In this document: piece by piece, positions 1 to 64,000 of the stretch
Layout of the letters: every line of letters begins with the position of its first letter
Position numbering within the stretch: position 1 is the first letter of the stretch
From: an uncultured Gemmatimonadales bacterium
GTDB lineage: Bacteria > Gemmatimonadota > Gemmatimonadetes > Gemmatimonadales > GWC2-71-9
Direction: 5' to 3'
Length of the DNA: 64,000 nt
Assembly (NCBI GenBank): GCA_963779755.1
Contig: CAVZZO010000003.1
Span: forward strand, 1,664,001-1,728,000
Program-made: the position numbers and the translations under genes
Notes under the pieces: generated by a model
What the model saw: the letters and a program-made list of their open reading frames with translations, nothing else
Told to the model about the DNA's origin: nothing
The model's database searches: none

Positions 1-355
1 CGCCATGGGGGCCGTAGTACCGCTCGTAGAGCCGGAGATCGGACACGCGAAAATCGGCGGCGAGATCGACGATGATACCGGGGCCCGCCTCGTAGACCGA
101 CTCGATCACCCGCGACGACTCCCCATGCTCCAGCGCCAGAAAGACGACATCGCAGCCGGCGGCGGCCATGCCGGCCTCGTCACCGGCAAAGCGCGCGTCG
201 GTCATGCCCGCCAGGCCCGGATGCACCGCCGCCAGCGGCTGGCCCGCCTGGCTCCGGCTGGTGGCCGTCAACTCGGTGACGTCCGGATGCTGGAGCAGCA
301 GGCGGAGCAGCTCCCCGCCGACGAACCCGGCTCCGCCGATTACCGCGACCCTCAC
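1..355 (-). CDS. argC: N-acetyl-gamma-glutamyl-phosphate reductase, 5' part (runs off the window)
   Basis: Not in the ORF track. My translation from GTG at 355 gives MRVAVIGGAGFVGGELLRLLLQHPDV...DVVFLALEHGES...IVDLAADFRV, which are ArgC N-terminal motifs. GTGA overlap with the stop of the upstream gene. Confidence 0.9.
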   Translation of the reverse strand, partial: MRVAVIGGAGFVGGELLRLLLQHPDVTELTATSRSQAGQPLAAVHPGLAGMTDARFAGDEAGMAAAGCDVVFLALEHGESSRVIESVYEAGPGIIVDLAADFRVSDLRLYERYYGPHG

Positions 356-1431
356 GATGTTGCTCCCGCGGGGCGGCCGGCGCGGTCGAGCGCCGCGGTC
401 ACGATTTCCACCAGGCCCGAGGGATCGCGCAGCGCGTTCCGGGATGGCAGCCCCAGCCGGTTCTCGATGTAGCTGCGGCCCACCTCGTTGTCGGTGGCCG
501 GCCCGGTCACCACGGTGATCGACAGGCCGTAGTCCCGCCGCATCAGCTCCGCCGCACCCCAGCAGGCCACCGGGTCGGGCGCCGCCATCACCCAGGCCGC
601 GCCGAGGCCGGCCAGCCCCTCATCGGAAAGAATGTCCTGCACCCCGTATTCCCCGAGAATGCCGTCGCCCAGCTCCGCTACCACGACGTCGGGCCGGGAG
701 GCGGCCAGCCGGTTGAAGAGCCCCCGGGCTACGGGCACCGTCATCCCGGCATGGGTGCTCGCGGCCCCCGCGTCGTTGAAAGTGAGCGCGGCAATGGCCC
801 CGGCATCCTGCATGGCCAGCGCGTCGCGCATGAGCGAGACGCCGGTCAGCTTCGCCGCCGCCACCCGGCGTCCTTCCCGGGCCAGGCCCCGGACAATCTC
901 GGTGGCCGCCGCCGTCTTGCCGGCGTTCATGCAGGTGCCCGCCACGTAGACCACGGGGACACCGGTCTCCAGCCGGTCCGCGGCCGGCACCGCGTGCGCC
1001 CGGATATTGGCCGGCGTGCCGATGCGGTCGCCCAGGTCGGGGAAAGTGAGCACCGCGCCCAGGACCTCCGCGCGGAAGGGAGGCCCGATATCGGGATTGG
1101 CCGAGGTGCACCGGCCCAGAATACCGCCCAGGTTGAGCACCTCGATCTCATTGCCGGGCGAAAGCTCGTCCGGTACCACGCCGGCGTAGCCCCGCAACGC
1201 CCGCCGGCTCCCCAGGGTGCCCGCCAGCACATCGCCGGCGCGCAGCGATACCATGCGCCCACTGGGATCTTCCAGCGTATTGTAGGTCCCCTTCTCGGTC
1301 AGCACCCGGACCGCAAGGATATAACCTTCCCGGCTGACGATCTCCGGGCCGATGATCACTTCGGATGCGAGGTGCGCATTCCGGGTCGACGAGGCAATCC
1401 GGTCCAGCCGGATACGACGGGTATGAACCAT
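352..1431 (-). CDS. DUF1611-like P-loop protein inside the arg operon
   Basis: Motifs GTCMNAGKT, AKLTG, DAGA..FNDAG.ASTH and DVVVAELGDGILG resemble DUF1611-type proteins. Lies 9 bp after argG and is coupled to argC. Confidence 0.7.
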   Translation of the reverse strand: MVHTRRIRLDRIASSTRNAHLASEVIIGPEIVSREGYILAVRVLTEKGTYNTLEDPSGRMVSLRAGDVLAGTLGSRRALRGYAGVVPDELSPGNEIEVLNLGGILGRCTSANPDIGPPFRAEVLGAVLTFPDLGDRIGTPANIRAHAVPAADRLETGVPVVYVAGTCMNAGKTAAATEIVRGLAREGRRVAAAKLTGVSLMRDALAMQDAGAIAALTFNDAGAASTHAGMTVPVARGLFNRLAASRPDVVVAELGDGILGEYGVQDILSDEGLAGLGAAWVMAAPDPVACWGAAELMRRDYGLSITVVTGPATDNEVGRSYIENRLGLPSRNALRDPSGLVEIVTAALDRAGRPAGATS

Positions 1432-1440
1432 GAGAACCGA

Positions 1441-2634
1441 TCAGCGACCGGAGCCGGCCCGCTGCGCGAGAAGGGAAGGAATGGCGGAAACCCGGGCGAA
1501 AGCGCGGGCTTCGTCCCCGCTCCAGAGCCGGTTATCCTCGCCGTAGGTGGCGACCGACGGGTCGAGCAGCGAGAAGGGACTGCGCACCCCGACTACCTGG
1601 AATCGGCCCGGCGCCAGACGCACCCGGGTCTCGCCCGTCACCCGCTGCTGACTGCTGGCGAGCAGGGCCTCGATATCGCGCAGCGCCGGATCGAAATACT
1701 GTCCTTCGTGCAGCCGGTCGCCATAGAAGCGGGCCAGCTGGTCCTTCCAGTAGATCTGCCAGCGGGTGAGCACCAGCTTCTCCAGCTCGCGATGCGCCCC
1801 GATCAGCACCAGCGCCGCGCCCGCTTCGAACCCCACCCGGCCCTTGATGCCCAGCGCCGTCTCGCCCAGGTGTATTCCCCGGCCAATACCATACGCCTGG
1901 GTCAGGCCGGCCAAGGCATCGACCAGGGCGGGACCGGGCTGTTCCGCGCCGTCGAGCGCGGCCGGCAGCCCGTTCGCCCAGGCCAGCACGATCTCCTGCG
2001 GTGCCGGCGCATCGGCCGGCGGGTCCAGCAACTCCGCCGGAGGCCCGGCCCAGGAGTCGTGGGTCCAGCCGCCGCCCCAGGTGGTGCCCCAGCCGCCCCG
2101 ATTCACCGAATAGGCGCCCGCCTGCGCCGGGACCGGCAGGCCGCGCTCCTGGAGATAGGCGATCGCATCCGGTCGCGACAAACGCTGGTCGCGAATGGGG
2201 GTGAGAATCTCGAGCTCAGGCGCCAGGACGCGGAAGGCCACATCGAAGCGGACCTGGTCGTTCCCCGCCCCCGTCGATCCATGGGCGACCGCCGCGGCGC
2301 CGATGGCCCGCGCCGTCTCCACTACCGAGATGGCCTGCTGCGTGCGCTCGGCGGCCACGCTCAGGGGATAGACCTCCCCCCGCAGCACATTGCCCTGAAT
2401 AAGGAAGCGGACGAAACGGTCGTGCACCTGCGCCGTGGCGTCAACCTCGTGGTGCCGGGCGGCGCCCACGGCCAACGCCTGGCGGCGGATCGCCTCCCGT
2501 TCCCCGGGCGAGGCTCCGCCGGTATACACGAACACGGTGTGCACCTCCCAGCCGGCCTCCCGCAGCCGGGGCACACAGTAGGAGGTATCCAGGCCACCGG
2601 AGAAGGCGAGGGCGGCGATTCGCTGAGATTGCAT
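1441..2634 (-). CDS. argG: Argininosuccinate synthase
   Basis: LAFSGGLDTS, AHGSTGAGNDQVRFD and GIKGRVGFEA motifs. Start taken at MQSQRIA (ATG 2634); the longer ORF extension runs through repeats. Confidence 0.95.
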   Translation of the reverse strand: MQSQRIAALAFSGGLDTSYCVPRLREAGWEVHTVFVYTGGASPGEREAIRRQALAVGAARHHEVDATAQVHDRFVRFLIQGNVLRGEVYPLSVAAERTQQAISVVETARAIGAAAVAHGSTGAGNDQVRFDVAFRVLAPELEILTPIRDQRLSRPDAIAYLQERGLPVPAQAGAYSVNRGGWGTTWGGGWTHDSWAGPPAELLDPPADAPAPQEIVLAWANGLPAALDGAEQPGPALVDALAGLTQAYGIGRGIHLGETALGIKGRVGFEAGAALVLIGAHRELEKLVLTRWQIYWKDQLARFYGDRLHEGQYFDPALRDIEALLASSQQRVTGETRVRLAPGRFQVVGVRSPFSLLDPSVATYGEDNRLWSGDEARAFARVSAIPSLLAQRAGSGR

Positions 2635-2636
2635 AG

Positions 2637-2650
2637 TGCATAAGTATGCA
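2637..2650. promoter_or_regulatory. ARG box-like ArgR operator
   Basis: Palindrome TGCAT-AAGT-ATGCA, 2 bp upstream of the argG ATG; matches the TGCAT-N4-ATGCA form of ARG boxes. Confidence 0.7.
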
Positions 2651-2747
2651 ATAGGCCTGGGCCGCTCCGCAAGGCCGGAAACCGAAAGGAGCAAAGGACT
2701 GGGGGGGACGGCAAGGCGGCAGGACGGCAAGACGGCAAGAGCGAGCT

Positions 2748-2854
2748 CGAAGCCGATGCCTCCCGCAGCGCGCGTCAGGAGCGCCCACCGGTGGATGGGG
2801 ATCTGATCGCCGCGAAGCGATCCGTCGGCGCGCGGAGGGAGGCTCGGCGAGGGC
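2748..2854 (+). repeat. Hairpin repeat element A, copy 1
   Basis: GCCGATGCCTCCCGCAGCGCG...CGCGCGGAGGGAGGCTCGGC with complementary ends; near-identical to the reverse complement of 10970-11074. Confidence 0.85.
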
Positions 2855-2875
2855 AAGCGCCAGGGACTGAGCGGG

Positions 2876-2987
2876 AAGCTGCTACGGCGCGAGGGCCGGG
2901 GTTGCCGGCGCAGGCACCACCGAACCGGGGAGTGGCGGGGTGGTATCGGTGCTGCCGGAGCCGGCACCCCGGACCGAGCACCGCGGG
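2876..2987 (+). repeat. Hairpin repeat element B, copy 1
   Basis: ~110 bp near-identical to 4329-4440; inverted arms CCGGGG(T)TGCCGGC / GCCGGCACCCCGG. Confidence 0.85.
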
Positions 2988-3031
2988 CCAGATGCCCCAG
3001 GACTGAGACACTAACGGCTCCGGCCGCCCGA

Positions 3032-3131
3032 CGCCGATGCCTCCCGCAGCGCGCGTATGTGCCTTGGAGACACGCGATGCCCTCTCCCCGGTGGCGCACT
3101 TCAGCGCGCGGAGGGGGGCTCGGCGAGGACG
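3032..3131 (+). repeat. Hairpin repeat element A, variant copy (same arms, different core)
   Basis: CGCCGATGCCTCCCGCAGCGCGCGT...GCGCGCGGAGGGGGGCTCGGCGAGG. Confidence 0.75.
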
Positions 3132-3251
3132 AGCGGGAAGAGGACTGAGGCGAAGCAACTGCGAGCCCAGCGAACACCCGGCAGAAGGATGGTTCCCAAG
3201 GTTCTTGCAGAACCGCCTTCCCCTGTCACTCCGGGACAGTAGACTTCTCGC

Positions 3252-4310
3252 ATGCTGACCACCGCCCTGGTGCTCCTTGCCCTCATCCTCGTCCTGCTGC
3301 TCATAATCCTGCTCCGCGGGGGGCCGGCAGACTCGCTACGGCAGAGCCTGGATGAAATGCGCGCCCGGGTAGACCAGCTGGCCGGTAGCCAGCAGGTCCT
3401 GCCCGGGGCCGTGACCGAGCAGGTCACCGCCCTTTCCACCCTGCTCTCCCGCCAGCTCGAGGCGTCCGATGCCAGCGTCGGCCGCCGGCTGGACGAAACC
3501 GGACGCGCGGTGGCGGACGTGCGCGAGCGACTGGGACAGCTGGCCGAGGCGACCCGGCGGCTGGAGGCGGTGGGCAGGAGCATTACCGAGGTGCAGGATC
3601 TCCTGCGGGTACCGAAGTTGCGCGGGACGCTGGGCGAGGTCTGGCTGGAGGAACTGCTGCGGCAGGTCTTTCCCGCCGGACTCTTCGAAATGCAATATGC
3701 CTTTCAATCGGGCCTCAGGGTGGACGCCGTGATCCGGATCGGGCCCCGACTCGTCCCCATCGACGCCAAGTTCCCGCTGGAAGCCTGCCAGCGCATGCTG
3801 GCCGCCCCCGACCAGGAGGCAGCCCTTCGCGAGCGCCGGGCCTTCCGCCGCTCCCTGCGATCCCGAATCGACGAAATCGCCGACAAGTACATCTGCCCCG
3901 GCGAAGGCACCTTCGATTTCGCCCTGATGTATGTGCCGGCGGAGAACGTCTATTACGAGACCGTGGTGCGCGACGAGCGGCCGGAGGAAGGCGATAGCCT
4001 GCTGGCCTACGCCATGGGCCGGAAGGTCATCCCCGTCTCACCCCATACGTTCTACGCCTATCTCTCCGCCGTGCTGCACGGCCTGAAGGGCCTGCAGGTG
4101 GAGGAGCGCGCCCGGGAGCTACAGGGCGAGTTGGGACGGCTGCAGCAGCTCACCCTCCAGTTTGTCGACAGCTTCCAGAAGGTCGGCGGCCACCTGATGC
4201 ACGCGCAGAAGGCCTGGGAAGCGGCCGGGAAGGAGCACGAACGGCTGGAAGCGAGGCTGGAAGCGCTGACAGGCCTGCGGCTGGAGGAAGGACTGAGGAC
4301 TGAGGACTGA
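3252..4310 (+). CDS. rmuC: DNA recombination protein RmuC family
   Basis: N-terminal TM, coiled coil, PKLRGTLGEVWLE, VPIDAKFPLE, TFDFALMYVPAENVY and VIPVSPHTF motifs. Confidence 0.9.
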   Translation: MLTTALVLLALILVLLLIILLRGGPADSLRQSLDEMRARVDQLAGSQQVLPGAVTEQVTALSTLLSRQLEASDASVGRRLDETGRAVADVRERLGQLAEATRRLEAVGRSITEVQDLLRVPKLRGTLGEVWLEELLRQVFPAGLFEMQYAFQSGLRVDAVIRIGPRLVPIDAKFPLEACQRMLAAPDQEAALRERRAFRRSLRSRIDEIADKYICPGEGTFDFALMYVPAENVYYETVVRDERPEEGDSLLAYAMGRKVIPVSPHTFYAYLSAVLHGLKGLQVEERARELQGELGRLQQLTLQFVDSFQKVGGHLMHAQKAWEAAGKEHERLEARLEALTGLRLEEGLRTED

Positions 4311-4486
4311 GGACTGAGGACTGAACGGAAAGCTACCACCGGTGCGAGGGCCCGGGGTTGCCGGCAGGCACCACCGAACCGGGGAGTGGCGGGGTGGTAT
4401 CGGTGCTGCCGGAACCGGCACCCCGGACCGAGCACCGCGCACGAGAGGCCCGAGGCTGAGGCCTGGGGCCTGAGGCCTCAGTCCTT
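4290..4486. repeat. GACTGAG heptamer array, element B copy 2 (4329-4440) and inverted CTCAGTCC arm
   Basis: About five GGACTGA units overlap the rmuC stop; inverted arm at ~4477-4485; sits between convergent genes. Confidence 0.85.
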
Positions 4487-4487
4487 T

Positions 4488-5147
4488 CTACTTCCGGTGC
4501 AGCTCCATCCCGAACCCAGCGTGAAGATGCAGTGCCAGGTTGGGGACGCTGGCGTGCCCGTCGGCGACCGGAATGCGGACGTAGGATGCCGATCCCCGCG
4601 CGTCCAGGCTGACGAAGACGATCTCAGGAACCAGATAGAAGCGGTGGCTCAGTGTGGCCATGGCCGTGGCCCCGGACAGGAAATAGCCGTCGAAAAGAAA
4701 GCCGCGATTGCGGTCGACTTTCTGATCGTGGATCCGGATCCGGGGATACGTAATCACCGGCCCGGCGCCCAGGCTGTACACCCAGTTCCCCCGCCGCCAG
4801 CCGCGGGAGAGGGTGATCATGTTGAACCCGTTGGTGATGCTGAACTCCTGCACCACGGCGGGACGCCGGGTGGCGTACACCTTGTGGTGGGTAAAATCCA
4901 CCAGCCACCCCTTGTTGTGCTTCCAGAATCCGATCCGCCCGGCGTAATACCAGGTGTCCTTGAAGGGATAATTGCGGAAATGCGGATTCCAGTGCAGGTC
5001 AGGATTGTGCTGCAGAGCCACACTGATCCGTATTGGCGCATCCAGCGAGGTCCCGCCGAACAACTCGAGCGTGACCTGCGCCCGGAGCGCTGAGGGGAAA
5101 ATCGCTGACAGAAACAGCACCAGCGCCGCTCGGCGCGAGTGGGACAT
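4488..5147 (-). CDS. Secreted / outer-membrane beta-barrel-like hypothetical protein
   Basis: Signal peptide ending ALRA-Q; aromatic, amphipathic beta-strand pattern. Confidence 0.65.
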   Translation of the reverse strand: MSHSRRAALVLFLSAIFPSALRAQVTLELFGGTSLDAPIRISVALQHNPDLHWNPHFRNYPFKDTWYYAGRIGFWKHNKGWLVDFTHHKVYATRRPAVVQEFSITNGFNMITLSRGWRRGNWVYSLGAGPVITYPRIRIHDQKVDRNRGFLFDGYFLSGATAMATLSHRFYLVPEIVFVSLDARGSASYVRIPVADGHASVPNLALHLHAGFGMELHRK

Positions 5148-5324
5148 TGAAATTCCCTGGCCGGTGGAATCCGCGAATAATCTAGGCCTGGTCGCTTCGA
5201 TCGTGAACCCGCCTTTCCAATTCTCATCCTCCGGTTCCCGTCCGGGCGCTTTCCGTCTCCCTGCCTCCGTCCCTGCAACCTTTCCTCCCGGCGTTGCGTC
5301 TAATGCCCCATACCTTCAGCAGAG

Positions 5325-8012
5325 GTGGATGTGGCTTGTACGCGTGCGGGAGTGCTGCTCCTTCTGGTTTCCTTACCGGCTGCCGCGGCGGCGCAAACCG
5401 AGGCCGCGCGCCCCGTCCGGCGCCTGAACGATCATGCCGCGGCGCCGCAGGTCCACGCGGCGACCCTGCGGCAGGACCTGCACATGGATGGAAAGCTGGA
5501 CGATGCTGCCTGGCTGGCCGCAGAACCGGCGGGGTTGGCGGCTCAGTTGGATCCCAACGAGGGCGAGCCTCCCAGCGAGCGCACCGAGATCCGCGTCCTG
5601 GTGGACCAGCACGCGCTCTACATCGGCGCGCGCCTGTATGACGACCATCCCGACCGCATCGTCAGCCGCCTGGGCCGTCGGGACGAGCGGCCCGCCAGTG
5701 ATCGCCTGACCATCAGAATCGACAGCCGGCACGACCACCTGACGGCCTTTCTCTTTGATGTCTTCCCTGCCGGCAACAAGGGCGACGCCAGCGTGGGCTC
5801 GGACGAGCACGAGGACTATTCCTGGGACCCGGTCTGGGAAGTCGCGACCACCATCGACTCTCTCGGCTGGACCGCCGAGATCCGCATCCCGCTCTCGCAG
5901 TTACGCTATAACCGGGACTCGCGGGTCTGGGGTATCCAGGTGATCCGCTTCATCCAGCGGCGGCAGGAGGAAGACGTCTTCAGCTATGTGCCCAAGACGG
6001 AAAACGCCGGCGTCAACCGCTACGGACACCTGACCGGCCTGCGCGGACTGCCGGCCACCCGGCGCGTCGAGGTGACCCCGTACGTGGCGGGACGGGCCGA
6101 GTATCAGCCCGCGCAGGCCGGCGACCCGTTTGCACGGGGACACGACTACACCGGCTCCGCCGGCGCCGATTTCAAGGTGGGGCTGGGCAGCAACCTGACG
6201 CTCGACGGCACGGTGAACCCCGACTTCGGCCAGGTCGAGGTCGATCCGGCGGTGGTGAACCTCACCGCCTTCGAGACGGTCTTCGACGAGAAGCGCCCCT
6301 TCTTCGTGGAAGGCGCCGACCTGTTCAGTTTTGGGAACCTGCGCACCTACAACGCTTTCACCTCGCCCATCACCTTCTTTTCCCGGAGGATCGGGCGGCC
6401 GCCGCAGGGGGCCATTACCGCCCCGGGGGCCGCCTTCGCCGATGTGCCCGGTCAGACCACCATCGCGGCGGCCGGCAAGCTCACCGGCAAGACCGAAAAC
6501 GGCTGGTCCATCGCCCTGCTGGATGCGGTCACACCGACGGAGAACGGGAACTATGTATTGCCCGGTTCACCCGTCATCCGGCACCAGGCGGTCGAGCCGT
6601 TCACCAACTATTTCGTGGGGCGGCTCCGTCGCGAGTTGCGCCAGGGCAATACCGCCGTGGGCATGCTGGTGACCGCGGTCAACCGCAGCCTGAGCGAGCC
6701 CGCGCTCGAAGCCGAGCTGCGCTCCCAGGCCTACGCGGGGGGCATCGATTTCAACCACGCCTGGGGCAACCGGAACTGGGCGCTCGACGCTTCACTGGCG
6801 GGCAGCCGGATTGCCGGCAGCCCGGCCGCGATTGCCCGGGCCCAGCGCGCCAGTGCGCGCTACTACCAGCGCCCCGATGCCCATAACCTCCACTTTGATT
6901 CCACCCGTACCGCGCTTTCCGGCTATACCGCGCAGCTGGCCGTGACCAAGATCGGCGGCGGCCATTGGGGCGGGAACCTGGCCTATCAGGAGAAGAGCCC
7001 CGGCTTCGAGAGCAACGACCTGGGCCTGACCCAGACCACCGGCCGCCGCGGGATTTCCACCGACCTGCATTACTACCAGCCCCGCCCGGGCCTCTTCCGC
7101 AACTGGACCGTCGGAGTGCTGAGCGGGAACGACTGGAACTACGACGGCAATCACACTACCAGCTACCTGGGCAATATTATCGAGCTGCGGCTGCGGAACT
7201 TCTGGTCCTACCACAGCCAGCTCTTCTATGACTTCAGCGCCTACGACGACCAGCTCACCCGGGGGGGCCCCCTTGCCCGGCTGCCCCAGCGGGGAAACTG
7301 GGACATGTTCCTTGAGTCCGACGATCGCGGGGTGCTGTCGCTGCAGCTGGAAGGGCACTTCAACTGGAACACCGCCGGCGGGTACGCCACCAGGTATGGT
7401 GCCGGGGTGGTCTTTCAGCCCGGCCCCAATCTCCAGGTGAGCCTGGAGCCCAGCTATTCGCGCTACCACAACCTGAGCCAGTATGTCACCACGGTGGACG
7501 ACCCCACCGCCACCGCGACCTTCGGCCGGCGCACCGTCTTCGCCACGGTGGAGCAGCGCGAGGTGGCGCTGACCACGCGACTCAACTGGACTTTCAGTCC
7601 CATGCTCAGCCTGCAGCTCTACCTCCAGCCCTTCGTTTCCACCGGCGCCTACCACGACTACAAGGAATTCCGCGCGCCCGGCACCTTCAATTTCGACAGC
7701 TACGGCCGCAACCGTGGGACCATCGCTCAGGACCCCGCCACCGGCGATTTCACCGTCGACCCCGACGGCGCCGGCCCGGCGCCGGCCTTCGGCTTCCCGG
7801 CGCAGGACTTCAACTTCCGTTCGCTGCGGGCCAATCTGGTCATGCGCTGGGAATACCGCCCGGGCTCGACCCTGTTCCTGGTCTGGCAGCACTCCCGTGC
7901 CGGGGCGGCCGGACGCGGCGACTTCTCCTTCAGACGCGACTTCAACGCGATCTTCGATTATCCGGGGACCAACGTCGTGGCGGTCAAGATGACGTGGTGG
8001 CTGGGGGTATGA
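5325..8012 (+). CDS. CBM9-like plus DUF5916-type outer-membrane protein
   Basis: Signal peptide; DGKLDDAAW, GWTAEIRIPLSQLRY, TVNPDFGQVEVD, EKRPFFVEG and RWEYRPGSTLFLVW motifs. Confidence 0.8.
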   Translation: MDVACTRAGVLLLLVSLPAAAAAQTEAARPVRRLNDHAAAPQVHAATLRQDLHMDGKLDDAAWLAAEPAGLAAQLDPNEGEPPSERTEIRVLVDQHALYIGARLYDDHPDRIVSRLGRRDERPASDRLTIRIDSRHDHLTAFLFDVFPAGNKGDASVGSDEHEDYSWDPVWEVATTIDSLGWTAEIRIPLSQLRYNRDSRVWGIQVIRFIQRRQEEDVFSYVPKTENAGVNRYGHLTGLRGLPATRRVEVTPYVAGRAEYQPAQAGDPFARGHDYTGSAGADFKVGLGSNLTLDGTVNPDFGQVEVDPAVVNLTAFETVFDEKRPFFVEGADLFSFGNLRTYNAFTSPITFFSRRIGRPPQGAITAPGAAFADVPGQTTIAAAGKLTGKTENGWSIALLDAVTPTENGNYVLPGSPVIRHQAVEPFTNYFVGRLRRELRQGNTAVGMLVTAVNRSLSEPALEAELRSQAYAGGIDFNHAWGNRNWALDASLAGSRIAGSPAAIARAQRASARYYQRPDAHNLHFDSTRTALSGYTAQLAVTKIGGGHWGGNLAYQEKSPGFESNDLGLTQTTGRRGISTDLHYYQPRPGLFRNWTVGVLSGNDWNYDGNHTTSYLGNIIELRLRNFWSYHSQLFYDFSAYDDQLTRGGPLARLPQRGNWDMFLESDDRGVLSLQLEGHFNWNTAGGYATRYGAGVVFQPGPNLQVSLEPSYSRYHNLSQYVTTVDDPTATATFGRRTVFATVEQREVALTTRLNWTFSPMLSLQLYLQPFVSTGAYHDYKEFRAPGTFNFDSYGRNRGTIAQDPATGDFTVDPDGAGPAPAFGFPAQDFNFRSLRANLVMRWEYRPGSTLFLVWQHSRAGAAGRGDFSFRRDFNAIFDYPGTNVVAVKMTWWLGV

Positions 8013-8017
8013 CAAAC

Positions 8018-8103
8018 CGTAAGGCGTAAGGAGTGAGAGTCAGTATCCCTCGCCCCTTACGCCTCACCCCTCACGCCTCACGCCTCACGCCTCACGCCTC
8101 ACA
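8018..8103. repeat. Heptamer inverted-arm element (GTAAGGC / CCTCACG x~6) between convergent genes; possible bidirectional terminator
   Basis: gtaaggcgtaaggagtgag ... ccttacgcctcacccctcacgcctcacgcctcacgcctcacgcctcac; includes the tnaA stop. Confidence 0.8.
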
Positions 8104-9454
8104 CTTCAACAAACGTCGCCGAGAAGTGCCGCAGCGTCGGCGGGTTGTTGGTCATCCGCAGGCCACGCAGCGTTTCCCGGCACTGATACAACTCCCCCAT
8201 TGCCTCCACCACATAGTCAATGTGGCTCTGGGTGTAAACCCGCCGGGGGATGGCGAGCCGCACCAGTTCCAATGCCGGAGCCGTCTCGCCGCCACCGAAC
8301 ATGACGCTCCCGATCTCCACGGCGCGGATGCCGGCCTGCCGGTACAGCCCGCATACCAGCGCCTGGCCCGGGAACTCGGCCGGCGGGATCCGGGGACACA
8401 GCCCGCCCGCATCCACATAGACGGCATGGCCGCCCGGCGGCTCGATGATGGGATAGCCGATCTCCCGCAGGCGCTCGCCCAGGTATTCCACCGAGCGCAG
8501 GCGGTAGGCGAGATAATCCTCGTGGACCACTTCTTCGAAGCCCTGAGCCATGGCCTCCAGGTCGCGGCCCGCCAGCCCGCCGTAGGTAACGAATCCCTCG
8601 GTCAGGATCAGCAGCGAGCCGGCGCGCTGCGCCAGCTCCGGATCGCGCAGCAGCAGCACGCCGCCGATGTTCACCAGGCCGTCCTTCTTGGCGCTGATGG
8701 TGGCGCCGTCGGCCAGATCGAACATCTCGCGGACGATCGCCCGTACCGGGCGGTCCGACTGCCCCGGCTCGCGCAGCTTGATGAAATAGGCGTTCTCGGC
8801 GAACCGGCAGGCATCGAGAAAGAGCGGGATGCCGTACCGGTCGCACAGGGCCCGGACCGCCCGGAGATTCTCCAGGCTCACCGGCTGTCCCCCGCCCGAG
8901 TTGTTGGTCACCGTGACCATGCAGAGCGGAATCCGCTCCGCCCCCACCTCGTCGATCAGCGCCTGCAGCCGCGCCACATCCATGTTGCCCTTGAAGGGAT
9001 GGCGGCTGGAGGGCTGCCGGCCCTCGGCGATGACCAGATCCACCGCCCGCGCGCCGGAATGCTCCACGTTGGCGCGGGTGGTATCGAAGTGATTGTTGTT
9101 GGGCACGACCTTGCCCGGGCCGCCCATCAGCTCGAACAGAATCCGCTCGCTGGCGCGGCCCTGGTGCGTGGGAAGCGCGTGCGGAAATCCGGTCAGCTCC
9201 GCCAGCTTGGCCTCGAACCGGTAGAAGCTCTCGGCCCCGGCGTACGACTCGTCGCCCTGCATGATGCCGGCCCACTGGAGGCTGCTCATGGCCCCGGTAC
9301 CGCTGTCGGTGAGCAGGTCGATGAGCACGTCGCGCGCGCGGATGTTGAACACATTGAACCGGGCGCGCCGCAGGATCTCCTCCCGTTCCTCCCGGGTGGT
9401 GAGCCGCAGCGGCTCCACCACCTTGATGCGAAACGGCTCGATGATGGTCCGCAT
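8099..9454 (-). CDS. tnaA: Tryptophanase (beta-eliminating PLP lyase)
   Basis: EPFRIKVVEP, DLLTDSGT, HQGRA and SAKKDG (PLP lysine). Tryptophanase-type residues HFDTT, AVEIG and LRHF rather than tyrosine phenol-lyase FTTT, MERG and LRFF. Confidence 0.8.
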   Translation of the reverse strand: MRTIIEPFRIKVVEPLRLTTREEREEILRRARFNVFNIRARDVLIDLLTDSGTGAMSSLQWAGIMQGDESYAGAESFYRFEAKLAELTGFPHALPTHQGRASERILFELMGGPGKVVPNNNHFDTTRANVEHSGARAVDLVIAEGRQPSSRHPFKGNMDVARLQALIDEVGAERIPLCMVTVTNNSGGGQPVSLENLRAVRALCDRYGIPLFLDACRFAENAYFIKLREPGQSDRPVRAIVREMFDLADGATISAKKDGLVNIGGVLLLRDPELAQRAGSLLILTEGFVTYGGLAGRDLEAMAQGFEEVVHEDYLAYRLRSVEYLGERLREIGYPIIEPPGGHAVYVDAGGLCPRIPPAEFPGQALVCGLYRQAGIRAVEIGSVMFGGGETAPALELVRLAIPRRVYTQSHIDYVVEAMGELYQCRETLRGLRMTNNPPTLRHFSATFVEV

Positions 9455-9460
9455 GGAGGC

Positions 9461-9904
9461 TTAGCCCAGCAGGGCGCCGACCTGCCTCAGGCCGGTCTCG
9501 CCCAGGAGGGTACGCGCCAGGGGGAAGAGCACCTGATCTTCCCGCTCGATGTGGGCCCGGAGGAGACCGACCAGCGCATGGGCCGGCGGCCCCACCCCGG
9601 CCGCCGGCTCCGGGGACTCGAGCGCGTCCGCCAGCTGCTGCTCCAGCTCGCGCAGCTCGGCATGTTCCTCGACGAAGACGCCCGTGGGAGCCTCCTCGCC
9701 CAGCAGGCGGAAGAGCGCCCGCTCCTCGTTCTCGTTGTGCTGCCGGACGGCACTGGAGATGAACCGGTGCGCTTCGCGGATCCGGACCAGATTCAGGGTG
9801 AGGCTCTCGCCCCGCTCCACCTCCACGACGGCGGACTCCAGCTCGTCCAGCACGCGCAGCGCGTGCCGGTGCTCCTCTTCAAAACGGGTGATGGGATCGT
9901 CCAT
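9461..9904 (-). CDS. Hemerythrin-like (HHE) domain protein
   Basis: EEEH...HNENEERALF...EEH...HIEREDQVLFP pattern. Start at MDDPI (alternative GTG 9919). Confidence 0.85.
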   Translation of the reverse strand: MDDPITRFEEEHRHALRVLDELESAVVEVERGESLTLNLVRIREAHRFISSAVRQHNENEERALFRLLGEEAPTGVFVEEHAELRELEQQLADALESPEPAAGVGPPAHALVGLLRAHIEREDQVLFPLARTLLGETGLRQVGALLG

Positions 9905-9915
9905 GGTCCTGTCCT

Positions 9916-10935
9916 TCACGGCGTCGCGACCCAGCGGATTCCCTCGCCTCGCCGCAGGCGGTCGAATCCCTGGTTGATCTCCGCCAGCGGGACGGTCCCG
10001 CTGACGATGGGGCCGAGCCGCAGCCGGCCCGCTTCGACCAGCCCGAGAATCTCGGCATATTCCGACCCGCAGCAGCCCAGGCTGCCCACGATTTCCATTT
10101 CGTGGTACATCAGCTTGCCGGCGGCCAGCGCGGCGGGCTCGTGGGAGAATCCGATCACGCAGAGGCGGCCGCCCCGGCGCAGCAGGCTGAATGCCAGCTC
10201 GATCGTCGCCGGCCGGCCGATGGCCTCGAAGGCGATATCCACCCCCCCGTCGCTGAGCGCCCGGATTTCCTTGTCGGGGCGCGGCACCGAGCTGGGATTG
10301 AGCGTGGCCGTGGCGCCCAGACCCCGGGCCGCGGCCAGCCGCTCCTCGTTCACATCGAGCGCGATGACCCGGGCCCCCGCCACCACCGAACACTGCACCA
10401 CGTTGAGGCCCACCCCGCCGCAGCCCACCACCGCAACCACATCACCGGCCCGGACCCGGCCCCGGTATTTCACCGCATGGTAGGGGGTGCTGATAGCGTC
10501 GGCAATGATACACGCCTGCTCCAGCGGGAGGTCGGCGGGAACCGGGATCAGAATGTCCGCGGGCACGCGCACGTACTCCGCATAGGCGCCATCGATGTTG
10601 TTGCCCAGCATGATCAGCTGGTCGCAGAGATTGTCCCGCCCCTGGCGGCAATAGCGGCACCGGCCGCAGGCGTACACCGAGGGAATGAGCACCCGGTCGC
10701 CTTCGGCGCGGCCGCTCACCCCGGACCCCAGCGCGGCCACTGTCCCGGCAGCCTCGTGCCCCAGAATGAGCGGCGGCGGCTTGAAGGTCTTGACGCCGTG
10801 ATCGAGATAGTGCAGGTCCGTGTGACACAGCCCGCATCCCGCCACCTGTACCACGACCTCGCCCGGCCCGGCGACCGGATCGGGCACGGTGGTGACGTCG
10901 AGTCCGCCATTCCCACGATAGACCGCTGCTCGCAT
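9916..10935 (-). CDS. had: Zn-dependent alcohol dehydrogenase, probable 6-hydroxycyclohex-1-ene-1-carbonyl-CoA dehydrogenase
   Basis: GCGLCHTDLHY, GHEAAG, CGRCRYCRQGRDNLC, ADAISTPYHAV and GCGGVG motifs; operon context with dch, oah and bcr. Confidence 0.75.
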   Translation of the reverse strand: MRAAVYRGNGGLDVTTVPDPVAGPGEVVVQVAGCGLCHTDLHYLDHGVKTFKPPPLILGHEAAGTVAALGSGVSGRAEGDRVLIPSVYACGRCRYCRQGRDNLCDQLIMLGNNIDGAYAEYVRVPADILIPVPADLPLEQACIIADAISTPYHAVKYRGRVRAGDVVAVVGCGGVGLNVVQCSVVAGARVIALDVNEERLAAARGLGATATLNPSSVPRPDKEIRALSDGGVDIAFEAIGRPATIELAFSLLRRGGRLCVIGFSHEPAALAAGKLMYHEMEIVGSLGCCGSEYAEILGLVEAGRLRLGPIVSGTVPLAEINQGFDRLRRGEGIRWVATP

Positions 10936-10969
10936 TGCCTTTTCTCCCAGTCCTTTCTTTCTCCCGCCC

Positions 10970-11074
10970 GCCCTCGCCGAACCTCCCTCCGCACGCCGAC
11001 GGATCGCTTCGCGGCGATTCGATCCCCATCCACCGGTGGGCGCTCCTGACGCGCTGCGGGAGGCATCGGCTTCG
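10970..11074 (-). repeat. Hairpin repeat element A, copy inside the bcr operon
   Basis: Reverse complement is near-identical to 2748-2854. Confidence 0.85.
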
Positions 11075-11107
11075 GCCGGGGAGGGCCTTCCGGCGCAGTC
11101 CTATCTC

Positions 11108-11365
11108 TCAGTCCTTTTCTCTCGTCTCTTTTCTTGTATAGATCGTCGTGAACCTGAGCAGCGACACGATCCGGCAGTCGGTGCAATCCTCCGGCAGCTC
11201 GGCCGGCCGGACCGCCTGCTCCAGGACCTCGTACCCCAGCTGCCGGTACAGGCCCGCCGCTTCCGCGGCCCGGGGACCGGCGGCGGTGAAGCGGCGTTCC
11301 CAGCCTGCCGCCACCAGCTCGGGGTCGGGCGGCGGCTCCGGAAGGAACCTCTCTTCTTCCGGCAC
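11108..11365 (-). CDS. Small hypothetical protein with CxxC
   Basis: 85 aa, directly abuts the upstream stop; GWERRF..LYRQLGYEV..CTDC..TIYTRK. Confidence 0.7.
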   Translation of the reverse strand: MPEEERFLPEPPPDPELVAAGWERRFTAAGPRAAEAAGLYRQLGYEVLEQAVRPAELPEDCTDCRIVSLLRFTTIYTRKETREKD

Positions 11366-12172
11366 TCAGGCCTCCGCCGCGGCCAGCCGGCTGGCGCGCT
11401 GCCGCGCCAGCAGCCCCGCCCCCAGAGCGGCGGTGAACTGCACCAGGTCGCCCGGGGGCACGTTGACCTCGGCGCCGAGCTGCTCCCGCACCACGTCGAC
11501 CATGCGGCTGAATCGCAGGATCCCGCCGATCAGCGTGAACTCCGGCTCCATGCGCACCCGCTTCATGAGCTGCACCGACCGGCCCACCAGCGACACGATG
11601 GCGCCGTGCATGATGTCGGCGGGCGCCACGCCTTCGGAGAGATGGTTGATGACCTCCGACTCGGCGAACACGGCGCACACCCCGGAGATCGGGATCGCGT
11701 TGCGGGAGGTGACTACCAGCGGGCCGATCTCTTCGGTGCCGTAGCCCATGTACCGCGCCGTCTTCTCCAGGAACGCACCGGTGCCCGCGGCGCATTTGTC
11801 GTTGAGCCGGAAGGAGGCGACCTTGCGGCGGTCGTCCAGCCGGCTGGCTTTCATGGTCTGGCCGCCCACATCCAGCACCGTGCGGGTAGCCGGAAAGAGG
11901 TGCGCCGCGCCGCGGGCGCCGGCGGTCAGATCGGTAACCTGGGCATCGGTCTGGCCCGCATGGTGGCGGCCGAACCCGGTGGCCACCACATAGGCCAGCT
12001 CCTCCCGGCTGGTCCCCGCCGCCGCCGCCGCTCGGCGCAGCGTCCGGTCGGCCACCTCCGGCAGCCGGAACCCGGTGGGCTCCATGGCACGCGCCAGCAT
12101 CTCGCCGCGCTCATCCAGAATCACGGCTTTGGTATAGGTGGAGCCGATATCGACCCCCGCGACGCGCATCAT
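11366..12172 (-). CDS. Benzoyl-CoA reductase / 2-hydroxyacyl-CoA dehydratase ATP-dependent activator subunit (BcrD/BadG-like)
   Basis: [33 protein letters not shown] and [10 protein letters not shown] motifs. Confidence 0.9.
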
Positions 12173-12987
12173 GCGACCTCCCCGCCCGCGGGCACGGGCC
12201 GGCGACTGGCCAGGATGTGATCCAGCGCGAACAGCGCCGCGCCCAGCGCTCCCATGTAGTGCGACTCGGGGCTCACATTCACCGGCTGGCCCAGCCGCTC
12301 GGTCAGGGTGGCGATCATGGCCACGTTACGCGCCACGCCGCCGGTGAAGGTGACCTCGGACTCGACGCCCACCCGCCGGAGCAGCCCGGCCGACCGGCCG
12401 GCGATGGACTGGTGTACGCCGAGCAGGATATCCTCGATCTTCTTGCCGCGGCCCAGCCAGGAGAGGATCTCGGACTCGGCGAAGACGGTGCAGGTGGTGG
12501 TGATCTTCACCGGCCGCTCGCCCCGGAGCGCCGTGGGGCCTAGCTGGTCCAGCGGGATATCCAGCGCGCTGGAGGCGGCGCCCAGGAACCGGCCGGTGCC
12601 CGCGGCGCACTTGTCGTTCATGCAGAAGTCCACGATCTCGCCGTTGGGCGAGACCCGGATCGCCTTGGTATCCTGGCCCCCCATATCTACCACGGTGCGC
12701 GTGGCGGGGAACATCTGGACCGCCCCGCGGCCATGACAGCTGATCTCGGTCACCTGGGTATTCCCGAAAGTGACCTTGTAGCGGCCGTAGCCCGTCCCCA
12801 CCACGTACTCCACCTCTTCCTCCCGCAGGCCGCCATCGGCCAGCGCCATGGCGAAGGCCTGTGCCGCCGCCTGGATGACGTTGGCGCCGGTCTCCGTGAG
12901 CGCGCGGCCTACGATCCGGCGCTCCTCGTTAATCACCACCGCCTTGGTCTGGGTGGACCCGACGTCCACGCCCGCGGCCAGTGCCAT
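12169..12987 (-). CDS. Benzoyl-CoA reductase ATP-dependent activator subunit (BcrA/BadF-like, short form)
   Basis: [47 protein letters not shown] and CTVFAESE motifs. Confidence 0.9.
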
Positions 12988-13002
12988 ATTTCCTCCCTCC
13001 GG

Positions 13003-14304
13003 CTAGGCGCCGGCCAGCGCCGACTGGCGCCGGCGGGTCGCCAGCCCTTCGAAGAATGCATCCACGCGGTTCTTGAGCTGCGCTTCGGACACCACCCGCC
13101 GGTCCATCATGTCCGACTCGATGAACAGGCTGGGTGCTCCGCTGGCCTCCATCAGGGCGCGGCGGCTGTCCGCCAGCCCGGTGGACACCGTGCGGCAGCT
13201 CTTGATGGGGTGGTACACCACGCCGTCGGCGTGATAGTCGCCCAGCATGTGCAGCAGGATGCGGGTCTGGTGGAACATGCTGTCCATCGCGTCGCGCACC
13301 CCCAGCAGCACGCCTTCGGCCAGGCTGTCGAGCGGGCTGGCCATGTCGTACTGATAGCCCAGGTTGGCGCCCCCGGAGGCGAACCAGAGGTAGGTGGAAT
13401 TGACGAACGTCCCGCCCTGGCCGGAGAAGAACTCCTGGAAGCGGCGGAAGATGGGATAGCAGGGCACGCCGGCGAACAGCAGCCGGAACTGCTCCTCGTT
13501 CAGCGTGCCGATCCCGTGCAGCGCCTTGTACTCCATCTCCTCCACCAGCTGGTCGAAAAACTCCGCGCCCTCCGCGCTGCCCCGGAACCCGTTGGCCACG
13601 CCGAGATAGATGGTGCCCTCCGACAGGGCGTCGAACACGGCCGGGCGGCTGGCGTTCAGCTGCAGCAGGCGCTGCCAGCCCCGGCTCATGGTGTTGGCGT
13701 GTCCCAGCGTCTCGCGCAGCCGGTCGATATCGAACGGCCGGCCGGTGGTACGCTCGCAGAGCGCGATCACCTCGTCCAGCTGCGAGCGGACATAGCGGCG
13801 GTCGTTCTCGAAATCCGGATCGCCCGGGCCCGGCCTGGTCACGGAGGAACGCGAGCCGGGCACGTCGAGCGTGAGCGTGGGGATGTGATACATCCGCTCC
13901 CAGATCTCCGCCCATTTGATGTAGGTGTTGCAGGCGTTGGTGGCGATGGCGAACGCGGGCTTGGGGATCCGGCCCATGGGGTGCGCCCCGCCCCGCAACT
14001 GCAGCGCCACGTCGGCCTTGACGTAGCCGCAGATGTCGGGCGAGTAGCCGTAGTCTTCCGCCTCATTGAGGTACTCGTGCGCGACGTGCCGCACCGCGGT
14101 CTGCAGTGAGTTGATTTCGGGAAATACCGTGGGGATATCGAACGACCGCAGCAGCTCCGCCAGGCTGCCCATCACGAAGACATATGCCGCCGGCGCCTGC
14201 GTCTCCGCCGCCTGCGTCAGCTCCTCGTACCACTTCCGGAAGAGGCGGCCCCCTTCCCGGTTGCCGCGCCCCACCAGGGAATCCCGGCTGTCCGGTCCCG
14301 TCAT
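13003..14304 (-). CDS. bcrB: Benzoyl-CoA reductase subunit B-like (HgdA/BcrB family)
   Basis: SPDICGYVKAD, FDIDRLRE, FRGS, IKSC and FIESDMMDRR..KNR resemble Thauera-type BcrB as I recall it; 433 aa. Confidence 0.75.
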   Translation of the reverse strand: MTGPDSRDSLVGRGNREGGRLFRKWYEELTQAAETQAPAAYVFVMGSLAELLRSFDIPTVFPEINSLQTAVRHVAHEYLNEAEDYGYSPDICGYVKADVALQLRGGAHPMGRIPKPAFAIATNACNTYIKWAEIWERMYHIPTLTLDVPGSRSSVTRPGPGDPDFENDRRYVRSQLDEVIALCERTTGRPFDIDRLRETLGHANTMSRGWQRLLQLNASRPAVFDALSEGTIYLGVANGFRGSAEGAEFFDQLVEEMEYKALHGIGTLNEEQFRLLFAGVPCYPIFRRFQEFFSGQGGTFVNSTYLWFASGGANLGYQYDMASPLDSLAEGVLLGVRDAMDSMFHQTRILLHMLGDYHADGVVYHPIKSCRTVSTGLADSRRALMEASGAPSLFIESDMMDRRVVSEAQLKNRVDAFFEGLATRRRQSALAGA

Positions 14305-14316
14305 GGCGTCGCCCCC

Positions 14317-15501
14317 TTACTCGAAGAGTATGTTCTCGAGGAAGGTCTCCAGCTGGACCTCGAGATGGTCGGTGCTGGACATGTTCTCCTCGAACTCGCT
14401 CACGAAGTACGGAATCCCTTCCCGGTCCAGGGTGCGGGTATACACCACCTGCTCCTCCAGGCCCGGCTCGCACATCTTCGCGGCCGTGATGATGGCGGCG
14501 CCCGCCCCGGCCCCGCGGATCCGGCGCAGCAGCATGTCTTCCTTGGGCTTGCGGGGATCGTGCTGCACCGGGCTGTGGCTGGACTGTTCCAGATAGGCAT
14601 GCGCCAGGTTGGCCAGCGGATCGCCCTCCAGCGGCACGTCGGTCAGCAACCAGCGAAGCCCGATGAGCAGGTCGTCGTCCACCACGTAACAACTCCGTCC
14701 GATCGCCCGGATCAGATCCAGCGGCGGCTGCTCGCAGAAGCCCCCCTCCAGCACCACCCGGATCTTGTCCTGCCGGCGGCGCACGCGGCGGGAGAGCTGC
14801 GGCAGCACCTCGGCGAGCAGGGCATTGTGCTCCTCCCGCGGCAAGACCCCGCCGATCGCCGTGAGGATGTAGGCTTCATCCGCCGACACCTGCCACGGCA
14901 TTTCGCGTTTGAGCACGTAGAGGTCGCGGAGCAGCGAGCGGTTCCGGTTGAAGACGCCAAGCGAGTGGCGCAGGGCCTCGTCGGTCACCGGCCTGCCGGC
15001 CACCGCCTCGATGGTGCGGCGCAGGCGGTCGTACTCGCCGCGCAGCCACCCGGCCGCGGCGGGTGAGTCCGCGTGCTGCGGCAGGTAGAGGATCTCGCAG
15101 GGATAGGAGAAGTTCCGTTCCCAGACGGCGGCCAGGTTGCGCGCCGCATCGCAGATCGGATGGGTCACGAACAGATCCAGCTCCACTCTCGCCGAGAGGG
15201 CCAGCTCCAGGGACGTCTTCACGATCGAGCAGAGATAGGACCCGAACCGCGAATCCGCCTGGGTGGGCTCGATGGGAGCGCCACGCATCTTGAACGGCAG
15301 CATCCCGGCGGCGTGGACGATCTCTTCCGGGAAATAGACCTGGAAATGCCCCACCACCTTGCCGCCGCGCTCCCGCCAGCGGCGCACCGTGGGGAAGGAC
15401 GTATCCTCCAGCAGCTCCCGGCACTGCTGCAGCACGATATTCAGCGGCTGGCCCGACCAGCCCTCGAACAACGGTTCTGACATGACAGGCTCCCGGCTCA
15501 T
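14317..15501 (-). CDS. bcrC: Benzoyl-CoA reductase subunit C-like (HgdB/BcrC family)
   Basis: PEEIVHAAGMLP, ICDAARNL, FCEQPPLDLI, CYVVDDD and MCEPGL resemble Thauera-type BcrC. Confidence 0.8.
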   Translation of the reverse strand: MSREPVMSEPLFEGWSGQPLNIVLQQCRELLEDTSFPTVRRWRERGGKVVGHFQVYFPEEIVHAAGMLPFKMRGAPIEPTQADSRFGSYLCSIVKTSLELALSARVELDLFVTHPICDAARNLAAVWERNFSYPCEILYLPQHADSPAAAGWLRGEYDRLRRTIEAVAGRPVTDEALRHSLGVFNRNRSLLRDLYVLKREMPWQVSADEAYILTAIGGVLPREEHNALLAEVLPQLSRRVRRRQDKIRVVLEGGFCEQPPLDLIRAIGRSCYVVDDDLLIGLRWLLTDVPLEGDPLANLAHAYLEQSSHSPVQHDPRKPKEDMLLRRIRGAGAGAAIITAAKMCEPGLEEQVVYTRTLDREGIPYFVSEFEENMSSTDHLEVQLETFLENILFE

Positions 15502-16262
15502 CGGTGGCTCCAGGCCGGCACGCGCTTCTCCTGAAACGCCTGCAGCCCTTCGACGGCATCGGCCGTGGCCATCAGGGATTCGATATAGATCTGTTGCGCG
15601 CTGCGGAGGGCCGCCGCCCGGCTGCCGGCGCTCCCGGCCAGCAGCGCGCGCCGCGCCAGCCGCACCGCGGCCGCGCTGTGCCGCGCGATCCGCTCCCCCA
15701 GTTCCTCGGCCGCGGGCTCCACGTCGTCGTCCGGCACCACGCGGTAGACCAGCCCGTAGTCACGCGCCTCCGCCGCGCGGATCGGGTCGCCCGTCAGAAT
15801 GATGGAGGCCGCCACGGCATGGCCACAGCGTTCCGGCAGGAGCGCGCAGGCCGCCGGCGGAAAGACGCCCAGGGCAATTTCGGGATGGCCGAACACCGCG
15901 CTTTCACCGGCGATGACCAGGTCCGCCGCCTGCACCAGCTCGAAGCCGCCGCCCAGACACTTGCCCCGGACCGCCGCGATCACCGGCAACGGCCCGTCGG
16001 CCAGCGCCGATACGGTGCGGACGAACTCGGGGATCATGGTCTCGTATTCCGGCGGCAGATGCTCGCCCACGTCGGCGCCCGCCGAGAAGTGCCGGCCTTC
16101 TGCGGTCAACAGAATGACCCGCAGGTCCGCGGTCGCGACCAGCCGGTCCACCGCCTTCTGCAGCGCGACCAGCGTGTTGCGCGTCAGGATGTTGAGCGGA
16201 GGGGTGGCGAGAATGATCCGGCCGATGCCGTTGGCCGCCCGTACATGAATACCGCCGTTCAT
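15498..16262 (-). CDS. dch: Crotonase-family protein, probable cyclohexa-1,5-diene-1-carbonyl-CoA hydratase
   Basis: PPLNIL, HFSAGADVGEH, CLGGGFEL, PEIALGVFPP and LMATADAVEGL motifs; operon context. Confidence 0.75.
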   Translation of the reverse strand: MNGGIHVRAANGIGRIILATPPLNILTRNTLVALQKAVDRLVATADLRVILLTAEGRHFSAGADVGEHLPPEYETMIPEFVRTVSALADGPLPVIAAVRGKCLGGGFELVQAADLVIAGESAVFGHPEIALGVFPPAACALLPERCGHAVAASIILTGDPIRAAEARDYGLVYRVVPDDDVEPAAEELGERIARHSAAAVRLARRALLAGSAGSRAAALRSAQQIYIESLMATADAVEGLQAFQEKRVPAWSHR

Positions 16263-16972
16263 CAGGCCACCTCCCCCAGAAGCTGGCCGCCATCCACCGG
16301 GATCACGGCGCCGGTGATGAATCCGCCGCCCTCCCCGCAGAGGAAACGCGTCACCCGGCCGATGTCCTCCGGCCGGCCCATCCGGCCCAGCGGAGTGCGG
16401 GCCACGGCGCGCTGCCGCAGATCCTCCGGCATCGCCCGGGTCATGTCGGTATCGATGAAGCCGGGAGCGATGACGTTGACCGTGACGCCGTCGCGCGCAA
16501 GCTCCAGCGCCAGCGATCGGGCCAGCCCGATCAGCCCGGCCTTGGAGGCGGCATAGTTGGTCTGGCCCAGCCGTCCGCGGATCCCGTTGATGGACCCGAG
16601 CAGCACCACCCGCCCCATGGGTGAGCGGCGCAGAAGCGGCAAGGCCGCCCGGACGGCGAGAAAGGCGCCGGTCAGGTTGACGTCGAGCACCGCGCGCCAG
16701 TCGGCCTCTTCCATCTTCCAGCTCACCCGGTCGCGGGTAATCCCGGCAGCGCAGACCAGCCAGTCGAGTGCCTGCCGTTCCTCCTCCACCCGCCCCACGG
16801 CGCGGCGGAGGTCGTCCAGGCTGGTGACATCCCCCTCGAGCGTGAGCGAGGCGGGCGAGGCGGCGGGAAATGCCCGGTCCACCGCGGCCACCCAGGCATC
16901 CTCCGCCAGGGCCTCCGCGATGGCGTGGCCGATGCCGCGCCCCGCGCCGGTTACGAGAGCGGTGCGCCGCAT
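16262..16972 (-). CDS. SDR (FabG-like) oxidoreductase, possibly 3-hydroxyacyl-CoA (e.g. 3-hydroxypimeloyl-CoA) dehydrogenase
   Basis: TGAGRGIG, AGITRD, NYAASK and PGFIDTDMT motifs. Start at MRRTALV. Confidence 0.8.
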   Translation of the reverse strand: MRRTALVTGAGRGIGHAIAEALAEDAWVAAVDRAFPAASPASLTLEGDVTSLDDLRRAVGRVEEERQALDWLVCAAGITRDRVSWKMEEADWRAVLDVNLTGAFLAVRAALPLLRRSPMGRVVLLGSINGIRGRLGQTNYAASKAGLIGLARSLALELARDGVTVNVIAPGFIDTDMTRAMPEDLRQRAVARTPLGRMGRPEDIGRVTRFLCGEGGGFITGAVIPVDGGQLLGEVA

Positions 16973-18000
16973 GCGCCGCAATACCGGTGCTGAGCCGGGA
17001 GGTTGCCGGCCCCGCAGGCGCCGCAGACCCCGAGCGGCGGCCCCCACTCGGTCTCCGAGCTCAGGCCCTCCGCGGCCCGCTGCCGCAGCAGGTCGTAACG
17101 GGGCGGCCGCTTTTCCACGAACGCCCGCATCCCTTCCACCGGCTCCCAGGAGGCGTAGTGCAGGGCCAGCCAGTCCTGCGCATGCCGCACGGTGGAGTGC
17201 CACGCCAGATCCTTCCAGAAATTCACCTGCTGCTTGGTGTACCGGGTGCACTCCGGGAAGGAGGCGAGCAGCCGGGCGGCGAGATCCTCCACGAAGGCAT
17301 CGAGCTTCGACAGATCGAGCGCGTAGCCGTCCTCGCCCTTCTGGGCCTTGCGGATCTGGCCGGCATCGGCGCCCTCGACCCACTCGCCGTTGTGCCGCAC
17401 CGAGGGCACCACCCAGTTCACCAGGCCCCAGTCCAGTGCCTGTCGCGCGGTGACGGGCTCGTTGAGCATCAGGATCTGGCGGGCCCGCTTGTCGCCCGCC
17501 ACGATCGGCAGCCACTGGGTCGACCCGCCGCAGGCGACCGAGCCCACATGGGTGCCCACCTGCTTGATGATCGCGTGCTCCGCCATCACCGTCAGGTCGC
17601 AGGCCAGCTGGCTCTCGTTGCCGCCGCCCACGGCCATGCCGTTGAGCCGGGCCACCACCGGCTTGCCGGTGTTGAGAATGCTCTCGATATAGGCGCGGAA
17701 CAGCGCCATGTATTTCCAGTAGTCGCGCGGAACGGCCACGTACTCCGCGGCGTACTCCTTCACGTCGCCGCCGGTACAGAAGGCCCGGTCACCGGCTCCG
17801 GTGAGCACGATGACCCCCACGGCGTCGTCGAAGCTGGCGTCGCGGAACGCGGCCGCCAGCTCTTCCAGCGCGCGGGTGGAGTAGGCGTTGTAATTCTGGG
17901 GCCGGTTGATGGTGATCCGCGCCACGCCGCCGGCCTTGGCGTAGAGCACCTCTTCGAAGCCAAAGGTGTCGGCGCCGCGGGGCGCGAAATGCCGGGTCAT
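16951..18000 (-). CDS. oah: Crotonase-family ring hydrolase, probable 6-oxocyclohex-1-ene-1-carbonyl-CoA hydrolase, with C-terminal zinc ribbon
   Basis: YNAYST, AFCTGGDVKEYA, YMALF, NGMAVGGG and FPECTRYTK motifs; terminal CGACG..YCGACG. ATGA coupling to the TetR gene. Confidence 0.7.
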   Translation of the reverse strand: MTRHFAPRGADTFGFEEVLYAKAGGVARITINRPQNYNAYSTRALEELAAAFRDASFDDAVGVIVLTGAGDRAFCTGGDVKEYAAEYVAVPRDYWKYMALFRAYIESILNTGKPVVARLNGMAVGGGNESQLACDLTVMAEHAIIKQVGTHVGSVACGGSTQWLPIVAGDKRARQILMLNEPVTARQALDWGLVNWVVPSVRHNGEWVEGADAGQIRKAQKGEDGYALDLSKLDAFVEDLAARLLASFPECTRYTKQQVNFWKDLAWHSTVRHAQDWLALHYASWEPVEGMRAFVEKRPPRYDLLRQRAAEGLSSETEWGPPLGVCGACGAGNLPAQHRYCGACGAPLS

Positions 18001-18623
18001 GACGGGGGCGTGCATGTCAGTCCTCCCACCAGGTGGTCGGCGAAGACGGTGCCGAGCTCGGCCCCCTGGATGGTGCCTGCGGGTTGATACCAGCGGGCGA
18101 TCCAGTTGATGGCGCCCAGGATCACGAAGACGGCCACTTTGGGGTCCACGGCGCGAAACTCCCCCGCGCGGACGCCCCCGGCAATGATGGCCCGGAGACC
18201 GCGCTCGTAGCGGTCCCGGGCGGCGATGACCTGCCGCTGCCGCGCCTCGCCCAGCGCGGTGACCTCAAAGGCCAGGGGCGACCCCTCCAGCGTTTCGGTC
18301 ATCACCCGGACGTGCTCGCGGATGACGTGCCGCAGGCGGCCCGTGCCGGTCCGGTGCGCCCGCCGGGCCTCCCGCAGATGCCCGCTCACCTGGGCCAGCG
18401 AAACGCGGTGGCACTCGAAGAGGATCGCTTCCTTGTCGGGGAAGTAGTGGTAAAGCGCCTGCTTGCGCACACCGAGGTAGCGGGCGATGTCCTCCAGCGT
18501 GGTGGCGTGATAGCCCTTATCGCGGAAAGCTGTCAGCGCGGCACGCAGGATCTCCGCCCGGCGGCGTTGCCGCTTGCGGAGCACGTGAGGAGAGGAGCCA
18601 CTGGCCGATACGCGCCGGGCCAT
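17997..18623 (-). CDS. TetR-family regulator (KstR2/PaaR-like C-terminus)
   Basis: HTH GYHATTLEDIA..LYHYFPDKE; C-terminal GEFR..ILGAINWIARWY. Confidence 0.9.
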   Translation of the reverse strand: MARRVSASGSSPHVLRKRQRRRAEILRAALTAFRDKGYHATTLEDIARYLGVRKQALYHYFPDKEAILFECHRVSLAQVSGHLREARRAHRTGTGRLRHVIREHVRVMTETLEGSPLAFEVTALGEARQRQVIAARDRYERGLRAIIAGGVRAGEFRAVDPKVAVFVILGAINWIARWYQPAGTIQGAELGTVFADHLVGGLTCTPPS

Positions 18624-18721
18624 GACGGGCCTATTCCGGAAGAAAGAAGTCGGGTTTTACCACCCATTAGAATTCTTACCCACGGTTAAAAATTGGCAAG
18701 CCGGAGATTCTCCCACAGAGA

Positions 18722-18808
18722 AGACGGCAGGACGGCAGGACGGCAAGACGGCAAGACGGCAAGACGGCAGGACGGCAAGACGGCGGCACTCGCCGTCCTG
18801 CCGTCCTC
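18722..18808. repeat. GACGGCA(A/G)-type short tandem array with inverted arm
   Basis: About eight ACGGCAAG/ACGGCAGG units followed by gccgtcctgccgtcct; the same unit occurs at 2708-2740. Confidence 0.85.
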
Positions 18809-18970
18809 ACCGTGACTGTCGTCACTTCACCGATTTGTCCGCTGGGCCACTTTGTTGAGTCTTCGGCCTCCGCCGGGCTCCGGCGGGATTCCGGCCGGCC
18901 CACACCGCCCGGGCGATGCAGCTCGACGGGGCGGCCCAGAAGCAGAGGGACAACACCGGGAGGGACAGGT

Positions 18971-20434
18971 ATGAAATGGAAGGCGCTACCGCTCGCCGCC
19001 GCGCTGGCGACGCTGCTCGCCCCCGCGGCAGCAGCCCAGCGGGCCGGCAGCCTGGAGATCGGCGCGTTCGGCACCTGGCATAAATTCGACAAGAGCGTGC
19101 AGTTCAAGAACCACATCGGGGCCGGGGGGCTGGTGGGCCTGTTCGTGGCCCGGAATGTCTCCATCGAGGCCGATGCCTCGTACACCAAGACCCAGTTCAG
19201 CGTGAACCCCCGTAGCGATGTCACCTACGTCCCCATCCGGGGTCGGGTGGTCGCCCATGTGCCGCTGGGCAGCATGTCCAGCGTCAACCTGGGCGCCGGC
19301 TATGTGCGCGCCCGGTACGGCAAGGCTCTGAGCGTGGACGACAACGGCGCCACCGGCCTCATCGGGTTCCGCCTGGGGAGCAGCAATATCGCCGCCCGGG
19401 TCGACGGCATCATCGATTACATCCCCTCGCCCTACAACGAGCTCGACGGGTTCGTCAGCCGGAACATCCACTACAGCGTGCGTGCCGGCCTGAGTTTCCT
19501 CATCGGCAAGCAGGGGCCGCGCGACAGCGACCGGGACGGCGTCCCCAACGACCTCGACCGCTGCCCCGATACGCCCATCGGCACGGCGGTGGATGCCTCC
19601 GGCTGCGCCCTGCCCAAGGACGCCGATCACGACGGCGTGATGGACGATGTGGACCGCTGCGCCAACACGCCTGCCGGGGCCAAGGTGGACGAAAACGGCT
19701 GCCAGGTAAAGGACAGCGACCACGACGGCGTGATGGACTCGGTCGACAAGTGTGCGGGCACGCCCAGCGGGACCAAAGTGGACGCCGTGGGCTGCCCCGT
19801 GAAAGTGGACAGCGACGGCGACGGTGTCGTGGATGCGCAGGACAAGTGCGAGGATACGCCTGCCGGCACCAAGGTCGACGCGACCGGCTGCCCCATCGAC
19901 AGCGACAAGGACGGCGTGGTTGACGCCGCCGATCGCTGCCCCGACACACCGCCGGGCGCCAAGGTGGACGGCTCCGGCTGCCCCATCACGGATTCGGACG
20001 GCGACGGTATCGCCGACAGCAACGACAAGTGTCCGGGCACGCCCGCCGGCATGCTGGTCGGGCCCAATGGATGCCTGGTACTGTTCGCCGAAAACAAGGA
20101 AAGCGTGGTGTTGCAGGGGGTGACCTTCCAGACCGGCAGCTCGCGCCTCAGCATCGACGCGCGCAAGGTGCTGGATTTCGTGGCCCAGTCGCTCAAGGCC
20201 AATCCCGACATCAGCGTCGAGGTGCAGGGGTATACCGATTCGCAGGGATCGAATGCGGTGAACCAGCGGCTCTCCCAGGCCCGCGCGCAGTCGGTCCGGG
20301 CCTACCTGATCCAGAAAGGCGTGAGTGCCGGCCGGCTCACCGCCCGCGGCTACGGCGAGAGCAATCCCATCGCCGATAACTCGACCGCCCAGGGCCGGGA
20401 ACAGAACCGGCGCGTCGAACTGAAAAAGCAGTAG
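18971..20434 (+). CDS. OmpA-family protein: N-terminal beta-barrel, six thrombospondin type-3-like repeats, C-terminal peptidoglycan-binding domain
   Basis: Signal peptide from MKWKAL; 6 x DxDxDG(V/I)xDxxDxCxxTPxGxxVxxxGC; GYTDSQG..LSQARA..NRRVEL. Confidence 0.9.
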   Translation: MKWKALPLAAALATLLAPAAAAQRAGSLEIGAFGTWHKFDKSVQFKNHIGAGGLVGLFVARNVSIEADASYTKTQFSVNPRSDVTYVPIRGRVVAHVPLGSMSSVNLGAGYVRARYGKALSVDDNGATGLIGFRLGSSNIAARVDGIIDYIPSPYNELDGFVSRNIHYSVRAGLSFLIGKQGPRDSDRDGVPNDLDRCPDTPIGTAVDASGCALPKDADHDGVMDDVDRCANTPAGAKVDENGCQVKDSDHDGVMDSVDKCAGTPSGTKVDAVGCPVKVDSDGDGVVDAQDKCEDTPAGTKVDATGCPIDSDKDGVVDAADRCPDTPPGAKVDGSGCPITDSDGDGIADSNDKCPGTPAGMLVGPNGCLVLFAENKESVVLQGVTFQTGSSRLSIDARKVLDFVAQSLKANPDISVEVQGYTDSQGSNAVNQRLSQARAQSVRAYLIQKGVSAGRLTARGYGESNPIADNSTAQGREQNRRVELKKQ

Positions 20435-20458
20435 CCGGAAGAAGCAGGGACCAACGGG

Positions 20459-20487
20459 AAAGGGGAGGAACCATGTTCCTCCCCTTT
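20459..20487. terminator. Hairpin between convergent ompA-like and eamA genes
   Basis: AAAGGGGAGGAAC-CAT-GTTCCTCCCCTTT perfect inverted repeat. Confidence 0.7.
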
Positions 20488-20524
20488 TCTCGTGGCTCTT
20501 CCCGGCCTTGCTCTGCGTGAGGAA

Positions 20525-21463
20525 CTAGACCGCCCGCCTTGGTCCAGCCGCCGCCGGGCGCGGTGTGCCCCGGGTAATCAGAAGCACCGAGGCCACAATC
20601 GCGAGCGTGGCGAACGCGGTACGCAGCGAGAGGCTCTCCCCCGCCAGCAGCCAACCCAGCAGCACCGCCACCACCGGATTGACATAGGCGTAGGTGGACA
20701 CCTGCGTGGGCGGCGCCACCCGCAGAAGCCAGAGATAAGCCGTAAAACCGATCAGGGCGCCGAAGACGATGAGATAGAGCAGCGCGAGCGCCGACCTGGG
20801 CGTAATCGCGGCTAGATCCAGCCCCCGCCCCTCACCCAGCAGGAGCCCGGCCAGCACCAGCGCGGCGCCGCCGGCCAGCATCTCCATCCCGGTGGACAGG
20901 AGCGGGGAGGACGGGAGCCGTGCCGCGCGCGAGTACAGAGAGCCGATGGCCCAGGACAGACTCGCCAGCACCAGCATGACGGCGCCGAGGGCATCCACCC
21001 GCTCGCCCAGGCCCAGGCTGGCTGGGCTCACCAGCACCACCAGGCCGGCCAGGCCGAGCGCAAGCCCGGTCATCACCCGCAGGGTCGGGCGCCCACCGCC
21101 GGGCCGGAGCCATTGCAGCACGACCATCCACACCGGCACCACCGCCACGAGTACTGCCGCCAGCCCCGAGGGCACGCGCTGCTCGGCCAGCACCACACCG
21201 CCGTTGCCGCCCAGCAGGAGCAGGGCACCGATGACCGCCGCCGCCGCCCAGTGATGCCGGTCCGGCCCGGGGGCGCCGCGCAGGCGCGACCAGGCGTAGA
21301 GAATCAGCCCCGAGACGGTAAACCGGACGCCGGCCATGAACAGCGGCGGCATGGTCTCGATCGCGAACCGGATGGCGAGATAGGTGGAGCCCCAGATGAG
21401 GTACACCGCCGCAAAGGCGAGGACCACCTTCCAGCGGGGCGGCGTCAACGTTTCAGGTGTCAC
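20525..21463 (-). CDS. EamA/DMT-family exporter (YedA-like)
   Basis: VYLIWGSTYLAIR and YAYVNPVVAV motifs; ~10 TM segments. Confidence 0.9.
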   Translation of the reverse strand: MTPETLTPPRWKVVLAFAAVYLIWGSTYLAIRFAIETMPPLFMAGVRFTVSGLILYAWSRLRGAPGPDRHHWAAAAVIGALLLLGGNGGVVLAEQRVPSGLAAVLVAVVPVWMVVLQWLRPGGGRPTLRVMTGLALGLAGLVVLVSPASLGLGERVDALGAVMLVLASLSWAIGSLYSRAARLPSSPLLSTGMEMLAGGAALVLAGLLLGEGRGLDLAAITPRSALALLYLIVFGALIGFTAYLWLLRVAPPTQVSTYAYVNPVVAVLLGWLLAGESLSLRTAFATLAIVASVLLITRGTPRPAAAGPRRAV

Positions 21464-21923
21464 GGCCCGTCTCGAGCGGGGGAAGCTGCATGGTTTCCTT
21501 GATGCTGTTCAGCACGACGGTCGTACGAGTGGACCGTACGGTTGGAATGGCGCCGAAACGGTCCTGCAGCAGTGTGCCCAGGGCGGACGTATCCCGGGTT
21601 CGCACCTTCACCAGGAAACAGTCCTCCCCTGCCACGTGGTGCACCTCGAGCACCTCGGGGATGGCCACCAGGGCGGCGCTCGTCTCCGAGGCGCCCGGGC
21701 TGTCCTCCGCCCGCACGAACACGAACGCCAGGAGCCCCATCCCCACCTCCGCAGGGTCCACCCGGGTCTCATAGCCCTGGATCACGCCGCGCGCCTCGAG
21801 CTTCCGCACCCGCTCCAGCACCGCCGAGGGGGCCATCCCGATTTCCCGGGCAACCTCAGCGTTCGACACCCTGGCATTAGACCGCATAATATTCAGTATA
21901 AACCGATCAATATCGTCTATCAT
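21453..21923 (-). CDS. Lrp/AsnC-family regulator
   Basis: IDDIDRFIL..NARVSNAEVA..ERVRKLE..GVIQGY; HHVAGEDCFLVKV. Confidence 0.92.
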   Translation of the reverse strand: MIDDIDRFILNIMRSNARVSNAEVAREIGMAPSAVLERVRKLEARGVIQGYETRVDPAEVGMGLLAFVFVRAEDSPGASETSAALVAIPEVLEVHHVAGEDCFLVKVRTRDTSALGTLLQDRFGAIPTVRSTRTTVVLNSIKETMQLPPLETGRDT

Positions 21924-21958
21924 GCGGATATATTACTATTATTTAGAATATTGGTCAA
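21924..21958 (-). promoter_or_regulatory. Sigma70-type leaderless promoter of lrp
   Basis: TTGACC-17 nt-TAATAT-6 nt-ATG on the minus strand; AT-rich island. Confidence 0.7.
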
Positions 21959-22040
21959 ACCCCAGCGCCGACTCCCAGCCCAGGCATTCGGGGTTTCGGT
22001 TCGGGATGCCAGAGCCGCCCGGATGCGTTACCATTGACCC

Positions 22041-23366
22041 GTGTCCACGCCGCATACGTCTTATGCCCGCCGCCTGGGCCTCTTCTCGGGAACCATGGTG
22101 GTGGTCGGCGGCATCATCGGCGCCGGCATCTTCCTCAACCCGGCGGTGGTCGCCGTCCGGGTCCATACCGGCGGCCTCACCATGGCCGTCTGGGGGACCG
22201 GCGGGGTCGTGGCCCTGCTCGGCGCTTTCATCTACGGCGAGCTGGGCCAGCGGGTTCCCCGCGCAGGCGGCGGGTACGTCTATCTCCGCAATGCCTTCGG
22301 CCCGCTGCCCGCCTTCCTCTATGCCTGGGCCCTGCTGCTGGTGATGGCCACCGGCGCCCTGGCCTATGTCGCGGTGATGTTCGCCAACTACACCGCCGAT
22401 CTGATAGGCCTGCCCGCCCGCGCGGTGACACCGCTGGCCGTGGGGGGGATCGTCTTCCTGACGGGCGTGAATTACCTGGGGGTGAAGCCCGGCGCCATCA
22501 CCCAGAATCTCTTCACGCTGCTGAAGCTGGCCGCGCTCGCCGCCCTGATCGGCGCGGGATTGTTTGCCGCGGCTCCCGCGACGGCACCCGCCGCGACCGC
22601 CGCCCCGCACGGCGGCGCCCTGATCGTGGCCTTCGGGACCGCACTGGTCCCGGTCCTCTTTACCTTCGGGGGCTGGCAACAGGCGAACTTCATCGCCGAA
22701 GAGATGGTCAATCCGCGGCGCGACCTCCCGCGGGCACTGCTCCTGGGAGTCGTCGTGGTGGTGGTGGCCTACCTGCTCACCAACGCGGCCTACCTGCGCG
22801 CCCTGGGCGTGGACGGGCTGGCCCGGAGCAGCACCCCGGCGGCCGACACCATGGGAGTCTTTTTCGGGCAAACGGGCCGGGTGCTCATCTCCGCCGGCAT
22901 CGCGCTGTCGACGTTCGGGTTCCTCAACCTGGTGATCCTGGTCTCGCCCCGGGTCTACCAGACCATGGCCGCCGACGGGCTGTTCTTCCCTTCCATGGCC
23001 CGCCTGCATCCGCGCTACCGGACGCCGTCGGTCGCGCTGCTGGTGCAGGCGGCGTGGGCCATCGCGCTCACGCTCACCGGTACCTACGGCACCCTGCTCG
23101 ATTATGTGGTGTTTGGAGATTGGATCTTCTTCGGCACCACCGCCGCTACGCTGTTCATCGCGCGGCGGCAGCGTTGGGGAGAGGAGGAGCAGGAGGGCGG
23201 ACTGTTCCGGACGCCGTTCTATCCCTGGAGCGTGCTGCTGTTCATCCTGGCGGCGGTGTATGTGGTGGCGGGATCGGTAGCGTCGAATCCGCTGAATGCC
23301 CTGAAGGGGACGATCCTCCTGGTGCTGGGTGTTCCGGTGTTCCTGTTCTGGCGCCGCCGGCGCTGA
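22041..23366 (+). CDS. APC-family amino acid permease
   Basis: GIIGAGIF, YGELG..PRAGGGYVY and FGGWQ..EEMVNP motifs; ~12 TM segments. Confidence 0.9.
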   Translation: MSTPHTSYARRLGLFSGTMVVVGGIIGAGIFLNPAVVAVRVHTGGLTMAVWGTGGVVALLGAFIYGELGQRVPRAGGGYVYLRNAFGPLPAFLYAWALLLVMATGALAYVAVMFANYTADLIGLPARAVTPLAVGGIVFLTGVNYLGVKPGAITQNLFTLLKLAALAALIGAGLFAAAPATAPAATAAPHGGALIVAFGTALVPVLFTFGGWQQANFIAEEMVNPRRDLPRALLLGVVVVVVAYLLTNAAYLRALGVDGLARSSTPAADTMGVFFGQTGRVLISAGIALSTFGFLNLVILVSPRVYQTMAADGLFFPSMARLHPRYRTPSVALLVQAAWAIALTLTGTYGTLLDYVVFGDWIFFGTTAATLFIARRQRWGEEEQEGGLFRTPFYPWSVLLFILAAVYVVAGSVASNPLNALKGTILLVLGVPVFLFWRRRR

Positions 23367-24402
23367 CCGTCTCCTCCGTCACCTGCGACACGGTATCCGA
23401 GCGCCGCCGGCGTCTGAGGATGTACTCCTCGCGGTACATCCGGATCAATTCGAAGAAATACGACAGCGCCAGCGGCCCCACCAGGATCCCCAGCAGTCCG
23501 AAGTAGCGAATGCCCGCAAAGGCGCCGATCAGCGTCACCAGCGGGTGGATCTTGGCCCAGCGGCTGAAGACGATCGGGCGGATGACGTTGTCCACGTTGG
23601 CCACCAGGAGCACGCTCCAGGCCGCCAGCCCGATGGCCGCGCCGTAGCGGCCGTCCAGCGTCAGCAGAATCACCCCCGGCACCCACACCAGCCCCGAGCC
23701 CACCACCGGCAGCACGGAGAAGATGGCCGTCACCAGCGCCCAGAACAGGGGATTGGCCAGCCCCACCATGAGGAAACCGAGGCCCACCAGCGTGCCCTGC
23801 AGCAGCGCCGTCAGCCCCGTCCCGATCACGGTGGAGACGGTTACGTCGGTAAACCGCTGGCGCAGGATGGCGCTGTTGGCCGGCGAAAACGGGATGTAGG
23901 GCTCCACCGCGCTCCAGGTCTCGTCCGACCAGATCAGCAGGTAGTAGAGCCCGAACAGCGAGATGGTCAGATTCAGCGACAGCCGGGTCGCGGTGCCGAT
24001 GAGCAGCAGTGCGCTGCTGCCGACCCAGGCGACGATCGATTCGCTCATCTTGGCCAGCTGGGGGCCCAGATCATAAGAGCCGATGCGGACCGCGCTCAGC
24101 CGGCCGATCAGCGGCCCATTGAGCACGCCCCGGGCGATGTCCGGCGCCTCGTTGACCACCACCCCCGTGATCAGGAATCCCGCCGCCATCAGGATGAGCA
24201 GCGCCAGCGCCACCACCAGCCCCGCCCCGATGGTCGGCCGGAGCGGCGGCACCAGCAGCCGGTAGATCGGCTCGAAAATGACAAAGAGGACGGGAATCGC
24301 GATCAGTCCCGTGGTAAACGGGAGCAACGCGACGATGATGAGAACCCCCAGCAGGAGGATCAGCGCCGCCGCCCGCTGGTACTTGGAGTCGAACAATCGC
24401 AT
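23242..24402 (-). CDS. AI-2E family transporter
   Basis: LPVVGSGLVWVP, VDNVIRP, IHPL..GAFAG..FGLLG.LVGP motifs. Confidence 0.88.
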   Translation of the reverse strand: MRLFDSKYQRAAALILLLGVLIIVALLPFTTGLIAIPVLFVIFEPIYRLLVPPLRPTIGAGLVVALALLILMAAGFLITGVVVNEAPDIARGVLNGPLIGRLSAVRIGSYDLGPQLAKMSESIVAWVGSSALLLIGTATRLSLNLTISLFGLYYLLIWSDETWSAVEPYIPFSPANSAILRQRFTDVTVSTVIGTGLTALLQGTLVGLGFLMVGLANPLFWALVTAIFSVLPVVGSGLVWVPGVILLTLDGRYGAAIGLAAWSVLLVANVDNVIRPIVFSRWAKIHPLVTLIGAFAGIRYFGLLGILVGPLALSYFFELIRMYREEYILRRRRRSDTVSQVTEETVSAGGARTGTPEHPAPGGSSPSGHSADSTLPIPPPHTPPPG

Positions 24403-24567
24403 GCGGGGAGTCTAGAGGACCACTCCCGGACACGCCAGCAGGCCCCCCTCCCTGCCCCATGATTCGGCAGGATTCAGCTCGTCACAAAGTGAAACTAGGC
24501 CTGGAACGAGCCCCGCTCGCCGGAGCCTGCGCCCTCACCGCCCGGGGGCAGCACAGCGGGATCGGAG

Positions 24568-25090
24568 CGGTACAGACCTCCCTGAGCCGGACGAGTTCGC
24601 TATGAAGAAACCGCAGATGACGCAGATTTCGCAGATTGATTCCCTGTGAGGTGACTCCGGTATCGACCCCACCAACCAGAAAAGAAGAGAGAACGCCTTT
24701 GCTGGTGGTTGCCCGGCAGCGCTCCGCGGAGCACGGCGGGGATCGGAGCCAATCTGCGTAATCTGTGTAATCTGTGGATCGAAACCGGCCCTGATCCAAC
24801 TCGCGATACGACGGCCGGCAGGAGACCAGCCCGGTACAGACTTCCCTGAACCGGACGAGTTCGCTATGAAGAAACCGCAGAAGACGCAGATAACGCAGAT
24901 TGATTCCCTGTGAGGTGACTCCGGTATCGACCCCACCAACCAGAAAAGAAGAGAGAACGCCTTTGCTGGTGGTTGCCCGGCAGCGCTCCGCGGAGCACGG
25001 CCGGGATCGGAGCCAATCTGCGTAATCTGTGTAATCTGTGGATCGAAACCGGCCCTGACCCAACCCGCGATACGACGGCCGCCGGCAGGA
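24568..25090. repeat. 264-bp tandem duplication, each unit carrying a nonamer inverted-arm element
   Basis: Units start GGTACAGAC at 24569 and 24833. Each contains CCGCAGA..CGCAGAT..CGCAGATT ... AATCTGCGTAATCTGTGTAATCTGTGG. Confidence 0.9.
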
Positions 25091-25245
25091 GGGCCCGGTG
25101 GAGATTTCCCGGGGCTGGTCTTCAACCGGTATCCCGCCCGGCACGATCCGATCGAGGCCATCGAGGCCTGGTGTCTTGCCCAGTCCGGTACCGGGACCTA
25201 TGGTAGGCCCGGCCACGCAGCCTTTCCCTAGACGAGGGAGGTCCC

Positions 25246-25866
25246 ATGCGCTTGTTTCTTCTGCGGCGCCTCGCGCTGCTCGCCGGTGTCCTGACCTACC
25301 TCCTTCCCGCCATCGGGCTGCCACCCCTGTATGCCCAGGATTCTTCGTCAGACGCCCGGTTGGTGATGTCGGCCGGCATGCTCAAACGTCTCGGGGCTGC
25401 CGTTGACGGGCATCGCACAGGCACACGCGTGTGGGTTGTGATCGACAGCGCTGCTCCCTATACGGTCTGGGGAGTCTTCGAAAAGCACGACCCGGCCATC
25501 GAGGTGGCGCGGCGGCATCCGGGCACTCTGGCACTCGGGCCGTACTACGCCCCGACCGATGATGGACTCACCGAGACCTTCATGGCGACCACGTGCTGGA
25601 AAGACCAGTACACCCAGTGGCACTGCCCGGATAGCTTGAGGACCACCAGTATGGACAGCGTGCTGAGCGTGACGGTTACGGTGCAGACCCGTGACGGTCG
25701 CAGGTACGTCTCCAATTTCGGTCCGGATGTCGAAGCGGTGTTCTTCACGCTGTCGGCCATCGACCGGCTGTTGCTGCCCTATTACACCACCCTCTACGGC
25801 CCGGAATACGCCAAACGCCAACGTCAGGAGGTGGTGAGGCGGATCAGGGGACAGCAGCACCAGTAA
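25246..25866 (+). CDS. Secreted hypothetical protein
   Basis: GGGAGG RBS, signal peptide ending LYA-Q, one Cys pair (CWKDQYTQWHC). Confidence 0.7.
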   Translation: MRLFLLRRLALLAGVLTYLLPAIGLPPLYAQDSSSDARLVMSAGMLKRLGAAVDGHRTGTRVWVVIDSAAPYTVWGVFEKHDPAIEVARRHPGTLALGPYYAPTDDGLTETFMATTCWKDQYTQWHCPDSLRTTSMDSVLSVTVTVQTRDGRRYVSNFGPDVEAVFFTLSAIDRLLLPYYTTLYGPEYAKRQRQEVVRRIRGQQHQ

Positions 25867-28333
25867 CGGACGGCGTATCCGCCAGCAGCCGGATGAACGC
25901 CGAGTCTTCGTGCAGGGAGCGAAACCAGGGACTGGTCGCGAGGAATTTCCGGTCCGCCGGCTCCTCCTGGAGCAGTGCCGCCAGGAGGGCCAGCGCATCG
26001 GCACGTTGGCCGGCGAGGAGTGTGACATAGGCTTCGAAGGGGGTGAGTGCGAGGCGGGCGACGCGAGACAGTCGGGCTTTCCCCTTCACCGCCTGCGACA
26101 GCAGTGAGCGGGCGCTGTCCAGGCGGCCGCTGCGGGCCAGCACCGCCGCAACCATCAACTGGCGTTCCAGCAGCACGGCTGGCTCGCCCCCTTCCGTGTC
26201 GGCCGCCAAGCGCCTGAACTCGGCCCAGGCGCTGTCGATGTCCGGCCGGCCGTTGCCCGACCAGCCCAGGAGGCGAAGTTTGCAGTCGACGAAATTCGGA
26301 TCCTGGGGGAAGCGGCTCCGGCCTTGGGTGCACCACGACGCGGCGTCCTCGAACCGGCCCTCGGTAAGGGCAGTAAAGAAGAGCCCCGAGAGGATCCGGG
26401 GGGCGGCCGTCAGGTAGGCATCGGCCGCATAGGCGCGGGCGGCGGCCGCGTCCGCTTCGGCAAAGTGCCCATCACTGAAATACGCGCGGCTCAGGATATA
26501 CCACGCCTCCGCGTCCACCGGGTCCTTCTCCACCGCCGCCTGCAGGTCGCGCGCGGCGGCTGCCAGCGTGTCGCGCGCCGCGGGAGACACACGCTCCCAC
26601 CAGGTGTACCGCAGCATTCCCCGGGCGGCCAGCGCCTCGGCGTTCCCCGGCTCGCGGCGCAGCGCCTTCGCCACCAGTGCGCGGCTGGAATCGAATGCCT
26701 GGCGGACGATCGCGGAGTCACCCGGCTCGGTGGACGCCACCTGGCCCAGCACCAGCGCGGTGCGGGCACGCCCCAGCGTGGGGCGCAGCCATTTGGGATC
26801 GGCTGCCTCGGCATGGCGCAGGAGCGTGTCCGCCCGATGCAGGAGCCGGATGGCCCCCTCGGGCTGATCCCGCGCGACCAGCTCCCCGGCATCGTTGATC
26901 AGGTCCCTCGATTGTTGCATCCGGGTCCAGGCCTCGACACTCCGGGTTTCCTGCCGGGTCTCCCGGTTCCGCACTTCCACCCCGATGCGCCGCCGGAGCA
27001 CCGAGGCGACTTCCTGGGTGATGGAGTCCTGCAGATCGAACAGGGCCGGCAATGCGGCTTCCACCGTGTGGTCGTCGAGCTGCACCCCGCTCTCCGGGTT
27101 CACCAGCTGCACGCTGACGCGGATGCGATCCGCGTCGCGGTCCACGCTTCCCGTCACCACCGTGCCGACCTGGCGCATGCGGGCCAGGCTGTCCAGCGGG
27201 ACCTGCCGGTAGCGGAACGGCTTGACCCCCTCGGCGCTGATGACGCTGAGGGCCGGCACCCGGCTCAGCTCGTCGATCAGGTCCTGCGTCAGGCCGGTCG
27301 CCAGGTAGCCCAGGCTGCTGTCGGGCGTGAGGTCCTGAAAATAGAGCACGGCAATGTGGCGCGGATCGAGCCGGGAAGGCTGTCCCAGCGCCGCCGGCTC
27401 CCGGCTGCCGCGCCACCAGAGGACGAGCGCCAGGACGGCCCCCAGCGCGAGCGCCGCCGCCGGCCACCACCGCCACCGCCGCCGCCGCTGGGGAACCGGC
27501 GCGATGCCCTCCAGGGCCGCGATGAACCCGCGAACGGTGGAGAAGCGGTCCGCCGGCATCTTGGCCAGCCCCTGGCCGACCGCTGCCTCCACCTTGGGCG
27601 GCAACGAGGGGCGAAGCGAGGAAAGCGGCGGCACCGGATCGAGCTGATGGCGCGCAATGATGGCGTGGCTGGTCGGCCCGGTGAACGGCGGCACGCCGCC
27701 CAGCATCTCATAGAGCACGCAGGCCAGGGAGTAGAGATCGCTGCGCCCATCCAGGTCCTCCTGCCCGGCGCCCTGCTCCGGACTCATGTAGGGCGCCGTG
27801 CCGACCACCAGGCCGACGGACGTGATCCGCTCGGCGCCCGCCTCCAGCACCGCGCGGGCCACACCGAAATCGGCCACAACGGCATGTCCCTGGTCCAGCA
27901 GGATGTTCTCCGGTTTGATGTCGCGGTGGATGATGCCCATGCTGTGGGCGTATCCCAGCGCATCGGCCACTTCGCGGGCGATCCGCAGGGCATCCTCCAG
28001 CGGGAACTGGTGCTCCCGCTGGAGGCGGGCCCGGAGCGATTCGCCCTCGAGATAGGGCATGACGTAGTACAGCAGGCCCTGCGCTTCGCCCGAATCGAAG
28101 AGGGGGAGGATGTTGGGGTGGTGCAGCTGGGCCGCGATGTGGATCTCGCGGAGAAACCGTTCGGGGCCGAGCAGCTGCACCAACTCCGGCCGGAGCACCT
28201 TGATGGCCACCATCCGGTCGTGCTTCAGGTCGCGGGCCAGGTAGATCCGCGCCATCCCCCCCTGGCCGATCTCCCGGTCCGGGAGATAGCGGTCGCCCAG
28301 CGCCTGCCGCAGGCGTTCCAGGATCTCGGGCAT
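25844..28333 (-). CDS. Membrane Ser/Thr protein kinase with extracytoplasmic TolB-N-like and TPR region
   Basis: GQGGMA, AIK, HRDIKPEN, DFG and YMSPEQ motifs; TM; IAVLYF..GLTQDLIDELS. Start at MPEILER. Confidence 0.9.
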   Translation of the reverse strand: MPEILERLRQALGDRYLPDREIGQGGMARIYLARDLKHDRMVAIKVLRPELVQLLGPERFLREIHIAAQLHHPNILPLFDSGEAQGLLYYVMPYLEGESLRARLQREHQFPLEDALRIAREVADALGYAHSMGIIHRDIKPENILLDQGHAVVADFGVARAVLEAGAERITSVGLVVGTAPYMSPEQGAGQEDLDGRSDLYSLACVLYEMLGGVPPFTGPTSHAIIARHQLDPVPPLSSLRPSLPPKVEAAVGQGLAKMPADRFSTVRGFIAALEGIAPVPQRRRRWRWWPAAALALGAVLALVLWWRGSREPAALGQPSRLDPRHIAVLYFQDLTPDSSLGYLATGLTQDLIDELSRVPALSVISAEGVKPFRYRQVPLDSLARMRQVGTVVTGSVDRDADRIRVSVQLVNPESGVQLDDHTVEAALPALFDLQDSITQEVASVLRRRIGVEVRNRETRQETRSVEAWTRMQQSRDLINDAGELVARDQPEGAIRLLHRADTLLRHAEAADPKWLRPTLGRARTALVLGQVASTEPGDSAIVRQAFDSSRALVAKALRREPGNAEALAARGMLRYTWWERVSPAARDTLAAAARDLQAAVEKDPVDAEAWYILSRAYFSDGHFAEADAAAARAYAADAYLTAAPRILSGLFFTALTEGRFEDAASWCTQGRSRFPQDPNFVDCKLRLLGWSGNGRPDIDSAWAEFRRLAADTEGGEPAVLLERQLMVAAVLARSGRLDSARSLLSQAVKGKARLSRVARLALTPFEAYVTLLAGQRADALALLAALLQEEPADRKFLATSPWFRSLHEDSAFIRLLADTPSVTGAAVP

Positions 28334-28356
28334 GGCGGCCCCCGCAACCAAAGGCG

Positions 28357-28386
28357 AGAAAGCCGGATCGGTAGATCCGGCTTTCT
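28357..28386. terminator. 13-bp hairpin downstream of the DUF4097 operon
   Basis: AGAAAGCCGGATC-GGTA-GATCCGGCTTTCT. Confidence 0.7.
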
Positions 28387-28425
28387 ACAATAGGGCGGCG
28401 GAGACTGCCGGGCCAGCCTGCTGCC

Positions 28426-29253
28426 TCAGGACCGGCGGAGCGTGATGTCGCCGTTCACCGTTTCGATCTTTAGATCGGGGCCGCCTTTGCCCAGGGTACC
28501 CCGGACCCGCCGGGGCCCGAACTTGCCGGTGACGGTCACCGGGAAGTCGCTGGTGATGTCGCCATTCACGGTCTTCACCGACAGATCGGCGTTGATATCG
28601 GCGGGCAGGGTAAGCTCGACCCCGCCGTTCACCGTACTGAAATGCGCGCCTTCAGCGAAGTCCGCCCGCCCCATGCTGATGCGCAGCGAGCCATTGACCG
28701 TGGAAGCCTCGGCCCGCCCGGCCGCGCTCAGATCGATGCTGCCGTTCACCGTACTGGCTTCGGCATCCGCCGGCATGCCGGTGGCGTCGACATCGCCGTT
28801 CACCGTCCGGCCCACGAAGTGGACGCCCTTCGGCACCCGCACCCGGAAATGGACACTGACGTCGTTGTTGTTGGTATTCATGTGCCCCGCGTCGCCGGGG
28901 CCGCACTCGTTCTCATGGCTGCTGCGCCGCGGGGTGGGATATACCGCGCAGATAGTGATGCCGCCATCGTGTTCCAGCACCTTGATGGTGACATCGTCCG
29001 GATCGCTGCGCCGGGCCTGCTTGGTGGCGGTCACCTCGGCCTCATTGCCGGACGCCGCCACGGCTTCGATCTCGCCGTTCACGCCCTTGATCTCGAGCGT
29101 GGTGCCCGGCGCCATCTCCTTGTGCCAGCTGAAATCGGGAGCGGCCGATGCCGCCGCCGGCGGCGGGGACGGCGCCCGCAGGCCGGCGCCGAAGCCACCG
29201 ATGGGCAGCACGGCGGCCGCGGCCGCCAGGGTCAGGGTTTCCAACGCGCGCAT
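28426..29253 (-). CDS. DUF4097-like beta-strand repeat protein
   Basis: Repeated TVNGxI motifs; signal peptide. Start at MRALETL. Confidence 0.85.
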   Translation of the reverse strand: MRALETLTLAAAAAVLPIGGFGAGLRAPSPPPAAASAAPDFSWHKEMAPGTTLEIKGVNGEIEAVAASGNEAEVTATKQARRSDPDDVTIKVLEHDGGITICAVYPTPRRSSHENECGPGDAGHMNTNNNDVSVHFRVRVPKGVHFVGRTVNGDVDATGMPADAEASTVNGSIDLSAAGRAEASTVNGSLRISMGRADFAEGAHFSTVNGGVELTLPADINADLSVKTVNGDITSDFPVTVTGKFGPRRVRGTLGKGGPDLKIETVNGDITLRRS

Positions 29254-29356
29254 GCTGCCACCTCGCTTTCCAATGGTCTGAAGGTCCAGACGAGCATCGT
29301 GTGTGCTTTGCCGGGGATGCCCCGGGTCCGCCGGAGATTCTCCTGGTGCCTTACCG

Positions 29357-30196
29357 CTAGCGCTTCCGCAACCGCATGTCGCCATCGAAGGACTGCATGT
29401 CGATGCGCGCGGAGCCGTTCCCGATGGTGAAGCTGAACCGCTTCTTCATGCCGTGCGTCCCCGTCAGCACGACGGGCCAGTCGGACTGGAAGTCGCCATC
29501 GAAGGTCGAGATGGACAGGGTCGCGTTGAGCGGATCGGCCACCTCGAGCGTGACGTCGCCGGAGTGGGAATCGAAGCGGTAGCGGCCGCTGGTGGCGATG
29601 TTTCCGCGATAGAGGATGTCGCCATCCACCGTGGTGGCCTCCACCTCGCCCGAGCTGATTCCGTCCAGCGTGATATCGCCGTCCACCGCCGAGGCGGAGA
29701 TGTCGCCCTTGACGTCGGTGAGGCCGATGCCCCCGTCCACCGTGTTTACTTCCACCCGGGCCTGGGCGCCGGCCACCGTGATCTCTCCCTCGACGCTGTG
29801 GACAGAGACAAAATCCCGGCCGCCCTGTACTGAGACATTGCCTTCCACCGACCGCAGATCCACCCGGGCCTCGCTCCCCTGCACCGTGATATCTCCCTCG
29901 GTGGTCTGCAGGTCCAGCTCCATCCAGGCCGGCACGGTGAGCCGGAAATCGGCGTTGTCGTTCCCCCGCCAGGGCTGATTGCGGACCCGCAGCACGCCGC
30001 CCCCCTGGTCGATCTGCAGCCGGTCGTTATCCGACAGCTCGGCGGAGACCTGTACCGCGTTGCGGCTCCAGGTACGCACCACGATCTGCCCCGACCGGTT
30101 GTTCATCTCGAGCCGGGTCCCGCGGGCCACCGTGATAGTGGTATCCTGCTGGACCGGTGCCAGGATCAGCGCGGCAATTGCCAGTGTTGCCAGCAT
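29357..30196 (-). CDS. DUF4097-like beta-strand repeat protein
   Basis: Repeated (S/T)V(E/D)GxI motifs; signal peptide. Confidence 0.85.
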   Translation of the reverse strand: MLATLAIAALILAPVQQDTTITVARGTRLEMNNRSGQIVVRTWSRNAVQVSAELSDNDRLQIDQGGGVLRVRNQPWRGNDNADFRLTVPAWMELDLQTTEGDITVQGSEARVDLRSVEGNVSVQGGRDFVSVHSVEGEITVAGAQARVEVNTVDGGIGLTDVKGDISASAVDGDITLDGISSGEVEATTVDGDILYRGNIATSGRYRFDSHSGDVTLEVADPLNATLSISTFDGDFQSDWPVVLTGTHGMKKRFSFTIGNGSARIDMQSFDGDMRLRKR

Positions 30197-30212
30197 ACGA
30201 TCAGCCTTTCGT

Positions 30213-30893
30213 TCAGCTCTGCGCCACGGCCAGCTGGGCCGCCCGGCGCAACAGTTCGATCTTCTTGCGCATGGTCTGCGCGAGATGATCGTTCAGGTAC
30301 GTATTGTTGGGATCGCGGGCCAGGGCACTGCGCGCCTCTCCGATGGCCCGGTCGATCCGGCTCAGATTCTCCTCGATCACCCGCACGGTGGTCGTATCCA
30401 GATGCCCCCGTTCCTCGGCCAGCACCCGCTCCAGCTCGGCGATGGCCGAATCGGGGCGGCCCCGGCCGAAGTTCGCTACCGGCCGCAGCGGGGTCGTCTG
30501 CGCCACGCTATCGGTCCGGGCGGCCACCATGGGCGGGGCCGCAGGCCGCAGCAGCACCCAGGCCCCACCGGCCCCGAGCATCAACAGCAGCACGGCCGCC
30601 ACGGCCAGCTGCGCCAGGTTGAGACTGATCCGCCGTCCCGGGCGCCGCGACGCGATCGGGACGACCCGGCTCTCGCCGGTCAGGCCGATCGCCGCGGCAA
30701 TCCCGGCCCAGACCCGCGCGGGCGGCTGATGCACCGGCAGCCGGGCGGCCCGCGCCGCCACCTGCCCCAGCTCCGCGAGGACCGCCCGGCACCCGGCACA
30801 GTCCGCCAGGTGGCTTTCCAGCCCCTCCCGCTCGGCCGGGCTCAACTCGCCGTCCAGGTATTCCGACAGCCGTTCCGTCCACTGGTCGCTCAT
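30213..30893 (-). CDS. Zinc-finger (ZAS/zf-HC2) anti-sigma factor
   Basis: LSEYLDGEL..HLADCAGC; TM; C-terminal helical IDRAI.EA..AL..DP.N..L motif. Confidence 0.88.
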   Translation of the reverse strand: MSDQWTERLSEYLDGELSPAEREGLESHLADCAGCRAVLAELGQVAARAARLPVHQPPARVWAGIAAAIGLTGESRVVPIASRRPGRRISLNLAQLAVAAVLLLMLGAGGAWVLLRPAAPPMVAARTDSVAQTTPLRPVANFGRGRPDSAIAELERVLAEERGHLDTTTVRVIEENLSRIDRAIGEARSALARDPNNTYLNDHLAQTMRKKIELLRRAAQLAVAQS

Positions 30894-30903
30894 ATTCTGC
30901 TCC

Positions 30904-31485
30904 TTACCGGTCGAGCCAGCCGCGCAGGGCCATCCGGGCCCGGTGCAGCTGCGCCTTCGATGTGCCGGGTACGATGCCCAGCATGCCGGCGATTTCCTCG
31001 TGCTTATAGCCCTCGACATCGTGGAGCACGAAGATCCGCCGCGCTCCCTCGGGAAGCCGGGCCATGGCTTCCTCGAAATCGATCGACAACTCGGGGCGCG
31101 GGGTCCGGGTCCGCAGGTTCTCAACCGCGCTCTCGTCCTCCAGAAACCGGTTCCGCTCCACCCCCAACCGCTCCCGCCGGGCCAGCATGACATTGATCGC
31201 CAGCCGATGGAGCCAGGTCCCGAAGGCCGCCTCGCCCCGGAACGTCCCCAGTTTCTCCCAGGCCCGGATGAACACCGCCTGGGTGGCATCCTCCGCCTCT
31301 TCCGGGTTGATCATCCGGCGCGCCAAACTGAAAATCCGACCCGCGTGCCGGTGATAGAGCCGCTCGAAGGCAAGGGCGTCGCCTGCGGCCGCGAGGGCCG
31401 CGTCTACCGCATCCTGTTCTGCCGGAAGGGTTTCCGAGTCGCGCGTCAGGGCTCTGGCTCCCGAGCTTGGCGTCGTCATCCTCAT
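30904..31485 (-). CDS. ECF sigma factor
   Basis: AFERLY, EDATQAVFIRAW, FRGEAAFGTWLHR and VLHDVEGYKHEEIA motifs. Confidence 0.92.
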   Translation of the reverse strand: MRMTTPSSGARALTRDSETLPAEQDAVDAALAAAGDALAFERLYHRHAGRIFSLARRMINPEEAEDATQAVFIRAWEKLGTFRGEAAFGTWLHRLAINVMLARRERLGVERNRFLEDESAVENLRTRTPRPELSIDFEEAMARLPEGARRIFVLHDVEGYKHEEIAGMLGIVPGTSKAQLHRARMALRGWLDR

Positions 31486-31530
31486 GCACCCCGTTGGATA
31501 GGGTGGAGGGGTGAATTGGTTTGAATTGTA

Positions 31531-31671
31531 AGGACGGGAGAAAGACGGGAGTAGGACGGGAATAGGACGGGAGAAAGACGGGAGTGGGACGGGGAGTAGC
31601 CATGGTCGAGCCAGGAACAGCGTCTTTTCCCGTCCTTTTCCCGTCCTTTTCCCGTCTTCTTCCCGTCCTCC
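31531..31671. repeat. 11-mer inverted-arm element (GACGGGA-core / TCCCGTC-core)
   Basis: About six purine-rich units, a spacer, then about five complementary pyrimidine-rich units. Confidence 0.8.
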
Positions 31672-32816
31672 TATCGCACCTGCCTTCGTTCCGCTGCCCG
31701 GGAGAGCAGGGTGAGCACCAGGGCCACCAGCAGCAGCCACACCGGCACCGTCCACCCGGCAATGGCCGGGCCGGCGCGGAGTTGCTCGCTGCGCGCCGCG
31801 ACCCACTGCCCCGTCCAGGTATCGAGCGAGACTCCAGCCGCGGCCTGGAGGGCGCTGTCGACCGGCAGGGGTGACTGCCAGAACCGCCGGAACCGGTCCG
31901 GCCCCAGGTCGTGCGCCATGTCGGACAGCAGGTGTTCTTCCAATCCGGGCAGGAACATGCCGTACGCGAGTCTATAACCGTAGGTCTCGACCCACGGGTG
32001 CAACGGCACCGGCCTCGGCGAATCCAGCACCGTCTCACGACAGGCTGGCAGACTTCCCTGCAGGCAGGCGACCGAGGCCAAGCCGGCGTGGTACTGGGGC
32101 GGGAGGTTTCCACTGGCCAGCGCCACCAGGCGAAGGACCGGCCAGGTCGAGTCGCCTTTCCAGGGGTCGCGGACCGCGGTACTGGAGCTTTCCGTCCAGT
32201 TCCATGACAGCGTAGGGCCGAAGCGCCGCCCTTGGAGCCAGTCCCGGACATGCGGACCCGGCACGCCGAAGGCCGCGTAGTAGGCGCAGAGACCCAGCTC
32301 ACGCTCCAGCCGGCCCGCGGAACGCGGGGTCGCCAGCAGGAGGCAGGTGCGCCCGTCCGTTACGCCGGGCAACAGATCCCCACCCCCGGAGTACAGGGTC
32401 AGCAACTGCCCGCCGGGCAGCCGGGCGAGGACCGAATCGGGGATGAACACCACGCCGGCCCGCAGGGCCGGTGCCGGCCCCACCAGTCGCCGGTAGCGCG
32501 CGGCCAGGTCGACGAAATCCTCACTGTCGGCCGCACTCACCGTTCGGTACCGCAGGAGCAAGAGGCCCCCAGCGGAATCGGCCGGGATGCGATGCCGCAG
32601 ACTGTCACGCCACGTCAGGAAGAACAGCGCCGAGCGGGCCGCAGTAATCTCCCAGCCGACCTGCCCGCGCTGGTCGATGGCCGCCTGGATTTCCCGGCTG
32701 ACTTCCCGCTCATGGCGGGGAGGAGCGTGACGGCGGTGATTGCCGCTCGTCCCGATCAGGATCAGGGCACAGCCCAGCAGCACGCCGAGAGTCCAGCGTC
32801 CGGGTGTCAGCGCCAC
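31671..32816 (-). CDS. Membrane-anchored extracytoplasmic protein of the ytr-like operon
   Basis: AGGAG RBS and GTG start; N- and C-terminal hydrophobic segments; Cys-containing central domain. Confidence 0.65.
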   Translation of the reverse strand: MALTPGRWTLGVLLGCALILIGTSGNHRRHAPPRHEREVSREIQAAIDQRGQVGWEITAARSALFFLTWRDSLRHRIPADSAGGLLLLRYRTVSAADSEDFVDLAARYRRLVGPAPALRAGVVFIPDSVLARLPGGQLLTLYSGGGDLLPGVTDGRTCLLLATPRSAGRLERELGLCAYYAAFGVPGPHVRDWLQGRRFGPTLSWNWTESSSTAVRDPWKGDSTWPVLRLVALASGNLPPQYHAGLASVACLQGSLPACRETVLDSPRPVPLHPWVETYGYRLAYGMFLPGLEEHLLSDMAHDLGPDRFRRFWQSPLPVDSALQAAAGVSLDTWTGQWVAARSEQLRAGPAIAGWTVPVWLLLVALVLTLLSRAAERRQVR

Positions 32817-33928
32817 CGGGTACTCCTGAGGGCCAGCAGGCCGAACAGGCCGGCCCAGCAAAGTGTCGAGACCGCGGTACGCCCCGGGGCAGTGACCGGA
32901 TCGGGCCGCGCTGCGACCGCGCGCGCGCGCCACTCGGCGACCAGCGAATTCACCGGAACGCCGGCAGCGGCCCCGAGCCGCTCACCCAGTGTGCCAGCGG
33001 TCTCCCTCAGACGCCGCAGGGCCCCCGCGCCGCCATCCGCGAGCGCGAACCGGACCAGCAGCCGACGGCTGTCTTGGGACAGGGGCAGCGCCAGGTTGTG
33101 GTCGCGCAGCAATGAGTCGCAGGCGGCGGCCCGACCCTGCACCAGGCAGCCGGAGTTGAGGTTCCGGGTTCCGGGCACCAGCTCCCGCGCCAGCGCCACG
33201 CGCTCCTCCGGGCTGTAGAGCTCGCGCAGCGGGTCCTGCATCGGCCGAACGCCGACCGCATCCAGGCAGCGGAGGAGGTCGCCGGCCTGGCATGCCCGCA
33301 CCGCCTGCGAGGGTGCCGTCACCAGCTCAACGTGCGTGCGTTCGGCATCGGTGGCGAGCGGGCGAAAGAACCCGATGGCAAAACTGGCTGGATCGAGCCA
33401 GCGAGTGAGCGTGGTATCCCCACTTTTCCAGTAGGCGCGCCCCAGCTCCAGCGCGATGGTGGCGGGAAGCAGTCCACGATCCTGCACCGTTGACCAGGAG
33501 GTGCTGTTCCATACGGTGCTTCCGGTGTCGGCGCTCGTCAGGCGGAAGGCCGTACCGGTGCTGTCCGCCACCACGGCCTCCATCCGGAGCGCGCCCAGCT
33601 CATCGGCGTTCCGGCCAAGACTGCTTTCCAGAATGGTCCAGGCGGAATCCAGGCCCCACTGCATCTCCTGCAACTGCAGGGGCGTGGCCCGCTGGTCGCG
33701 CCAGCCGCTCACGACGGCCAGGAGGACGCCGGAGCGGACGGTGTCCATCCGCGATGGCGGCGCCTGAAGCGCCGAGTTGATCCGGTCAGCCAGCTGGGCC
33801 TGCAGCGCCAGGAGAGAGTCCAGCCGCCGGCCCAATGCGGAGGCTGACTCCTGTGCGCCCAATGGCCCGGCCAGGAGCAGGCCGGCGAGGAGAACCGGCA
33901 GCAGCGGGGAGAGGCCTCGCTTAGACAT
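32807..33928 (-). CDS. Secreted, C-terminally anchored protein of the ytr-like operon
   Basis: Signal peptide ending LGA-Q; C-terminal TM; overlaps both neighbours. Confidence 0.7.
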   Translation of the reverse strand: MSKRGLSPLLPVLLAGLLLAGPLGAQESASALGRRLDSLLALQAQLADRINSALQAPPSRMDTVRSGVLLAVVSGWRDQRATPLQLQEMQWGLDSAWTILESSLGRNADELGALRMEAVVADSTGTAFRLTSADTGSTVWNSTSWSTVQDRGLLPATIALELGRAYWKSGDTTLTRWLDPASFAIGFFRPLATDAERTHVELVTAPSQAVRACQAGDLLRCLDAVGVRPMQDPLRELYSPEERVALARELVPGTRNLNSGCLVQGRAAACDSLLRDHNLALPLSQDSRRLLVRFALADGGAGALRRLRETAGTLGERLGAAAGVPVNSLVAEWRARAVAARPDPVTAPGRTAVSTLCWAGLFGLLALRSTRWR

Positions 33929-34577
33929 CGATCAGCATCCACCGGCCGGTGAAGACGTCCAGCGGGCCGGGCCAGATCATGACGCGGTCGAGGAACCAGA
34001 GAATCGGATTGAAACCGGTGACGGCATGGATCAGGAGCCCGAGGCCGATAACACCGGCGATGGCGCCCAGAATCCAGGCGGCCGTCCGGGATGATCCCGC
34101 AACCACCGCGAAGAAGCAGGCGAACGCCACCAGGGCAGCGAGAGCGAAGCGCAGGGCGAGGAGCGTGGGGTAGCCGTGCAGGCCGGCAGGGAGCGCGGTG
34201 CGTGCCACGGCGAGGAGGCTGCCGGCCCAGAGGAGCAGGACCGGTACCAACAGCAGCAGAACGCCGGCGCCGAACCGGGATAGGACGTAGTGCCAGCGGG
34301 GCAACGGCAGCGAGAGGGCGTAGACATGGCGTCCCCGGCGGTCGCTCTGCCAGGCGGTGAACGCGAGCAGGAGTCCGGAGAGCGCCGCCAGGAGCGGATA
34401 CAGGGTGCCGTAGGACTGGAGCGCGGAAAGCATCCCCAACACTTCCCAGCGCCCCACGCCGCCGCTTCCCGCCGCGGCCCGGACCGTGGCCAGCGGCACC
34501 GCGAAGGCCAGGAGACCGAGGAACGCCAGGGCCGGGCGGGACCACTTCCATTGCGACCAGAGAATGACGCGGAACAC
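33921..34577 (-). CDS. ABC-2-type permease
   Basis: About six TM segments; DRRGRHVYALSLPLPRW loop; GAGGAG RBS before GTG. Confidence 0.75.
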   Translation of the reverse strand: MFRVILWSQWKWSRPALAFLGLLAFAVPLATVRAAAGSGGVGRWEVLGMLSALQSYGTLYPLLAALSGLLLAFTAWQSDRRGRHVYALSLPLPRWHYVLSRFGAGVLLLLVPVLLLWAGSLLAVARTALPAGLHGYPTLLALRFALAALVAFACFFAVVAGSSRTAAWILGAIAGVIGLGLLIHAVTGFNPILWFLDRVMIWPGPLDVFTGRWMLIDV

Positions 34578-34588
34578 GGGTTCCCTCC

Positions 34589-35485
34589 TCAGGACGCGTG
34601 CGGCCGCGCGGAGCGCAGCAGCTCGACGAATCCTTCTTCCAGGTCGAGATCGATGACCTCGCGCAGCGTGGCGCCAACCGAGTCGAAGTACTGACTCATG
34701 GGCGGCTGCCATCCACGGACGATCCAGGTTTCATGGGCGCCTTCGGCCACGGTACGGTCCAGCAGGATGAACGGGGTATCCTCCACCCGCTCAGGCGGCC
34801 GGGCCACGCGGAGTCGCTTGATGCCTGCCTTGAAGCTGATCATCGGCATTTCCGCCACCAGCCGGCCCGCGTCCAGCACGCCCACCCAGTCGCAGATCCG
34901 TTCCAGCTCGTGCACCAGGTGGCTGGAAATGAGGACCGTCGCGGTTCGGCGGGCGACGTAGTCCAGCAGCGCAGTCAGTACCTCCCGCCGCACCACCGGA
35001 TCGAGCCCGTCGGTGGGTTCGTCCAGCAGCAGGAGATCCGGCTGCTGCGCCAGGGCCAGCAGGATAAGCAGCTTGCCCATCTCTCCCTTGGAGAGGCGCA
35101 GCAGTCCCTGCGCCCGCTCGAGCCGGAACCGGCTCAGCAGCTCCTCGGCCCATTTCCAGTCCCAGGAGGGGTAGAAGGCGGAGTGAAACCGCAGGGCCTC
35201 TTCCACAGTGAAGGAGAGGTGCAGGTGCGGGCGCTCGGGCACGAAACCGGTGGATCGGAGCATGTCCGGCGTCTGAGCAGGGATCTCGCGCCCCAGCACC
35301 CGAATCCTGCCGGAGCGGGCCCGGAGCAGTCCCATGAGCAGGCGGATGCTGGTGGTCTTTCCGCTGCCATTCGGCCCGAGGAAACCATAGACCGCGCCCT
35401 GCGGCACGTGGAGGCCCAGATCGCGAATCTCGAACCGCCAGCCCGCGCGGTAGCACACTCCGGATGTCTCGATGGCGTAGCTCAT
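34589..35485 (-). CDS. ABC transporter ATPase (YtrB-like)
   Basis: GPNGSGKT, LSKGE, LLLDEPTDGLD and SSH motifs. Confidence 0.92.
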   Translation of the reverse strand: MSYAIETSGVCYRAGWRFEIRDLGLHVPQGAVYGFLGPNGSGKTTSIRLLMGLLRARSGRIRVLGREIPAQTPDMLRSTGFVPERPHLHLSFTVEEALRFHSAFYPSWDWKWAEELLSRFRLERAQGLLRLSKGEMGKLLILLALAQQPDLLLLDEPTDGLDPVVRREVLTALLDYVARRTATVLISSHLVHELERICDWVGVLDAGRLVAEMPMISFKAGIKRLRVARPPERVEDTPFILLDRTVAEGAHETWIVRGWQPPMSQYFDSVGATLREVIDLDLEEGFVELLRSARPHAS

Positions 35486-35862
35486 GCGGCGCTGACTCCC
35501 ATTTCACGGTCCAGTGCCGTCCGCAGATCCGTGGCGGTAAGGCCCAGCCTGGCCCCCTCGGCCAGGAGACTGCGCACCAGGCGCGATGCCTCGAAGCCGC
35601 GCTCATCGTCGCGGCGCGCCGCCTGGACCTCGCGCACGAAGGTCCCCGCCCCCTGCCGCATCTCCACGAAGCCCTCGCGCTCCAGGTCTCGATAGGCCTG
35701 GACGACGGTGGCCGGATTTACCCGGAGCCGGATGGCAAGCTGCCGTACCGAAGGCAGGCTCTCGCCCGCACGCAGCTCACCCGAAGCCACCGCCAGACGG
35801 ATCCGGGAGGCGATCTGCGCATACAGCGGGGTGGGACTGCGTGGGTCGATCCGGTCGAACAT
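35482..35862 (-). CDS. GntR-family regulator, YtrA subfamily
   Basis: 126 aa; PLYAQI, LPSVRQLA..VNPATV..AYRDLE..G.GTFV. Confidence 0.9.
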   Translation of the reverse strand: MFDRIDPRSPTPLYAQIASRIRLAVASGELRAGESLPSVRQLAIRLRVNPATVVQAYRDLEREGFVEMRQGAGTFVREVQAARRDDERGFEASRLVRSLLAEGARLGLTATDLRTALDREMGVSAA

Positions 35863-36027
35863 GGGTTACCTGTGCTTCTACCGTGGAATCAGGGGACCGG
35901 CCGGGCGGACGGATCCGATATACAGCCGGCCCAACGATCCCCATGCCAATGCCCGCGTCAGGCCTGATAAGCCACTGAATAACAACGTGGTAGCAGCGAA
36001 GTCCCAGGAGATTGCAAAGCGTGTCTG

Positions 36028-36050
36028 GTGTATCATTGTTCTAATACACT
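36028..36050. promoter_or_regulatory. YtrA-type operator
   Basis: GTGTA-TCATTGTTCTAA-TACAC inverted repeat, similar to the B. subtilis YtrA site AGTGTA-N13-TACACT (12-nt spacer here). Confidence 0.65.
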
Positions 36051-36170
36051 ACTACTGTGTTGGAGAGCCGTCAAGGTCCCTTCCCGACGCAGGGGATTGC
36101 GCCGGGCGGCGAGGCTGGGGGTATGCTTCGAGGAGCTACCCTGGCGATAGCAGAGCCTCAGGAGGAGTTC

Positions 36171-36557
36171 ATGAAGAAACTGACCCCCGTGATCCCCGTC
36201 GATGCGATCGAGCCCTGCCTGCCCTTCTGGGAGCAGCTCGGGTTTTCCAGAGTGGCCGAGGTTCCCATGGGAGATCGGTTGGGATTCGTGATCCTCTCCA
36301 GCGGCAATGTGGAGATCATGTACCAGAGCATGGAGAGCATCGCGGGGGACGTGCCCGCCATGGCCCGGCTGGTCAGCGCCGGGACTCCGCTGTACATCGA
36401 GGTGGAGCAACTCGACGAACTCCTCCCGAAGCTGCACGACGCCAAGGTGATCGTCCCCGAGCGCACCACCTTCTATGGTGCCCGGGAAATCTTCGTCCAG
36501 GCGCCCTGCGGGACGGTGGTCGGGTTCGCGGAGCAGGAAAAGAGGACCGAGGACTGA
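36171..36557 (+). CDS. VOC/glyoxalase-family protein
   Basis: AGGAGG RBS; MKKLTPV..FWEQLGF..LYIEV..TFYGAREIFV..PCG..VGFA. Confidence 0.85.
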   Translation: MKKLTPVIPVDAIEPCLPFWEQLGFSRVAEVPMGDRLGFVILSSGNVEIMYQSMESIAGDVPAMARLVSAGTPLYIEVEQLDELLPKLHDAKVIVPERTTFYGAREIFVQAPCGTVVGFAEQEKRTED

Positions 36558-36608
36558 GGACTGAGGACCTTTTTTCAACCCCCGCGCCTCCGGCGGCGTC
36601 CCAGTCAT

Positions 36609-37184
36609 GTGGCCATCAGTCTCGCACCCATACTCCGGCGTTCAGCGGCGGCGCGCGTGACCGGCGCACCGGCCGAGCTGGACCGGCTGGTTACCCGCGC
36701 CCGCGCGGGCGACCAGGCCGCCTTCCGCGCGCTCTACGAGGGCACGGTAGGGCGCGTGTACGCCGTCTGTCTCCGGCTCACCGCCGACCCGGCCCTCTCG
36801 GAAGAGCTGACCCAGGATGTCTTCGTCCAGGCATGGCGGCGGCTGGAGACCTTCCGGGGCGACAGCGCCTTCACCACCTGGCTGCACCGCATCGCGGTCA
36901 ACCAGGTCTGCTCCGACCGCCGGGCCGAAGCGCGCCGCGGCCGCCGCACGGCTCTCCTCGCCCGGGAAACGGAAGACCGGCACACGCCGGCGCCCGGCCA
37001 GGCCCTCGACCTGGAAGGGGCCATCGCCGCGCTTCCGCCCGGCGCGCGCCAGGCGTTCGTGCTCCACGACGTGGAGGGCTACAGTCATGAGGAAATCGCC
37101 CGGATGAACGGGCGCACGGCGGGAACCATCAAGGCGCAGCTGTTTCGGGCCAGGCGGCTGCTCCGGGAGCTGCTGGAGCGATGA
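36609..37184 (+). CDS. ECF sigma factor (paralog of 30904-31485)
   Basis: AFRALY, EELTQDVFVQAW, FRGDSAFTTWLHR and VLHDVEGYSHEEIA motifs. Confidence 0.92.
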   Translation: MAISLAPILRRSAAARVTGAPAELDRLVTRARAGDQAAFRALYEGTVGRVYAVCLRLTADPALSEELTQDVFVQAWRRLETFRGDSAFTTWLHRIAVNQVCSDRRAEARRGRRTALLARETEDRHTPAPGQALDLEGAIAALPPGARQAFVLHDVEGYSHEEIARMNGRTAGTIKAQLFRARRLLRELLER

Positions 37185-37807
37185 ACTGCCAGGAATGCCT
37201 TGCCCTGCTCGACCGGCCGCCCACTCGCCCGCCGACCGGCCGTGCGCGGCACGAAATGGAGCGCCATCTGTCCCACTGTCCGGCCTGCCGCGCCGACCAG
37301 CGCTTTCTCCCCCGACTCCGGAGGGAGACGGCCGAACTGCCGCGCGCGCTCAGGCCGTCGCGGGACCTGTGGGAGGGCATTGCCGCCCGGCTGGACCGGC
37401 CCGATCACCCGGCACGGCCGGTGCGACCGCTCTGGTCGCGGCCCCCGGCCCTGGCGGCGGCGGCGCTGCTGCTGCTAACCATTTCGGCGGCGGCCACTGC
37501 GCTGCTGCTGCGGGACCACCGGCCTCCGGCCCTGCAGACGGCGCAGGTCCGGCGGATGGAGCAGGCCTATCAGGCGGCGGCCAGCGATCTCACAGGGGCG
37601 CTGGAGTCCAACCGCGCCGCGCTGGGCCCCCAGGCGGCGGCGTCGGTGGAGCGGAGCCTGCGCGAGCTCGACACCGCGATCGTCGAGGCGCGGCGGGCGC
37701 TCGAGCAGCACCCGGGCAGCCTCGAGCTGGCGGGTTTCCTGCGCGATTCCTATCAGAAGAAGATTGACCTGCTGCAACGAACCGCTCAGGCGCGGGAGGG
37801 CTCCTGA
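37181..37807 (+). CDS. Zinc-finger anti-sigma factor
   Basis: MNCQEC..HLSHCPAC; TM; LDTAIVEARRALEQHP. Confidence 0.88.
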   Translation: MNCQECLALLDRPPTRPPTGRARHEMERHLSHCPACRADQRFLPRLRRETAELPRALRPSRDLWEGIAARLDRPDHPARPVRPLWSRPPALAAAALLLLTISAAATALLLRDHRPPALQTAQVRRMEQAYQAAASDLTGALESNRAALGPQAAASVERSLRELDTAIVEARRALEQHPGSLELAGFLRDSYQKKIDLLQRTAQAREGS

Positions 37808-38682
37808 TGATGCGATCCCTGCTTCTCGTGGCCCTGCTGCTGCAGAGGGCCGCCGGGGCTGCGGCTCAGCAACCGATCGCCCGGGCCGTCGCGATCGCCC
37901 CGGATGCGAGCATCCGCATCTGGAACCTTACCGGCTCGGTGCGGGTCGAGGGCTGGGATCGCGACAGCCTGGCCGTCTCCGGCACCGTGGCGGGACCGGC
38001 CGGCGCCTTCTTCTTTGGCGCGTCGGGCCGCAGCGCGAAGCTGGGGGTGCAGAGCCCGGACGACCCGGCCCGGGCCGAAGCGTCGCAACTGGTGGTGCGG
38101 GTGCCCCGCCGCTCGCGCGTCTGGGTCAAGACCGCCACGGCGGACATCGAGGTCAGCGGCCTGGTGGGCGGCGCCGACCTCAATGCTACCAGCGGCAACA
38201 TCCGGGTACGCGGGACGCTGCAGGACCTCAGCGCCGAGACCATGGACGGTTCCGTCACACTGGATGCCTCTTCGGCTTGGCTCCGTGCCCGGACCGCGAC
38301 GGGAGCCGTCGTGTTGCGGGGCGGAAGTGAGGACGCGGGCGTGACCACCGTTGGTGGGAGCATCGAGGTCGTCAGTACCGGCCTGCGGCGCGGCCGGTTC
38401 GAGTCGGTCACCGGCCCCATTCGGGTGAGCGGCCGGCTCGCCCGGGACGCCTCCTTGAGCCTGGAGAGCCACAGTGGAGCGGTAACGCTCACCGTGCCGC
38501 CCGATCTGGGCGCCGAGTACAACCTGTCCAGCTACGAGGGAAACATCGTGACCGGTCTGGTCGACCGCACCCCCGCGGTGGAACCGGGCTCCGGCAGCCA
38601 TACGCTCGATTTCCTGGCGAACGGCGGGGGAGCGATCATCAACATCCGGACCTTCAAGGGGCGGATTCAGGTCAAGGAGTGA
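37807..38682 (+). CDS. DUF4097-like beta-strand repeat protein
   Basis: Signal peptide; repeated TxxGxI motifs. Confidence 0.85.
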   Translation: MMRSLLLVALLLQRAAGAAAQQPIARAVAIAPDASIRIWNLTGSVRVEGWDRDSLAVSGTVAGPAGAFFFGASGRSAKLGVQSPDDPARAEASQLVVRVPRRSRVWVKTATADIEVSGLVGGADLNATSGNIRVRGTLQDLSAETMDGSVTLDASSAWLRARTATGAVVLRGGSEDAGVTTVGGSIEVVSTGLRRGRFESVTGPIRVSGRLARDASLSLESHSGAVTLTVPPDLGAEYNLSSYEGNIVTGLVDRTPAVEPGSGSHTLDFLANGGGAIINIRTFKGRIQVKE

Positions 38683-38831
38683 AGGACTGAGGACTGAGCG
38701 GAGCTACGCCGGCGCGAGGGCCGGGACGCCGCGAGCGAGAAGCCCGACGACTGAGGACTGAGCACCGGAAATCATTCAAACCTCCAGCCGCCGGGCGGCG
38801 TCTCAGGGCATCACCTCACCTGGAGGGACCG

Positions 38832-39434
38832 ATGCCCCGCCGTTTCCCCCGTCAACCGATGTTCCTTGCCGCGCTGCTCTCGCTGGTTGCCGCCCTGCCC
38901 GCACATGCCGGCCCGCCCTGGATTGCGGTCGAGTACCCGGCGAACCCGTTCACCCAGGCCACCCGGGGAGCGCTGCTTCTGGTCCGCACCTATCATCATG
39001 GCGAGGCGACCAGCTATCCGCTGACCGGTACCGCCGAGGGACTGGTCAATGGCCAGCGACACAGCCTCCCGCTGCGGTTCGAACCCACCGGGACGACGGG
39101 GCAATACGCGCTGCGATTCGAAAAGCCGGCAGAGGGTGTCTGGGTGCTGGTCGCGTCGCTGGGAAGCGGCGAGGGCCGGATCGGCGCGCTGATCGGCCTG
39201 GACCGGGAGGGACATGTCGCCTCCGTCCAGGTGCCGACGCACCGGCAGGAGAACTGGGTCATTCCCGAAGCAGTGAAGCCCGAAGCTGTCGATGCCGCAC
39301 TCCGGGCGCAGACCGCTCGGATCGGCGGCCCCGCACCCCGGGACCTCGGGCTGGGACGCGGTGGGAGTATGCTGCTGCTGGCCGGCCTCGGCGTGGCCCT
39401 GGTGCTACCGTTCGGTCTGAGGCGGATACCATAG
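38832..39434 (+). CDS. Secreted protein with C-terminal membrane anchor
   Basis: GGAGG RBS; signal peptide AHA-G; GPPWIAVEYPANP; C-terminal TM plus basic tail. Confidence 0.75.
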   Translation: MPRRFPRQPMFLAALLSLVAALPAHAGPPWIAVEYPANPFTQATRGALLLVRTYHHGEATSYPLTGTAEGLVNGQRHSLPLRFEPTGTTGQYALRFEKPAEGVWVLVASLGSGEGRIGALIGLDREGHVASVQVPTHRQENWVIPEAVKPEAVDAALRAQTARIGGPAPRDLGLGRGGSMLLLAGLGVALVLPFGLRRIP

Positions 39435-39435
39435 C

Positions 39436-39512
39436 CCCTCGACCCCTCGACCCTCTCGACCCTCTCGACCCTCTCGACCCTCTCCAATGTCGACCAATCC
39501 GGGAGGGTCGAG
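39436..39512. repeat. Nonamer CTCGACCCT x5 with inverted arm, between convergent genes
   Basis: cctcgacccctcgaccctctcgaccctctcgaccctctcgaccctc...gagggtcgag. Confidence 0.8.
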
Positions 39513-39515
39513 CCC

Positions 39516-40745
39516 CTATTTGCGCCTCAACGCGTGCACCTCCACAAATTCCTGCCCGCTCGGGTCGGTCCTGCTGGCCAGGATCCGGTCGGCGCCGACA
39601 TCGAGTACCGTCAAGCCGGCCGGGATGGTAACCCTCCCGAGCAAGCGACCGGCGGAATCAAACACGGCCCACCGGGAGGGACCGGGGCCGGCGTGCTCCC
39701 GGGCCCAGAGATCGCCCTGGCTGTCCAGCAGCAGCGCCGACACCGCCGACTCCCGGGCGGGCCAGGGAATGGAATCGTAGACCGCGGTGAGGGTGCGCTC
39801 GACCGCCGCTCCCTTGCGGGCCGCGTCGGCCAGGCGCTCGGCGCGGACGGCGGCGATCCCGGCCGGGGTGACGCTGTCGCCCTGCCGGGGGACGCGGATG
39901 ATCCGCTGCAGGCGGCCGTGTTCATCGTAGGTCCGGATCTCATAGCGCTCGCCGGTTGCGGCGTGGAGCCGGCCGTCGCCGGGCACCACCGCGGGCTGCC
40001 GTCCGAAGGGCAGCGGGACCACGGCCAGACTGCCCCCGGGACGAGCCACGAAGAACTGGTCGCCCGGAAACCGGCCCAGGGTATCGACCACCCGGCCGCC
40101 CGGGTCGCGCCGGAAGTAGTGCAGCGATTCCTGGTAGATTCCGTTCGGCAGCGAGTCGGGGTCCATCACCCGCCGTTCATAGCTGAGGAGCGACCCGTCG
40201 GCGAACGCGGCCACCGGCAGCGGCACAACGGACGGATCGGGGGAGGCGATGGAGAACTGCCGCCCGTACCGGCCCTCCCGGTCGAACACCAGGAGTTCCG
40301 CGTTCAGGTTATCGTACAGCAGGAGCGAGTCGCCCCGATAGGCGCGAACCCAGCCCACCCGCTCGAATTCTCCCACCCGCCGTCCCGGCCGTAGCAGGTT
40401 GACGGCAATGGTGCCGCCGGCATCGTAGACCCTGAGGGCCGGGGGAGATGCATTGCCTACGGCAAACCCCCCGCCCGGGAAGAGGACCCCGCCCCGGATT
40501 CCCGCGAAGCTGTAGGCGGGCTCGATGGCGTCGCCTCCCAGCACGACCTGCGGGGAATCCGCGACAACCCACCCGGCGCCGGCGGGCCATTCCGGCAGCG
40601 AATCGGCAAGAATCGCGACACCGGCGCTGTCGCGGCCCGGCGGGGGCGCGGCCGCTCGCGGAGCACCGGCACGGCTCTCGCAAGCCAGCAGCGCGAGCGC
40701 GCCGATCGCCACGATTCCGGCCGGCAGGCGGAACGAAGAGGTCAT
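39516..40745 (-). CDS. Beta-propeller (6-bladed/NHL-like) lipoprotein
   Basis: Lipobox LLAC; GEF..V, GDSLLLYD, LLLDSQGDLW and WAVFDSAGRLLG blades. Confidence 0.78.
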   Translation of the reverse strand: MTSSFRLPAGIVAIGALALLACESRAGAPRAAAPPPGRDSAGVAILADSLPEWPAGAGWVVADSPQVVLGGDAIEPAYSFAGIRGGVLFPGGGFAVGNASPPALRVYDAGGTIAVNLLRPGRRVGEFERVGWVRAYRGDSLLLYDNLNAELLVFDREGRYGRQFSIASPDPSVVPLPVAAFADGSLLSYERRVMDPDSLPNGIYQESLHYFRRDPGGRVVDTLGRFPGDQFFVARPGGSLAVVPLPFGRQPAVVPGDGRLHAATGERYEIRTYDEHGRLQRIIRVPRQGDSVTPAGIAAVRAERLADAARKGAAVERTLTAVYDSIPWPARESAVSALLLDSQGDLWAREHAGPGPSRWAVFDSAGRLLGRVTIPAGLTVLDVGADRILASRTDPSGQEFVEVHALRRK

Positions 40746-40835
40746 CTGCAGCTGTCCCGGATTGAGCCGGACCGCGGCCCGGCGCTTGATTTCGAGTCTG
40801 GTTCGGGCAAGATAACGGTCCATTCGGAGAATCTG

Positions 40836-43112
40836 ATGGGAGACCTGCCGGTCCGCGTGCTGCTGATAGACGACAGGGAGGACGACTACCGCGTCGTCCG
40901 CCAGCGGCTGGATCATGCCAGTAGCGACCGTTTCGAGCTGGACTGGGCCCGGGGGTACGACGAGGGGCTGGCACGGCTCTCGGAAGGGCGGCACGACGCC
41001 TGCCTGCTGGACGACCGGCTCGCGGGAGCCCGCAGCTTCGAACTCATGCGGGAAGCGCTCCGTGCCGGCAACAGCGCCCCCTTCATCCTGCTGACCGGCT
41101 CGGACGCCCCGGGCGCCAGCCTGGATGCGCTCCTCGCCGGCTCCACCGACCTGCTCAGCCGGCAACAGCTGGAGACACCGCTGCTGGAACAGGCCATCCG
41201 CCACGCGGTGGACCGGGCGCGGCACCTGACGGAACTGCGCCGGAGCGAGGAACGTTTCCGCGCCCTGGTGGAGAACCTGAGCGACGCCATCGTCCTGGCG
41301 GCGCGGGACGGCCTGGTCCTCTACGCCAGCCGGTCGGTTACCGGGATGCTGCAGTGGCCCGTGGCGGAACTGGTGGGTCGGCCGCTGTTCGAATGGATAC
41401 ATCCGGAGGATCTGCCCCTCGCGTTGCGCCTGTTCTCCGAAGCGCTGGCGCGTCCGGGGACTGCGGTCGACTTCACTGTCCGGGGCCGCACCCGGGAGGG
41501 CGCCTGGCGACACCTGGAGGGCGTCGGGGTCAACCGCCTGGGAGAACCGGCAGTCCGCGCCATCGTGCTCAACTTCCGGGACGTCAGCCAGCGTAAGGAC
41601 AGCGAACGGCACCTCCGGGAGCGGGAGCGGCAGTTCCGCGCGGTGTTCGACAACGCGCTGGACGCCACCGTGCTGCTGGACGACGCGCGTGCCCTGATCG
41701 ACACCAACCCCGCCGCGGGCGAGCTGTTCCGCCTGCCGGCGGACGCGCTGCTGGGACGCACCCTGGACGAGTTCCTGCCCGATCGCGTCGAGCTCCCCGG
41801 ACTGTGGACCGATTTCATCGAACGGGGCGAGCTCACGGGAGAATTCACGCTGACGGTGGGCGACGGCAGCCGCCGGGATGTGGAGCTGAGTGCCCGGGCC
41901 CACACGCTGCCGGGGCGGCACCTGATGGTGCTGCGGGACGTCACCGAACAGCGGCAGCTGGAGGCGCAGCTGCATCATGCCACCAAGATGGAGGCGGTGG
42001 GCCGCCTGGCGGGCGGCATCGCCCACGACTTCAACAATCTTCTTACCGCCATCCTGGGCTCAGCCGAATTTCTGGCCATGGAGCTGCCGGTCAGCTCGCC
42101 CCACCTGGAGGACGTGGAGGAGATTCGCCGGGCTGCCGCCCGGGCGGCCTCGCTGACGCAGCAGCTGCTCGCCTTCAGCCGCCGGCAGGTACTGCACCCC
42201 AAGGTGCTCGACCTGAACGCGGTGGTGGAGGGCGTCCGGCGGATGCTGGGCCGCCTGATCGGGGAGGACATCGCGCTGGAGACGCGGCTCCAGCCCGGGC
42301 TGGGCCGGGTGCGGGCCGACCCGGGCCAGATGGAGCAGGTGCTGCTGAATCTCGCCGTGAACGCCCGCGACGCCATGCCGGGAGGGGGCCGCCTGATCAT
42401 CGAAACCCTGGAAGAAGATCCGCCGGAGAGCTGGGACGACGCGCCGCTGCATTGCGTGGCCCTGCATGTGAGCGACAGCGGCGTGGGCATGGACGAGCGT
42501 ACCCGGACGCGGCTGTTCGAGCCGTTCTTCACCACCAAGGACCCGGGCAAGGGGACGGGCCTGGGCCTCTCCACCGTCTACGGGGTGGTCCAGCAGAGCG
42601 GCGGGTTCATCGAGCTCGACTCCGCTCCGGGGCAGGGCTCCACCTTCCGGATCTACCTGCCGCGGGTAGAGGACGAAGCCGACGGCGGCATGGGGCCCTC
42701 GCCCGGCGCGGGAGCCGGGGGGAGCGAGACCATTCTGCTGGTGGAGGACGAGGAGTCCGTTCGCCGGCTGGCGCGCCGCATCCTGAATGGACTGGGCTAC
42801 CGGGTGCTGGTGGCTGACAACGCGCAGGAAGCGCTCCGTCTCCTGGGACAGCGGTCGGGACCGCTGGATCTGCTGCTGACCGACGTGGTGATGCCGGGGA
42901 TGAGCGGCCCGGAGCTGGCCGAGCTGGTAGCGGCGGAGCAGCCCGGCCTCAAGGTGATTTTCATGTCCGGCTACACCACCGAATCCATGGAGCAGCACGG
43001 CGTCCTGGAGAGCGGCCGGGCCTTTCTGCAGAAGCCGTTCACCCCTCAGGCGCTGTCCTATCTGCTGCGGCAGGTCCTGACGGCCGGAGGCATCGCGCCG
43101 ATTCAAGAGTAG
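40836..43112 (+). CDS. Hybrid histidine kinase REC-PAS-PAS-HisKA-HATPase-REC
   Basis: [30 protein letters not shown] and LLTDVVMP motifs. Confidence 0.93.
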
Positions 43113-43196
43113 TGAGGCATCCCGCAGGCTGGTATTATCCCACCCTATGCGGTCACTCCCTCTGATCCACCGGGCGTTCCCGGCTCCGGGTTCCTG

Positions 43197-45458
43197 ATGC
43201 ACCACGACGAACGGCTGGGTCCGCTGCTGGACCGGCTGGGTCTGGGAATGTTCCGGACCACGCTCGATGGCCGCCTGCTCGAAGCCAACGCTCCGCTACT
43301 CCGGATTCTCGGGCTGAGCTCCCTCCAGCCGGGCCTGGACATCACCCGCTTCTACCGCCGGCCGGCCGATCGCGCCCGGCTGGTCCGCACCCTCAGCGAC
43401 CAGCGGCAGGTCAACGATTTCGAAACCGCCCTGCAGCGGGCGGACGGCACCGAGGTGATCGTCCTGATCTCGGAAGCCGCGGTGCACACCGCCGACGGCG
43501 AGCAGGTCATCGATGGCCTGATGCAGGACGTGACCGAGCGGCACCGGGCGCTGGAGGCCGCCCGGAGCCAGCAGGCGGAGCTGGAAGCGCTGATCGCGGG
43601 GATGAACGACGTCGTCCTGGTGCTCGACCGCGAGTGCCGGCTTCTCACCGTGCATCCCAGCGCGCGCGAGATCCTGCCGCGCCCCGCCGCGGAGATGGCC
43701 GGTCACCAGGTGCGCGAGGTGTTTCCGGCCGAGATGGCAGCCGAAATCGAGCGCCGGGCCGCAGAGGCCCTGGAAGGCGGGGTGGCCGTGCGGTTCGAGT
43801 ACAGCGTCGGCCGGGAGGAGGGCGAGACCGCCTGGTTCAGCGCGGTCGCCTCGCCCCTGCCGGGCCAGCGGGTCCTCTGGGTGGCCCGGGATATCACGGT
43901 CCGCCGGAGCACGCGCATAGAGCTGGAGCGAACCGTCTCGCTGCTCAACGCCACGCTGGAATCAACCACCGACGGCATCCTGGTGGTCGATTCGGCCGGG
44001 CGGATCGCCAGCTACAATCGCAAGTTCGTGGAACTCTGGCGCATGCCCCGCGAAGTGCTGGCCACGCGAGACGACCAGCAGGCGCTGAAATACGTGTTGA
44101 GCCAGCTGGAAGAACCGGCCCGGTTTCTCGACAAGGTCACCGAGCTCTATGCCACCCCGGACGCGGAAAGTCACGATCTGCTTCGCTTCCGCGACGGGCG
44201 GAGGTTGGAGCGCTTCAGCCGCCCGCAGCGGATAGGGGGACAGGTCGTGGGCCGGGTCTGGAGCTTCCGCGACGTCACCCAACGCATGCTGCTGCAGGAG
44301 CAGCTGCAGCAGGCGGTCAAGATGGAAGCGGTGGGCCGGCTGGCGGGGGGAATCGCGCACGACTTCAATAATCTCCTCACCGCCATCCTGGGCGCCGCCG
44401 AGCTGGCGCTGGAGGAGCTGGACGGGTCTCACCCGGTGCGGGCCGATGTCGAGGAGATCCGTCATTCGGCCGGCCGCGCCGCCCTGCTCACCCGCCAGCT
44501 GCTGGCCTTCAGCCGCCGCCAGGTGCTCCGCCCCGAGATCCTGAACCTGAACGAGGTGGTGACCGGAATGGAGAAGCTCATCACCCGGCTGGTGGGCCCC
44601 GGAATAGCCACCCGCTACGAGCTGGCGGCCGACCTGGGCACCACCCGGGCCGACCGGGGGCAGCTGGAACAGGTCCTGATGAACCTGGCGGTCAATGCGC
44701 GCGATGCCATGCCCGAGGGCGGCGCCCTGACGATCAGCAGCGCCAACACGGCACTGGGCGAGCGCTCGCCCGAGGGACAACGCGTTGTCCCGGGCGCCTA
44801 CGTCCGCCTCACCGTCCGGGATACCGGCATCGGCATGAGCGAGACCGTGCGTCAGCATCTCTTCGAGCCGTTCTTCACCACCAAGGAACGCGGCAAGGGA
44901 ACCGGGCTCGGCCTCGCCACGGTGTACGGGATCATCAAACAGAGCGACGGCTATATCTGGGCGGGCGGGAGCCCGGGGGCAGGCGCGGAGTTCATCATCT
45001 ACCTTCCCCGGGTGGAAGCGGCGGCGGAGCCGCCCCCGCCTCCGCTGGCGCCGGTGGACATCCCGCACCGGGCGGCCACCCTGCTGGTGGTGGAAGACGA
45101 ACCCTCGGTGCGGCGGCTGGCCCGGCGGGTGCTGGAGCAGGAGGGATATACCGTCCTCGCCGCCGCCAACGGCGAAGAGGCCCTGGACCTCGCCGCGCAG
45201 CACTGCGGCCCCATCCACCTGCTGGTGACCGATCTCATCATGCCCGGCCTTTCCGGTACCCAGCTGGCCCGCCGGGTCGGCGACCAGCGTCCGGACTGCC
45301 GGGTGCTGTTCATTTCCGGCTACAGCAACGACGCGATCAGCCGCCAGGGAGCGCTGGCCCCGGGCGCGTCATTCCTGCAGAAGCCGTTCACCCGCATGGA
45401 GCTGCTGCAGCAGGTGAGCCGACTGCTTGCCGGCGGCCCAGGAATTCTGGCCTCATGA
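43197..45458 (+). CDS. Hybrid histidine kinase PASx3-HisKA-HATPase-REC
   Basis: Same CckA-like kinase core motifs; soluble, no TM. Confidence 0.93.
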
Positions 45459-45904
45459 GACAGCGCGTGCTTGCCCTTCTGCTGCTGGCACTGCTCACCC
45501 CCGGCATCGTCCGGGCGCAGGCCTCCCGATTCGAGTTTGCCGGCGCCATGGGCCGTGATTTCCACGACGACGCCTGGCTCGCCGCCGCGCATTTCCGGAT
45601 TCCCCTGGGCCGGCGGGTCGAGTTTCGCCCCAGCGGGGCCATCGAACTGGGGGGGCAATCGCCCTGGGATCTCAATGCCGACCTGGCCCTGCGGGGGCCC
45701 ACCGGGGTGGGGTACCTGGGAGGCGGCGTCGGCCTCTACCAGCGCCCGCAGACCGGCGGCCTGGTGCAGAAGGTGGGCATCAACGCCTTCCTGGGCTTCT
45801 CCGGCATGGATCCCGGGCTGCGCCCCTTCCTGGAGTTGCGCTGGACCCGGGTGGCCGGCGCGACCCTGTTCCGCCCCCTGCTGGGCTTCCGTATCGGGCT
45901 CTGA
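45455..45904 (+). CDS. Small outer-membrane beta-barrel-like protein
   Basis: Signal peptide VRA-Q; YLGGGVG, RPFLELRW, terminal GFRIGL. Confidence 0.65.
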   Translation: MRQRVLALLLLALLTPGIVRAQASRFEFAGAMGRDFHDDAWLAAAHFRIPLGRRVEFRPSGAIELGGQSPWDLNADLALRGPTGVGYLGGGVGLYQRPQTGGLVQKVGINAFLGFSGMDPGLRPFLELRWTRVAGATLFRPLLGFRIGL

Positions 45905-45905
45905 C

Positions 45906-45947
45906 TTGACTCATACGGTCGTATGAATTATTAATACGTTCGTATGA
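45906..45947 (+). promoter_or_regulatory. Promoter with tandem TetR operators
   Basis: TTGACT-17 nt-TATTAA. Perfect palindrome TCATACG-GT-CGTATGA (45911-45926) and imperfect copy TAATACG-TT-CGTATGA over the start codon. Confidence 0.75.
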
Positions 45948-46552
45948 ATACCACCGCTTCCCGCCTGCAGGAGGTCGCCCGCGGGCTCTTCGCCCGCCAG
46001 GGCTATGCCGGCACGTCGGTCCGGCAGATCACGGCGCGCGCCGGTGCCAACCTGGGCGCGGTGACCTACCACTTCGGCTCCAAGGAACGGCTGTACCATA
46101 CCGTCCTGCGGGGGCTCACGGCTCCCCTGCTCCAGCGCCTGGCGGAGGCCGCGGCCGCGCCCGGCTCGGCGCTGGACCGGATCGGCGCCACGGTGCGCGC
46201 GGTGCTGGAGCATTTCGGCAGCCATCCCGACATTCCCCGCATCATGGCGCACGAGCTGGCCCTCCAGGGGCCCTTCCCGGCCCCGGTACGCGAGGTCCAG
46301 ACCCGGGCGCGCGATCACCTGCTGGGGCTCATCGAAGCGGGCCAGCGGGAGGGCAGCATCCGGCCGGGCGATCCCCTGCTGCTCACGCTGAGCGTGATCG
46401 CCCAGCCCATCTACTTCGCGCTCGCCTCGCGCATGCTGCGCCAGCTGGCGGGCTTCAGCCTCGAGGACCCGGCGGCGCGGCAGAGGATCATTGCCCACGC
46501 CATTCTCTTTGTCCGCCGCGGGCTGGCGCCCGGGGCAGAAAGCGCATCATGA
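45944..46552 (+). CDS. TetR-family regulator (CecR/YbiH-like)
   Basis: GYAGTSVRQI..ANLGAVTYHFGSKE; heads the efflux operon. Confidence 0.88.
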   Translation: MNTTASRLQEVARGLFARQGYAGTSVRQITARAGANLGAVTYHFGSKERLYHTVLRGLTAPLLQRLAEAAAAPGSALDRIGATVRAVLEHFGSHPDIPRIMAHELALQGPFPAPVREVQTRARDHLLGLIEAGQREGSIRPGDPLLLTLSVIAQPIYFALASRMLRQLAGFSLEDPAARQRIIAHAILFVRRGLAPGAESAS

Positions 46553-47547
46553 GGAACCCGCACCTGCGGTCCCCGGCGGCCCTCCTGCTGCCGCTCGCAC
46601 TGGTGATCGCCTGTCACGGCACGAAGAGCGACGAGCTCCGCGCCTCCGGTACGGTCGAAGCAACCGACGCCCAGCTGGGCTTTGCCGCCGGCGGCCGTAT
46701 CGCCTGGATCGGCCCGCGGGAGGGCGACGCCATCCAGGCGGGCGTCGTACTCGCCACGCTGGATACGGCGCAGGCCGCCGCCCGGCTGGCTCAGGCGCAG
46801 GGCCAGCAGTCGGCGGCGCGTGCCCAGCTGCTGGAGCTGCAGCGGGGCTCGCGGCCCGACGAGGTGGCACAGGCCCGGGCGGCGGAACGGGCGGCGGCGC
46901 GCTCGCGCGACCTGGCCGAACAGGAGCTCGCCCGGGCGCGGCGGCTGGCGGACAGCAACGTGGTGAGCCGGCAGACGCTGGATCAGGCCCAGACGGCCTA
47001 TGAGGTCGCGGCCAGCCGATCCGAGCAGGCCCAGGCGCAGCTGCGCCTGCTGGAGCAGGGGCCGCGGCAGGAGCGTATCGCCTCGCAGCGGGCGCAGGTC
47101 CAGGCGGCGGAGGCCCAGGTTCAGGTGGCGCAGGCCGCGCTCTCGGACATGGTGCTGCGTTCGGCGTTCGACGGGCTGGTCACCGTACGCCACCGGGAGC
47201 CGGGAGAAACCGTCGCGCCGGGCGCGCCGGTGCTCACCATTATCAATCCGGACGACCGCTGGGTGCGGATCTACGTGCCGGAAAACCGGATTGGCGCCGT
47301 GCACCTGGGCGAGCGCGCCACCATCACCTCCGACACCTACCCCGACCGCCAGTTTGCGGGCGAGGTGACTCACGTGGCCAGCGAGGCCGAGTTCACGCCC
47401 CGGAACGTTCAGACCAAGGAGGAACGGGTCAAACTGGTGTACGCCGTCAAGGTGCGGATCGTGGGAGACACGGCCCTGGTGCTCAAGCCGGGGACGCCCG
47501 CGGATGTAGAACTGCAGGAATCCTCTTCCTCCGCTCCTCATTCCTGA
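46549..47547 (+). CDS. HlyD-family membrane fusion protein (YbhG-like)
   Basis: ASGTVEA, coiled coil, AEFTPRNVQT.EER..LVY.VK and LKPG.PAD motifs. Confidence 0.9.
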   Translation: MRNPHLRSPAALLLPLALVIACHGTKSDELRASGTVEATDAQLGFAAGGRIAWIGPREGDAIQAGVVLATLDTAQAAARLAQAQGQQSAARAQLLELQRGSRPDEVAQARAAERAAARSRDLAEQELARARRLADSNVVSRQTLDQAQTAYEVAASRSEQAQAQLRLLEQGPRQERIASQRAQVQAAEAQVQVAQAALSDMVLRSAFDGLVTVRHREPGETVAPGAPVLTIINPDDRWVRIYVPENRIGAVHLGERATITSDTYPDRQFAGEVTHVASEAEFTPRNVQTKEERVKLVYAVKVRIVGDTALVLKPGTPADVELQESSSSAPHS

Positions 47548-47640
47548 TTCCTCATTCCTGATTCCTTATTCCTGATTCCTTATTCCTGATTCCTTATTCC
47601 TGATTCCTTATTCCTGATTCCTTATTCCTGATTCCTTGCT
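47538..47640. repeat. TTCCTGA/TTCCTTA heptamer array (~14 units) within the operon
   Basis: Alternating ttcctga and ttcctta fill the whole intergenic space and include the hlyD stop. Confidence 0.92.
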
Positions 47641-47642
47641 CC

Positions 47643-48566
47643 TTGAACGCCATCTCGCTCCGGGACCTGACCCGCCGCTTCGGCGATCTCACCGCGATAG
47701 ACGGGCTGAGTTTCGACGTGGAGAGCGGAGCGCTGCACGGGCTGGTGGGACCCGACGGCGCCGGCAAGACCACCACGCTGCGGATGCTGGCCGGCGTGCT
47801 CCGCCCCTCCTCGGGCGACGCGCTGGTGGAAGGCATCAGCGTCCGCCGGGACCCCGAGGGAGTGAAGGGTGTGATCGCGTACATGAGCCAGCGGTTCGGG
47901 CTCTACACCGATCTCACGGTGCGGGAGAACATCGATTTCTACGCCGACCTCTACGGCGTAGCGGCGGCGGAACGGCCGGCGCGGCTGGAACGGCTGTACG
48001 GTTTTTCCAATCTGGGCCCCTTCGAACGGCGGCATGCGGGGCAGCTCTCGGGCGGTATGAAGCAGAAGCTCTCGCTCTGCTGCGCCCTGATTCATCAGCC
48101 GCGTGTTCTGCTGCTGGACGAACCCACCTTCGGCGTCGATCCGATCAGCCGGCGTGATCTCTGGCTCATCCTGCATCAGATGGTCGCGGAGGGAGTCACC
48201 ATCCTGGTCTCCACCGCCTACCTGGATGAGGCGGAACGGTGCGACCGGGTGGCGTTGCTGGACCGGGGCCGTCTGCTGGCGCTGGATACGCCGCAGGCGC
48301 TGCAGCGCTCCCTCCCCGGTGTGCTGCTGGAGGCGCGTACCCCCGATCCGCGGCGGGCCGTCCACGCTCTGCGGGGAGTGGCGGGGGTGCGGCGGGTGGC
48401 GCTCTTCGGAACGGTGGTGCACCTCCAGCTGTCCGGGTCCGGCGACCGCCGCGGGGTGGAGGACGCGCTGGCCCGGGCCGGGGTTGCGCCGGTGGAGCTG
48501 CGGCCCATCCTGCCTTCGCTGGAGGACGTGTTCATCGAGCGGGTGGCAGAGGCGGAGGCGGAATGA
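47643..48566 (+). CDS. ABC ATPase (YbhF N-half-like)
   Basis: GPDGAGKTT, LSGGMKQKL and LDEPTFGVDP motifs. Confidence 0.9.
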   Translation: MNAISLRDLTRRFGDLTAIDGLSFDVESGALHGLVGPDGAGKTTTLRMLAGVLRPSSGDALVEGISVRRDPEGVKGVIAYMSQRFGLYTDLTVRENIDFYADLYGVAAAERPARLERLYGFSNLGPFERRHAGQLSGGMKQKLSLCCALIHQPRVLLLDEPTFGVDPISRRDLWLILHQMVAEGVTILVSTAYLDEAERCDRVALLDRGRLLALDTPQALQRSLPGVLLEARTPDPRRAVHALRGVAGVRRVALFGTVVHLQLSGSGDRRGVEDALARAGVAPVELRPILPSLEDVFIERVAEAEAE

Positions 48567-49576
48567 ACGCCGCTGCCAATCGCCCGGGCCGTCAGGCGGA
48601 CGGGCGGCCAGCCCCGGCCACCGCCCCGCCGGATCCGGCCATCGAGGTCAGGGATCTCACCCGCCGCTTCGGCGATTTCGTGGCGGTGGACCACCTGAGC
48701 TTTTCCGTGCCGCGGGGCCGCATTTTCGGCATGCTGGGGCCGAACGGTGCCGGCAAGACCACCGCCATCAAGATGCTGGCCGGGCTGCTGCTGCCGTCGG
48801 AGGGAACGGCGGAAGTCGCGGGTTACGACATCATCCGCCAGGCGGACGACGTGAAGCGCAACCTGGGGTACATGTCCCAGCTGTTCTCCCTCTACCCCGA
48901 TCTCACGGTGAGCGAGAACATCGAGCTGTTCGCCGGGCTCTATGATGTCCGGGGCGAGCGGTTGGCGCGCCGCCGTGCCTGGGTGCTGCGGCTGGCGGGC
49001 CTCGAGCACCAGCGCGACCGGCTCACCGCCGACCTGCCGCTCGGCTGGAAACAGCGGCTGGCGCTGGGATGCGCCGTGCTGCACGAGCCGCCCATTCTCT
49101 TCCTGGACGAGCCGACTTCGGGGGTGGACCCGGTCTCCCGGCGTACCTTCTGGGATCTGATCTACAACCTGGCGGACGGCGGCACCACCGTGCTGGTCAG
49201 CACCCATTACATGGAAGAGGCGGAGTACTGCCACCGGGTGGCCCTGCTCAACCGGGGGCGCTTGGCCGCGCTGGGCACACCCGACGAGCTGCGGCACAGC
49301 ATCGGCCACCCCATCCTGGAACTGGAGACCGACGACGTGCTCCGGTCGGTGAGTCTGCTGGAACACGCCCCGGGCGTGCTGGAAGCCGTGATGTTCGGCC
49401 GCCAGGTCCACGTCACGGTGGAGGATGCGGAGCGCGCCCGGAGCGAGCTGCCCGCCCTGCTGGCGCGGGAAGGAATCGGGGTGAGCGCGGTCGGTGCGGT
49501 GGAGCCGTCGCTGGAGGATGCGGTCGTGGCCCTGATCCGGCGCGCCGGCGGCCCGGCGGGCGAGGACGGGGCGTGA
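48563..49576 (+). CDS. ABC ATPase (YbhF C-half-like)
   Basis: GPNGAGKTT, LPLGWKQRL, LDEPTSGVDP and THYMEEAEYC motifs. Confidence 0.9.
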   Translation: MNAAANRPGRQADGRPAPATAPPDPAIEVRDLTRRFGDFVAVDHLSFSVPRGRIFGMLGPNGAGKTTAIKMLAGLLLPSEGTAEVAGYDIIRQADDVKRNLGYMSQLFSLYPDLTVSENIELFAGLYDVRGERLARRRAWVLRLAGLEHQRDRLTADLPLGWKQRLALGCAVLHEPPILFLDEPTSGVDPVSRRTFWDLIYNLADGGTTVLVSTHYMEEAEYCHRVALLNRGRLAALGTPDELRHSIGHPILELETDDVLRSVSLLEHAPGVLEAVMFGRQVHVTVEDAERARSELPALLAREGIGVSAVGAVEPSLEDAVVALIRRAGGPAGEDGA

Positions 49577-50697
49577 GCGGGCTCTCGCCCCGCCGCCTCT
49601 GGGCGGTCGCCCGCAAGGAGGTCATCCAGCTGCGGCGCGATCCCCGCAGCCTGATCCTGGCCCTGCTGCTTCCGCCGCTGCTGGTGCTGGTCTTCGGCTA
49701 CGCCATCAGCTGGGACGTGCGGGACATTCCGCTGGGCGTCTGGGACCAGGACCAGACGGCCCAGAGCCGCGATCTTGTCGCCGCCTTCCAGCGCTCGGGG
49801 TATTTCGACGTGCTGGCCCGCCCGTCGGGCTACCCGGCCGCCGGCCGTCTGCTCGACCGGGGCAAGGTCCGCATGGTGCTGGTGATTCCTCCGGATTTCT
49901 CCCGGCGGCTGGGCGCCGGCCGCCCCGCCGAGGTCCAGGCACTGGTGGACGGGGGCGACGCCAACACGGCCACCATCGCGCTCAACTACGCGCAGGCGAT
50001 CACCGCCAGCATCTCACCGGCCCTCACGCTGCAAGCGGTTCAGCGTCCGCCGCCCGCCGTGGCGGAGGTGCGGGTCTGGTACAACGAGACGCTGGAGAGC
50101 CGCAACATGATCGTCCCGGGGCTGATCGCGGTCATCATGATGATCATTGCCGCCATGCTCACCTCGCTGACGATCGCCCGGGAATGGGAACGGGGCACCA
50201 TGGAGCAGCTGGCCGCGACGCCGGTGCGGCGGGCAGAGGTCGTCCTGGGGAAGCTGGCGCCCTATCTGCTGCTGGGGCTGTTCGACCTGCTGGTCACCAT
50301 GACCCTGGGCGTCGCCGTCTTCCAGGTCCCCTTCCGGGGCAGTTTCCTGGTGCTGTTCGGGGCCTCGGTGTTCTTCCTCATCGGCTCGCTGGGGCTCGGG
50401 ATGTTCGTCAGCGCGGCCACCCGTTCCCAGCTGCTGGCGACACAGATCAGCATAATCGTCAGCTTCCTGCCGTCGTTTCTGCTGAGCGGTTTCGCCTACG
50501 ACATCGGCACCATGCCGCGGCCGCTCCAGCTGATCACCCTGCTGGTACCGGCGCGCTATTACATCGTGATCATCAAGGGGGTCTTCCTCAAAGGCATCGG
50601 CCCGGGGGCGCTCTGGATCCAGGGGCTGGCCCTCATCCTCTTCGCCGCCGGCGGGGCGATGCTCGCCATCCGGTCGTTCCGCAAGGAGCTGGAGTGA
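49573..50697 (+). CDS. ABC-2 permease (YbhS-like)
   Basis: KEVIQLRRDP and AREWERGTMEQL motifs. Confidence 0.9.
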   Translation: MSGLSPRRLWAVARKEVIQLRRDPRSLILALLLPPLLVLVFGYAISWDVRDIPLGVWDQDQTAQSRDLVAAFQRSGYFDVLARPSGYPAAGRLLDRGKVRMVLVIPPDFSRRLGAGRPAEVQALVDGGDANTATIALNYAQAITASISPALTLQAVQRPPPAVAEVRVWYNETLESRNMIVPGLIAVIMMIIAAMLTSLTIAREWERGTMEQLAATPVRRAEVVLGKLAPYLLLGLFDLLVTMTLGVAVFQVPFRGSFLVLFGASVFFLIGSLGLGMFVSAATRSQLLATQISIIVSFLPSFLLSGFAYDIGTMPRPLQLITLLVPARYYIVIIKGVFLKGIGPGALWIQGLALILFAAGGAMLAIRSFRKELE

Positions 50698-51800
50698 TCA
50701 CCGCGGCCCGGGTGAAGCAACTGGTGCTGAAGGAACTGCGCCAGATGTTCCGCGATCCCCGGATGGCGCGGGTCATCTTCATCGCCCCCATCATCCAGCT
50801 GGTGGTCTTCGGGTATGCCGTGAATACCGACGTCCGGCATACGCCGGTGATCGTTCTGGACCAGGACCAGACCCGGACCAGCCGGGACCTGCTGTCCACC
50901 CTCACCGCGGCGGGCTACTTCCGGATCGTCGCCCGCGCGTCGCGCCCGGCCGACCTCCGCGTCGCGCTGGACCATGGCCGGGCGGTGCTGGCGCTGAACA
51001 TTCCGCCGGGATTCGCGCGCGACCTCCGGCGGGGCGAGGCCCGGGTACAGATCCTGGTGGACGGCACCTCCTCCAATACCGCCAACGTGGCCCAGGGGTA
51101 TGCCGCCAGCATGGTGCAGGCCTGGGGCCGGGAGCGGACGGGGGCCGGCGAACGGCCCGGCATCGTGCTGCAGCCCCGGGTGTGGTATAACCCGGCGCTG
51201 GAGAGCCGGGTGTACAACGTCCCCGCCGTGGCGGGGGTGATCATCATGCTCATGTGCCTGCTGCTTACCGCGCTGTCGGTGGTGCGGGAGCGGGAGATGG
51301 GGACGCTGGAACAGTTGATGGTAAGCCCCCTGCGCCCGGCCGAGCTGATCCTGGGCAAGACCGTCCCGGTGGCACTGGTCGGCCTGGTCGATCTGGCGCT
51401 CATCACCTCGGTCGCCCTGCTCTGGTTCGGCATTCCCTTCCGGGGAAGCGCGGCGCTGCTGCTGGTGGCGAGCGCCACATTCATCGTGGCGGGCCTGGGG
51501 ATGGGCCTGCTCATCTCCACCATCTCTTCCACTCAGCAGGAAGCCTTTATGACCATGTTTCTGGTCTTCCTGCCGATGATGCTCTTCTCCGGGTTCATGT
51601 TCCCTGTCAGCAGCATGCCCCGGGCCATTCAATGGCTCACCCTGGCCAATCCGCTGCGCTATTTCCTGGAGATCATCCGCTCCATTTTCCTCAAGGGCGC
51701 CGGGCTGCCGGTGCTCTGGCCGCGGCTCCTGGTTCTGGCACTCATGGCCGGCGGACTGCTCACGCTGGCGTCGCTGCGATTCCGCAAGCGTACCGTCTGA
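50694..51800 (+). CDS. ABC-2 permease (YbhR-like)
   Basis: KELRQMFRD, VREREMGTLEQL and SGFMFP motifs. Confidence 0.9.
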   Translation: MITAARVKQLVLKELRQMFRDPRMARVIFIAPIIQLVVFGYAVNTDVRHTPVIVLDQDQTRTSRDLLSTLTAAGYFRIVARASRPADLRVALDHGRAVLALNIPPGFARDLRRGEARVQILVDGTSSNTANVAQGYAASMVQAWGRERTGAGERPGIVLQPRVWYNPALESRVYNVPAVAGVIIMLMCLLLTALSVVREREMGTLEQLMVSPLRPAELILGKTVPVALVGLVDLALITSVALLWFGIPFRGSAALLLVASATFIVAGLGMGLLISTISSTQQEAFMTMFLVFLPMMLFSGFMFPVSSMPRAIQWLTLANPLRYFLEIIRSIFLKGAGLPVLWPRLLVLALMAGGLLTLASLRFRKRTV

Positions 51801-51860
51801 GCGCTTGCGCACCCGTCGGGACCGGGATTCTTTCCGAACTCAACTCTTGAGGAGTGTACG

Positions 51861-52292
51861 ATGCCAGCCAGCACTGCATCCGCCACATGGGAAGGCGGAC
51901 TGAAGTCGGGGAAGGGCAAGTTCGAGGCCGGGTCCGGAGCCTTCAGCGGCGCCTATTCCTTTCCCACCAGGTTCGAGGGGGCGAAAGGCACCAACCCGGA
52001 AGAGCTCATCGCCGCCGCCCACGCGAGCTGCCTCAGCATGGCGCTCTCGGCCGGGCTGGAACGGGCCGGAACGGCCCCCACCCGCATCTCGACCACCGCC
52101 ACCTGCACCCTCGAGCCGGCCGAGGGCGGCTTCAGGATCACCCGCATGAAGCTGGCGGTCCGTGGCGTGGTGCCGGGGCTGGACCAGGCCGGCTTCGCCG
52201 AGGCGGCGGAGGGCGCCAAGAACAACTGCCCGGTCTCCAATGCGCTCAAGGGCAACGTGGCCTTCGAGCTGGACGCGAAACTGGAAAGCTGA
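51861..52292 (+). CDS. osmC: OsmC peroxiredoxin
   Basis: WEGGLKSGKG, GTNPEELIAAAHASC and AKNNCPVS motifs. Confidence 0.93.
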   Translation: MPASTASATWEGGLKSGKGKFEAGSGAFSGAYSFPTRFEGAKGTNPEELIAAAHASCLSMALSAGLERAGTAPTRISTTATCTLEPAEGGFRITRMKLAVRGVVPGLDQAGFAEAAEGAKNNCPVSNALKGNVAFELDAKLES

Positions 52293-52347
52293 ACCCCGGG
52301 GCGCGCTACGCGCCCCATTCCGCCGTTCTCCGCCCTCCGGAGGGTTT

Positions 52348-52818
52348 ATGGCGCGCCGCGATCTGTTCACCCGTTTCGCCCGGCGGACTTCGCGTGCCGC
52401 CGGCCACCCGGCCACCTTCGGGGTGGCGGTGGGGATCATCCTGATCTGGGCGGTCACCGGGCCGCTCTTTCGCTATAGTGATTCCTGGCAGCTGGTGATC
52501 AACACCGGCACGACCATCATCACGTTCCTCATGGTGTTCCTGATCCAGAACACCCAGAATCGCGACTCCCAGGCGATGCAGATCAAGCTGGATGAACTGA
52601 TCCGCGCCAGCAAGGGAGCCCATAATGCCATCATCGAGCTGGAGGAGCTGTCGGACAAGCAGCTCGACATGTTCCGGCGGCGCTACCAGGAACTGGCCCG
52701 GCTCGCGCGTGAGGAGCTCCGCCGCGGCAGGAGCGATACCAATCGCCCCCATGTGGCGGCCGAAGACGAACCGGAGTCCGGCCACACCCCCGGGACTCCA
52801 CCCAGAGGAGAATCATGA
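52348..52818 (+). CDS. Low-affinity iron permease (Fet4-like) family protein
   Basis: WQLVINTGTTIITFLMVFLIQNTQNRD..KLDELI. Confidence 0.88.
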   Translation: MARRDLFTRFARRTSRAAGHPATFGVAVGIILIWAVTGPLFRYSDSWQLVINTGTTIITFLMVFLIQNTQNRDSQAMQIKLDELIRASKGAHNAIIELEELSDKQLDMFRRRYQELARLAREELRRGRSDTNRPHVAAEDEPESGHTPGTPPRGES

Positions 52819-53870
52819 CGCAGGAGCTACTGTCGCTGATGCAGCACTGGGACGGCCAGGGCGTGGTCATCAGGTACGACCGGCCGACCGGCACCTGGGT
52901 GTTCATCGCCATGCACAGCTCCCGGCTGGGCATGCCGATCGGCGGTTGCCGCATGAAGGTCTATCCCACGCCGGCCGACGGGCTGCGCGATGCGCTGCGG
53001 CTGGCCCGCGGCATGACCTACAAGCTGGCGGCCGTCGATTTCGAGTTCGGGGGCGGCAAGTCGGTGCTGGCGGTCCCCCGCCTGCTGGAAGGCGCTGAAC
53101 GCGAGGGCCTGCTGCGCCGCTTCGGCCGTCTGCTCGACTCGCTCCACGGCGCCTATGCCACCGGCATCGACCTGGGCACCACCCCGGCGGACATGAAAAT
53201 CCTGGCCCAGGAGACGCGCTGGGTCTTCGTGGGCGACCCGGACACCGGCCACTCCGATCCCGGGCCCTACACCGCCCTCGGCGTATTCCGCTGCATGGAG
53301 GTGGTGGCCGAACGCCTCCGGGACGGCGGCCTGAAGGGGCGCACGGTAGTCCTGCAGGGTGTAGGCGACGTCGGGGCCCGGCTGGCGGAAATGGTGGCAG
53401 ACGCCGGCGCCCGGCTGCGCCTGGCCGACATCGATCGCGACCGCGTGGCCGCGCTGGCCGACCGCCTGGGCGCCGACGTGATCGCGACCGAGACGGTGAA
53501 CCTGACGCCCTGCGATATTCTCGCCCCCTGCGCGGTGGGGGGAACGCTGAACCGGGAAACCATCCCCCGGCTCCAGTGCAGGGCGGTGGTGGGGTCGGCC
53601 AACAATCAACTGGAAGAAGATGCCGATGCCGAACGGCTGCGGGAACGCGGCATCATTTACGCGCCCGACTACATCGTGAACGCGGGCGGGGCCATCGCCT
53701 ACGCCATGATGCACCAGGGCGAACGCAACCAGGAGGCGATCAACGCCCGCATCCGCCGGATCGGCGATTCCCTGGGCGCCATCCTGGACGAGGCGAAGGA
53801 GCGGGGAGAAACGCCGTTGGCCGCCGCCATGCGAAGGGTGGAGGAGAAGCTGGAGAAGGGCGAGGCGTGA
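52815..53870 (+). CDS. Leu/Phe/Val amino acid dehydrogenase
   Basis: GGCRM, LARGMTYK, GGGKSV, APCAVGG, GSANNQL and YAPDYIVNAGG motifs. Confidence 0.9.
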   Translation: MTQELLSLMQHWDGQGVVIRYDRPTGTWVFIAMHSSRLGMPIGGCRMKVYPTPADGLRDALRLARGMTYKLAAVDFEFGGGKSVLAVPRLLEGAEREGLLRRFGRLLDSLHGAYATGIDLGTTPADMKILAQETRWVFVGDPDTGHSDPGPYTALGVFRCMEVVAERLRDGGLKGRTVVLQGVGDVGARLAEMVADAGARLRLADIDRDRVAALADRLGADVIATETVNLTPCDILAPCAVGGTLNRETIPRLQCRAVVGSANNQLEEDADAERLRERGIIYAPDYIVNAGGAIAYAMMHQGERNQEAINARIRRIGDSLGAILDEAKERGETPLAAAMRRVEEKLEKGEA

Positions 53871-53928
53871 GGCAGGGATCAGGCGAAAGGGGAACGGGGA
53901 AAAGGGAACGGGGAACTGGCTCCGGTTC

Positions 53929-54665
53929 CTATTCCCTCTTCCCCATTCCCTGTTCCCGTTCCACTATCGGTTCCAGCACCTTCCAGACGTTCTCCGCCAC
54001 GACCTCCTGGCCGCGGGGCGTGGGGTGAATGCCGTCCGCCTGGTTCAGCGAATCCACCCCGCCCACGCCGGCCAGAAGAAACGGTATCAGCGGCAGGTCG
54101 AACTCGCGCGCGACCTCCGGATAGACCCGGTGAAAACGCCGCTGGTAGCGCGGCCCCATGTTGGTAAGCGCCTCCATGCCGACCAGCACCACCAGGGGAG
54201 GCGGGTTGGCCGCGCGGGCCCGGCGCACGATGGCCTCGAGGTTGGCCTTGAGCGAGTCGGGGTCCAGACCCCGGAGCCCGTCATTGGCGCCGGTTTCCAC
54301 CACCAGGACGGCCATGCTGTCGTGGGAGAGGAGCCAGTCGAGCTGCCGCAGCGAACCGGCCGATGTCTGGCCGCTGACGCCGGCGTTCACCACCCGATAG
54401 CCAAGCCCGGCCGAGTCGATCTTCTGCTGGATCAGGGCGGGATAGGCCTGGTCCGGATCCAGCCCGCGGCCGGCGGTGAGACTGGTGCCGAGGAAGACGA
54501 TGGCGGGCCGGGTGTCAGCGGCGGCAGTGGCAGGGGCCGTCGAATCCGGCTCTGGGGCGCGGTCCCGGGATGTCGAGCAATCCGAGACAGGGCCAGCAAC
54601 AGAAGGAACCGCAGATTACGCCGATTACACAGATGCAGAATCAGACGGGGACCTCGCGCGGGCAT
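53929..54665 (-). pseudogene. tesA: TesA-like arylesterase (SGNH); signal peptide appears to be in a different frame from the catalytic domain
   Basis: Catalytic frame IVFLGTSLTAG..NAGVSG..GANDGLRG..DGIHP is open upstream only to in-frame TAA codons (~54616-54627), with no start codon before the serine motif. A signal-like stretch (MPARG..LRFLLLLAL) lies in the adjacent frame. Confidence 0.55.
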
Positions 54666-54783
54666 GGGGCTGCAAAGGGAGCGATTTAGCGACCGCGATA
54701 CGTCCACTGCAGTCCGAATTCAGGTCCGATACCATTCCCACCATCAGAATCACATCTGCGCAATCTGCGCAATCTGCGGTTCC
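54607..54783. repeat. Nonamer inverted-arm element (same family as 24.6/24.9 kb)
   Basis: AACCGCAGATTACGCCGATTACACAGAT ... ATCTGCGCAATCTGCGCAATCTGCGGTT. Confidence 0.85.
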
Positions 54784-54883
54784 ACCACCTGGAACTCGCC
54801 CCGGGGTCCAGCGGTGTGGGCCAGCTTGGAGGCCCATCCCAGGATATGTTTCCACTCCGCTCAACTCACGAGATTGGAACACC

Positions 54884-55576
54884 GTGGACCATTCTGCCAC
54901 CTTGGCCTGCGAGTCTCTCACCCAGACCTACCGCTCCGGCAATCGCGAGCTGACCGTGCTGCAAGATATCAGCTTCGAGCTCGAGGCCGGCGGCTTTCTG
55001 GCGATTGCCGGCCCGTCGGGCAGCGGCAAGAGCACACTGCTGGGGCTGCTGGCGGGGCTCGACCGGCCTCACGCCGGCCGGGTGGTGCTGGACGGCACCG
55101 ACCTGGGCCGGCTGGACGAGGACGGCCGGGCCCGCCTGCGGCGGGAGAAGGTCGGCTTCGTCTTCCAGTCCTTCCACCTGATCCCCACCCTCACCGCCCG
55201 GGAGAACGTTCAGGTGCCGCTCGAATTGCGGGGCGAGGAGGCACCGCCGCGCGCGCGCGAGCTGCTGGATCGTATGGGCCTGGCCGACCGCGCCGAGCAC
55301 TACCCGCCGCAGCTTTCCGGCGGCGAGCAGCAGCGCGTGGCCATCGCCCGCGCCTTCGCCAACCGCCCGGCCATTCTCTTCGCCGATGAACCGACCGGCA
55401 ACCTCGATACCGCCACCGGCCAGATGGTGATCGATCTGCTGGCAGGGCTCAACCGCGAGCTGGGTACCACGCTGGTGCTGGTGACCCACGATCAGGACCT
55501 GGCGACACGGGCGGGACGCATCATCCGGCTGGCCGACGGCCGGGTCGTGGACGACACGCGGGGCGGGACCGGATGA
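54884..55576 (+). CDS. ABC ATPase (YbbA-like)
   Basis: [18 protein letters not shown] and [10 protein letters not shown] motifs; divergent from tesA as in the tesA/ybbAP locus. Confidence 0.88.
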
Positions 55577-58134
55577 GCCTGGTCGCCGCCATGGCCTGGC
55601 GTGAGGGACGTGCCGGCCGGCGCCAGCTGTCGCTCCTGACCGCGGCAGTCGCGGTTGGTGTCGCCGCGCTGGTCGCCATTAACTCCTTTACAGTCAACCT
55701 GCGCCGCTCGGTGGAGCGGGAGGCGCGGGCGCTGATGGGCGCGGACCTCGCCGTCATCGGGCGGAACGAGCTCCCGCCGCCGGTGCTGGCGACTCTCGAC
55801 TCCCTGGTCCGCGGGCCGGACGGCCGCCTTGCCCGGGTCACCAGCTTCAGCGGCATGGCCTACGTGCCCCGCACCCAGGGCGCCCGGCTGGTCCAGGTGG
55901 CGGCGGTGGGCGCGGGCTACCCCTTCTACGGCGAAATCCAGACCGCACCGGCGGGGGCCTGGCAGCGGCTCAGCGACTCCACCGGCTGGCCCGTACTGGT
56001 CGATCCATCGCTGCTGACCGCGCTCGACGCGCGGCCCGGCGACACACTGGCCCTGGGGAAGGGCCGGTTCGTCATCGCGGGGACGGTGCTCCGTATCCCG
56101 GGCGACGTGGGCATCCGGTCCGCGTTCGGCCCCCGGATCTTCATCCCCTACAACCGCCTCGACGCCACCGGCCTGCTTGGCTTCGGCGCGCGGGCCGAAT
56201 ATGACGCCTATCTCCAGTTGCCCGCGGGGCGCGATGCCGAGCAGGTCGCCGGGCAACTCAAGCCCAGGCTGGCGCCGGAGCGGCTGCGGGTGCGCACCGT
56301 GGCCGAGGACGAGCGCAACCTGACCGAGTCGCTGACCACGCTGTCGCGGTACCTCGGGCTGGTGGCCCTGATCGCCCTGCTGCTGGGGGGTCTGGGAGTG
56401 GCGAGCGCCATCCACGTCTTTGTCCGCCGCAAGCGCGAGACGATTGCCATCCTGCGCTGCCTCGGCGCCTCCGCCCCCCAGGTGTTCGCCATCTATCTGG
56501 TACAGGCGCTGGTCATGAGCGGGATCGGCAGCATGCTCGGCGCCGCGCTGGGTGTGCTGCTGCAGCTGCTGTTGCCCGGGCTGCTGGCCGACTTCCTGCC
56601 GGTCGACGTCGGGTTCGGCGTCGCCTGGGGCGCCGTGGCCACCGGAATCGGGATGGGACTCTGGGTGGCGGCGGTCTTTTCCCTGGCGCCGCTGCTGGCG
56701 GTGCGGCGGATCTCGCCGCTGTTCGTGCTACGGCGTCCCTGGGAAGACACCGGGCGGAGCCCGGGCCGCGACGGCTGGCGCTGGGTCGCCTGGCTGCTCC
56801 TCGCCGCCAGCGTGATGGGGCTCGCCATCCTGCAGGCGGGGGCGCTCGCGCCGGGGGCCGCCTTTGCCGCCGGTATCGGCGTCGCCCTCGGGGTACTGGC
56901 GCTGGCGGGTTATCTGCTTACCCGGGCCCTGCGCCGCTGGTTTCCCTCCCGCTGGCCCTATCTCTGGCGCCAGGGTCTGGCCAATCTCTACCGGCCCGCC
57001 AACCAGACGCTGATGGTTGTCCTGGCGCTCGGCTTCGGCGCTTTCCTGCTGGGCACCCTGGTGCTGGTGCAGGCGAATCTCCTGCGCGAGCTGCGGTTCG
57101 GCGGAGCCGGCAGCCGGCCCAATCTGGTGCTGTTCGACATTCAGCCCGATCAGCGCGCCGGCGTGGATTCGCTGCTGCGAGACGCCGGCTACCGCCCGCA
57201 ACCTGCCGTTCCCATCGTGCCCATGCGAATCGCCGAGCTGCGGGGCCGGCCGGCGAGCGCGCTCCTGGCCGATACGGTCCGGCACCGGGCGGAGGGGGAG
57301 CGGGTCTCGGGGTGGGCCGTCCGCCGGGAGTACCGTTCGACCTATCGCGATACGACGGTGGCTTCGGAGAAGATCGTTCTGGGCCGCTGGTGGAACGCCA
57401 GCGCGGGGGCACGGAGCCCGGTACCCATTTCCGTGGAATCGGGAGTGGCAGGGGACCTGGGCGTCACGGTGGGCGACACCATCCTCTGGGACGTGCAGGG
57501 TCTCCGGCTCACCACCCGGGTGGCCAACCTGCGCGATGTCGACTGGGCGCGGTTCGAGCCCAATTTCTTTGTGGTCTTCCCCGAGGGCCCGCTCGACGGA
57601 GCGCCGCAGACGCTGGTGACGATGGTGCGGGTTCCGGACGCGGCGTCCCGGGGCGCGCTGCAGCGCGAGGTGGTGGAACGCTATCCCAACGTTTCGGGTA
57701 TCGACCTCACGCAGCTGCAGGATGCGCTGGAGCGGCTGATCGACCGGGTGGTGCTGGTGGTCCGCTTCATGGCATTGTTCAGCCTGGTGACCGGGGCGGT
57801 GGTGCTGATCGGCGCGGTGGCCACCAGCCGGTTCCAGCGGGTCCGGGAGAGTGTCATCCTCAAGACCCTGGGCGCCACCCGGCGCCAGGTGCTGGGCATC
57901 GCCGCGGCGGAGTACCTGAGTCTGGGACTGCTGGCGGTGGCCACCGCGCTCGGCCTGGCCGGAATCGCGGGATGGCTCCTCGTCCGCTATCTCTTCCACG
58001 AAACCTTTCACCTCCCTCTCCCTGCCTTTCTGGCCCTGGGGGGGGCGGTCGTGCTGCTTACCGTCGCGGTGGGGTTGTGGAACAGCCGTGAGGTGGTGAG
58101 GAAGACGCCGCTGGAGGTGCTGCGGGAAGAGTAG
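55573..58134 (+). CDS. FtsX-like ABC permease (YbbP-like)
   Basis: GADL, YPFYG, AILRCLGA, R.VDW..F.PNFFVVF and ILKTLGA motifs. Confidence 0.88.
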   Translation: MSLVAAMAWREGRAGRRQLSLLTAAVAVGVAALVAINSFTVNLRRSVEREARALMGADLAVIGRNELPPPVLATLDSLVRGPDGRLARVTSFSGMAYVPRTQGARLVQVAAVGAGYPFYGEIQTAPAGAWQRLSDSTGWPVLVDPSLLTALDARPGDTLALGKGRFVIAGTVLRIPGDVGIRSAFGPRIFIPYNRLDATGLLGFGARAEYDAYLQLPAGRDAEQVAGQLKPRLAPERLRVRTVAEDERNLTESLTTLSRYLGLVALIALLLGGLGVASAIHVFVRRKRETIAILRCLGASAPQVFAIYLVQALVMSGIGSMLGAALGVLLQLLLPGLLADFLPVDVGFGVAWGAVATGIGMGLWVAAVFSLAPLLAVRRISPLFVLRRPWEDTGRSPGRDGWRWVAWLLLAASVMGLAILQAGALAPGAAFAAGIGVALGVLALAGYLLTRALRRWFPSRWPYLWRQGLANLYRPANQTLMVVLALGFGAFLLGTLVLVQANLLRELRFGGAGSRPNLVLFDIQPDQRAGVDSLLRDAGYRPQPAVPIVPMRIAELRGRPASALLADTVRHRAEGERVSGWAVRREYRSTYRDTTVASEKIVLGRWWNASAGARSPVPISVESGVAGDLGVTVGDTILWDVQGLRLTTRVANLRDVDWARFEPNFFVVFPEGPLDGAPQTLVTMVRVPDAASRGALQREVVERYPNVSGIDLTQLQDALERLIDRVVLVVRFMALFSLVTGAVVLIGAVATSRFQRVRESVILKTLGATRRQVLGIAAAEYLSLGLLAVATALGLAGIAGWLLVRYLFHETFHLPLPAFLALGGAVVLLTVAVGLWNSREVVRKTPLEVLREE

Positions 58135-58341
58135 AGAAAAGGGAAAAGGGAAAAGGGAACAGGGAAAAGGACACTGAGGACTGAGGCGCCCAGCCCCTGG
58201 ACGACCTGCGAGCCTCCGGCGCCATCGGATGAGCGTAACCGGACGTCAGCCTTTTCTCTCAGTCCTTCTCGTCCCGGTCCTTTTCTCTTTTTTCCATAGT
58301 GGTATAGTATTCGGTCCTCACCCGCAAGAAGGGTCGGTTCC

Positions 58342-59253
58342 ATGCTCGCCATTGATCTCACGGGGAAGCGCGCGCTCATTGCCGGTGTGTCGGATGACGG
58401 CGGCTTCGGGTTTGCCATTGCCAAGGCGCTCACCGAGGCGGGGGCGCGGGTCAGCGTGGCGAGCTGGCCGCCGGCGCTGGGCATCTTCCTCAAGCTGCTG
58501 GAGCGCGGCAAGATGGCGGAATCGCTCCGGCTCAGCGACGGCGGCCGAATGGAGTTCGAGCACATCTATCCGCTCGACGCGGAGTACGACACGCTGAACG
58601 ACGCCCCGCCGGAGGTCCGCGAGAACAAGCGCTACAAGGATGTGGGCGACTTCAGCATTCAGGGCCTGGTCAATCGCTGGCGCGAGGACGTGGGCGAGGG
58701 AGAGCTGGACATCGTGGTGCATAGCCTGGCGAATGGACCAGAGGTCAAGAAGCCGCTCATCGATACCAGCCGCCGCGGTTATCTCGCCGCGGTCAGCGTC
58801 AGCGCCTACAGTAACGTGGCGCTGGTGCGGGAGCTGAGCCCCCTCATGCGCCCCGGCGGGTCCTTCCTGTCGCTCACCTACATGGCGAGCGAGCGGGTGA
58901 TCCCCGGCTACGGCGGCGGCATGTCCACCGCCAAGGCCGCGCTGGAGTCCGACACCCGGACGCTGGCCTTCGAGGCAGGACGCCGCCACGGCGTGCGGGT
59001 GAACGCCATTTCGGCCGGCCCCTGGGCTTCCCGCGCGGCCAGCGCCATCGGTTTCATCGACACCATGATCAACTACTGCCGGGCGAACTCTCCGCTGCAA
59101 CGGGATCTCGATTCCATGGATGTCGGCGCCACCGCGGCCTTCCTCTGCAGCCCCCTGGCGCAGGCGATCACCGGCACGGTGGTCTACGTGGATAACGGCT
59201 ATCACAGCATGGGGATGGCGGTACAGGACAACGAGAAGAGGACTGAGGACTGA
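58342..59253 (+). CDS. fabI: Enoyl-ACP reductase, plant/Chlamydia-type
   Basis: IDLTGKRALIAGV.DD.GFG, WPPAL.IF, IYPLDA, NKRY, HSLANGPEV and PGYGGGMS.AKAALESDTR motifs. Confidence 0.9.
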   Translation: MLAIDLTGKRALIAGVSDDGGFGFAIAKALTEAGARVSVASWPPALGIFLKLLERGKMAESLRLSDGGRMEFEHIYPLDAEYDTLNDAPPEVRENKRYKDVGDFSIQGLVNRWREDVGEGELDIVVHSLANGPEVKKPLIDTSRRGYLAAVSVSAYSNVALVRELSPLMRPGGSFLSLTYMASERVIPGYGGGMSTAKAALESDTRTLAFEAGRRHGVRVNAISAGPWASRAASAIGFIDTMINYCRANSPLQRDLDSMDVGATAAFLCSPLAQAITGTVVYVDNGYHSMGMAVQDNEKRTED

Positions 59254-59358
59254 AGATTGAGTGCAAAGGTGCAAGCGGCGCGAAGGTGGCGGACCCGAAG
59301 CCTGGATAGACGCAGCGTACCGCCGTACCGCCGTACCGCCCCCACCACGGAGCGTGTG

Positions 59359-60165
59359 ATGGCTGAGCTATCAGTCTTCCGCCAGGATCTCCTCAAGGGC
59401 CACGCCGCCCTCATCACCGGCGGCGGCACGGGCATCGGGTTCGGCATCGCCGACTGTCTGGCGCGCGTGGGCTGCGATATTGCCATCGCGAGCCGGAAGC
59501 CGGAGCACCTGGCGCCCGCGGCCGAGCGTCTGCGCGCCCACGGCGGCCGGGTCGCCACGGTGGCGATCAACGTGCGGGAGAAGGAGTCGGTGGAGCGCGG
59601 GGTCGCCGAGGCGGCGGAAGCCCTGGGCCGGCTGGACCTGCTGGTGAACAACGCCGCGGGAAACTTCTACGCCCCCTCCGCCACACTGAGCTCCAACGCC
59701 TGGAAGTCGGTGGTCGAGACCGATCTGTACGGGACGTTCTTCTGCGCCCAGGCCGTCTACCCCCTCATGAAGGGCCAGGGCGGCGGACGTATCGTGTCCA
59801 TCTCCATGACCCTGCACTACCGGGGCTGGCCCCTCATGGCCCACGCCACGGCGGCCAAGGCGGGCGTGGATGCGCTTACCCGGACCCTGGCCCTGGAATG
59901 GGCGCCCGACGGCATCCGGGTGAACGCCATCGCACCCGGCCCCATCCCGACCGAGGGGGTACGCAAGGCCTTCACGCCGGTGCCGGGATCTCCCGACGTC
60001 TTCTCCGAAGAACGGGCGCAGGCCATGATCCCGGCGGGCCGCTGGGGCCGTCCGGATGACATCGGCGAGATGGTCACCTATCTCGCGAGTCCCGCCGGAG
60101 ACTGGATTACCGGCGCGATCTTCGTGGTAGACGGCGGCAGCTGGCTGGCGGGGAGAGAGCGGTGA
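59359..60165 (+). CDS. SDR, 2,4-dienoyl-CoA reductase-like
   Basis: TGGGTGIG, NNAAGNF, LSSNAWKSVV..DL.GTF and HATAAKAGV motifs. Confidence 0.8.
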   Translation: MAELSVFRQDLLKGHAALITGGGTGIGFGIADCLARVGCDIAIASRKPEHLAPAAERLRAHGGRVATVAINVREKESVERGVAEAAEALGRLDLLVNNAAGNFYAPSATLSSNAWKSVVETDLYGTFFCAQAVYPLMKGQGGGRIVSISMTLHYRGWPLMAHATAAKAGVDALTRTLALEWAPDGIRVNAIAPGPIPTEGVRKAFTPVPGSPDVFSEERAQAMIPAGRWGRPDDIGEMVTYLASPAGDWITGAIFVVDGGSWLAGRER

Positions 60166-60192
60166 AAGAGAAAAAGACTGAGGACTGAGCCC

Positions 60193-60867
60193 ATGTTCAT
60201 CGGCCATTTTGGTGCCGCCTTCGCCCTCAAGCGTGCCGAGCGCCGGCCCTCCCTCGCCGTGCTGGTGTTCGCGGCCACCTTCGTGGACCTGCTCTGGGGC
60301 ATCTTCCTGCTGCTGGGCTGGGAACGGGCCCGGATCCAACCCGGGTATCTCCCCACCAATGCCCTGGTCTTCACCAGCTACCCCTACTCGCACAGCCTGG
60401 TCGCGGGGATCGGCTGGGGTCTGGTGCTGGCGGCGGTCTATTACTCCTGGCCGACGCGCGACACCAGCGGCCACCGCTGGCGGGCTGCGCTAGTGGTGGG
60501 GTTCGCCGTACTGTCGCACTGGTTTCTGGACCTGATCGTCCATGTACCGGACCTGCCCCTTTCGGGCGATGCGTCGCTCAAGGTGGGCCTGGGCCTGTGG
60601 CGCAGCGTGCCCGCCGGCATCGCCGCCGAGCTGGCGGTGTTCCTGGGCGGCCTGGTGGTGTACTTCGCCTTCTCCCGCCGGGGCCGGACCGGGCCTACCT
60701 GGCGCATCCTGACCTATGCCGGCCTGCTGCTGGGCATCTACGCCGTCTCTCTCATGGGAGGCGCGCCACCCGGCATCAGGGCGGTGGCGTGGGTGGATAT
60801 CGTGGGAACGCTGGTTTTTGTGGCACTGGCGGCGTGGGCGGAGCCCAGAAGGAAGAGGAAAGGATAA
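60193..60867 (+). CDS. Membrane-bound metal-dependent hydrolase-like protein
   Basis: MFIGH, D.LW, YSHSL and SHWFLD..VH.PDLP motifs. Confidence 0.75.
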   Translation: MFIGHFGAAFALKRAERRPSLAVLVFAATFVDLLWGIFLLLGWERARIQPGYLPTNALVFTSYPYSHSLVAGIGWGLVLAAVYYSWPTRDTSGHRWRAALVVGFAVLSHWFLDLIVHVPDLPLSGDASLKVGLGLWRSVPAGIAAELAVFLGGLVVYFAFSRRGRTGPTWRILTYAGLLLGIYAVSLMGGAPPGIRAVAWVDIVGTLVFVALAAWAEPRRKRKG

Positions 60868-60956
60868 AGACTGAGGACTGAGTTCGGGGCATGGTCATTA
60901 TAATTGACCATTCCTCCAGCTCAGTCCTCAGCCTTTTTCTCTTTTCTCTCGGATAT

Positions 60957-61325
60957 ATGGACCGCACCTTCACCTTCCTGGGAGCCGTATTCGCCTTCCT
61001 CGCCGTCGCCGCCGGGGCGTTCGGCGCGCACGCCCTGCGAGGCCGGCTCTCGCCCGAGAGCCTGGCCATCTTCGAAACCGGCGCCCGCTACCAGATGTAC
61101 CATGCGCTGGCCCTGCTGGGGGTCGCCTGGGTTACGACCCGCTGGGCCGGCTCTCTGGGGCACTGGGCCGGCTGGCTTTTCGTGGCGGGGATCATGCTCT
61201 TCTCGGGGAGTCTCTATATCCTGGCGCTCACCGGGACGCGCTGGTGGGGAGCGGTGACCCCCCTGGGCGGCGTGGCGTTTCTGGTGGGGTGGGTGTGCCT
61301 GGGGGTTGAGGTGTTGAGACGGTAA
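60957..61325 (+). CDS. DUF423 (YgdD/TMEM256) membrane protein
   Basis: GAFGAH, YQMYHALAL, FSGSLY and TPLGG motifs. Confidence 0.9.
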   Translation: MDRTFTFLGAVFAFLAVAAGAFGAHALRGRLSPESLAIFETGARYQMYHALALLGVAWVTTRWAGSLGHWAGWLFVAGIMLFSGSLYILALTGTRWWGAVTPLGGVAFLVGWVCLGVEVLRR

Positions 61326-61420
61326 ACGGTGAGCGGTGAGCGGGTCCACGCGATTCGCTCCGGGCTCGGGCCGCTTAGCTTACCGCTTACCGCTTACCGC
61401 TTACCGCTTACCGCTTACCG
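61319..61420. repeat. Heptamer inverted-arm element (CGGTAA/CGGTGAG and TTACCGC x6) between convergent genes
   Basis: Both flanking stop codons lie within the arms. Confidence 0.85.
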
Positions 61421-62287
61421 TACTGAAGCTATCCCCGGCTGCGTCGCTGCCCGCCTCGCCTCCGCCTCCAACCGATCGGTCTCCGCCTCGCGTCGGGCCC
61501 ACTGGAAGAATACCACCGCGATCGCCGCCCCCATGTAGAGGCCCCCGGGCACCCACATCAGCAGCCCGCCCCACTGCTGGTCCTGCAGCGCGGTGAGCCC
61601 CCAGGTGCGCGGCGCTTCGGCGTAGAAGTGATAGAGCACCGTGTCGGCCAGGGTGATGGGCGCGGCCACCGCCTGCATGGGAATCCCCACCAGGAAGAGG
61701 TAGAGCATGCGCAGGCCGTAGGGCAGCGGCGGCACCTCGGGCGAGCGGCTCATCACGGGCCACCACATGAGCACCGCCGTCCCCATGAACATCAGGTGGG
61801 ACACGATGTGCATGTCGTGGTTGGTCATCATCACCCCGTAGAGGGCCGGGACGTGCCAGGCCACCAGCACCAGGGCGAAGAGCAGGCCCGCCGCCACCGG
61901 ATGGGTCAGCACCCGGGCAACCAGCCGGACGCGGGGGCGCCGGAAGAAGGGGGTGAGCAGCCAGCCGGGGAGCCCGGCCAGCAGCAACGGCGGCCAGACC
62001 AGCTGCAGCAGCAGGTGTTGCAGCATGTGGGCACTGAAGAGGTAGCCGTCGCTCAGATCGTGCAGCGGTCCGTTCAACACGCCCAGCAGCACCAGCAGGG
62101 ACAGGCAGAAGGACGCGACCCGCCAGGGAGACGCGGGCGGCCCCAGGCGGTGGCGCCGGCGCCAGGGGCCGAGGCCGTAGAAGTAGAGGGCCGCCAGGAC
62201 GGCGGCTCCGATCAGTACGGAGGGGTGGAGCGACCAGGCGGCGGTGAAGGGGCCGTCGGGGACCGGCTGGTGCAGCAGAAACAACAC
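61415..62287 (-). CDS. ctaG: Cytochrome c oxidase assembly factor CtaG (caa3-type)
   Basis: YLFSAHMLQHLLL, WHVPALY and DQQWGGLLMWVPG motifs. Confidence 0.88.
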   Translation of the reverse strand: MLFLLHQPVPDGPFTAAWSLHPSVLIGAAVLAALYFYGLGPWRRRHRLGPPASPWRVASFCLSLLVLLGVLNGPLHDLSDGYLFSAHMLQHLLLQLVWPPLLLAGLPGWLLTPFFRRPRVRLVARVLTHPVAAGLLFALVLVAWHVPALYGVMMTNHDMHIVSHLMFMGTAVLMWWPVMSRSPEVPPLPYGLRMLYLFLVGIPMQAVAAPITLADTVLYHFYAEAPRTWGLTALQDQQWGGLLMWVPGGLYMGAAIAVVFFQWARREAETDRLEAEARRAATQPGIASVR

Positions 62288-62297
62288 CGGCGGAGCC

Positions 62298-62618
62298 TCA
62301 GGACGGCAACTGCATCAGGTGCGCCACGCTGAAGAGCGCGATCAGCGCCACGATGATGGTCGCCGCGATGATGATGGGAAACACGAACAGCCCGCTGAAC
62401 AGCTTCGAATCCTGCTTCAGGTGCATGTAGTAGCCCGCCACCAGGGCGAATTTGACCGCCATCAGCACCAGCAGGATGGGTACGAGGTAGTGGCGGACGG
62501 ACTCGACGTAGTAGACCGCGACTTCCAGGGCGGTCAGGATGACCAGGGTGACCGCGACCTTGGTGTAGGTACCCGGGGTCGGGTGGGCGTGCTCGTGGGT
62601 AGTTGCGTGCGCTTCCAT
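62298..62618 (-). CDS. ctaF: Cytochrome c oxidase subunit IV
   Basis: Y..VA..L..LT.LEV..KF.LV..YYMHLK.D. Confidence 0.85.
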   Translation of the reverse strand: MEAHATTHEHAHPTPGTYTKVAVTLVILTALEVAVYYVESVRHYLVPILLVLMAVKFALVAGYYMHLKQDSKLFSGLFVFPIIIAATIIVALIALFSVAHLMQLPS

Positions 62619-62629
62619 GGCCCCGGTCC

Positions 62630-63262
62630 TCATTTGATCAGATAGATGACGGTGAAGATCACGATCCAGATCACGTCCACGAAGTGCCAGTAGAGCGCGG
62701 CGATCTCCAGGTTGAGCGCCTTCTCCGGCGGCAGCTTGCCCCGGATGGCCGTCACCAGCACCGTCCCCAGCCAGATGAGCCCCACGGTGACGTGGCCGCC
62801 GTGGAAGCCGGTGAGGGTGAAGAAGGTGGTGCCGAAGACGTTGCGCTGGAGCGTGAGCCCCTCGTGCACGAAGCTGGTAAACTCGTAGACCTGGCCGCCC
62901 AGGAAGATCAGCCCGCCCAGCATGGTGAGCGACAGCCAGCCGATCAGCATCCGCCGATTGCCGCGCTGCGCCCCGTAGAGGGCCAGCACCACCGCAAAGG
63001 AGCTCATCAGCAGCACGAAGGTGCTGATGGAGGTGAAGGGGATGTTGAGAATCGCCTTGTAATGCTCGCCCGTGGTCGGGTCCACCCAGGGGGTATGGGG
63101 GAACGGCCCGACCACGCTCCGCCCCTTGTAGACCATATAGGCGGAGATGAGCGAGGCGAAGAACATGCACTCCGAGCCGATGAAGGTCCAGATGGCCAGC
63201 TTGCGGCTGTCCAGGCCGGTGGTCGTCTCGTGCGTCATCGTGGTCGCGGCAGCGTGAGCCAC
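62630..63262 (-). CDS. ctaE: Cytochrome c oxidase subunit III
   Basis: SECMFF, TGFHG.HV and LYWHFVDVIW motifs. Confidence 0.93.
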   Translation of the reverse strand: MAHAAATTMTHETTTGLDSRKLAIWTFIGSECMFFASLISAYMVYKGRSVVGPFPHTPWVDPTTGEHYKAILNIPFTSISTFVLLMSSFAVVLALYGAQRGNRRMLIGWLSLTMLGGLIFLGGQVYEFTSFVHEGLTLQRNVFGTTFFTLTGFHGGHVTVGLIWLGTVLVTAIRGKLPPEKALNLEIAALYWHFVDVIWIVIFTVIYLIK

Positions 63263-63285
63263 TGTGGCGTGTCCTCGGGTTGAGA

Positions 63286-64000
63286 TCAGCCCGCCGGCTC
63301 GAAGGCCCAGCGGAAGATGCCGGTAAACAGGATGATCGCACCGGCGATATTGACCACGAAATTCGTGATGGTGTACGGATGGTGCACCATGAAGCCGGTG
63401 AGCAGCGTCGCCACGCCGACCGCCGCTACCAGCGGCCAGTACGACGGGTTAGGCATGTGGATGCCCGCGCCGCTCACCCGGGCCGGCTCGGGGAGCATCC
63501 CGCCCTTTTGCCGCTTCTCTTCCCAGAGCGGATCACGCGAGGTGACCGACGGGATGGCGGCGAAGTTGAATTCCTGCGGCGGCGAGGGAATGGACCACTC
63601 GAGGGTGGCGCCGTTCCAGGGGTCGGCCGGGGCGGCGGGGCCGCGGCGGCTCTTCCAGATATTATAGATGAACACCAGCTGCGACAGCGCCAGGATGAAG
63701 GCGCCGATGGTCTCCATCTGGTTCCAGAACTCGAAGCCCAGCCCGGCGGGGTAGGTGTAGACCCGCCGGGGCATGCCGTTGAGCCCCAGGAAGTGCATGG
63801 GGAAGAAGGTCAGGTTGAACCCGATCAGCATGAGCCAGAAGTGCAGCTTGCCGAGCCCTTCGTTCAGCATCTTGCCGAACATCTTGGGGAACCAGTAGTA
63901 GGCCCCGCCGGTGAGGGCAAAGATAGCGCCGCCGAACAGCACGTAGTGGAAGTGCGCCACCACGAAATAGGTGTCGGTCTGCTGCAGGTCGGCCGGGGGG
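63286..64000 (-). CDS. ctaD: Cytochrome c oxidase subunit I, 3' part
   Basis: DTYFVVAHFHYV, GMPRR and TLEW..SPP..NF motifs. Confidence 0.95.
   Translation of the reverse strand, partial: PPADLQQTDTYFVVAHFHYVLFGGAIFALTGGAYYWFPKMFGKMLNEGLGKLHFWLMLIGFNLTFFPMHFLGLNGMPRRVYTYPAGLGFEFWNQMETIGAFILALSQLVFIYNIWKSRRGPAAPADPWNGATLEWSIPSPPQEFNFAAIPSVTSRDPLWEEKRQKGGMLPEPARVSGAGIHMPNPSYWPLVAAVGVATLLTGFMVHHPYTITNFVVNIAGAIILFTGIFRWAFEPAG

Follow-up and report, generated by a model that had tools for sequence, protein, structure and literature searches.

Which protein carries out the first step of arginine biosynthesis, the acylation of glutamate, in a bacterium whose arg operon contains genes for all the other steps? 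For many genomes this first step has long been a gap. At the beginning of the window (the 64-kb stretch of DNA analyzed here, from an uncultured Gemmatimonadales bacterium) lies the argG end of an arg operon, which leaves the window within argC and has the order argG-X-argC-argD-argF'-argB-argE-argH, with an ArgR homologue just beyond argH, and glutamate acylation is the sole step for which the operon offers no gene other than the unnamed gene X. The initial annotation proposed that X, called there a "DUF1611-like" gene, is an unrecognized replacement for ArgA that supplies N-acetyl-L-glutamate. The features on which our analysis draws are collected in Table 1.

Table 1. Positions of the arg genes, the putative regulatory site and the parts of protein X in the window
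Feature	Position	Strand	Description	Basis
argC, 5' part	2..355	-	N-acetyl-gamma-glutamyl-phosphate reductase; gene leaves the window	TIGR01850, PF01118
X (unnamed gene)	352..1431	-	359 aa, ATG start; candidate non-GNAT N-acyl(succinyl)-L-glutamate synthase	
C-terminal P-loop domain	370..975	-	about residues 153-354; SIMIBI class, DUF1611/dethiobiotin-synthetase type	VIA-align, hhalign
Glu253 (VVAELGDG)	673..675	-	invariant; aligned with Glu of BioD "VEGAGG" and of DUF1611 "VEGQGS"	
Lys194 (AAKLTGV)	850..852	-	invariant, 60/60; aligned with invariant Lys of BioD "VKPV"	hhalign
Walker A (GTCMNAGKT)	913..939	-	residues 165-173; aligned to BioD GTDTGVGKT	
N-terminal all-beta domain	982..1431	-	residues 1-150; carries conserved GxLGxRxALxGYxGxVP	DSSP, alignment
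argG	1441..2634	-	argininosuccinate synthase, 397 aa; first gene of the operon	PF00764, PF20979, NCBIfam argG models
ARG-box-like palindrome TGCATACTTATGCA	2637-2650	.	3 nt upstream of the argG ATG	

Gene X and its place in the arg operon

The two genes that flank X are readily identified: argG matches Pfam Arginosuc_synth (128 bits) and Arginosuc_syn_C (123 bits), and the 118-aa stretch of argC that lies in the window scores 105 bits against TIGR01850 (the full gene is G000:C3:1663336-1664355). X is tightly packed between them, as the initial annotation had described; 9 nt separate the argG stop codon (1441-1443) from the X start codon (1429-1431), and the X stop codon TGA (352-354) overlaps the argC GTG start codon (353-355), so that the minus strand reads GTGA. 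No small open reading frame that might encode a LysW-type carrier fits the 9-nt or the overlapping junction on either side of X. Because 5069 database proteins match X at E ≤ 1e-3, as do 1442 clusters at 50% identity, X is a genuine gene and not a chance open reading frame. The family comprises 592 matching loci in species-representative genomes, whose carriers span Gemmatimonadota, Myxococcota, Acidobacteriota, Planctomycetota, Elusimicrobiota and other groups.

The arrangement around X is conserved among its relatives. Among the best 80 of these 592 loci, argC directly follows X in all 80 and argG directly precedes it in 75, most have the complete argG-X-argC-D-F'-B-E-H order, and a gene for an ArgE-like M20 hydrolase, present in this operon, occurs in 62; these 80 are the closest of the 592 and are therefore kin rather than independent cases. 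A copy at 49.5% identity in genome G086 is found in an X-argC-argD-argB arrangement. X was also said to lie downstream of an ARG box, and such a site is indeed present before argG: the palindrome TGCATACTTATGCA, spanned by the outer inverted repeat ATTGCATA / TATGCAAT, is the single match in the window at one mismatch or fewer (0 expected from 100 shuffles). In 64 of 74 related loci such a site (two mismatches or fewer) lies between -160 and +30 of argG, whereas the rest of these loci, 953,747 nt, contains 9 matches.

Distribution of X and of the known first enzymes

The genome that carries this operon is 96.97% complete, and in it we found no ArgJ and no ArgA match above the cut-off; the top match of the ArgA model is ArgB itself. 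The initial annotation had suggested asking whether genomes with X lack argA and argJ, and the survey came out in favor of the proposal. X is present in 47 and ArgJ in 53 of 151 genomes of the phylum and no genome has both, and among 41 relatives the corresponding numbers are 14, 10 and none (both sets of counts are inflated by kinship); ArgA above the cut-off was found in none of the 41. On the other side, argC is present in 120 of the 151 phylum genomes, including all 47 carriers of X, and 21 of these 120 have neither X nor ArgJ, which is a point against the proposed role. Of the 41 relatives, 13 carry a short GNAT domain resembling NAGS (E ≤ 1e-10), yet only one of the 14 genomes with X is among these (G035), and its X copy is a divergent paralogue located outside the arg cluster.

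The proposed role itself is not new. A GapMind paper (GapMind 2026, 12 Nov 2026) predicts it for the Steroidobacter protein ACG33_RS14135 (A0A127FCT3), which it lists as unconfirmed, so the word "unrecognized" in the initial annotation no longer applies. X appears to belong to the same family, which we infer from matching descriptions; no Steroidobacter record is among the best 80 of the 592 X loci, and the Atlas look-alike clusters of X are mostly from Pseudomonadota. As described there, the published family consists of hypothetical proteins inside arg clusters with argB/C/D/F'/E/G/H/R, never accompanies canonical ArgA, neighbors an ArgF' with A, P, S or V at position 92, and shows a weak Foldseek likeness to DgcN (7XRJ) with an rmsd of 5.6 Å, compared with 5.7 Å for X. 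Of these features we find in X the arg-cluster location, the lack of a canonical first enzyme and an ArgF' with Val92 (below). The two differ in that our copy comes from Gemmatimonadota and from an operon with an ArgE-like gene, whereas Steroidobacter is also without a recognizable ArgE, and in that the comparison there is with the Pseudomonas-type ArgA, whereas the complementary enzyme in the phylum of X is ArgJ. Since the predicted role is already in print, the value left to the present analysis is limited to the evidence from another phylum, in which ArgJ is the complementary enzyme, and to the structural points on the N-terminal domain and the dethiobiotin synthetase (DTBS)-type residues that follow.

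Domains and relatives of protein X

Protein X matches no family at E ≤ 0.01 in the Pfam and NCBIfam scans, and it therefore has no GNAT, ArgA or ArgJ signature, as had been noted from the sequence; a single-sequence search of the PDB returned a chance match only. Its AlphaFold2 (AF2) model (pLDDT 96.8, pTM 0.93) folds as a beta domain followed by a P-loop domain. The N-terminal domain consists by DSSP of strands throughout except for a single short helix, and in it R76 and G84 are at least 90% conserved and P87 is invariant. When this domain was modelled alone (pLDDT 86.2) and compared with 48,161 PDB representatives, the top Z was 3.8 and no chain reached a Z of 5; the best match has a LexA/UmuD-like fold, which we do not adopt, as so low a Z does not identify a fold. 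None of the 41 chains with Z of at least 2 belongs to DUF1611, although a relationship may go unseen in such a list.

The C-terminal domain is a P-loop domain of the SIMIBI class. Its Walker A motif is the P-loop-like GTCMNAGKT to which the initial annotation drew attention, with G171 and K172 invariant and T173 at least 90% conserved, and its top structural match by VIA-align is the DUF1611 protein 2g0t (Z 17.5, rmsd 2.8, 180 aligned residues), followed by 2obn (Z 15.9), the DTBS structure 1a82 (Z 15.7) and DgcN 7xrj (Z 15.2). Is X then a DUF1611 protein? DgcN and the other DUF1611 structures share its P-loop fold (Z 15.2-17.5), and in that respect the name "DUF1611-like" stands. At the level of sequence it stands less well: X scores 15.2 bits against PF07755 (cut-off 25, so below the gathering threshold; E = 0.015) over residues 155-195 only, while the genome has another gene that is a true DUF1611 member, at 252.5 bits, and 15 of 60 members of the X family match PF07755 at E ≤ 0.01. 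Alignment of the X family with DUF1611 by hhalign gave 41.5% (E = 2.7e-4, 178 columns, X residues 152-351 only), with the Walker A motif, an hhhhEG motif and a GLPA motif near the C-terminus among the aligned columns; Foldseek gave E = 1.4e-4 for X against 7xrj. BioD matches X at least as well (below), and X appears to differ from DUF1611 in its all-beta N-terminal domain, which has no Pfam match on residues 1-150. Any kinship of X with DUF1611 and DgcN is thus remote and seems limited to the P-loop domain.

DgcN was given in the initial annotation as a D-glutamate N-acetyltransferase, which agrees with the title of PDB entry 7xrj ("N-acetyltransferase DgcN-25328") and with the wording "D-glutamate acetyltransferase" in GapMind 2026; two papers that cite the DgcN work give no mechanism. 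If our prediction for X is right, both proteins would act on the amino group of glutamate, DgcN using D-glutamate and an acetyl group and X, as predicted, L-glutamate and a succinyl group.

The other candidate relative is BioD, the dethiobiotin synthetase. Against the BioD family hhalign gave a probability of 92.5% (E = 4.9e-7) over 101 columns, which cover the N-terminal half of the P-loop domain only, and this run is not directly comparable with that against DUF1611 (whose alignment has an Neff of 1.9). In this alignment K172, K194 and E253, each invariant in 60 of 60 X sequences, pair with the invariant K11, K33 and E111 of BioD, so that the two families have in common GTxxxxGKT, a second Lys and an EGxGG-type Glu, whereas DUF1611 has Gly in the Lys194 column. 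HMMER places residues 5-38 of E. coli DTBS on positions 152-185 of the X profile; DTBS residue 37 would fall on K194 if this match is ungapped. Lys15 and Lys37 of DTBS have a catalytic role. A profile of low diversity built for the C-terminal domain gave only spurious matches in the PDB and failed to align DTBS, so for the residue correspondence we rely on the HMMER coordinates and on the hhalign alignment to BioD genes from the phylum. X itself is no BioD: it matches no BioD family model in the NCBIfam scan, a TIGR00347 search of its genome returned nothing, X included (this genome has no BioD), and it differs from BioD in its added N-terminal beta domain, its arginine gene context and a match of only about 100 residues.

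The acyl group and the likely chemistry

Which acyl group would X transfer? The ArgF' encoded in this operon has Val at AOTCase position 92 (Glu92 of Xanthomonas AOTCase), and among 65 ArgF' proteins of related loci this position is V in 62 and I, T and A in one each, with E in none. Replacement of Glu92 by A, P, S or V is reported to switch the specificity to N-succinylornithine (as relayed in GapMind 2026, S1B Text). Because of Val92, the product of X would more likely be N-succinyl- than N-acetyl-glutamate. The proposal that X replaces ArgA thus keeps its backing from the operon slot, from the absence of ArgJ and full-length ArgA in this genome and from the mutual exclusion with ArgJ, while its acyl group, given as acetyl, is probably succinyl.

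The reading that we prefer, tentatively and at somewhat less than even odds, is that X catalyzes the first step of an arginine pathway of succinyl type, replacing ArgA and ArgJ and taking its acyl group from succinyl-CoA. X would N-acylate L-glutamate, most likely to N-succinyl-L-glutamate, and the product would pass through ArgB, ArgC and ArgD to the N-succinylornithine-type transcarbamylase ArgF' and then to the M20 deacylase ArgE, ArgG and ArgH, all encoded in one ArgR-controlled operon. For this role the evidence is contextual throughout. Transfer from succinyl-CoA is favored by analogy, since DgcN is the only characterized relative that acts on glutamate. In such an enzyme the P-loop domain may bind the CoA ester by its nucleotide part, and the beta domain specific to the family, with R76 and P87, may help to hold the glutamate. 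X would share its proposed step, operon logic and ArgR control with canonical ArgA (AAK+GNAT), the short GNAT NAGS and the bifunctional ArgJ; it shows no sequence or fold relationship to any of the three. A GNAT-type N-succinylglutamate synthase has been proposed for Bacteroidota. Should our reading be right, glutamate acylation has arisen on a P-loop scaffold that has no relation to GNAT or ArgJ, and if the X family fills the gap, hundreds of species would no longer be labeled arginine auxotrophs by automated annotation.

The same gene context applies equally to an enzyme of different chemistry, in which X would be an ATP-dependent ligase of succinate (or another small acid) and L-glutamate that forms an acyl phosphate at a DTBS-type site (K172, K194, E253) and uses no CoA thioester. 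The BioD match, in which both catalytic-type lysines and the Glu are retained, suits ATP chemistry better than CoA transfer, and a DTBS structure scores as high against X as DgcN does. We nonetheless regard this as unlikely, though well ahead of the other alternatives. The sole characterized relative with glutamate as substrate is reported as an acetyltransferase, the conserved lysine might just as well bind the carboxylate of a substrate, and the BioD alignment has the half-domain coverage noted above; moreover, all N-acylglutamate synthases known to us use CoA esters. If X were such a ligase, it would bring a new type of reaction to the first step of arginine biosynthesis, and a relative of the acetyltransferase DgcN, with a beta domain without detectable structural relatives, would be working by different chemistry. 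The distinct N-terminal domain and the DTBS-type residues make the question of the acyl donor of X a testable one.

A third reading, which we consider improbable, makes X a regulator or a non-catalytic P-loop NTPase accessory that serves in metal insertion or assembly for the M20 deacylase or another arginine enzyme, with the acylation carried out by an unrecognized GNAT. Metallochaperones and assembly ATPases are found in the SIMIBI class, and several of them (ApbC, HypB and UreG) score Z 13.7-15.5 against the X model; the top matches are nevertheless enzymes of the DTBS/DUF1611 branch and not G3E GTPases. This genome also encodes an ArsN2-like GNAT (G000:C1:1789780-1790316) that reaches 44 bits with models of short amino-acid N-acetyltransferases and could in principle acylate glutamate. 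Its best match, however, is ArsN2 (124.1 bits, cut-off 125) and it adjoins genes for molybdo-hydroxylase subunits rather than arg genes. The strict exclusion of ArgJ and the fixed slot beside argC would be unexpected of a chaperone.

Slightly less probable still is a recycling role, in which X, as an analogue of the ArgJ ornithine acetyltransferase, would move the succinyl group from N-succinyl-ornithine or -citrulline back to glutamate while de novo acylation occurs elsewhere: the strict exclusion of X and ArgJ would agree with this, as would the lack of a recognizable ArgE in Steroidobacter mentioned above, but the ArgE-like M20 hydrolase encoded here and in most of the related loci already covers deacylation, and a primer source of N-acylglutamate would still be needed, for which we found no candidate. 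We know of no P-loop transacylase of this kind.

Seven longer forms of X were also encountered, all of them singletons joined to operon neighbors (argC, argG, or argG and argD). They are therefore probably products of read-through or assembly errors (one of them, P0213, has long low-complexity stretches and looks frameshifted), and we largely set such fusions aside as functional evidence. In the protein P0221 X is fused to an ArgB/ArgA-like amino-acid-kinase domain (127 bits against the argB model, cut-off 151) in what looks like a genuine fusion, a single case.

Operon context and occurrence of X

Gene X, the candidate non-GNAT first enzyme of arginine synthesis, starts 9 nt after the stop codon of argG, whose identity is secure from its Pfam matches (128 and 123 bits). 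At its other end X overlaps argC (secure by TIGR01850), the X stop codon TGA and the argC start codon GTG together reading GTGA; every element reported here by the initial annotation (the ORF, the gap, the overlap, the flanking genes and the palindrome) is real. When the genome is read past the window edge, the operon order is argG-X-argC-argD-argF'-argB-argE(M20)-argH, closed by an ArgR homologue directly after argH; this is one of two ArgR homologues in the genome (72.6 and 69.6 bits to Arg_repressor_C). The ARG-box-like palindrome occurs once in the window (0 expected by shuffling), and with two or fewer mismatches it recurs at this position in 64 of 74 related loci, the remaining 953,747 nt of which hold just 9 such sites. 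Species-representative genomes hold 592 matching loci; in the closest 80 of these, drawn from Gemmatimonadales, Myxococcota, Acidobacteriota, Planctomycetia and Elusimicrobia, argC follows X in every case and argG directly precedes it in 75.

Coordinates of the features discussed (window positions unless a contig or locus is named; G000 is the source genome, and the window is G000:C3:1664001-1728000)
Feature	Position	Strand	Remark
X	352-1431	minus	ORF, ATG start, 359 codons
argG stop codon	1441-1443		
ARG-box-like palindrome TGCATACTTATGCA	2637-2650		3 nt before argG ATG
Repeats of the argG spacer	2745-3135; also 4364-4455		
92-nt repeat unit	2910-3001		93% copy at 4364-4455
~115-nt unit, further copy	~10970-11074		
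~115-nt unit, tandem arrays (examples)	C3:1025091-1026108; C3:740634-741093		
GGACTGA heptamer run (GGACTGAGGACTGAGGACTGAG) and inverted repeat	4278-4322; 4456-4496		downstream of ORF 3252-4310
ArgR homologues	C3:1657255-1657458; C3:1170696-1170884		
DUF1611 gene (locus L122)	C3:721840-722946	minus	368 aa
ArsN2-like GNAT	G000:C1:1789780-1790316		
X paralogue of G035	L127:6874-7947 (G035:C21)		357 aa

The glutamate-acylating step is the sole one absent from the operon's gene set; is it encoded elsewhere? ArgJ was not found in the source genome (96.97% complete), and nothing there matches ArgA above the cut-off, the best match to the ArgA model being ArgB. Two GNATs match weakly, of which the better, at 124.1 bits against a cut-off of 125, is ArsN2-like; its neighbours are genes for the small [2Fe-2S] and large subunits of a molybdo-hydroxylase, not arsenic-resistance or arg genes. 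Of 41 relatives, 14 have X, 10 have ArgJ, none has both and none has ArgA above the cut-off; of 151 genomes sampled from the phylum, 47 have X (E<=1e-30), 53 have ArgJ and again none has both, counts that overstate the number of independent events since the samples overlap and consist of kin. The check proposed in the initial annotation, that genomes with X in an arg operon lack ArgJ and ArgA, agrees with these counts, for ArgA in the 41 relatives. The samples include genomes flagged as unpublished (G014, G119 and G082, the last being one of the 47 X carriers).

Thirteen of the 41 relatives have a short NAGS-like GNAT domain (E<=1e-10), and the only X carrier among these thirteen is G035, whose X copy is a divergent paralogue (34% identical) outside any arg cluster. 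This paralogue lies directly upstream of a gene whose 800-aa product has a PGA_cap domain (poly-gamma-glutamate CapA-type) and weakly matches an M36 peptidase; an ABC exporter comes next. The setting hints that the wider X family may do other glutamate-linked chemistry. argC is found in 120 of the 151 phylum genomes, including all 47 with X; 21 of these 120 lack both X and ArgJ, and in at least some of the 21 (G037) a short GNAT lies next to argB/argC. The 31 genomes in which argC is absent (E<=1e-30), most of them at least 90% complete, also lack ArgJ and X with one exception, and are possibly arginine auxotrophs.

Fold and relatives of X

At E<=0.01 neither Pfam nor NCBIfam has a family that X matches. 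Its best match at E<=10 is to the DUF1611 P-loop model, over residues 155-195 only and with 15.2 bits where the cut-off is 25, so that by Pfam it is not a DUF1611 member; CbiA and then MobB come next. Among 60 X-family members (29-55% identity), 26 match CbiA weakly, 23 MobB, 15 DUF1611 and 6 AAA_26, and P87, G171, K172, K194 and E253 are invariant in their alignment. The 5069 proteins that match X at E<=1e-3 are all unnamed or 'hypothetical', and 1442 clusters at 50% identity match it. One metagenomic protein, P0221 (626 aa), joins an X domain to an ArgB/ArgA-like amino-acid-kinase domain whose usual K-G-G loop is K-I-A. It is the one case in which such a fusion seems genuine, and its domain order is the reverse of the AAK-plus-catalytic-domain layout of classical ArgA.

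The AlphaFold2 model of X is very confident (pLDDT 96.8, pTM 0.93) and predicts an all-beta N-domain (about residues 1-130) joined through a linker to an alpha/beta domain that holds the P-loop. Comparison of the latter with 48,161 PDB representatives gave the DUF1611 proteins 2g0t (Z 17.5) and 2obn (15.9), E. coli dethiobiotin synthetase (DTBS, BioD) 1a82 (15.7), ApbC 8zkc (15.5) and DgcN 7xrj (15.2), and Foldseek gives the same fold class. The N-domain modelled alone (pLDDT 86.2) found no convincing structural relative there (best Z 3.8, no chain at Z>=5). In profile-profile comparisons X aligns with the phylum's true DUF1611 proteins at 41.5% (E=2.7e-4, 178 columns, X residues 152-351) and with its BioD proteins at 92.5% (E=4.9e-7, 101 columns), two hhalign runs that are not strictly comparable, the DUF1611 alignment being of low diversity and the BioD alignment covering part of the domain. 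K172, K194 and E253 align with the invariant P-loop Lys, 'VKPV' Lys and 'VEGAGG' Glu of BioD, whereas DUF1611 has Gly in the column of K194. X represents a family of its own, with a P-loop domain of the DTBS/DUF1611 branch; 'DUF1611-like' was partly right, the link being a remote one through that domain alone.

A true DUF1611 gene (252.5 bits to PF07755) lies elsewhere in the source genome, followed by a FAD-type oxidoreductase-like ORF; no racemase gene is among the ORFs of at least 200 aa within about 5 kb. DUF1611 genes above the Pfam cut-off occur in 100 of the 151 phylum genomes.

Acyl group and predicted reaction

Which acyl group would X attach? The operon's transcarbamylase, ArgF', scores 324 bits to Xanthomonas N-acetylornithine transcarbamylase, and its Val92 lines up with the PDB variants E92V and E92A; in 65 ArgF' of related loci position 92 is V in 62, I, T and A in one each, and never E. 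Replacement of Glu92 by A, P, S or V is reported to switch the transcarbamylase to N-succinylornithine (Shi et al. 2007, as cited by GapMind 2026, S1B Text), and therefore the pathway is probably the succinyl variant and X probably, on this sequence evidence, an N-succinylglutamate rather than N-acetylglutamate synthase. The proposed ArgA replacement making N-acetyl-L-glutamate was right in outline, but its acyl group is likely succinyl.

Nor is the idea new. GapMind 2026 predicts an alternative N-succinylglutamate synthase, the Steroidobacter protein ACG33_RS14135 (A0A127FCT3). The paper describes a hypothetical protein of 109 genera that sits 'virtually always' in arg operons, never occurs together with Pseudomonas-type ArgA and is weakly similar to DgcN 7XRJ (Foldseek rmsd 5.6 Å), with A, P, S or V at position 92 in 90% of 70 neighbouring ArgF'; it lists the role as experimentally unconfirmed. 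X agrees with that description throughout (arg operon, no ArgA, Foldseek likeness to DgcN, ArgF' position 92), and from these matching descriptions the two very probably belong to the same family. X is thus very probably a representative, from Gemmatimonadota, of this family, the role of which is a printed prediction (GapMind 2026).

We consider it likely that X forms an N-acyl-glutamate, the predicted product being probably N-succinyl-glutamate. X would transfer succinyl from succinyl-CoA to glutamate in the manner of DgcN, a D-glutamate N-acetyltransferase, an analogy that we adopt tentatively because DgcN and, to our knowledge, all known N-acylglutamate synthases set the precedent for acyl-CoA transfer. 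The conserved Lys/Lys/Glu set of X favours instead an ATP-dependent, DTBS-like ligase that would join free succinate to glutamate, a reading that seems less likely. That X is a non-catalytic accessory is improbable, and that it recycles the acyl group is very improbable.

Repeats upstream of argG

Dispersed intergenic repeats, which may be REP/MITE-like, make up the 600-nt spacer upstream of argG. In blastn the 92-nt unit matches about 10 sites in the genome, and the ~115-nt unit forms tandem arrays elsewhere. In an imperfect inverted repeat of 41 nt, 73% complementary, the GGACTGA run forms one of the two arms.

Follow-up and report, generated by a model that had tools for sequence, protein, structure and literature searches.

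Why a gene of the tryptophanase family should lie at the end of a ring-reduction operon is the question raised by this locus, part of a 64,000-nucleotide stretch of DNA (the window) from an uncultured Gemmatimonadales bacterium. Tryptophan indole-lyase (tryptophanase, TnaA) converts L-tryptophan and water to indole, pyruvate, and ammonia. As an enzyme TnaA is nothing unusual; the novelty is that its gene is found time and again physically linked to ATP-dependent ring-reduction operons. When the literature was searched in full text for papers naming both tryptophanase and benzoyl-CoA reductase, only incidental co-mentions came up, as far as titles and the openings of abstracts disclose, and the recurring pairing hints at an undescribed link between tnaA and ring reduction.

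Identity of the lyase

A complete lyase of 451 residues is encoded on the minus strand at window positions 8099–9454. Over its full length it belongs to the subfamily of PLP-dependent β-eliminating lyases that unites TnaA with tyrosine phenol-lyase (TPL): it scores 257 bits with Pfam Beta_elim_lyase (PF01212) and 655 bits (cut-off 285) with the NCBIfam tryptophanase subfamily PRK13238 over residues 2–450, and it aligns with the solved tryptophanase 8sij over residues 3–448 (E = 1.2e-137). Full-length similarity to solved tryptophanases and TPLs alike is 46–50%, and the protein lies about equally far from the E. coli and Proteus TnaA enzymes (389–425 bits) and from TPL (450–459 bits). Its catalytic core is also that of TPL (1c7g, 2ez1): Y71, R100, D214, R217, and R404, which we take to be the catalytic Tyr/Arg/Asp residues, and K256/K257, presumably the PLP-binding lysine pair, are identical in the alignment with 1c7g. 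With the known tryptophanases (EC 4.1.99.1; 8sij, 8sbg, 1ax4, 2c44) it shares fold family, length, lysine pair, catalytic residues, and all five tryptophan-specific pocket residues, but unlike them it falls below the NCBI equivalog cut-offs, scoring 540 of 750 bits for TnaA-pg1401 (NF053783) and 476 of 826 for tnaA (TIGR02617). The TPL equivalog is likewise missed (533 of 721 bits). Because all three models are missed, the assignment as a tryptophanase rests on residues and not on an equivalog HMM.

The positions that separate tryptophan indole-lyases from TPLs, given in PMC5805759 as Asp137, Phe304, Val394, Ile396, and His463 in E. coli numbering, correspond to D124, F288, V379, I381, and H443 of the window protein, all five in the tryptophan indole-lyase state. 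TPL has Thr124, Met288, Met379, Arg381, and Phe448 at the aligned positions, and with these defining residues replaced by Asp, Phe, Val, Ile, and His, a reading of the window lyase as a TPL was rejected. The preliminary description had recognized tryptophanase-type specificity in FDTT, EIG, and LRHF; these lie within the motifs NHFDTT, VEIGS, and TLRHF of the translation, and the full five-residue comparison bears the reading out. Among 110 family members examined, 103 keep the tryptophanase-type D..H pattern, while three neighboring paralogues carry the TPL pattern TLMRF, so the five-residue test does discriminate between the two enzymes; the true TPL-type paralogues found next to certain relatives differ clearly from the window protein. 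Judged by family and specificity residues, the gene appears to encode a genuine tryptophan indole-lyase, and tryptophan is probably its real substrate. No tnaC leader or tnaB permease was seen around it within the window, where its context is instead a ring-reduction operon.

The operon and its transcription

The operon, entirely on the minus strand, has the order tetR-oah-SDR-dch-bcrCBAD-small ORF-had-hemerythrin-tnaA. It opens with a TetR-family regulator at 17997–18623 (PF00440 and PF17932), followed by an oah-like hydrolase at 16951–18015 (TIGR03200, 209 bits, cut-off 464), a FabG-like SDR at approximately 16262–16972 (NCBIfam; start read from the translation), and a dch-like hydratase at 15498–16262 (TIGR03189, 199 bits, cut-off 292.5). 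The bcrC-like (14317–15501) and bcrB-like (13003–14304) genes encode HGD-D-family catalytic subunits (PF06050, ~200 bits), and the bcrA-like (12169–12987) and bcrD-like (11366–12172) genes encode BcrAD/BadFG-type ATPases (PF01869, 172 and 216 bits for the pair). A conserved 85-aa ORF at 11108–11365, which matched no Pfam family, is found by tblastn in the corresponding place of most related operons. Beyond it lie a had-like Zn alcohol dehydrogenase at 9916–10935 (TIGR03201 dearomat_had, 238 bits, cut-off 339) and a 147-aa hemerythrin with an HHE domain at 9461–9904 (PF01814, 61.6 bits), whose ATG at 9904 is 11 nt past the had stop. Hemerythrin comes after had in the operons of five other genomes too. 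As the preliminary description stated, tnaA starts 6 bp beyond the hemerythrin stop: its ATG at 9454 follows the TAA across the gap GCCTCC. That it is the last gene also proved correct, since a convergent DUF5916 gene sits downstream.

Two PF06050 genes and two PF01869 genes, the latter coding for two different ATPases, stand adjacent and give the four-subunit make-up of a class I reductase. BcrB and BcrC are the best NCBIfam matches for the HGD-D subunits, as Dch, Had, and Oah are for the accessory genes, though all are under cut-off (for the reductase, BcrC 271 of 421 bits, BcrB 207 of 487, BcrA 214 of 578, and BcrD 126 of 313); the Bzd models (BzdNOPQ) score below the Bcr models, and their equivalog cut-offs are missed as well. 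A 2-hydroxyacyl-CoA dehydratase was considered and rejected in view of the two different ATPase genes, the higher scores of Bcr than of HadB/C models, and the Dch-, Had-, and Oah-like genes. On its gene content, then, the operon is a TetR-controlled, Gemmatimonadota-type operon for a class I benzoyl-CoA-reductase-like enzyme.

The class I benzoyl-CoA reductase cluster of the Thauera type carries a ferredoxin gene. The window operon shares with that cluster the two HGD-D subunits, the two BcrAD ATPases, and the Dch/Had/Oah-like genes, but each of its components is below its equivalog cut-off and it has no ferredoxin gene, the slot after bcrD being filled by the 85-aa ORF. Beyond these genes it has the SDR and the hemerythrin, joined in a minority of the genomes by tnaA. 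It contains no CoA ligase.

Transcription would start upstream of tetR. A scan for sigma-70-like sites on the minus strand found a single one between 7900 and 19000, at 18651–18699, where it overlaps the operator TTGAAC-N4-GTTCAA, present in two degenerate copies. No promoter-like site was found on that strand between 9455 and 18600, which leaves tnaA without a site of its own; a separate promoter for tnaA is what the preliminary description would have counted against its reading. Among 44 loci, 39 retain the operator 5′ of tetR, and when the whole 4.23-Mb genome was scanned with its PWM the best and third-best matches fell at window positions 18673 and 18654; elsewhere in the genome there are isolated sites only, of at most 18.2 bits. 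When the PWM was also run over TnaA loci totaling 1.48 Mb, nothing scoring at least 15 bits turned up near unlinked Gemmatimonadota tnaA genes (loci L002–L012 and L171–L179), and where the gene order is tnaA-tetR the operator sits downstream of tnaA, with none found upstream of it. A shared TetR regulon is thus not general. Matches in AT-rich TnaA loci look like noise.

Right after the tnaA stop, at 8019–8081 on the minus strand, heptad repeats of GGCGTGA form a strong hairpin (−45.1 kcal/mol; z = −4.1 against shuffles, of which 1 in 200 folds equally well). Its U tract is weak and a simple terminator scan missed it; it is likely to be the operon terminator. Common strand, a 6-nt gap, no internal promoter-like site, and a hairpin after the gene together suggest that tnaA is co-transcribed with the operon. 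In the one soil run that contains a portion of the stretch, the Logan contigs measure 37–233 nt, and none spans the 9454–9461 junction.

Recurrence of the pairing

Whether tnaA and bcr genes stay together in relatives has a divided answer. Linkage is absent from all 13 near relatives that have the operon and, in a sample of 401 genomes of the phylum, from 56 of the 63 with a close BcrC; in the other seven, tnaA lies within 1.5 kb of one or the other end of the operon. Among 160 public TnaA loci, 80 from genome_contigs and 80 from metagenomes, each set adds two linked cases, and one of these four comes from a Phycisphaera genome. The total is 11 linked loci in two phyla, with at least seven gene orders, TnaA proteins of three clades, and reductases of two lineages, approximately 70% and 40% identical to that of the window. 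The linkage is therefore neither conserved nor unique, and it is not ancestral.

The arrangements are diverse. In four loci tnaA precedes tetR at the head of the operon. At the other end, the window's had-hemerythrin-tnaA is joined by bcrD-hemerythrin-tnaA (G197 and L227), and by had-tnaA-hemerythrin, had-radical SAM-tnaA, and had-membrane FeS protein-tnaA in one locus each; the Phycisphaera locus reads CoA ligase-thiolase-HCDH-bcrCBAD-tnaA. Four of the 11 loci have hemerythrin directly next to tnaA. A single conserved partner between operon and tnaA was considered and rejected: the intervening ORFs, which encode a radical SAM protein, a Cys-rich membrane protein, a 178-aa protein, and hemerythrin (L227), are not one family.

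In the TnaA tree the nine linked rows need eight changes and fall in three clades. Phyla are mixed on the tree, which indicates horizontal transfer. TnaA is common in the phylum sample (173 of 401 genomes) and occurs, as raw counts, in 53 of the 63 BcrC-positive genomes against 120 of the 338 others. In one family both genes are present in the same 10 of 30 genomes. In another, the enrichment of TnaA with the operon is weak at the level of genera: one genus carries the operon but lacks TnaA, and TnaA occurs in many genera that have no operon. The neighbors of unlinked tnaA genes vary widely. Chance alone, roughly estimated, would give about 0.1 linked cases in the 53 genomes with both genes. 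The number of gene orders and of TnaA clades can be read as repeated recruitment, and a functional tie of some kind between tnaA and the ring-reduction operon is therefore likely.

What the linkage may serve

The genome offers one clue to the nature of that tie. At ~979–988 kb of its contig C3 lies a kynurenine cluster comprising TDO, formamidase, a kynureninase-KMO fusion, 3-HAO, and ACMSD, and this route, through 3-hydroxyanthranilate, needs O2 at three steps. The reductase would work only without O2. TnaA may therefore be the means by which tryptophan yields pyruvate and ammonia under anoxic conditions. Its gene closes an operon for ATP-dependent (class I, Bcr-like) reduction of aryl-CoA rings, driven by a TetR-controlled promoter, and would be switched on together with anoxic aromatic catabolism. 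The apparent placement of TnaA genes from at least three clades, many times over, at either end of such operons and often beside hemerythrin would argue that co-expression has been selected. Enzyme family, specificity residues, operon position, recurrence, and operator are directly supported; going by gene content, anoxic substitution is the most likely reason for the linkage. Taken as a whole, from genuine TnaA through operon-end co-expression and repeated recruitment to anoxic tryptophan use, the reading is put forward tentatively, as one with a reasonable prospect of being right.

The preliminary description had proposed that tryptophan may feed the operon. On such a route indole would pass anoxically through oxindole, isatin, and anthranilate to 2-aminobenzoyl-CoA and so to the reductase. 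The available text of the review PMC6221969 reports the anoxic oxindole–isatin–anthranilate route from metabolites and gives its genes as unknown. The recurrence of the linkage speaks for the proposal. The Bcr, Dch, Had, and Oah homologues, moreover, are all under the benzoyl-CoA equivalog cut-offs, which makes a substituted substrate possible; two Mo-hydroxylases in the window's genome are candidate hydroxylases, and the gene run that includes tnaA in the Phycisphaera locus also has an acyl-CoA ligase. That ligase, however, is FadD-like, and a hydroxylase, an isatin hydrolase, and a benzoate-type aryl-CoA ligase were found in none of the 11 linked loci. As to the indole-oxidizing molybdoenzyme for which a search had been suggested, the better of the two Mo-hydroxylases resembles 4-hydroxybenzoyl-CoA reductase (828 bits), with no genes of aromatic metabolism next to it. 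The sole PF04199 gene (isatin hydrolase/formamidase family) is the formamidase inside the O2-dependent kynurenine cluster and not the isatin hydrolase looked for. The benzoate-CoA ligase is missing, as had been noted: no member of its family (TIGR02262) exceeds the cut-off anywhere in the genome, where the best match is an acetyl-CoA synthetase, nor does any aryl-CoA ligase, and PaaK and IOR were not found. With no indole/anthranilate funnel visible in the genome and the linkage absent from most relatives, the tryptophan-fed route is unsupported, and we consider it unlikely.

It is also doubtful that there is no tie at all and that a mobile, often horizontally transferred tnaA reaches operon ends by chance or by hitch-hiking. 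Such an origin would fit the many operons without linkage, the mixing of phyla on the TnaA tree, the varied neighbors of unlinked tnaA, and the absence of a shared operator, but not 11 loci that span two phyla, two reductase lineages, and three TnaA clades in at least seven orders, when some 0.1 cases are roughly expected. Two proposals that tie tnaA to the reductase in other ways seem less probable still. Pyruvate from TnaA could, through pyruvate:ferredoxin oxidoreductase, supply the class I reductase with its co-substrates, reduced ferredoxin and, via acetyl-CoA, ATP. Eight related loci have the gene of a 2-oxoacid:ferredoxin oxidoreductase next to the operon, which makes 2-oxoacid oxidation a plausible donor for this type of enzyme, and other shuffled accessory genes encode electron-transfer proteins (a cytochrome b-Fer4-FlpD fusion, the Cys-rich membrane protein). 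Yet the oxidoreductase is absent from the tnaA-linked loci, and any source of pyruvate would do, leaving a tryptophan-specific lyase with a conserved indole pocket unexplained. The E. coli enzyme also has cysteine desulfhydrase activity. It is conceivable, though quite improbable, that TnaA acts in this way and, with the hemerythrin, which has some likeness to the di-iron RIC repair proteins, provides sulfide and iron for assembling or mending the O2-labile clusters of the reductase. The adjacency of hemerythrin in four linked loci is in keeping with such a role, as are a weak RIC match of the hemerythrin (E = 2.8e-4, far under cut-off) and the Rrf2 regulators and SufB genes that recur beside these operons. 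The likeness to RIC is marginal, however, and known cluster assembly runs on desulfurases and not on free sulfide; the five indole-pocket residues, strictly kept in linked and unlinked members, point to selection for tryptophan.

Should the tie be only regulatory, it would show how facultative soil bacteria change over from an O2-dependent way of using tryptophan to one that needs no O2. A larger possibility, and an unlikely one, is an anoxic route for the ring system itself, in which tryptophan carbon would pass via indole and an amino-substituted or heterocyclic aryl-CoA dearomatized by these reductases; TnaA, often with hemerythrin, would then be a recurring accessory of a class I Bcr-like reductase lineage of Gemmatimonadota and Planctomycetota, with the genes of anaerobic indole degradation in and around the operons. 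A metabolic tie, if true, would lead to genes that govern what becomes of tryptophan or indole without O2, for which the available text of PMC6221969 gives none as known, and would provide a substrate clue for a widespread reductase lineage (63 of 401 sampled Gemmatimonadota genomes). The bacteria that share the tnaA–operon pairing are related dwellers of soil and sediment.

The operon and its last gene

The operon reads along the minus strand from tetR (17997–18623) through an oah-like hydrolase gene (16951–18015), an SDR gene (about 16262–16972), a dch-like hydratase gene (15498–16262), two genes for HGD-D subunits (13003–15501), two for BcrAD ATPases (11366–12987), an 85-residue ORF without a Pfam family (11108–11365), a had-like Zn-ADH gene (9916–10935) and a hemerythrin gene (9461–9904) to tnaA (8099–9454), an ORF of 451 residues. 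Six nucleotides separate the hemerythrin TAA from the tnaA ATG, as the preliminary description had it. The best NCBIfam matches are Bcr-type models for the HGD-D and BcrAD proteins and benzoyl-CoA-pathway models for the hydratase, hydrolase and Zn-ADH. Because none of the Bcr, Dch, Had and Oah homologues reaches its benzoyl-CoA-pathway cut-off, the operon is classed only as a Bcr-like class I system and not as a benzoyl-CoA reductase proper. The small ORF is kept between bcrD and had in most related operons; in Thauera clusters this slot holds a ferredoxin gene. The window's ORF has two cysteines only.

By sequence evidence, tnaA is the last cistron: its stop is followed by a hairpin of GGCGTGA heptad repeats (−45.1 kcal/mol, z −4.1) and then by a convergent DUF5916 gene. 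Hairpins of 7-nt tandem repeats flank both operon ends, this one at 8019–8098 and another at about 18700–18790, where GCCGTC(T/C)T repeats precede the tetR promoter. The sole sigma-70-like site on the minus strand within 7900–19000 lies upstream of tetR at 18699–18672; shuffled sequence is expected to give 0.6 such sites, so that this single one carries little weight by itself. Two degenerate copies (18651–18699) of a 16-bp palindrome, TTGAAC-N4-GTTCAA, overlap with it. In 39 of 44 related loci the palindrome lies 25–67 nt before tetR, and it is often doubled, with copies 19 bp apart. A PWM built from the sites in these loci (L013–L017 and L105–L170 among them) has its best and third-best matches in the whole 4.23-Mb window genome at 18673 and 18654. 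The palindrome is likely, as a prediction, to be the TetR operator of Bcr-like operons. In 12 loci within L151–L168 a PaaX-like regulator replaces TetR.

Some 2 kb upstream of tetR (20525–23366) lie genes for a YedA-type EamA exporter (274 bits, cut-off 270), an AsnC/Lrp regulator and an APC amino-acid permease. This group does not recur next to the other operons searched; an EamA gene 53% identical to the window's lies 2.3 kb from tnaA in the Phycisphaerae locus L032.

The substrate pocket of TnaA

The TnaA protein matches Pfam Beta_elim_lyase (257 bits) and exceeds the cut-off of the NCBIfam tryptophanase subfamily PRK13238 over residues 2–450 (655 bits against 285). It falls under the cut-offs of all three equivalog models (TnaA-pg1401, 540/750 bits; TPL, 533/721; tnaA, 476/826), so that HMM scores alone cannot separate tryptophanase (tryptophan indole-lyase, TIL) from tyrosine phenol-lyase (TPL). 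End-to-end alignment with solved structures gives 463 and 457 bits for the tryptophanases 8sij and 8sbg and 459 for the TPL 1c7g. Residues Y71, R100, K256/K257, D214, R217 and R404, which we take to have catalytic roles, are identical to those of 1c7g.

The pocket is more informative. According to PMC5805759, five positions discriminate the two enzymes: Asp137, Phe304, Val394, Ile396 and His463 of E. coli TIL, occupied in TPL by Thr124, Met288, Met379, Arg381 and Phe448. The window protein has D124, F288, V379, I381 and H443 (numbers counted along gap-free blocks of the alignment to 1c7g), the TIL state at all five positions. The preliminary description had called the specificity residues tryptophanase-type from the motifs FDTT, EIG and LRHF; these are present as NHFDTT, VEIGS and TLRHF, and the five positions bear the assignment out. 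Among 110 family members cut from the fetched loci (one row from the unpublished genome G014), 103 have the pocket D-[F/Y]-[V/C/L]-[I/V/L]-H, four are truncated at the last pocket position, and three, all second copies beside a TnaA, have the TPL pattern TLMRF; the occurrence of three such copies against 103 of TIL type indicates that the test discriminates TIL from TPL. The tryptophan pocket is under constraint whether or not tnaA is linked to an operon.

The TPL-type paralogue directly adjoins the tryptophanase-type gene in L026, L051 and L053, in some Planctomycetota and Steroidobacteraceae loci. Another second family copy lies beside a tryptophanase-type gene in L212 (7879–9243).

Recurrence of the linkage

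A close BcrC (E 1e-160 or better) is encoded in 13 of the 40 nearest genomes, and 11 of the 13 encode TnaA as well; G014 is among the TnaA-positive relatives of the 40. In none of the 13 is tnaA near BcrC: where a genome has both, the two are split between contigs or separated by 244 and 248 kb. The order tetR-oah-SDR-dch-bcrCBAD-small ORF-had-hemerythrin recurs without tnaA in five relatives, at 45–86% identity, and each has different genes after the hemerythrin (malate synthase and isocitrate lyase; a TonB receptor; an HTH protein and SufB; a ZIP transporter). The closest TnaA orthologues (80–83%) are single genes with an amidase or oligopeptide transporter gene as neighbour. Taken by themselves, these genomes suggested a linkage confined to the window, a picture that wider sampling overturned.

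Among the best 80 of 588 loci of TnaA relatives in public genomes, one genome per species, two have bcr genes beside tnaA: a Gemmatimonadales locus ending had-tnaA-hemerythrin (L064), and a Phycisphaera locus (L027) reading acyl-CoA ligase-thiolase-hydroxyacyl-CoA dehydrogenase-bcrCBAD-like-tnaA, with reductase subunits 39–58% identical to the window's. Two more are among the best 80 of 593 metagenome loci (52 of the 80 extend at least 3 kb on at least one side): L196 begins tnaA-tetR, and L227 reads dch-oah-had-bcrCBAD-hemerythrin-tnaA, its reductase being 35–61% identical to the window's and Bcr-type in score, below cut-off. The phylum was sampled with 401 genomes, and the two lists were compared by eye: 63 genomes have a close BcrC, 173 have TnaA (E 1e-100 or better; the unpublished G082 included), and 53 of the 63 have both. 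Up to 20 kb around BcrC was fetched and searched with the operon proteins at 71 loci, plus 6 loci. The tnaA gene lies within 1.5 kb of an operon end in seven genomes, the window's (G000), G070, G152, G115, G346, G197 and G377. No linked tnaA was seen in the remaining 60 newly fetched BcrC loci, several of which are truncated by contig ends, and neither G014 nor G082 contributes a linked locus. Conservation of the tnaA–bcr linkage, which the preliminary description proposed to check, thus fails in near relatives, but the linkage recurs, with 11 linked loci in all, the window's included, and is not unique to the window genome.

Gene order differs among these loci. The tnaA gene precedes tetR in G070, G152, G115 and L196, follows hemerythrin in the window, G197 and L227, lies between had and hemerythrin in L064, and follows a radical SAM gene in G346, a gene for a Cys-rich membrane protein in G377 and bcrD directly in L027. 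In a FastTree of 109 TnaA sequences, which includes nine of the 11 linked loci and one row from G014, the nine linked rows need eight changes of state. They are spread over three well-separated clades, one at 80% identity common to Gemmatimonadota, Planctomycetota and others, a further one of Gemmatimonadota, and a subclade of Planctomycetota. Seven linked cases in at least five arrangements were observed among the 53 genomes with both genes, against about 0.1 expected by chance in our own rough estimate (target about 6 kb, genome about 3.5 Mb; genomes that are related do not count as independent cases). The spread over three TnaA clades, two reductase lineages and two phyla favours repeated recruitment of tnaA to Bcr-like operons; cis-rearrangement of one old linkage could be a partial source of the pattern. 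Co-occurrence agrees with recruitment, more weakly than linkage does: of 63 BcrC-positive genomes 53 have TnaA, compared with 120 of the 338 remaining genomes, and in family f6 both occur in one and the same set of 10 genomes out of 30. In family f1, however, TnaA is frequent among genera that lack the operon, and genus g36 carries the operon but no TnaA. Where tnaA precedes tetR the operator lies between the two genes and not upstream of tnaA, and the PWM scan found no site of at least 15 bits at unlinked tnaA genes in operon-bearing genomes; both observations count against a simple shared regulon.

Other neighbours recur. L106, L108, L158, L159, L196 and L136 have, beside the Bcr-like operon, an Rrf2 regulator, a fused cytochrome b/2x[4Fe-4S]/FlpD-MvhD-like membrane protein (about 525 residues) and a 178-residue protein of no family, possibly a membrane-bound electron input to the reductase. 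In G177 a radical SAM protein (409 residues) adjoins a Cys-rich membrane protein (327 residues) upstream of the operon; the former stands alone between had and tnaA in G346, and the latter in G377. Sites of these proteins are L107 13075–14304, L110 13136–14119 and L126 2227–4443. In L168 (G285:C3, about 325–327 kb) the bcrC and bcrB matches are in several pieces, through operon decay or assembly error.

A proposed role in tryptophan use without oxygen

We propose, with somewhat less than even confidence, that the enzyme is a true tryptophanase, expressed in the window genome with the O2-sensitive ring-reduction pathway for anoxic use of tryptophan. Through it, tryptophan would yield pyruvate and ammonia under conditions that block the O2-dependent kynurenine route. 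The preliminary description had suggested that the operon might be tryptophan-fed, citing anaerobic indole catabolism in denitrifiers through 2-aminobenzoyl-CoA to a class I reductase. Such a funnel seems unlikely, for the search of the window genome (97% complete), which among CoA-activating enzymes covered ligases, returned nothing supporting it. The benzoate-CoA ligase model has no match over cut-off (best 215 bits against 375, to an acetyl-CoA synthetase, with FadD-like proteins or an adenylation domain making up the rest), in keeping with the missing benzoate-CoA ligase of the preliminary description; neither phenylacetate-CoA ligase nor indolepyruvate oxidoreductase was found there. The single PF04199 gene (isatin hydrolase/kynurenine formamidase family) lies inside a complete tryptophan–kynurenine cluster (G000:C3, about 979–988 kb; L195) with tryptophan 2,3-dioxygenase, a kynureninase–kynurenine monooxygenase fusion, 3-hydroxyanthranilate dioxygenase, ACMSD and an aldehyde dehydrogenase, an O2-dependent route that bypasses anthranilate-CoA. 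Of two Mo-hydroxylases, one resembles the 4-hydroxybenzoyl-CoA reductase alpha subunit (828 bits, cut-off 995). This three-subunit enzyme, with Fe-S and FAD subunits (G000:C1, about 384–388 kb; L194 8286–12239), has a large subunit far above xanthine dehydrogenase models, a long FAD subunit (364 residues) and unrelated neighbours (efflux and toxin–antitoxin genes). The published anoxic indole route is, according to PMC6221969, known from metabolites only.

Two further roles for TnaA are less probable still. Its pyruvate might serve as an electron source through 2-oxoacid:ferredoxin oxidoreductase, which is encoded beside eight related operons; we give this little weight. It is equally improbable that TnaA acts as a cysteine desulfhydrase alongside hemerythrin in iron–sulfur care, a role disfavoured by the strictly conserved indole pocket. 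The eight operons with the oxidoreductase nearby (within L112–L135) have a thiolase and DUF35/ChsH2 pair inside them and had'/oah'/SDR' genes in front. In the kynurenine cluster, the kynureninase–kynurenine 3-monooxygenase fusion has 878 residues; its kynureninase match is divided between two reading frames at about 982065, which reflects either a frameshift or the fusion itself.
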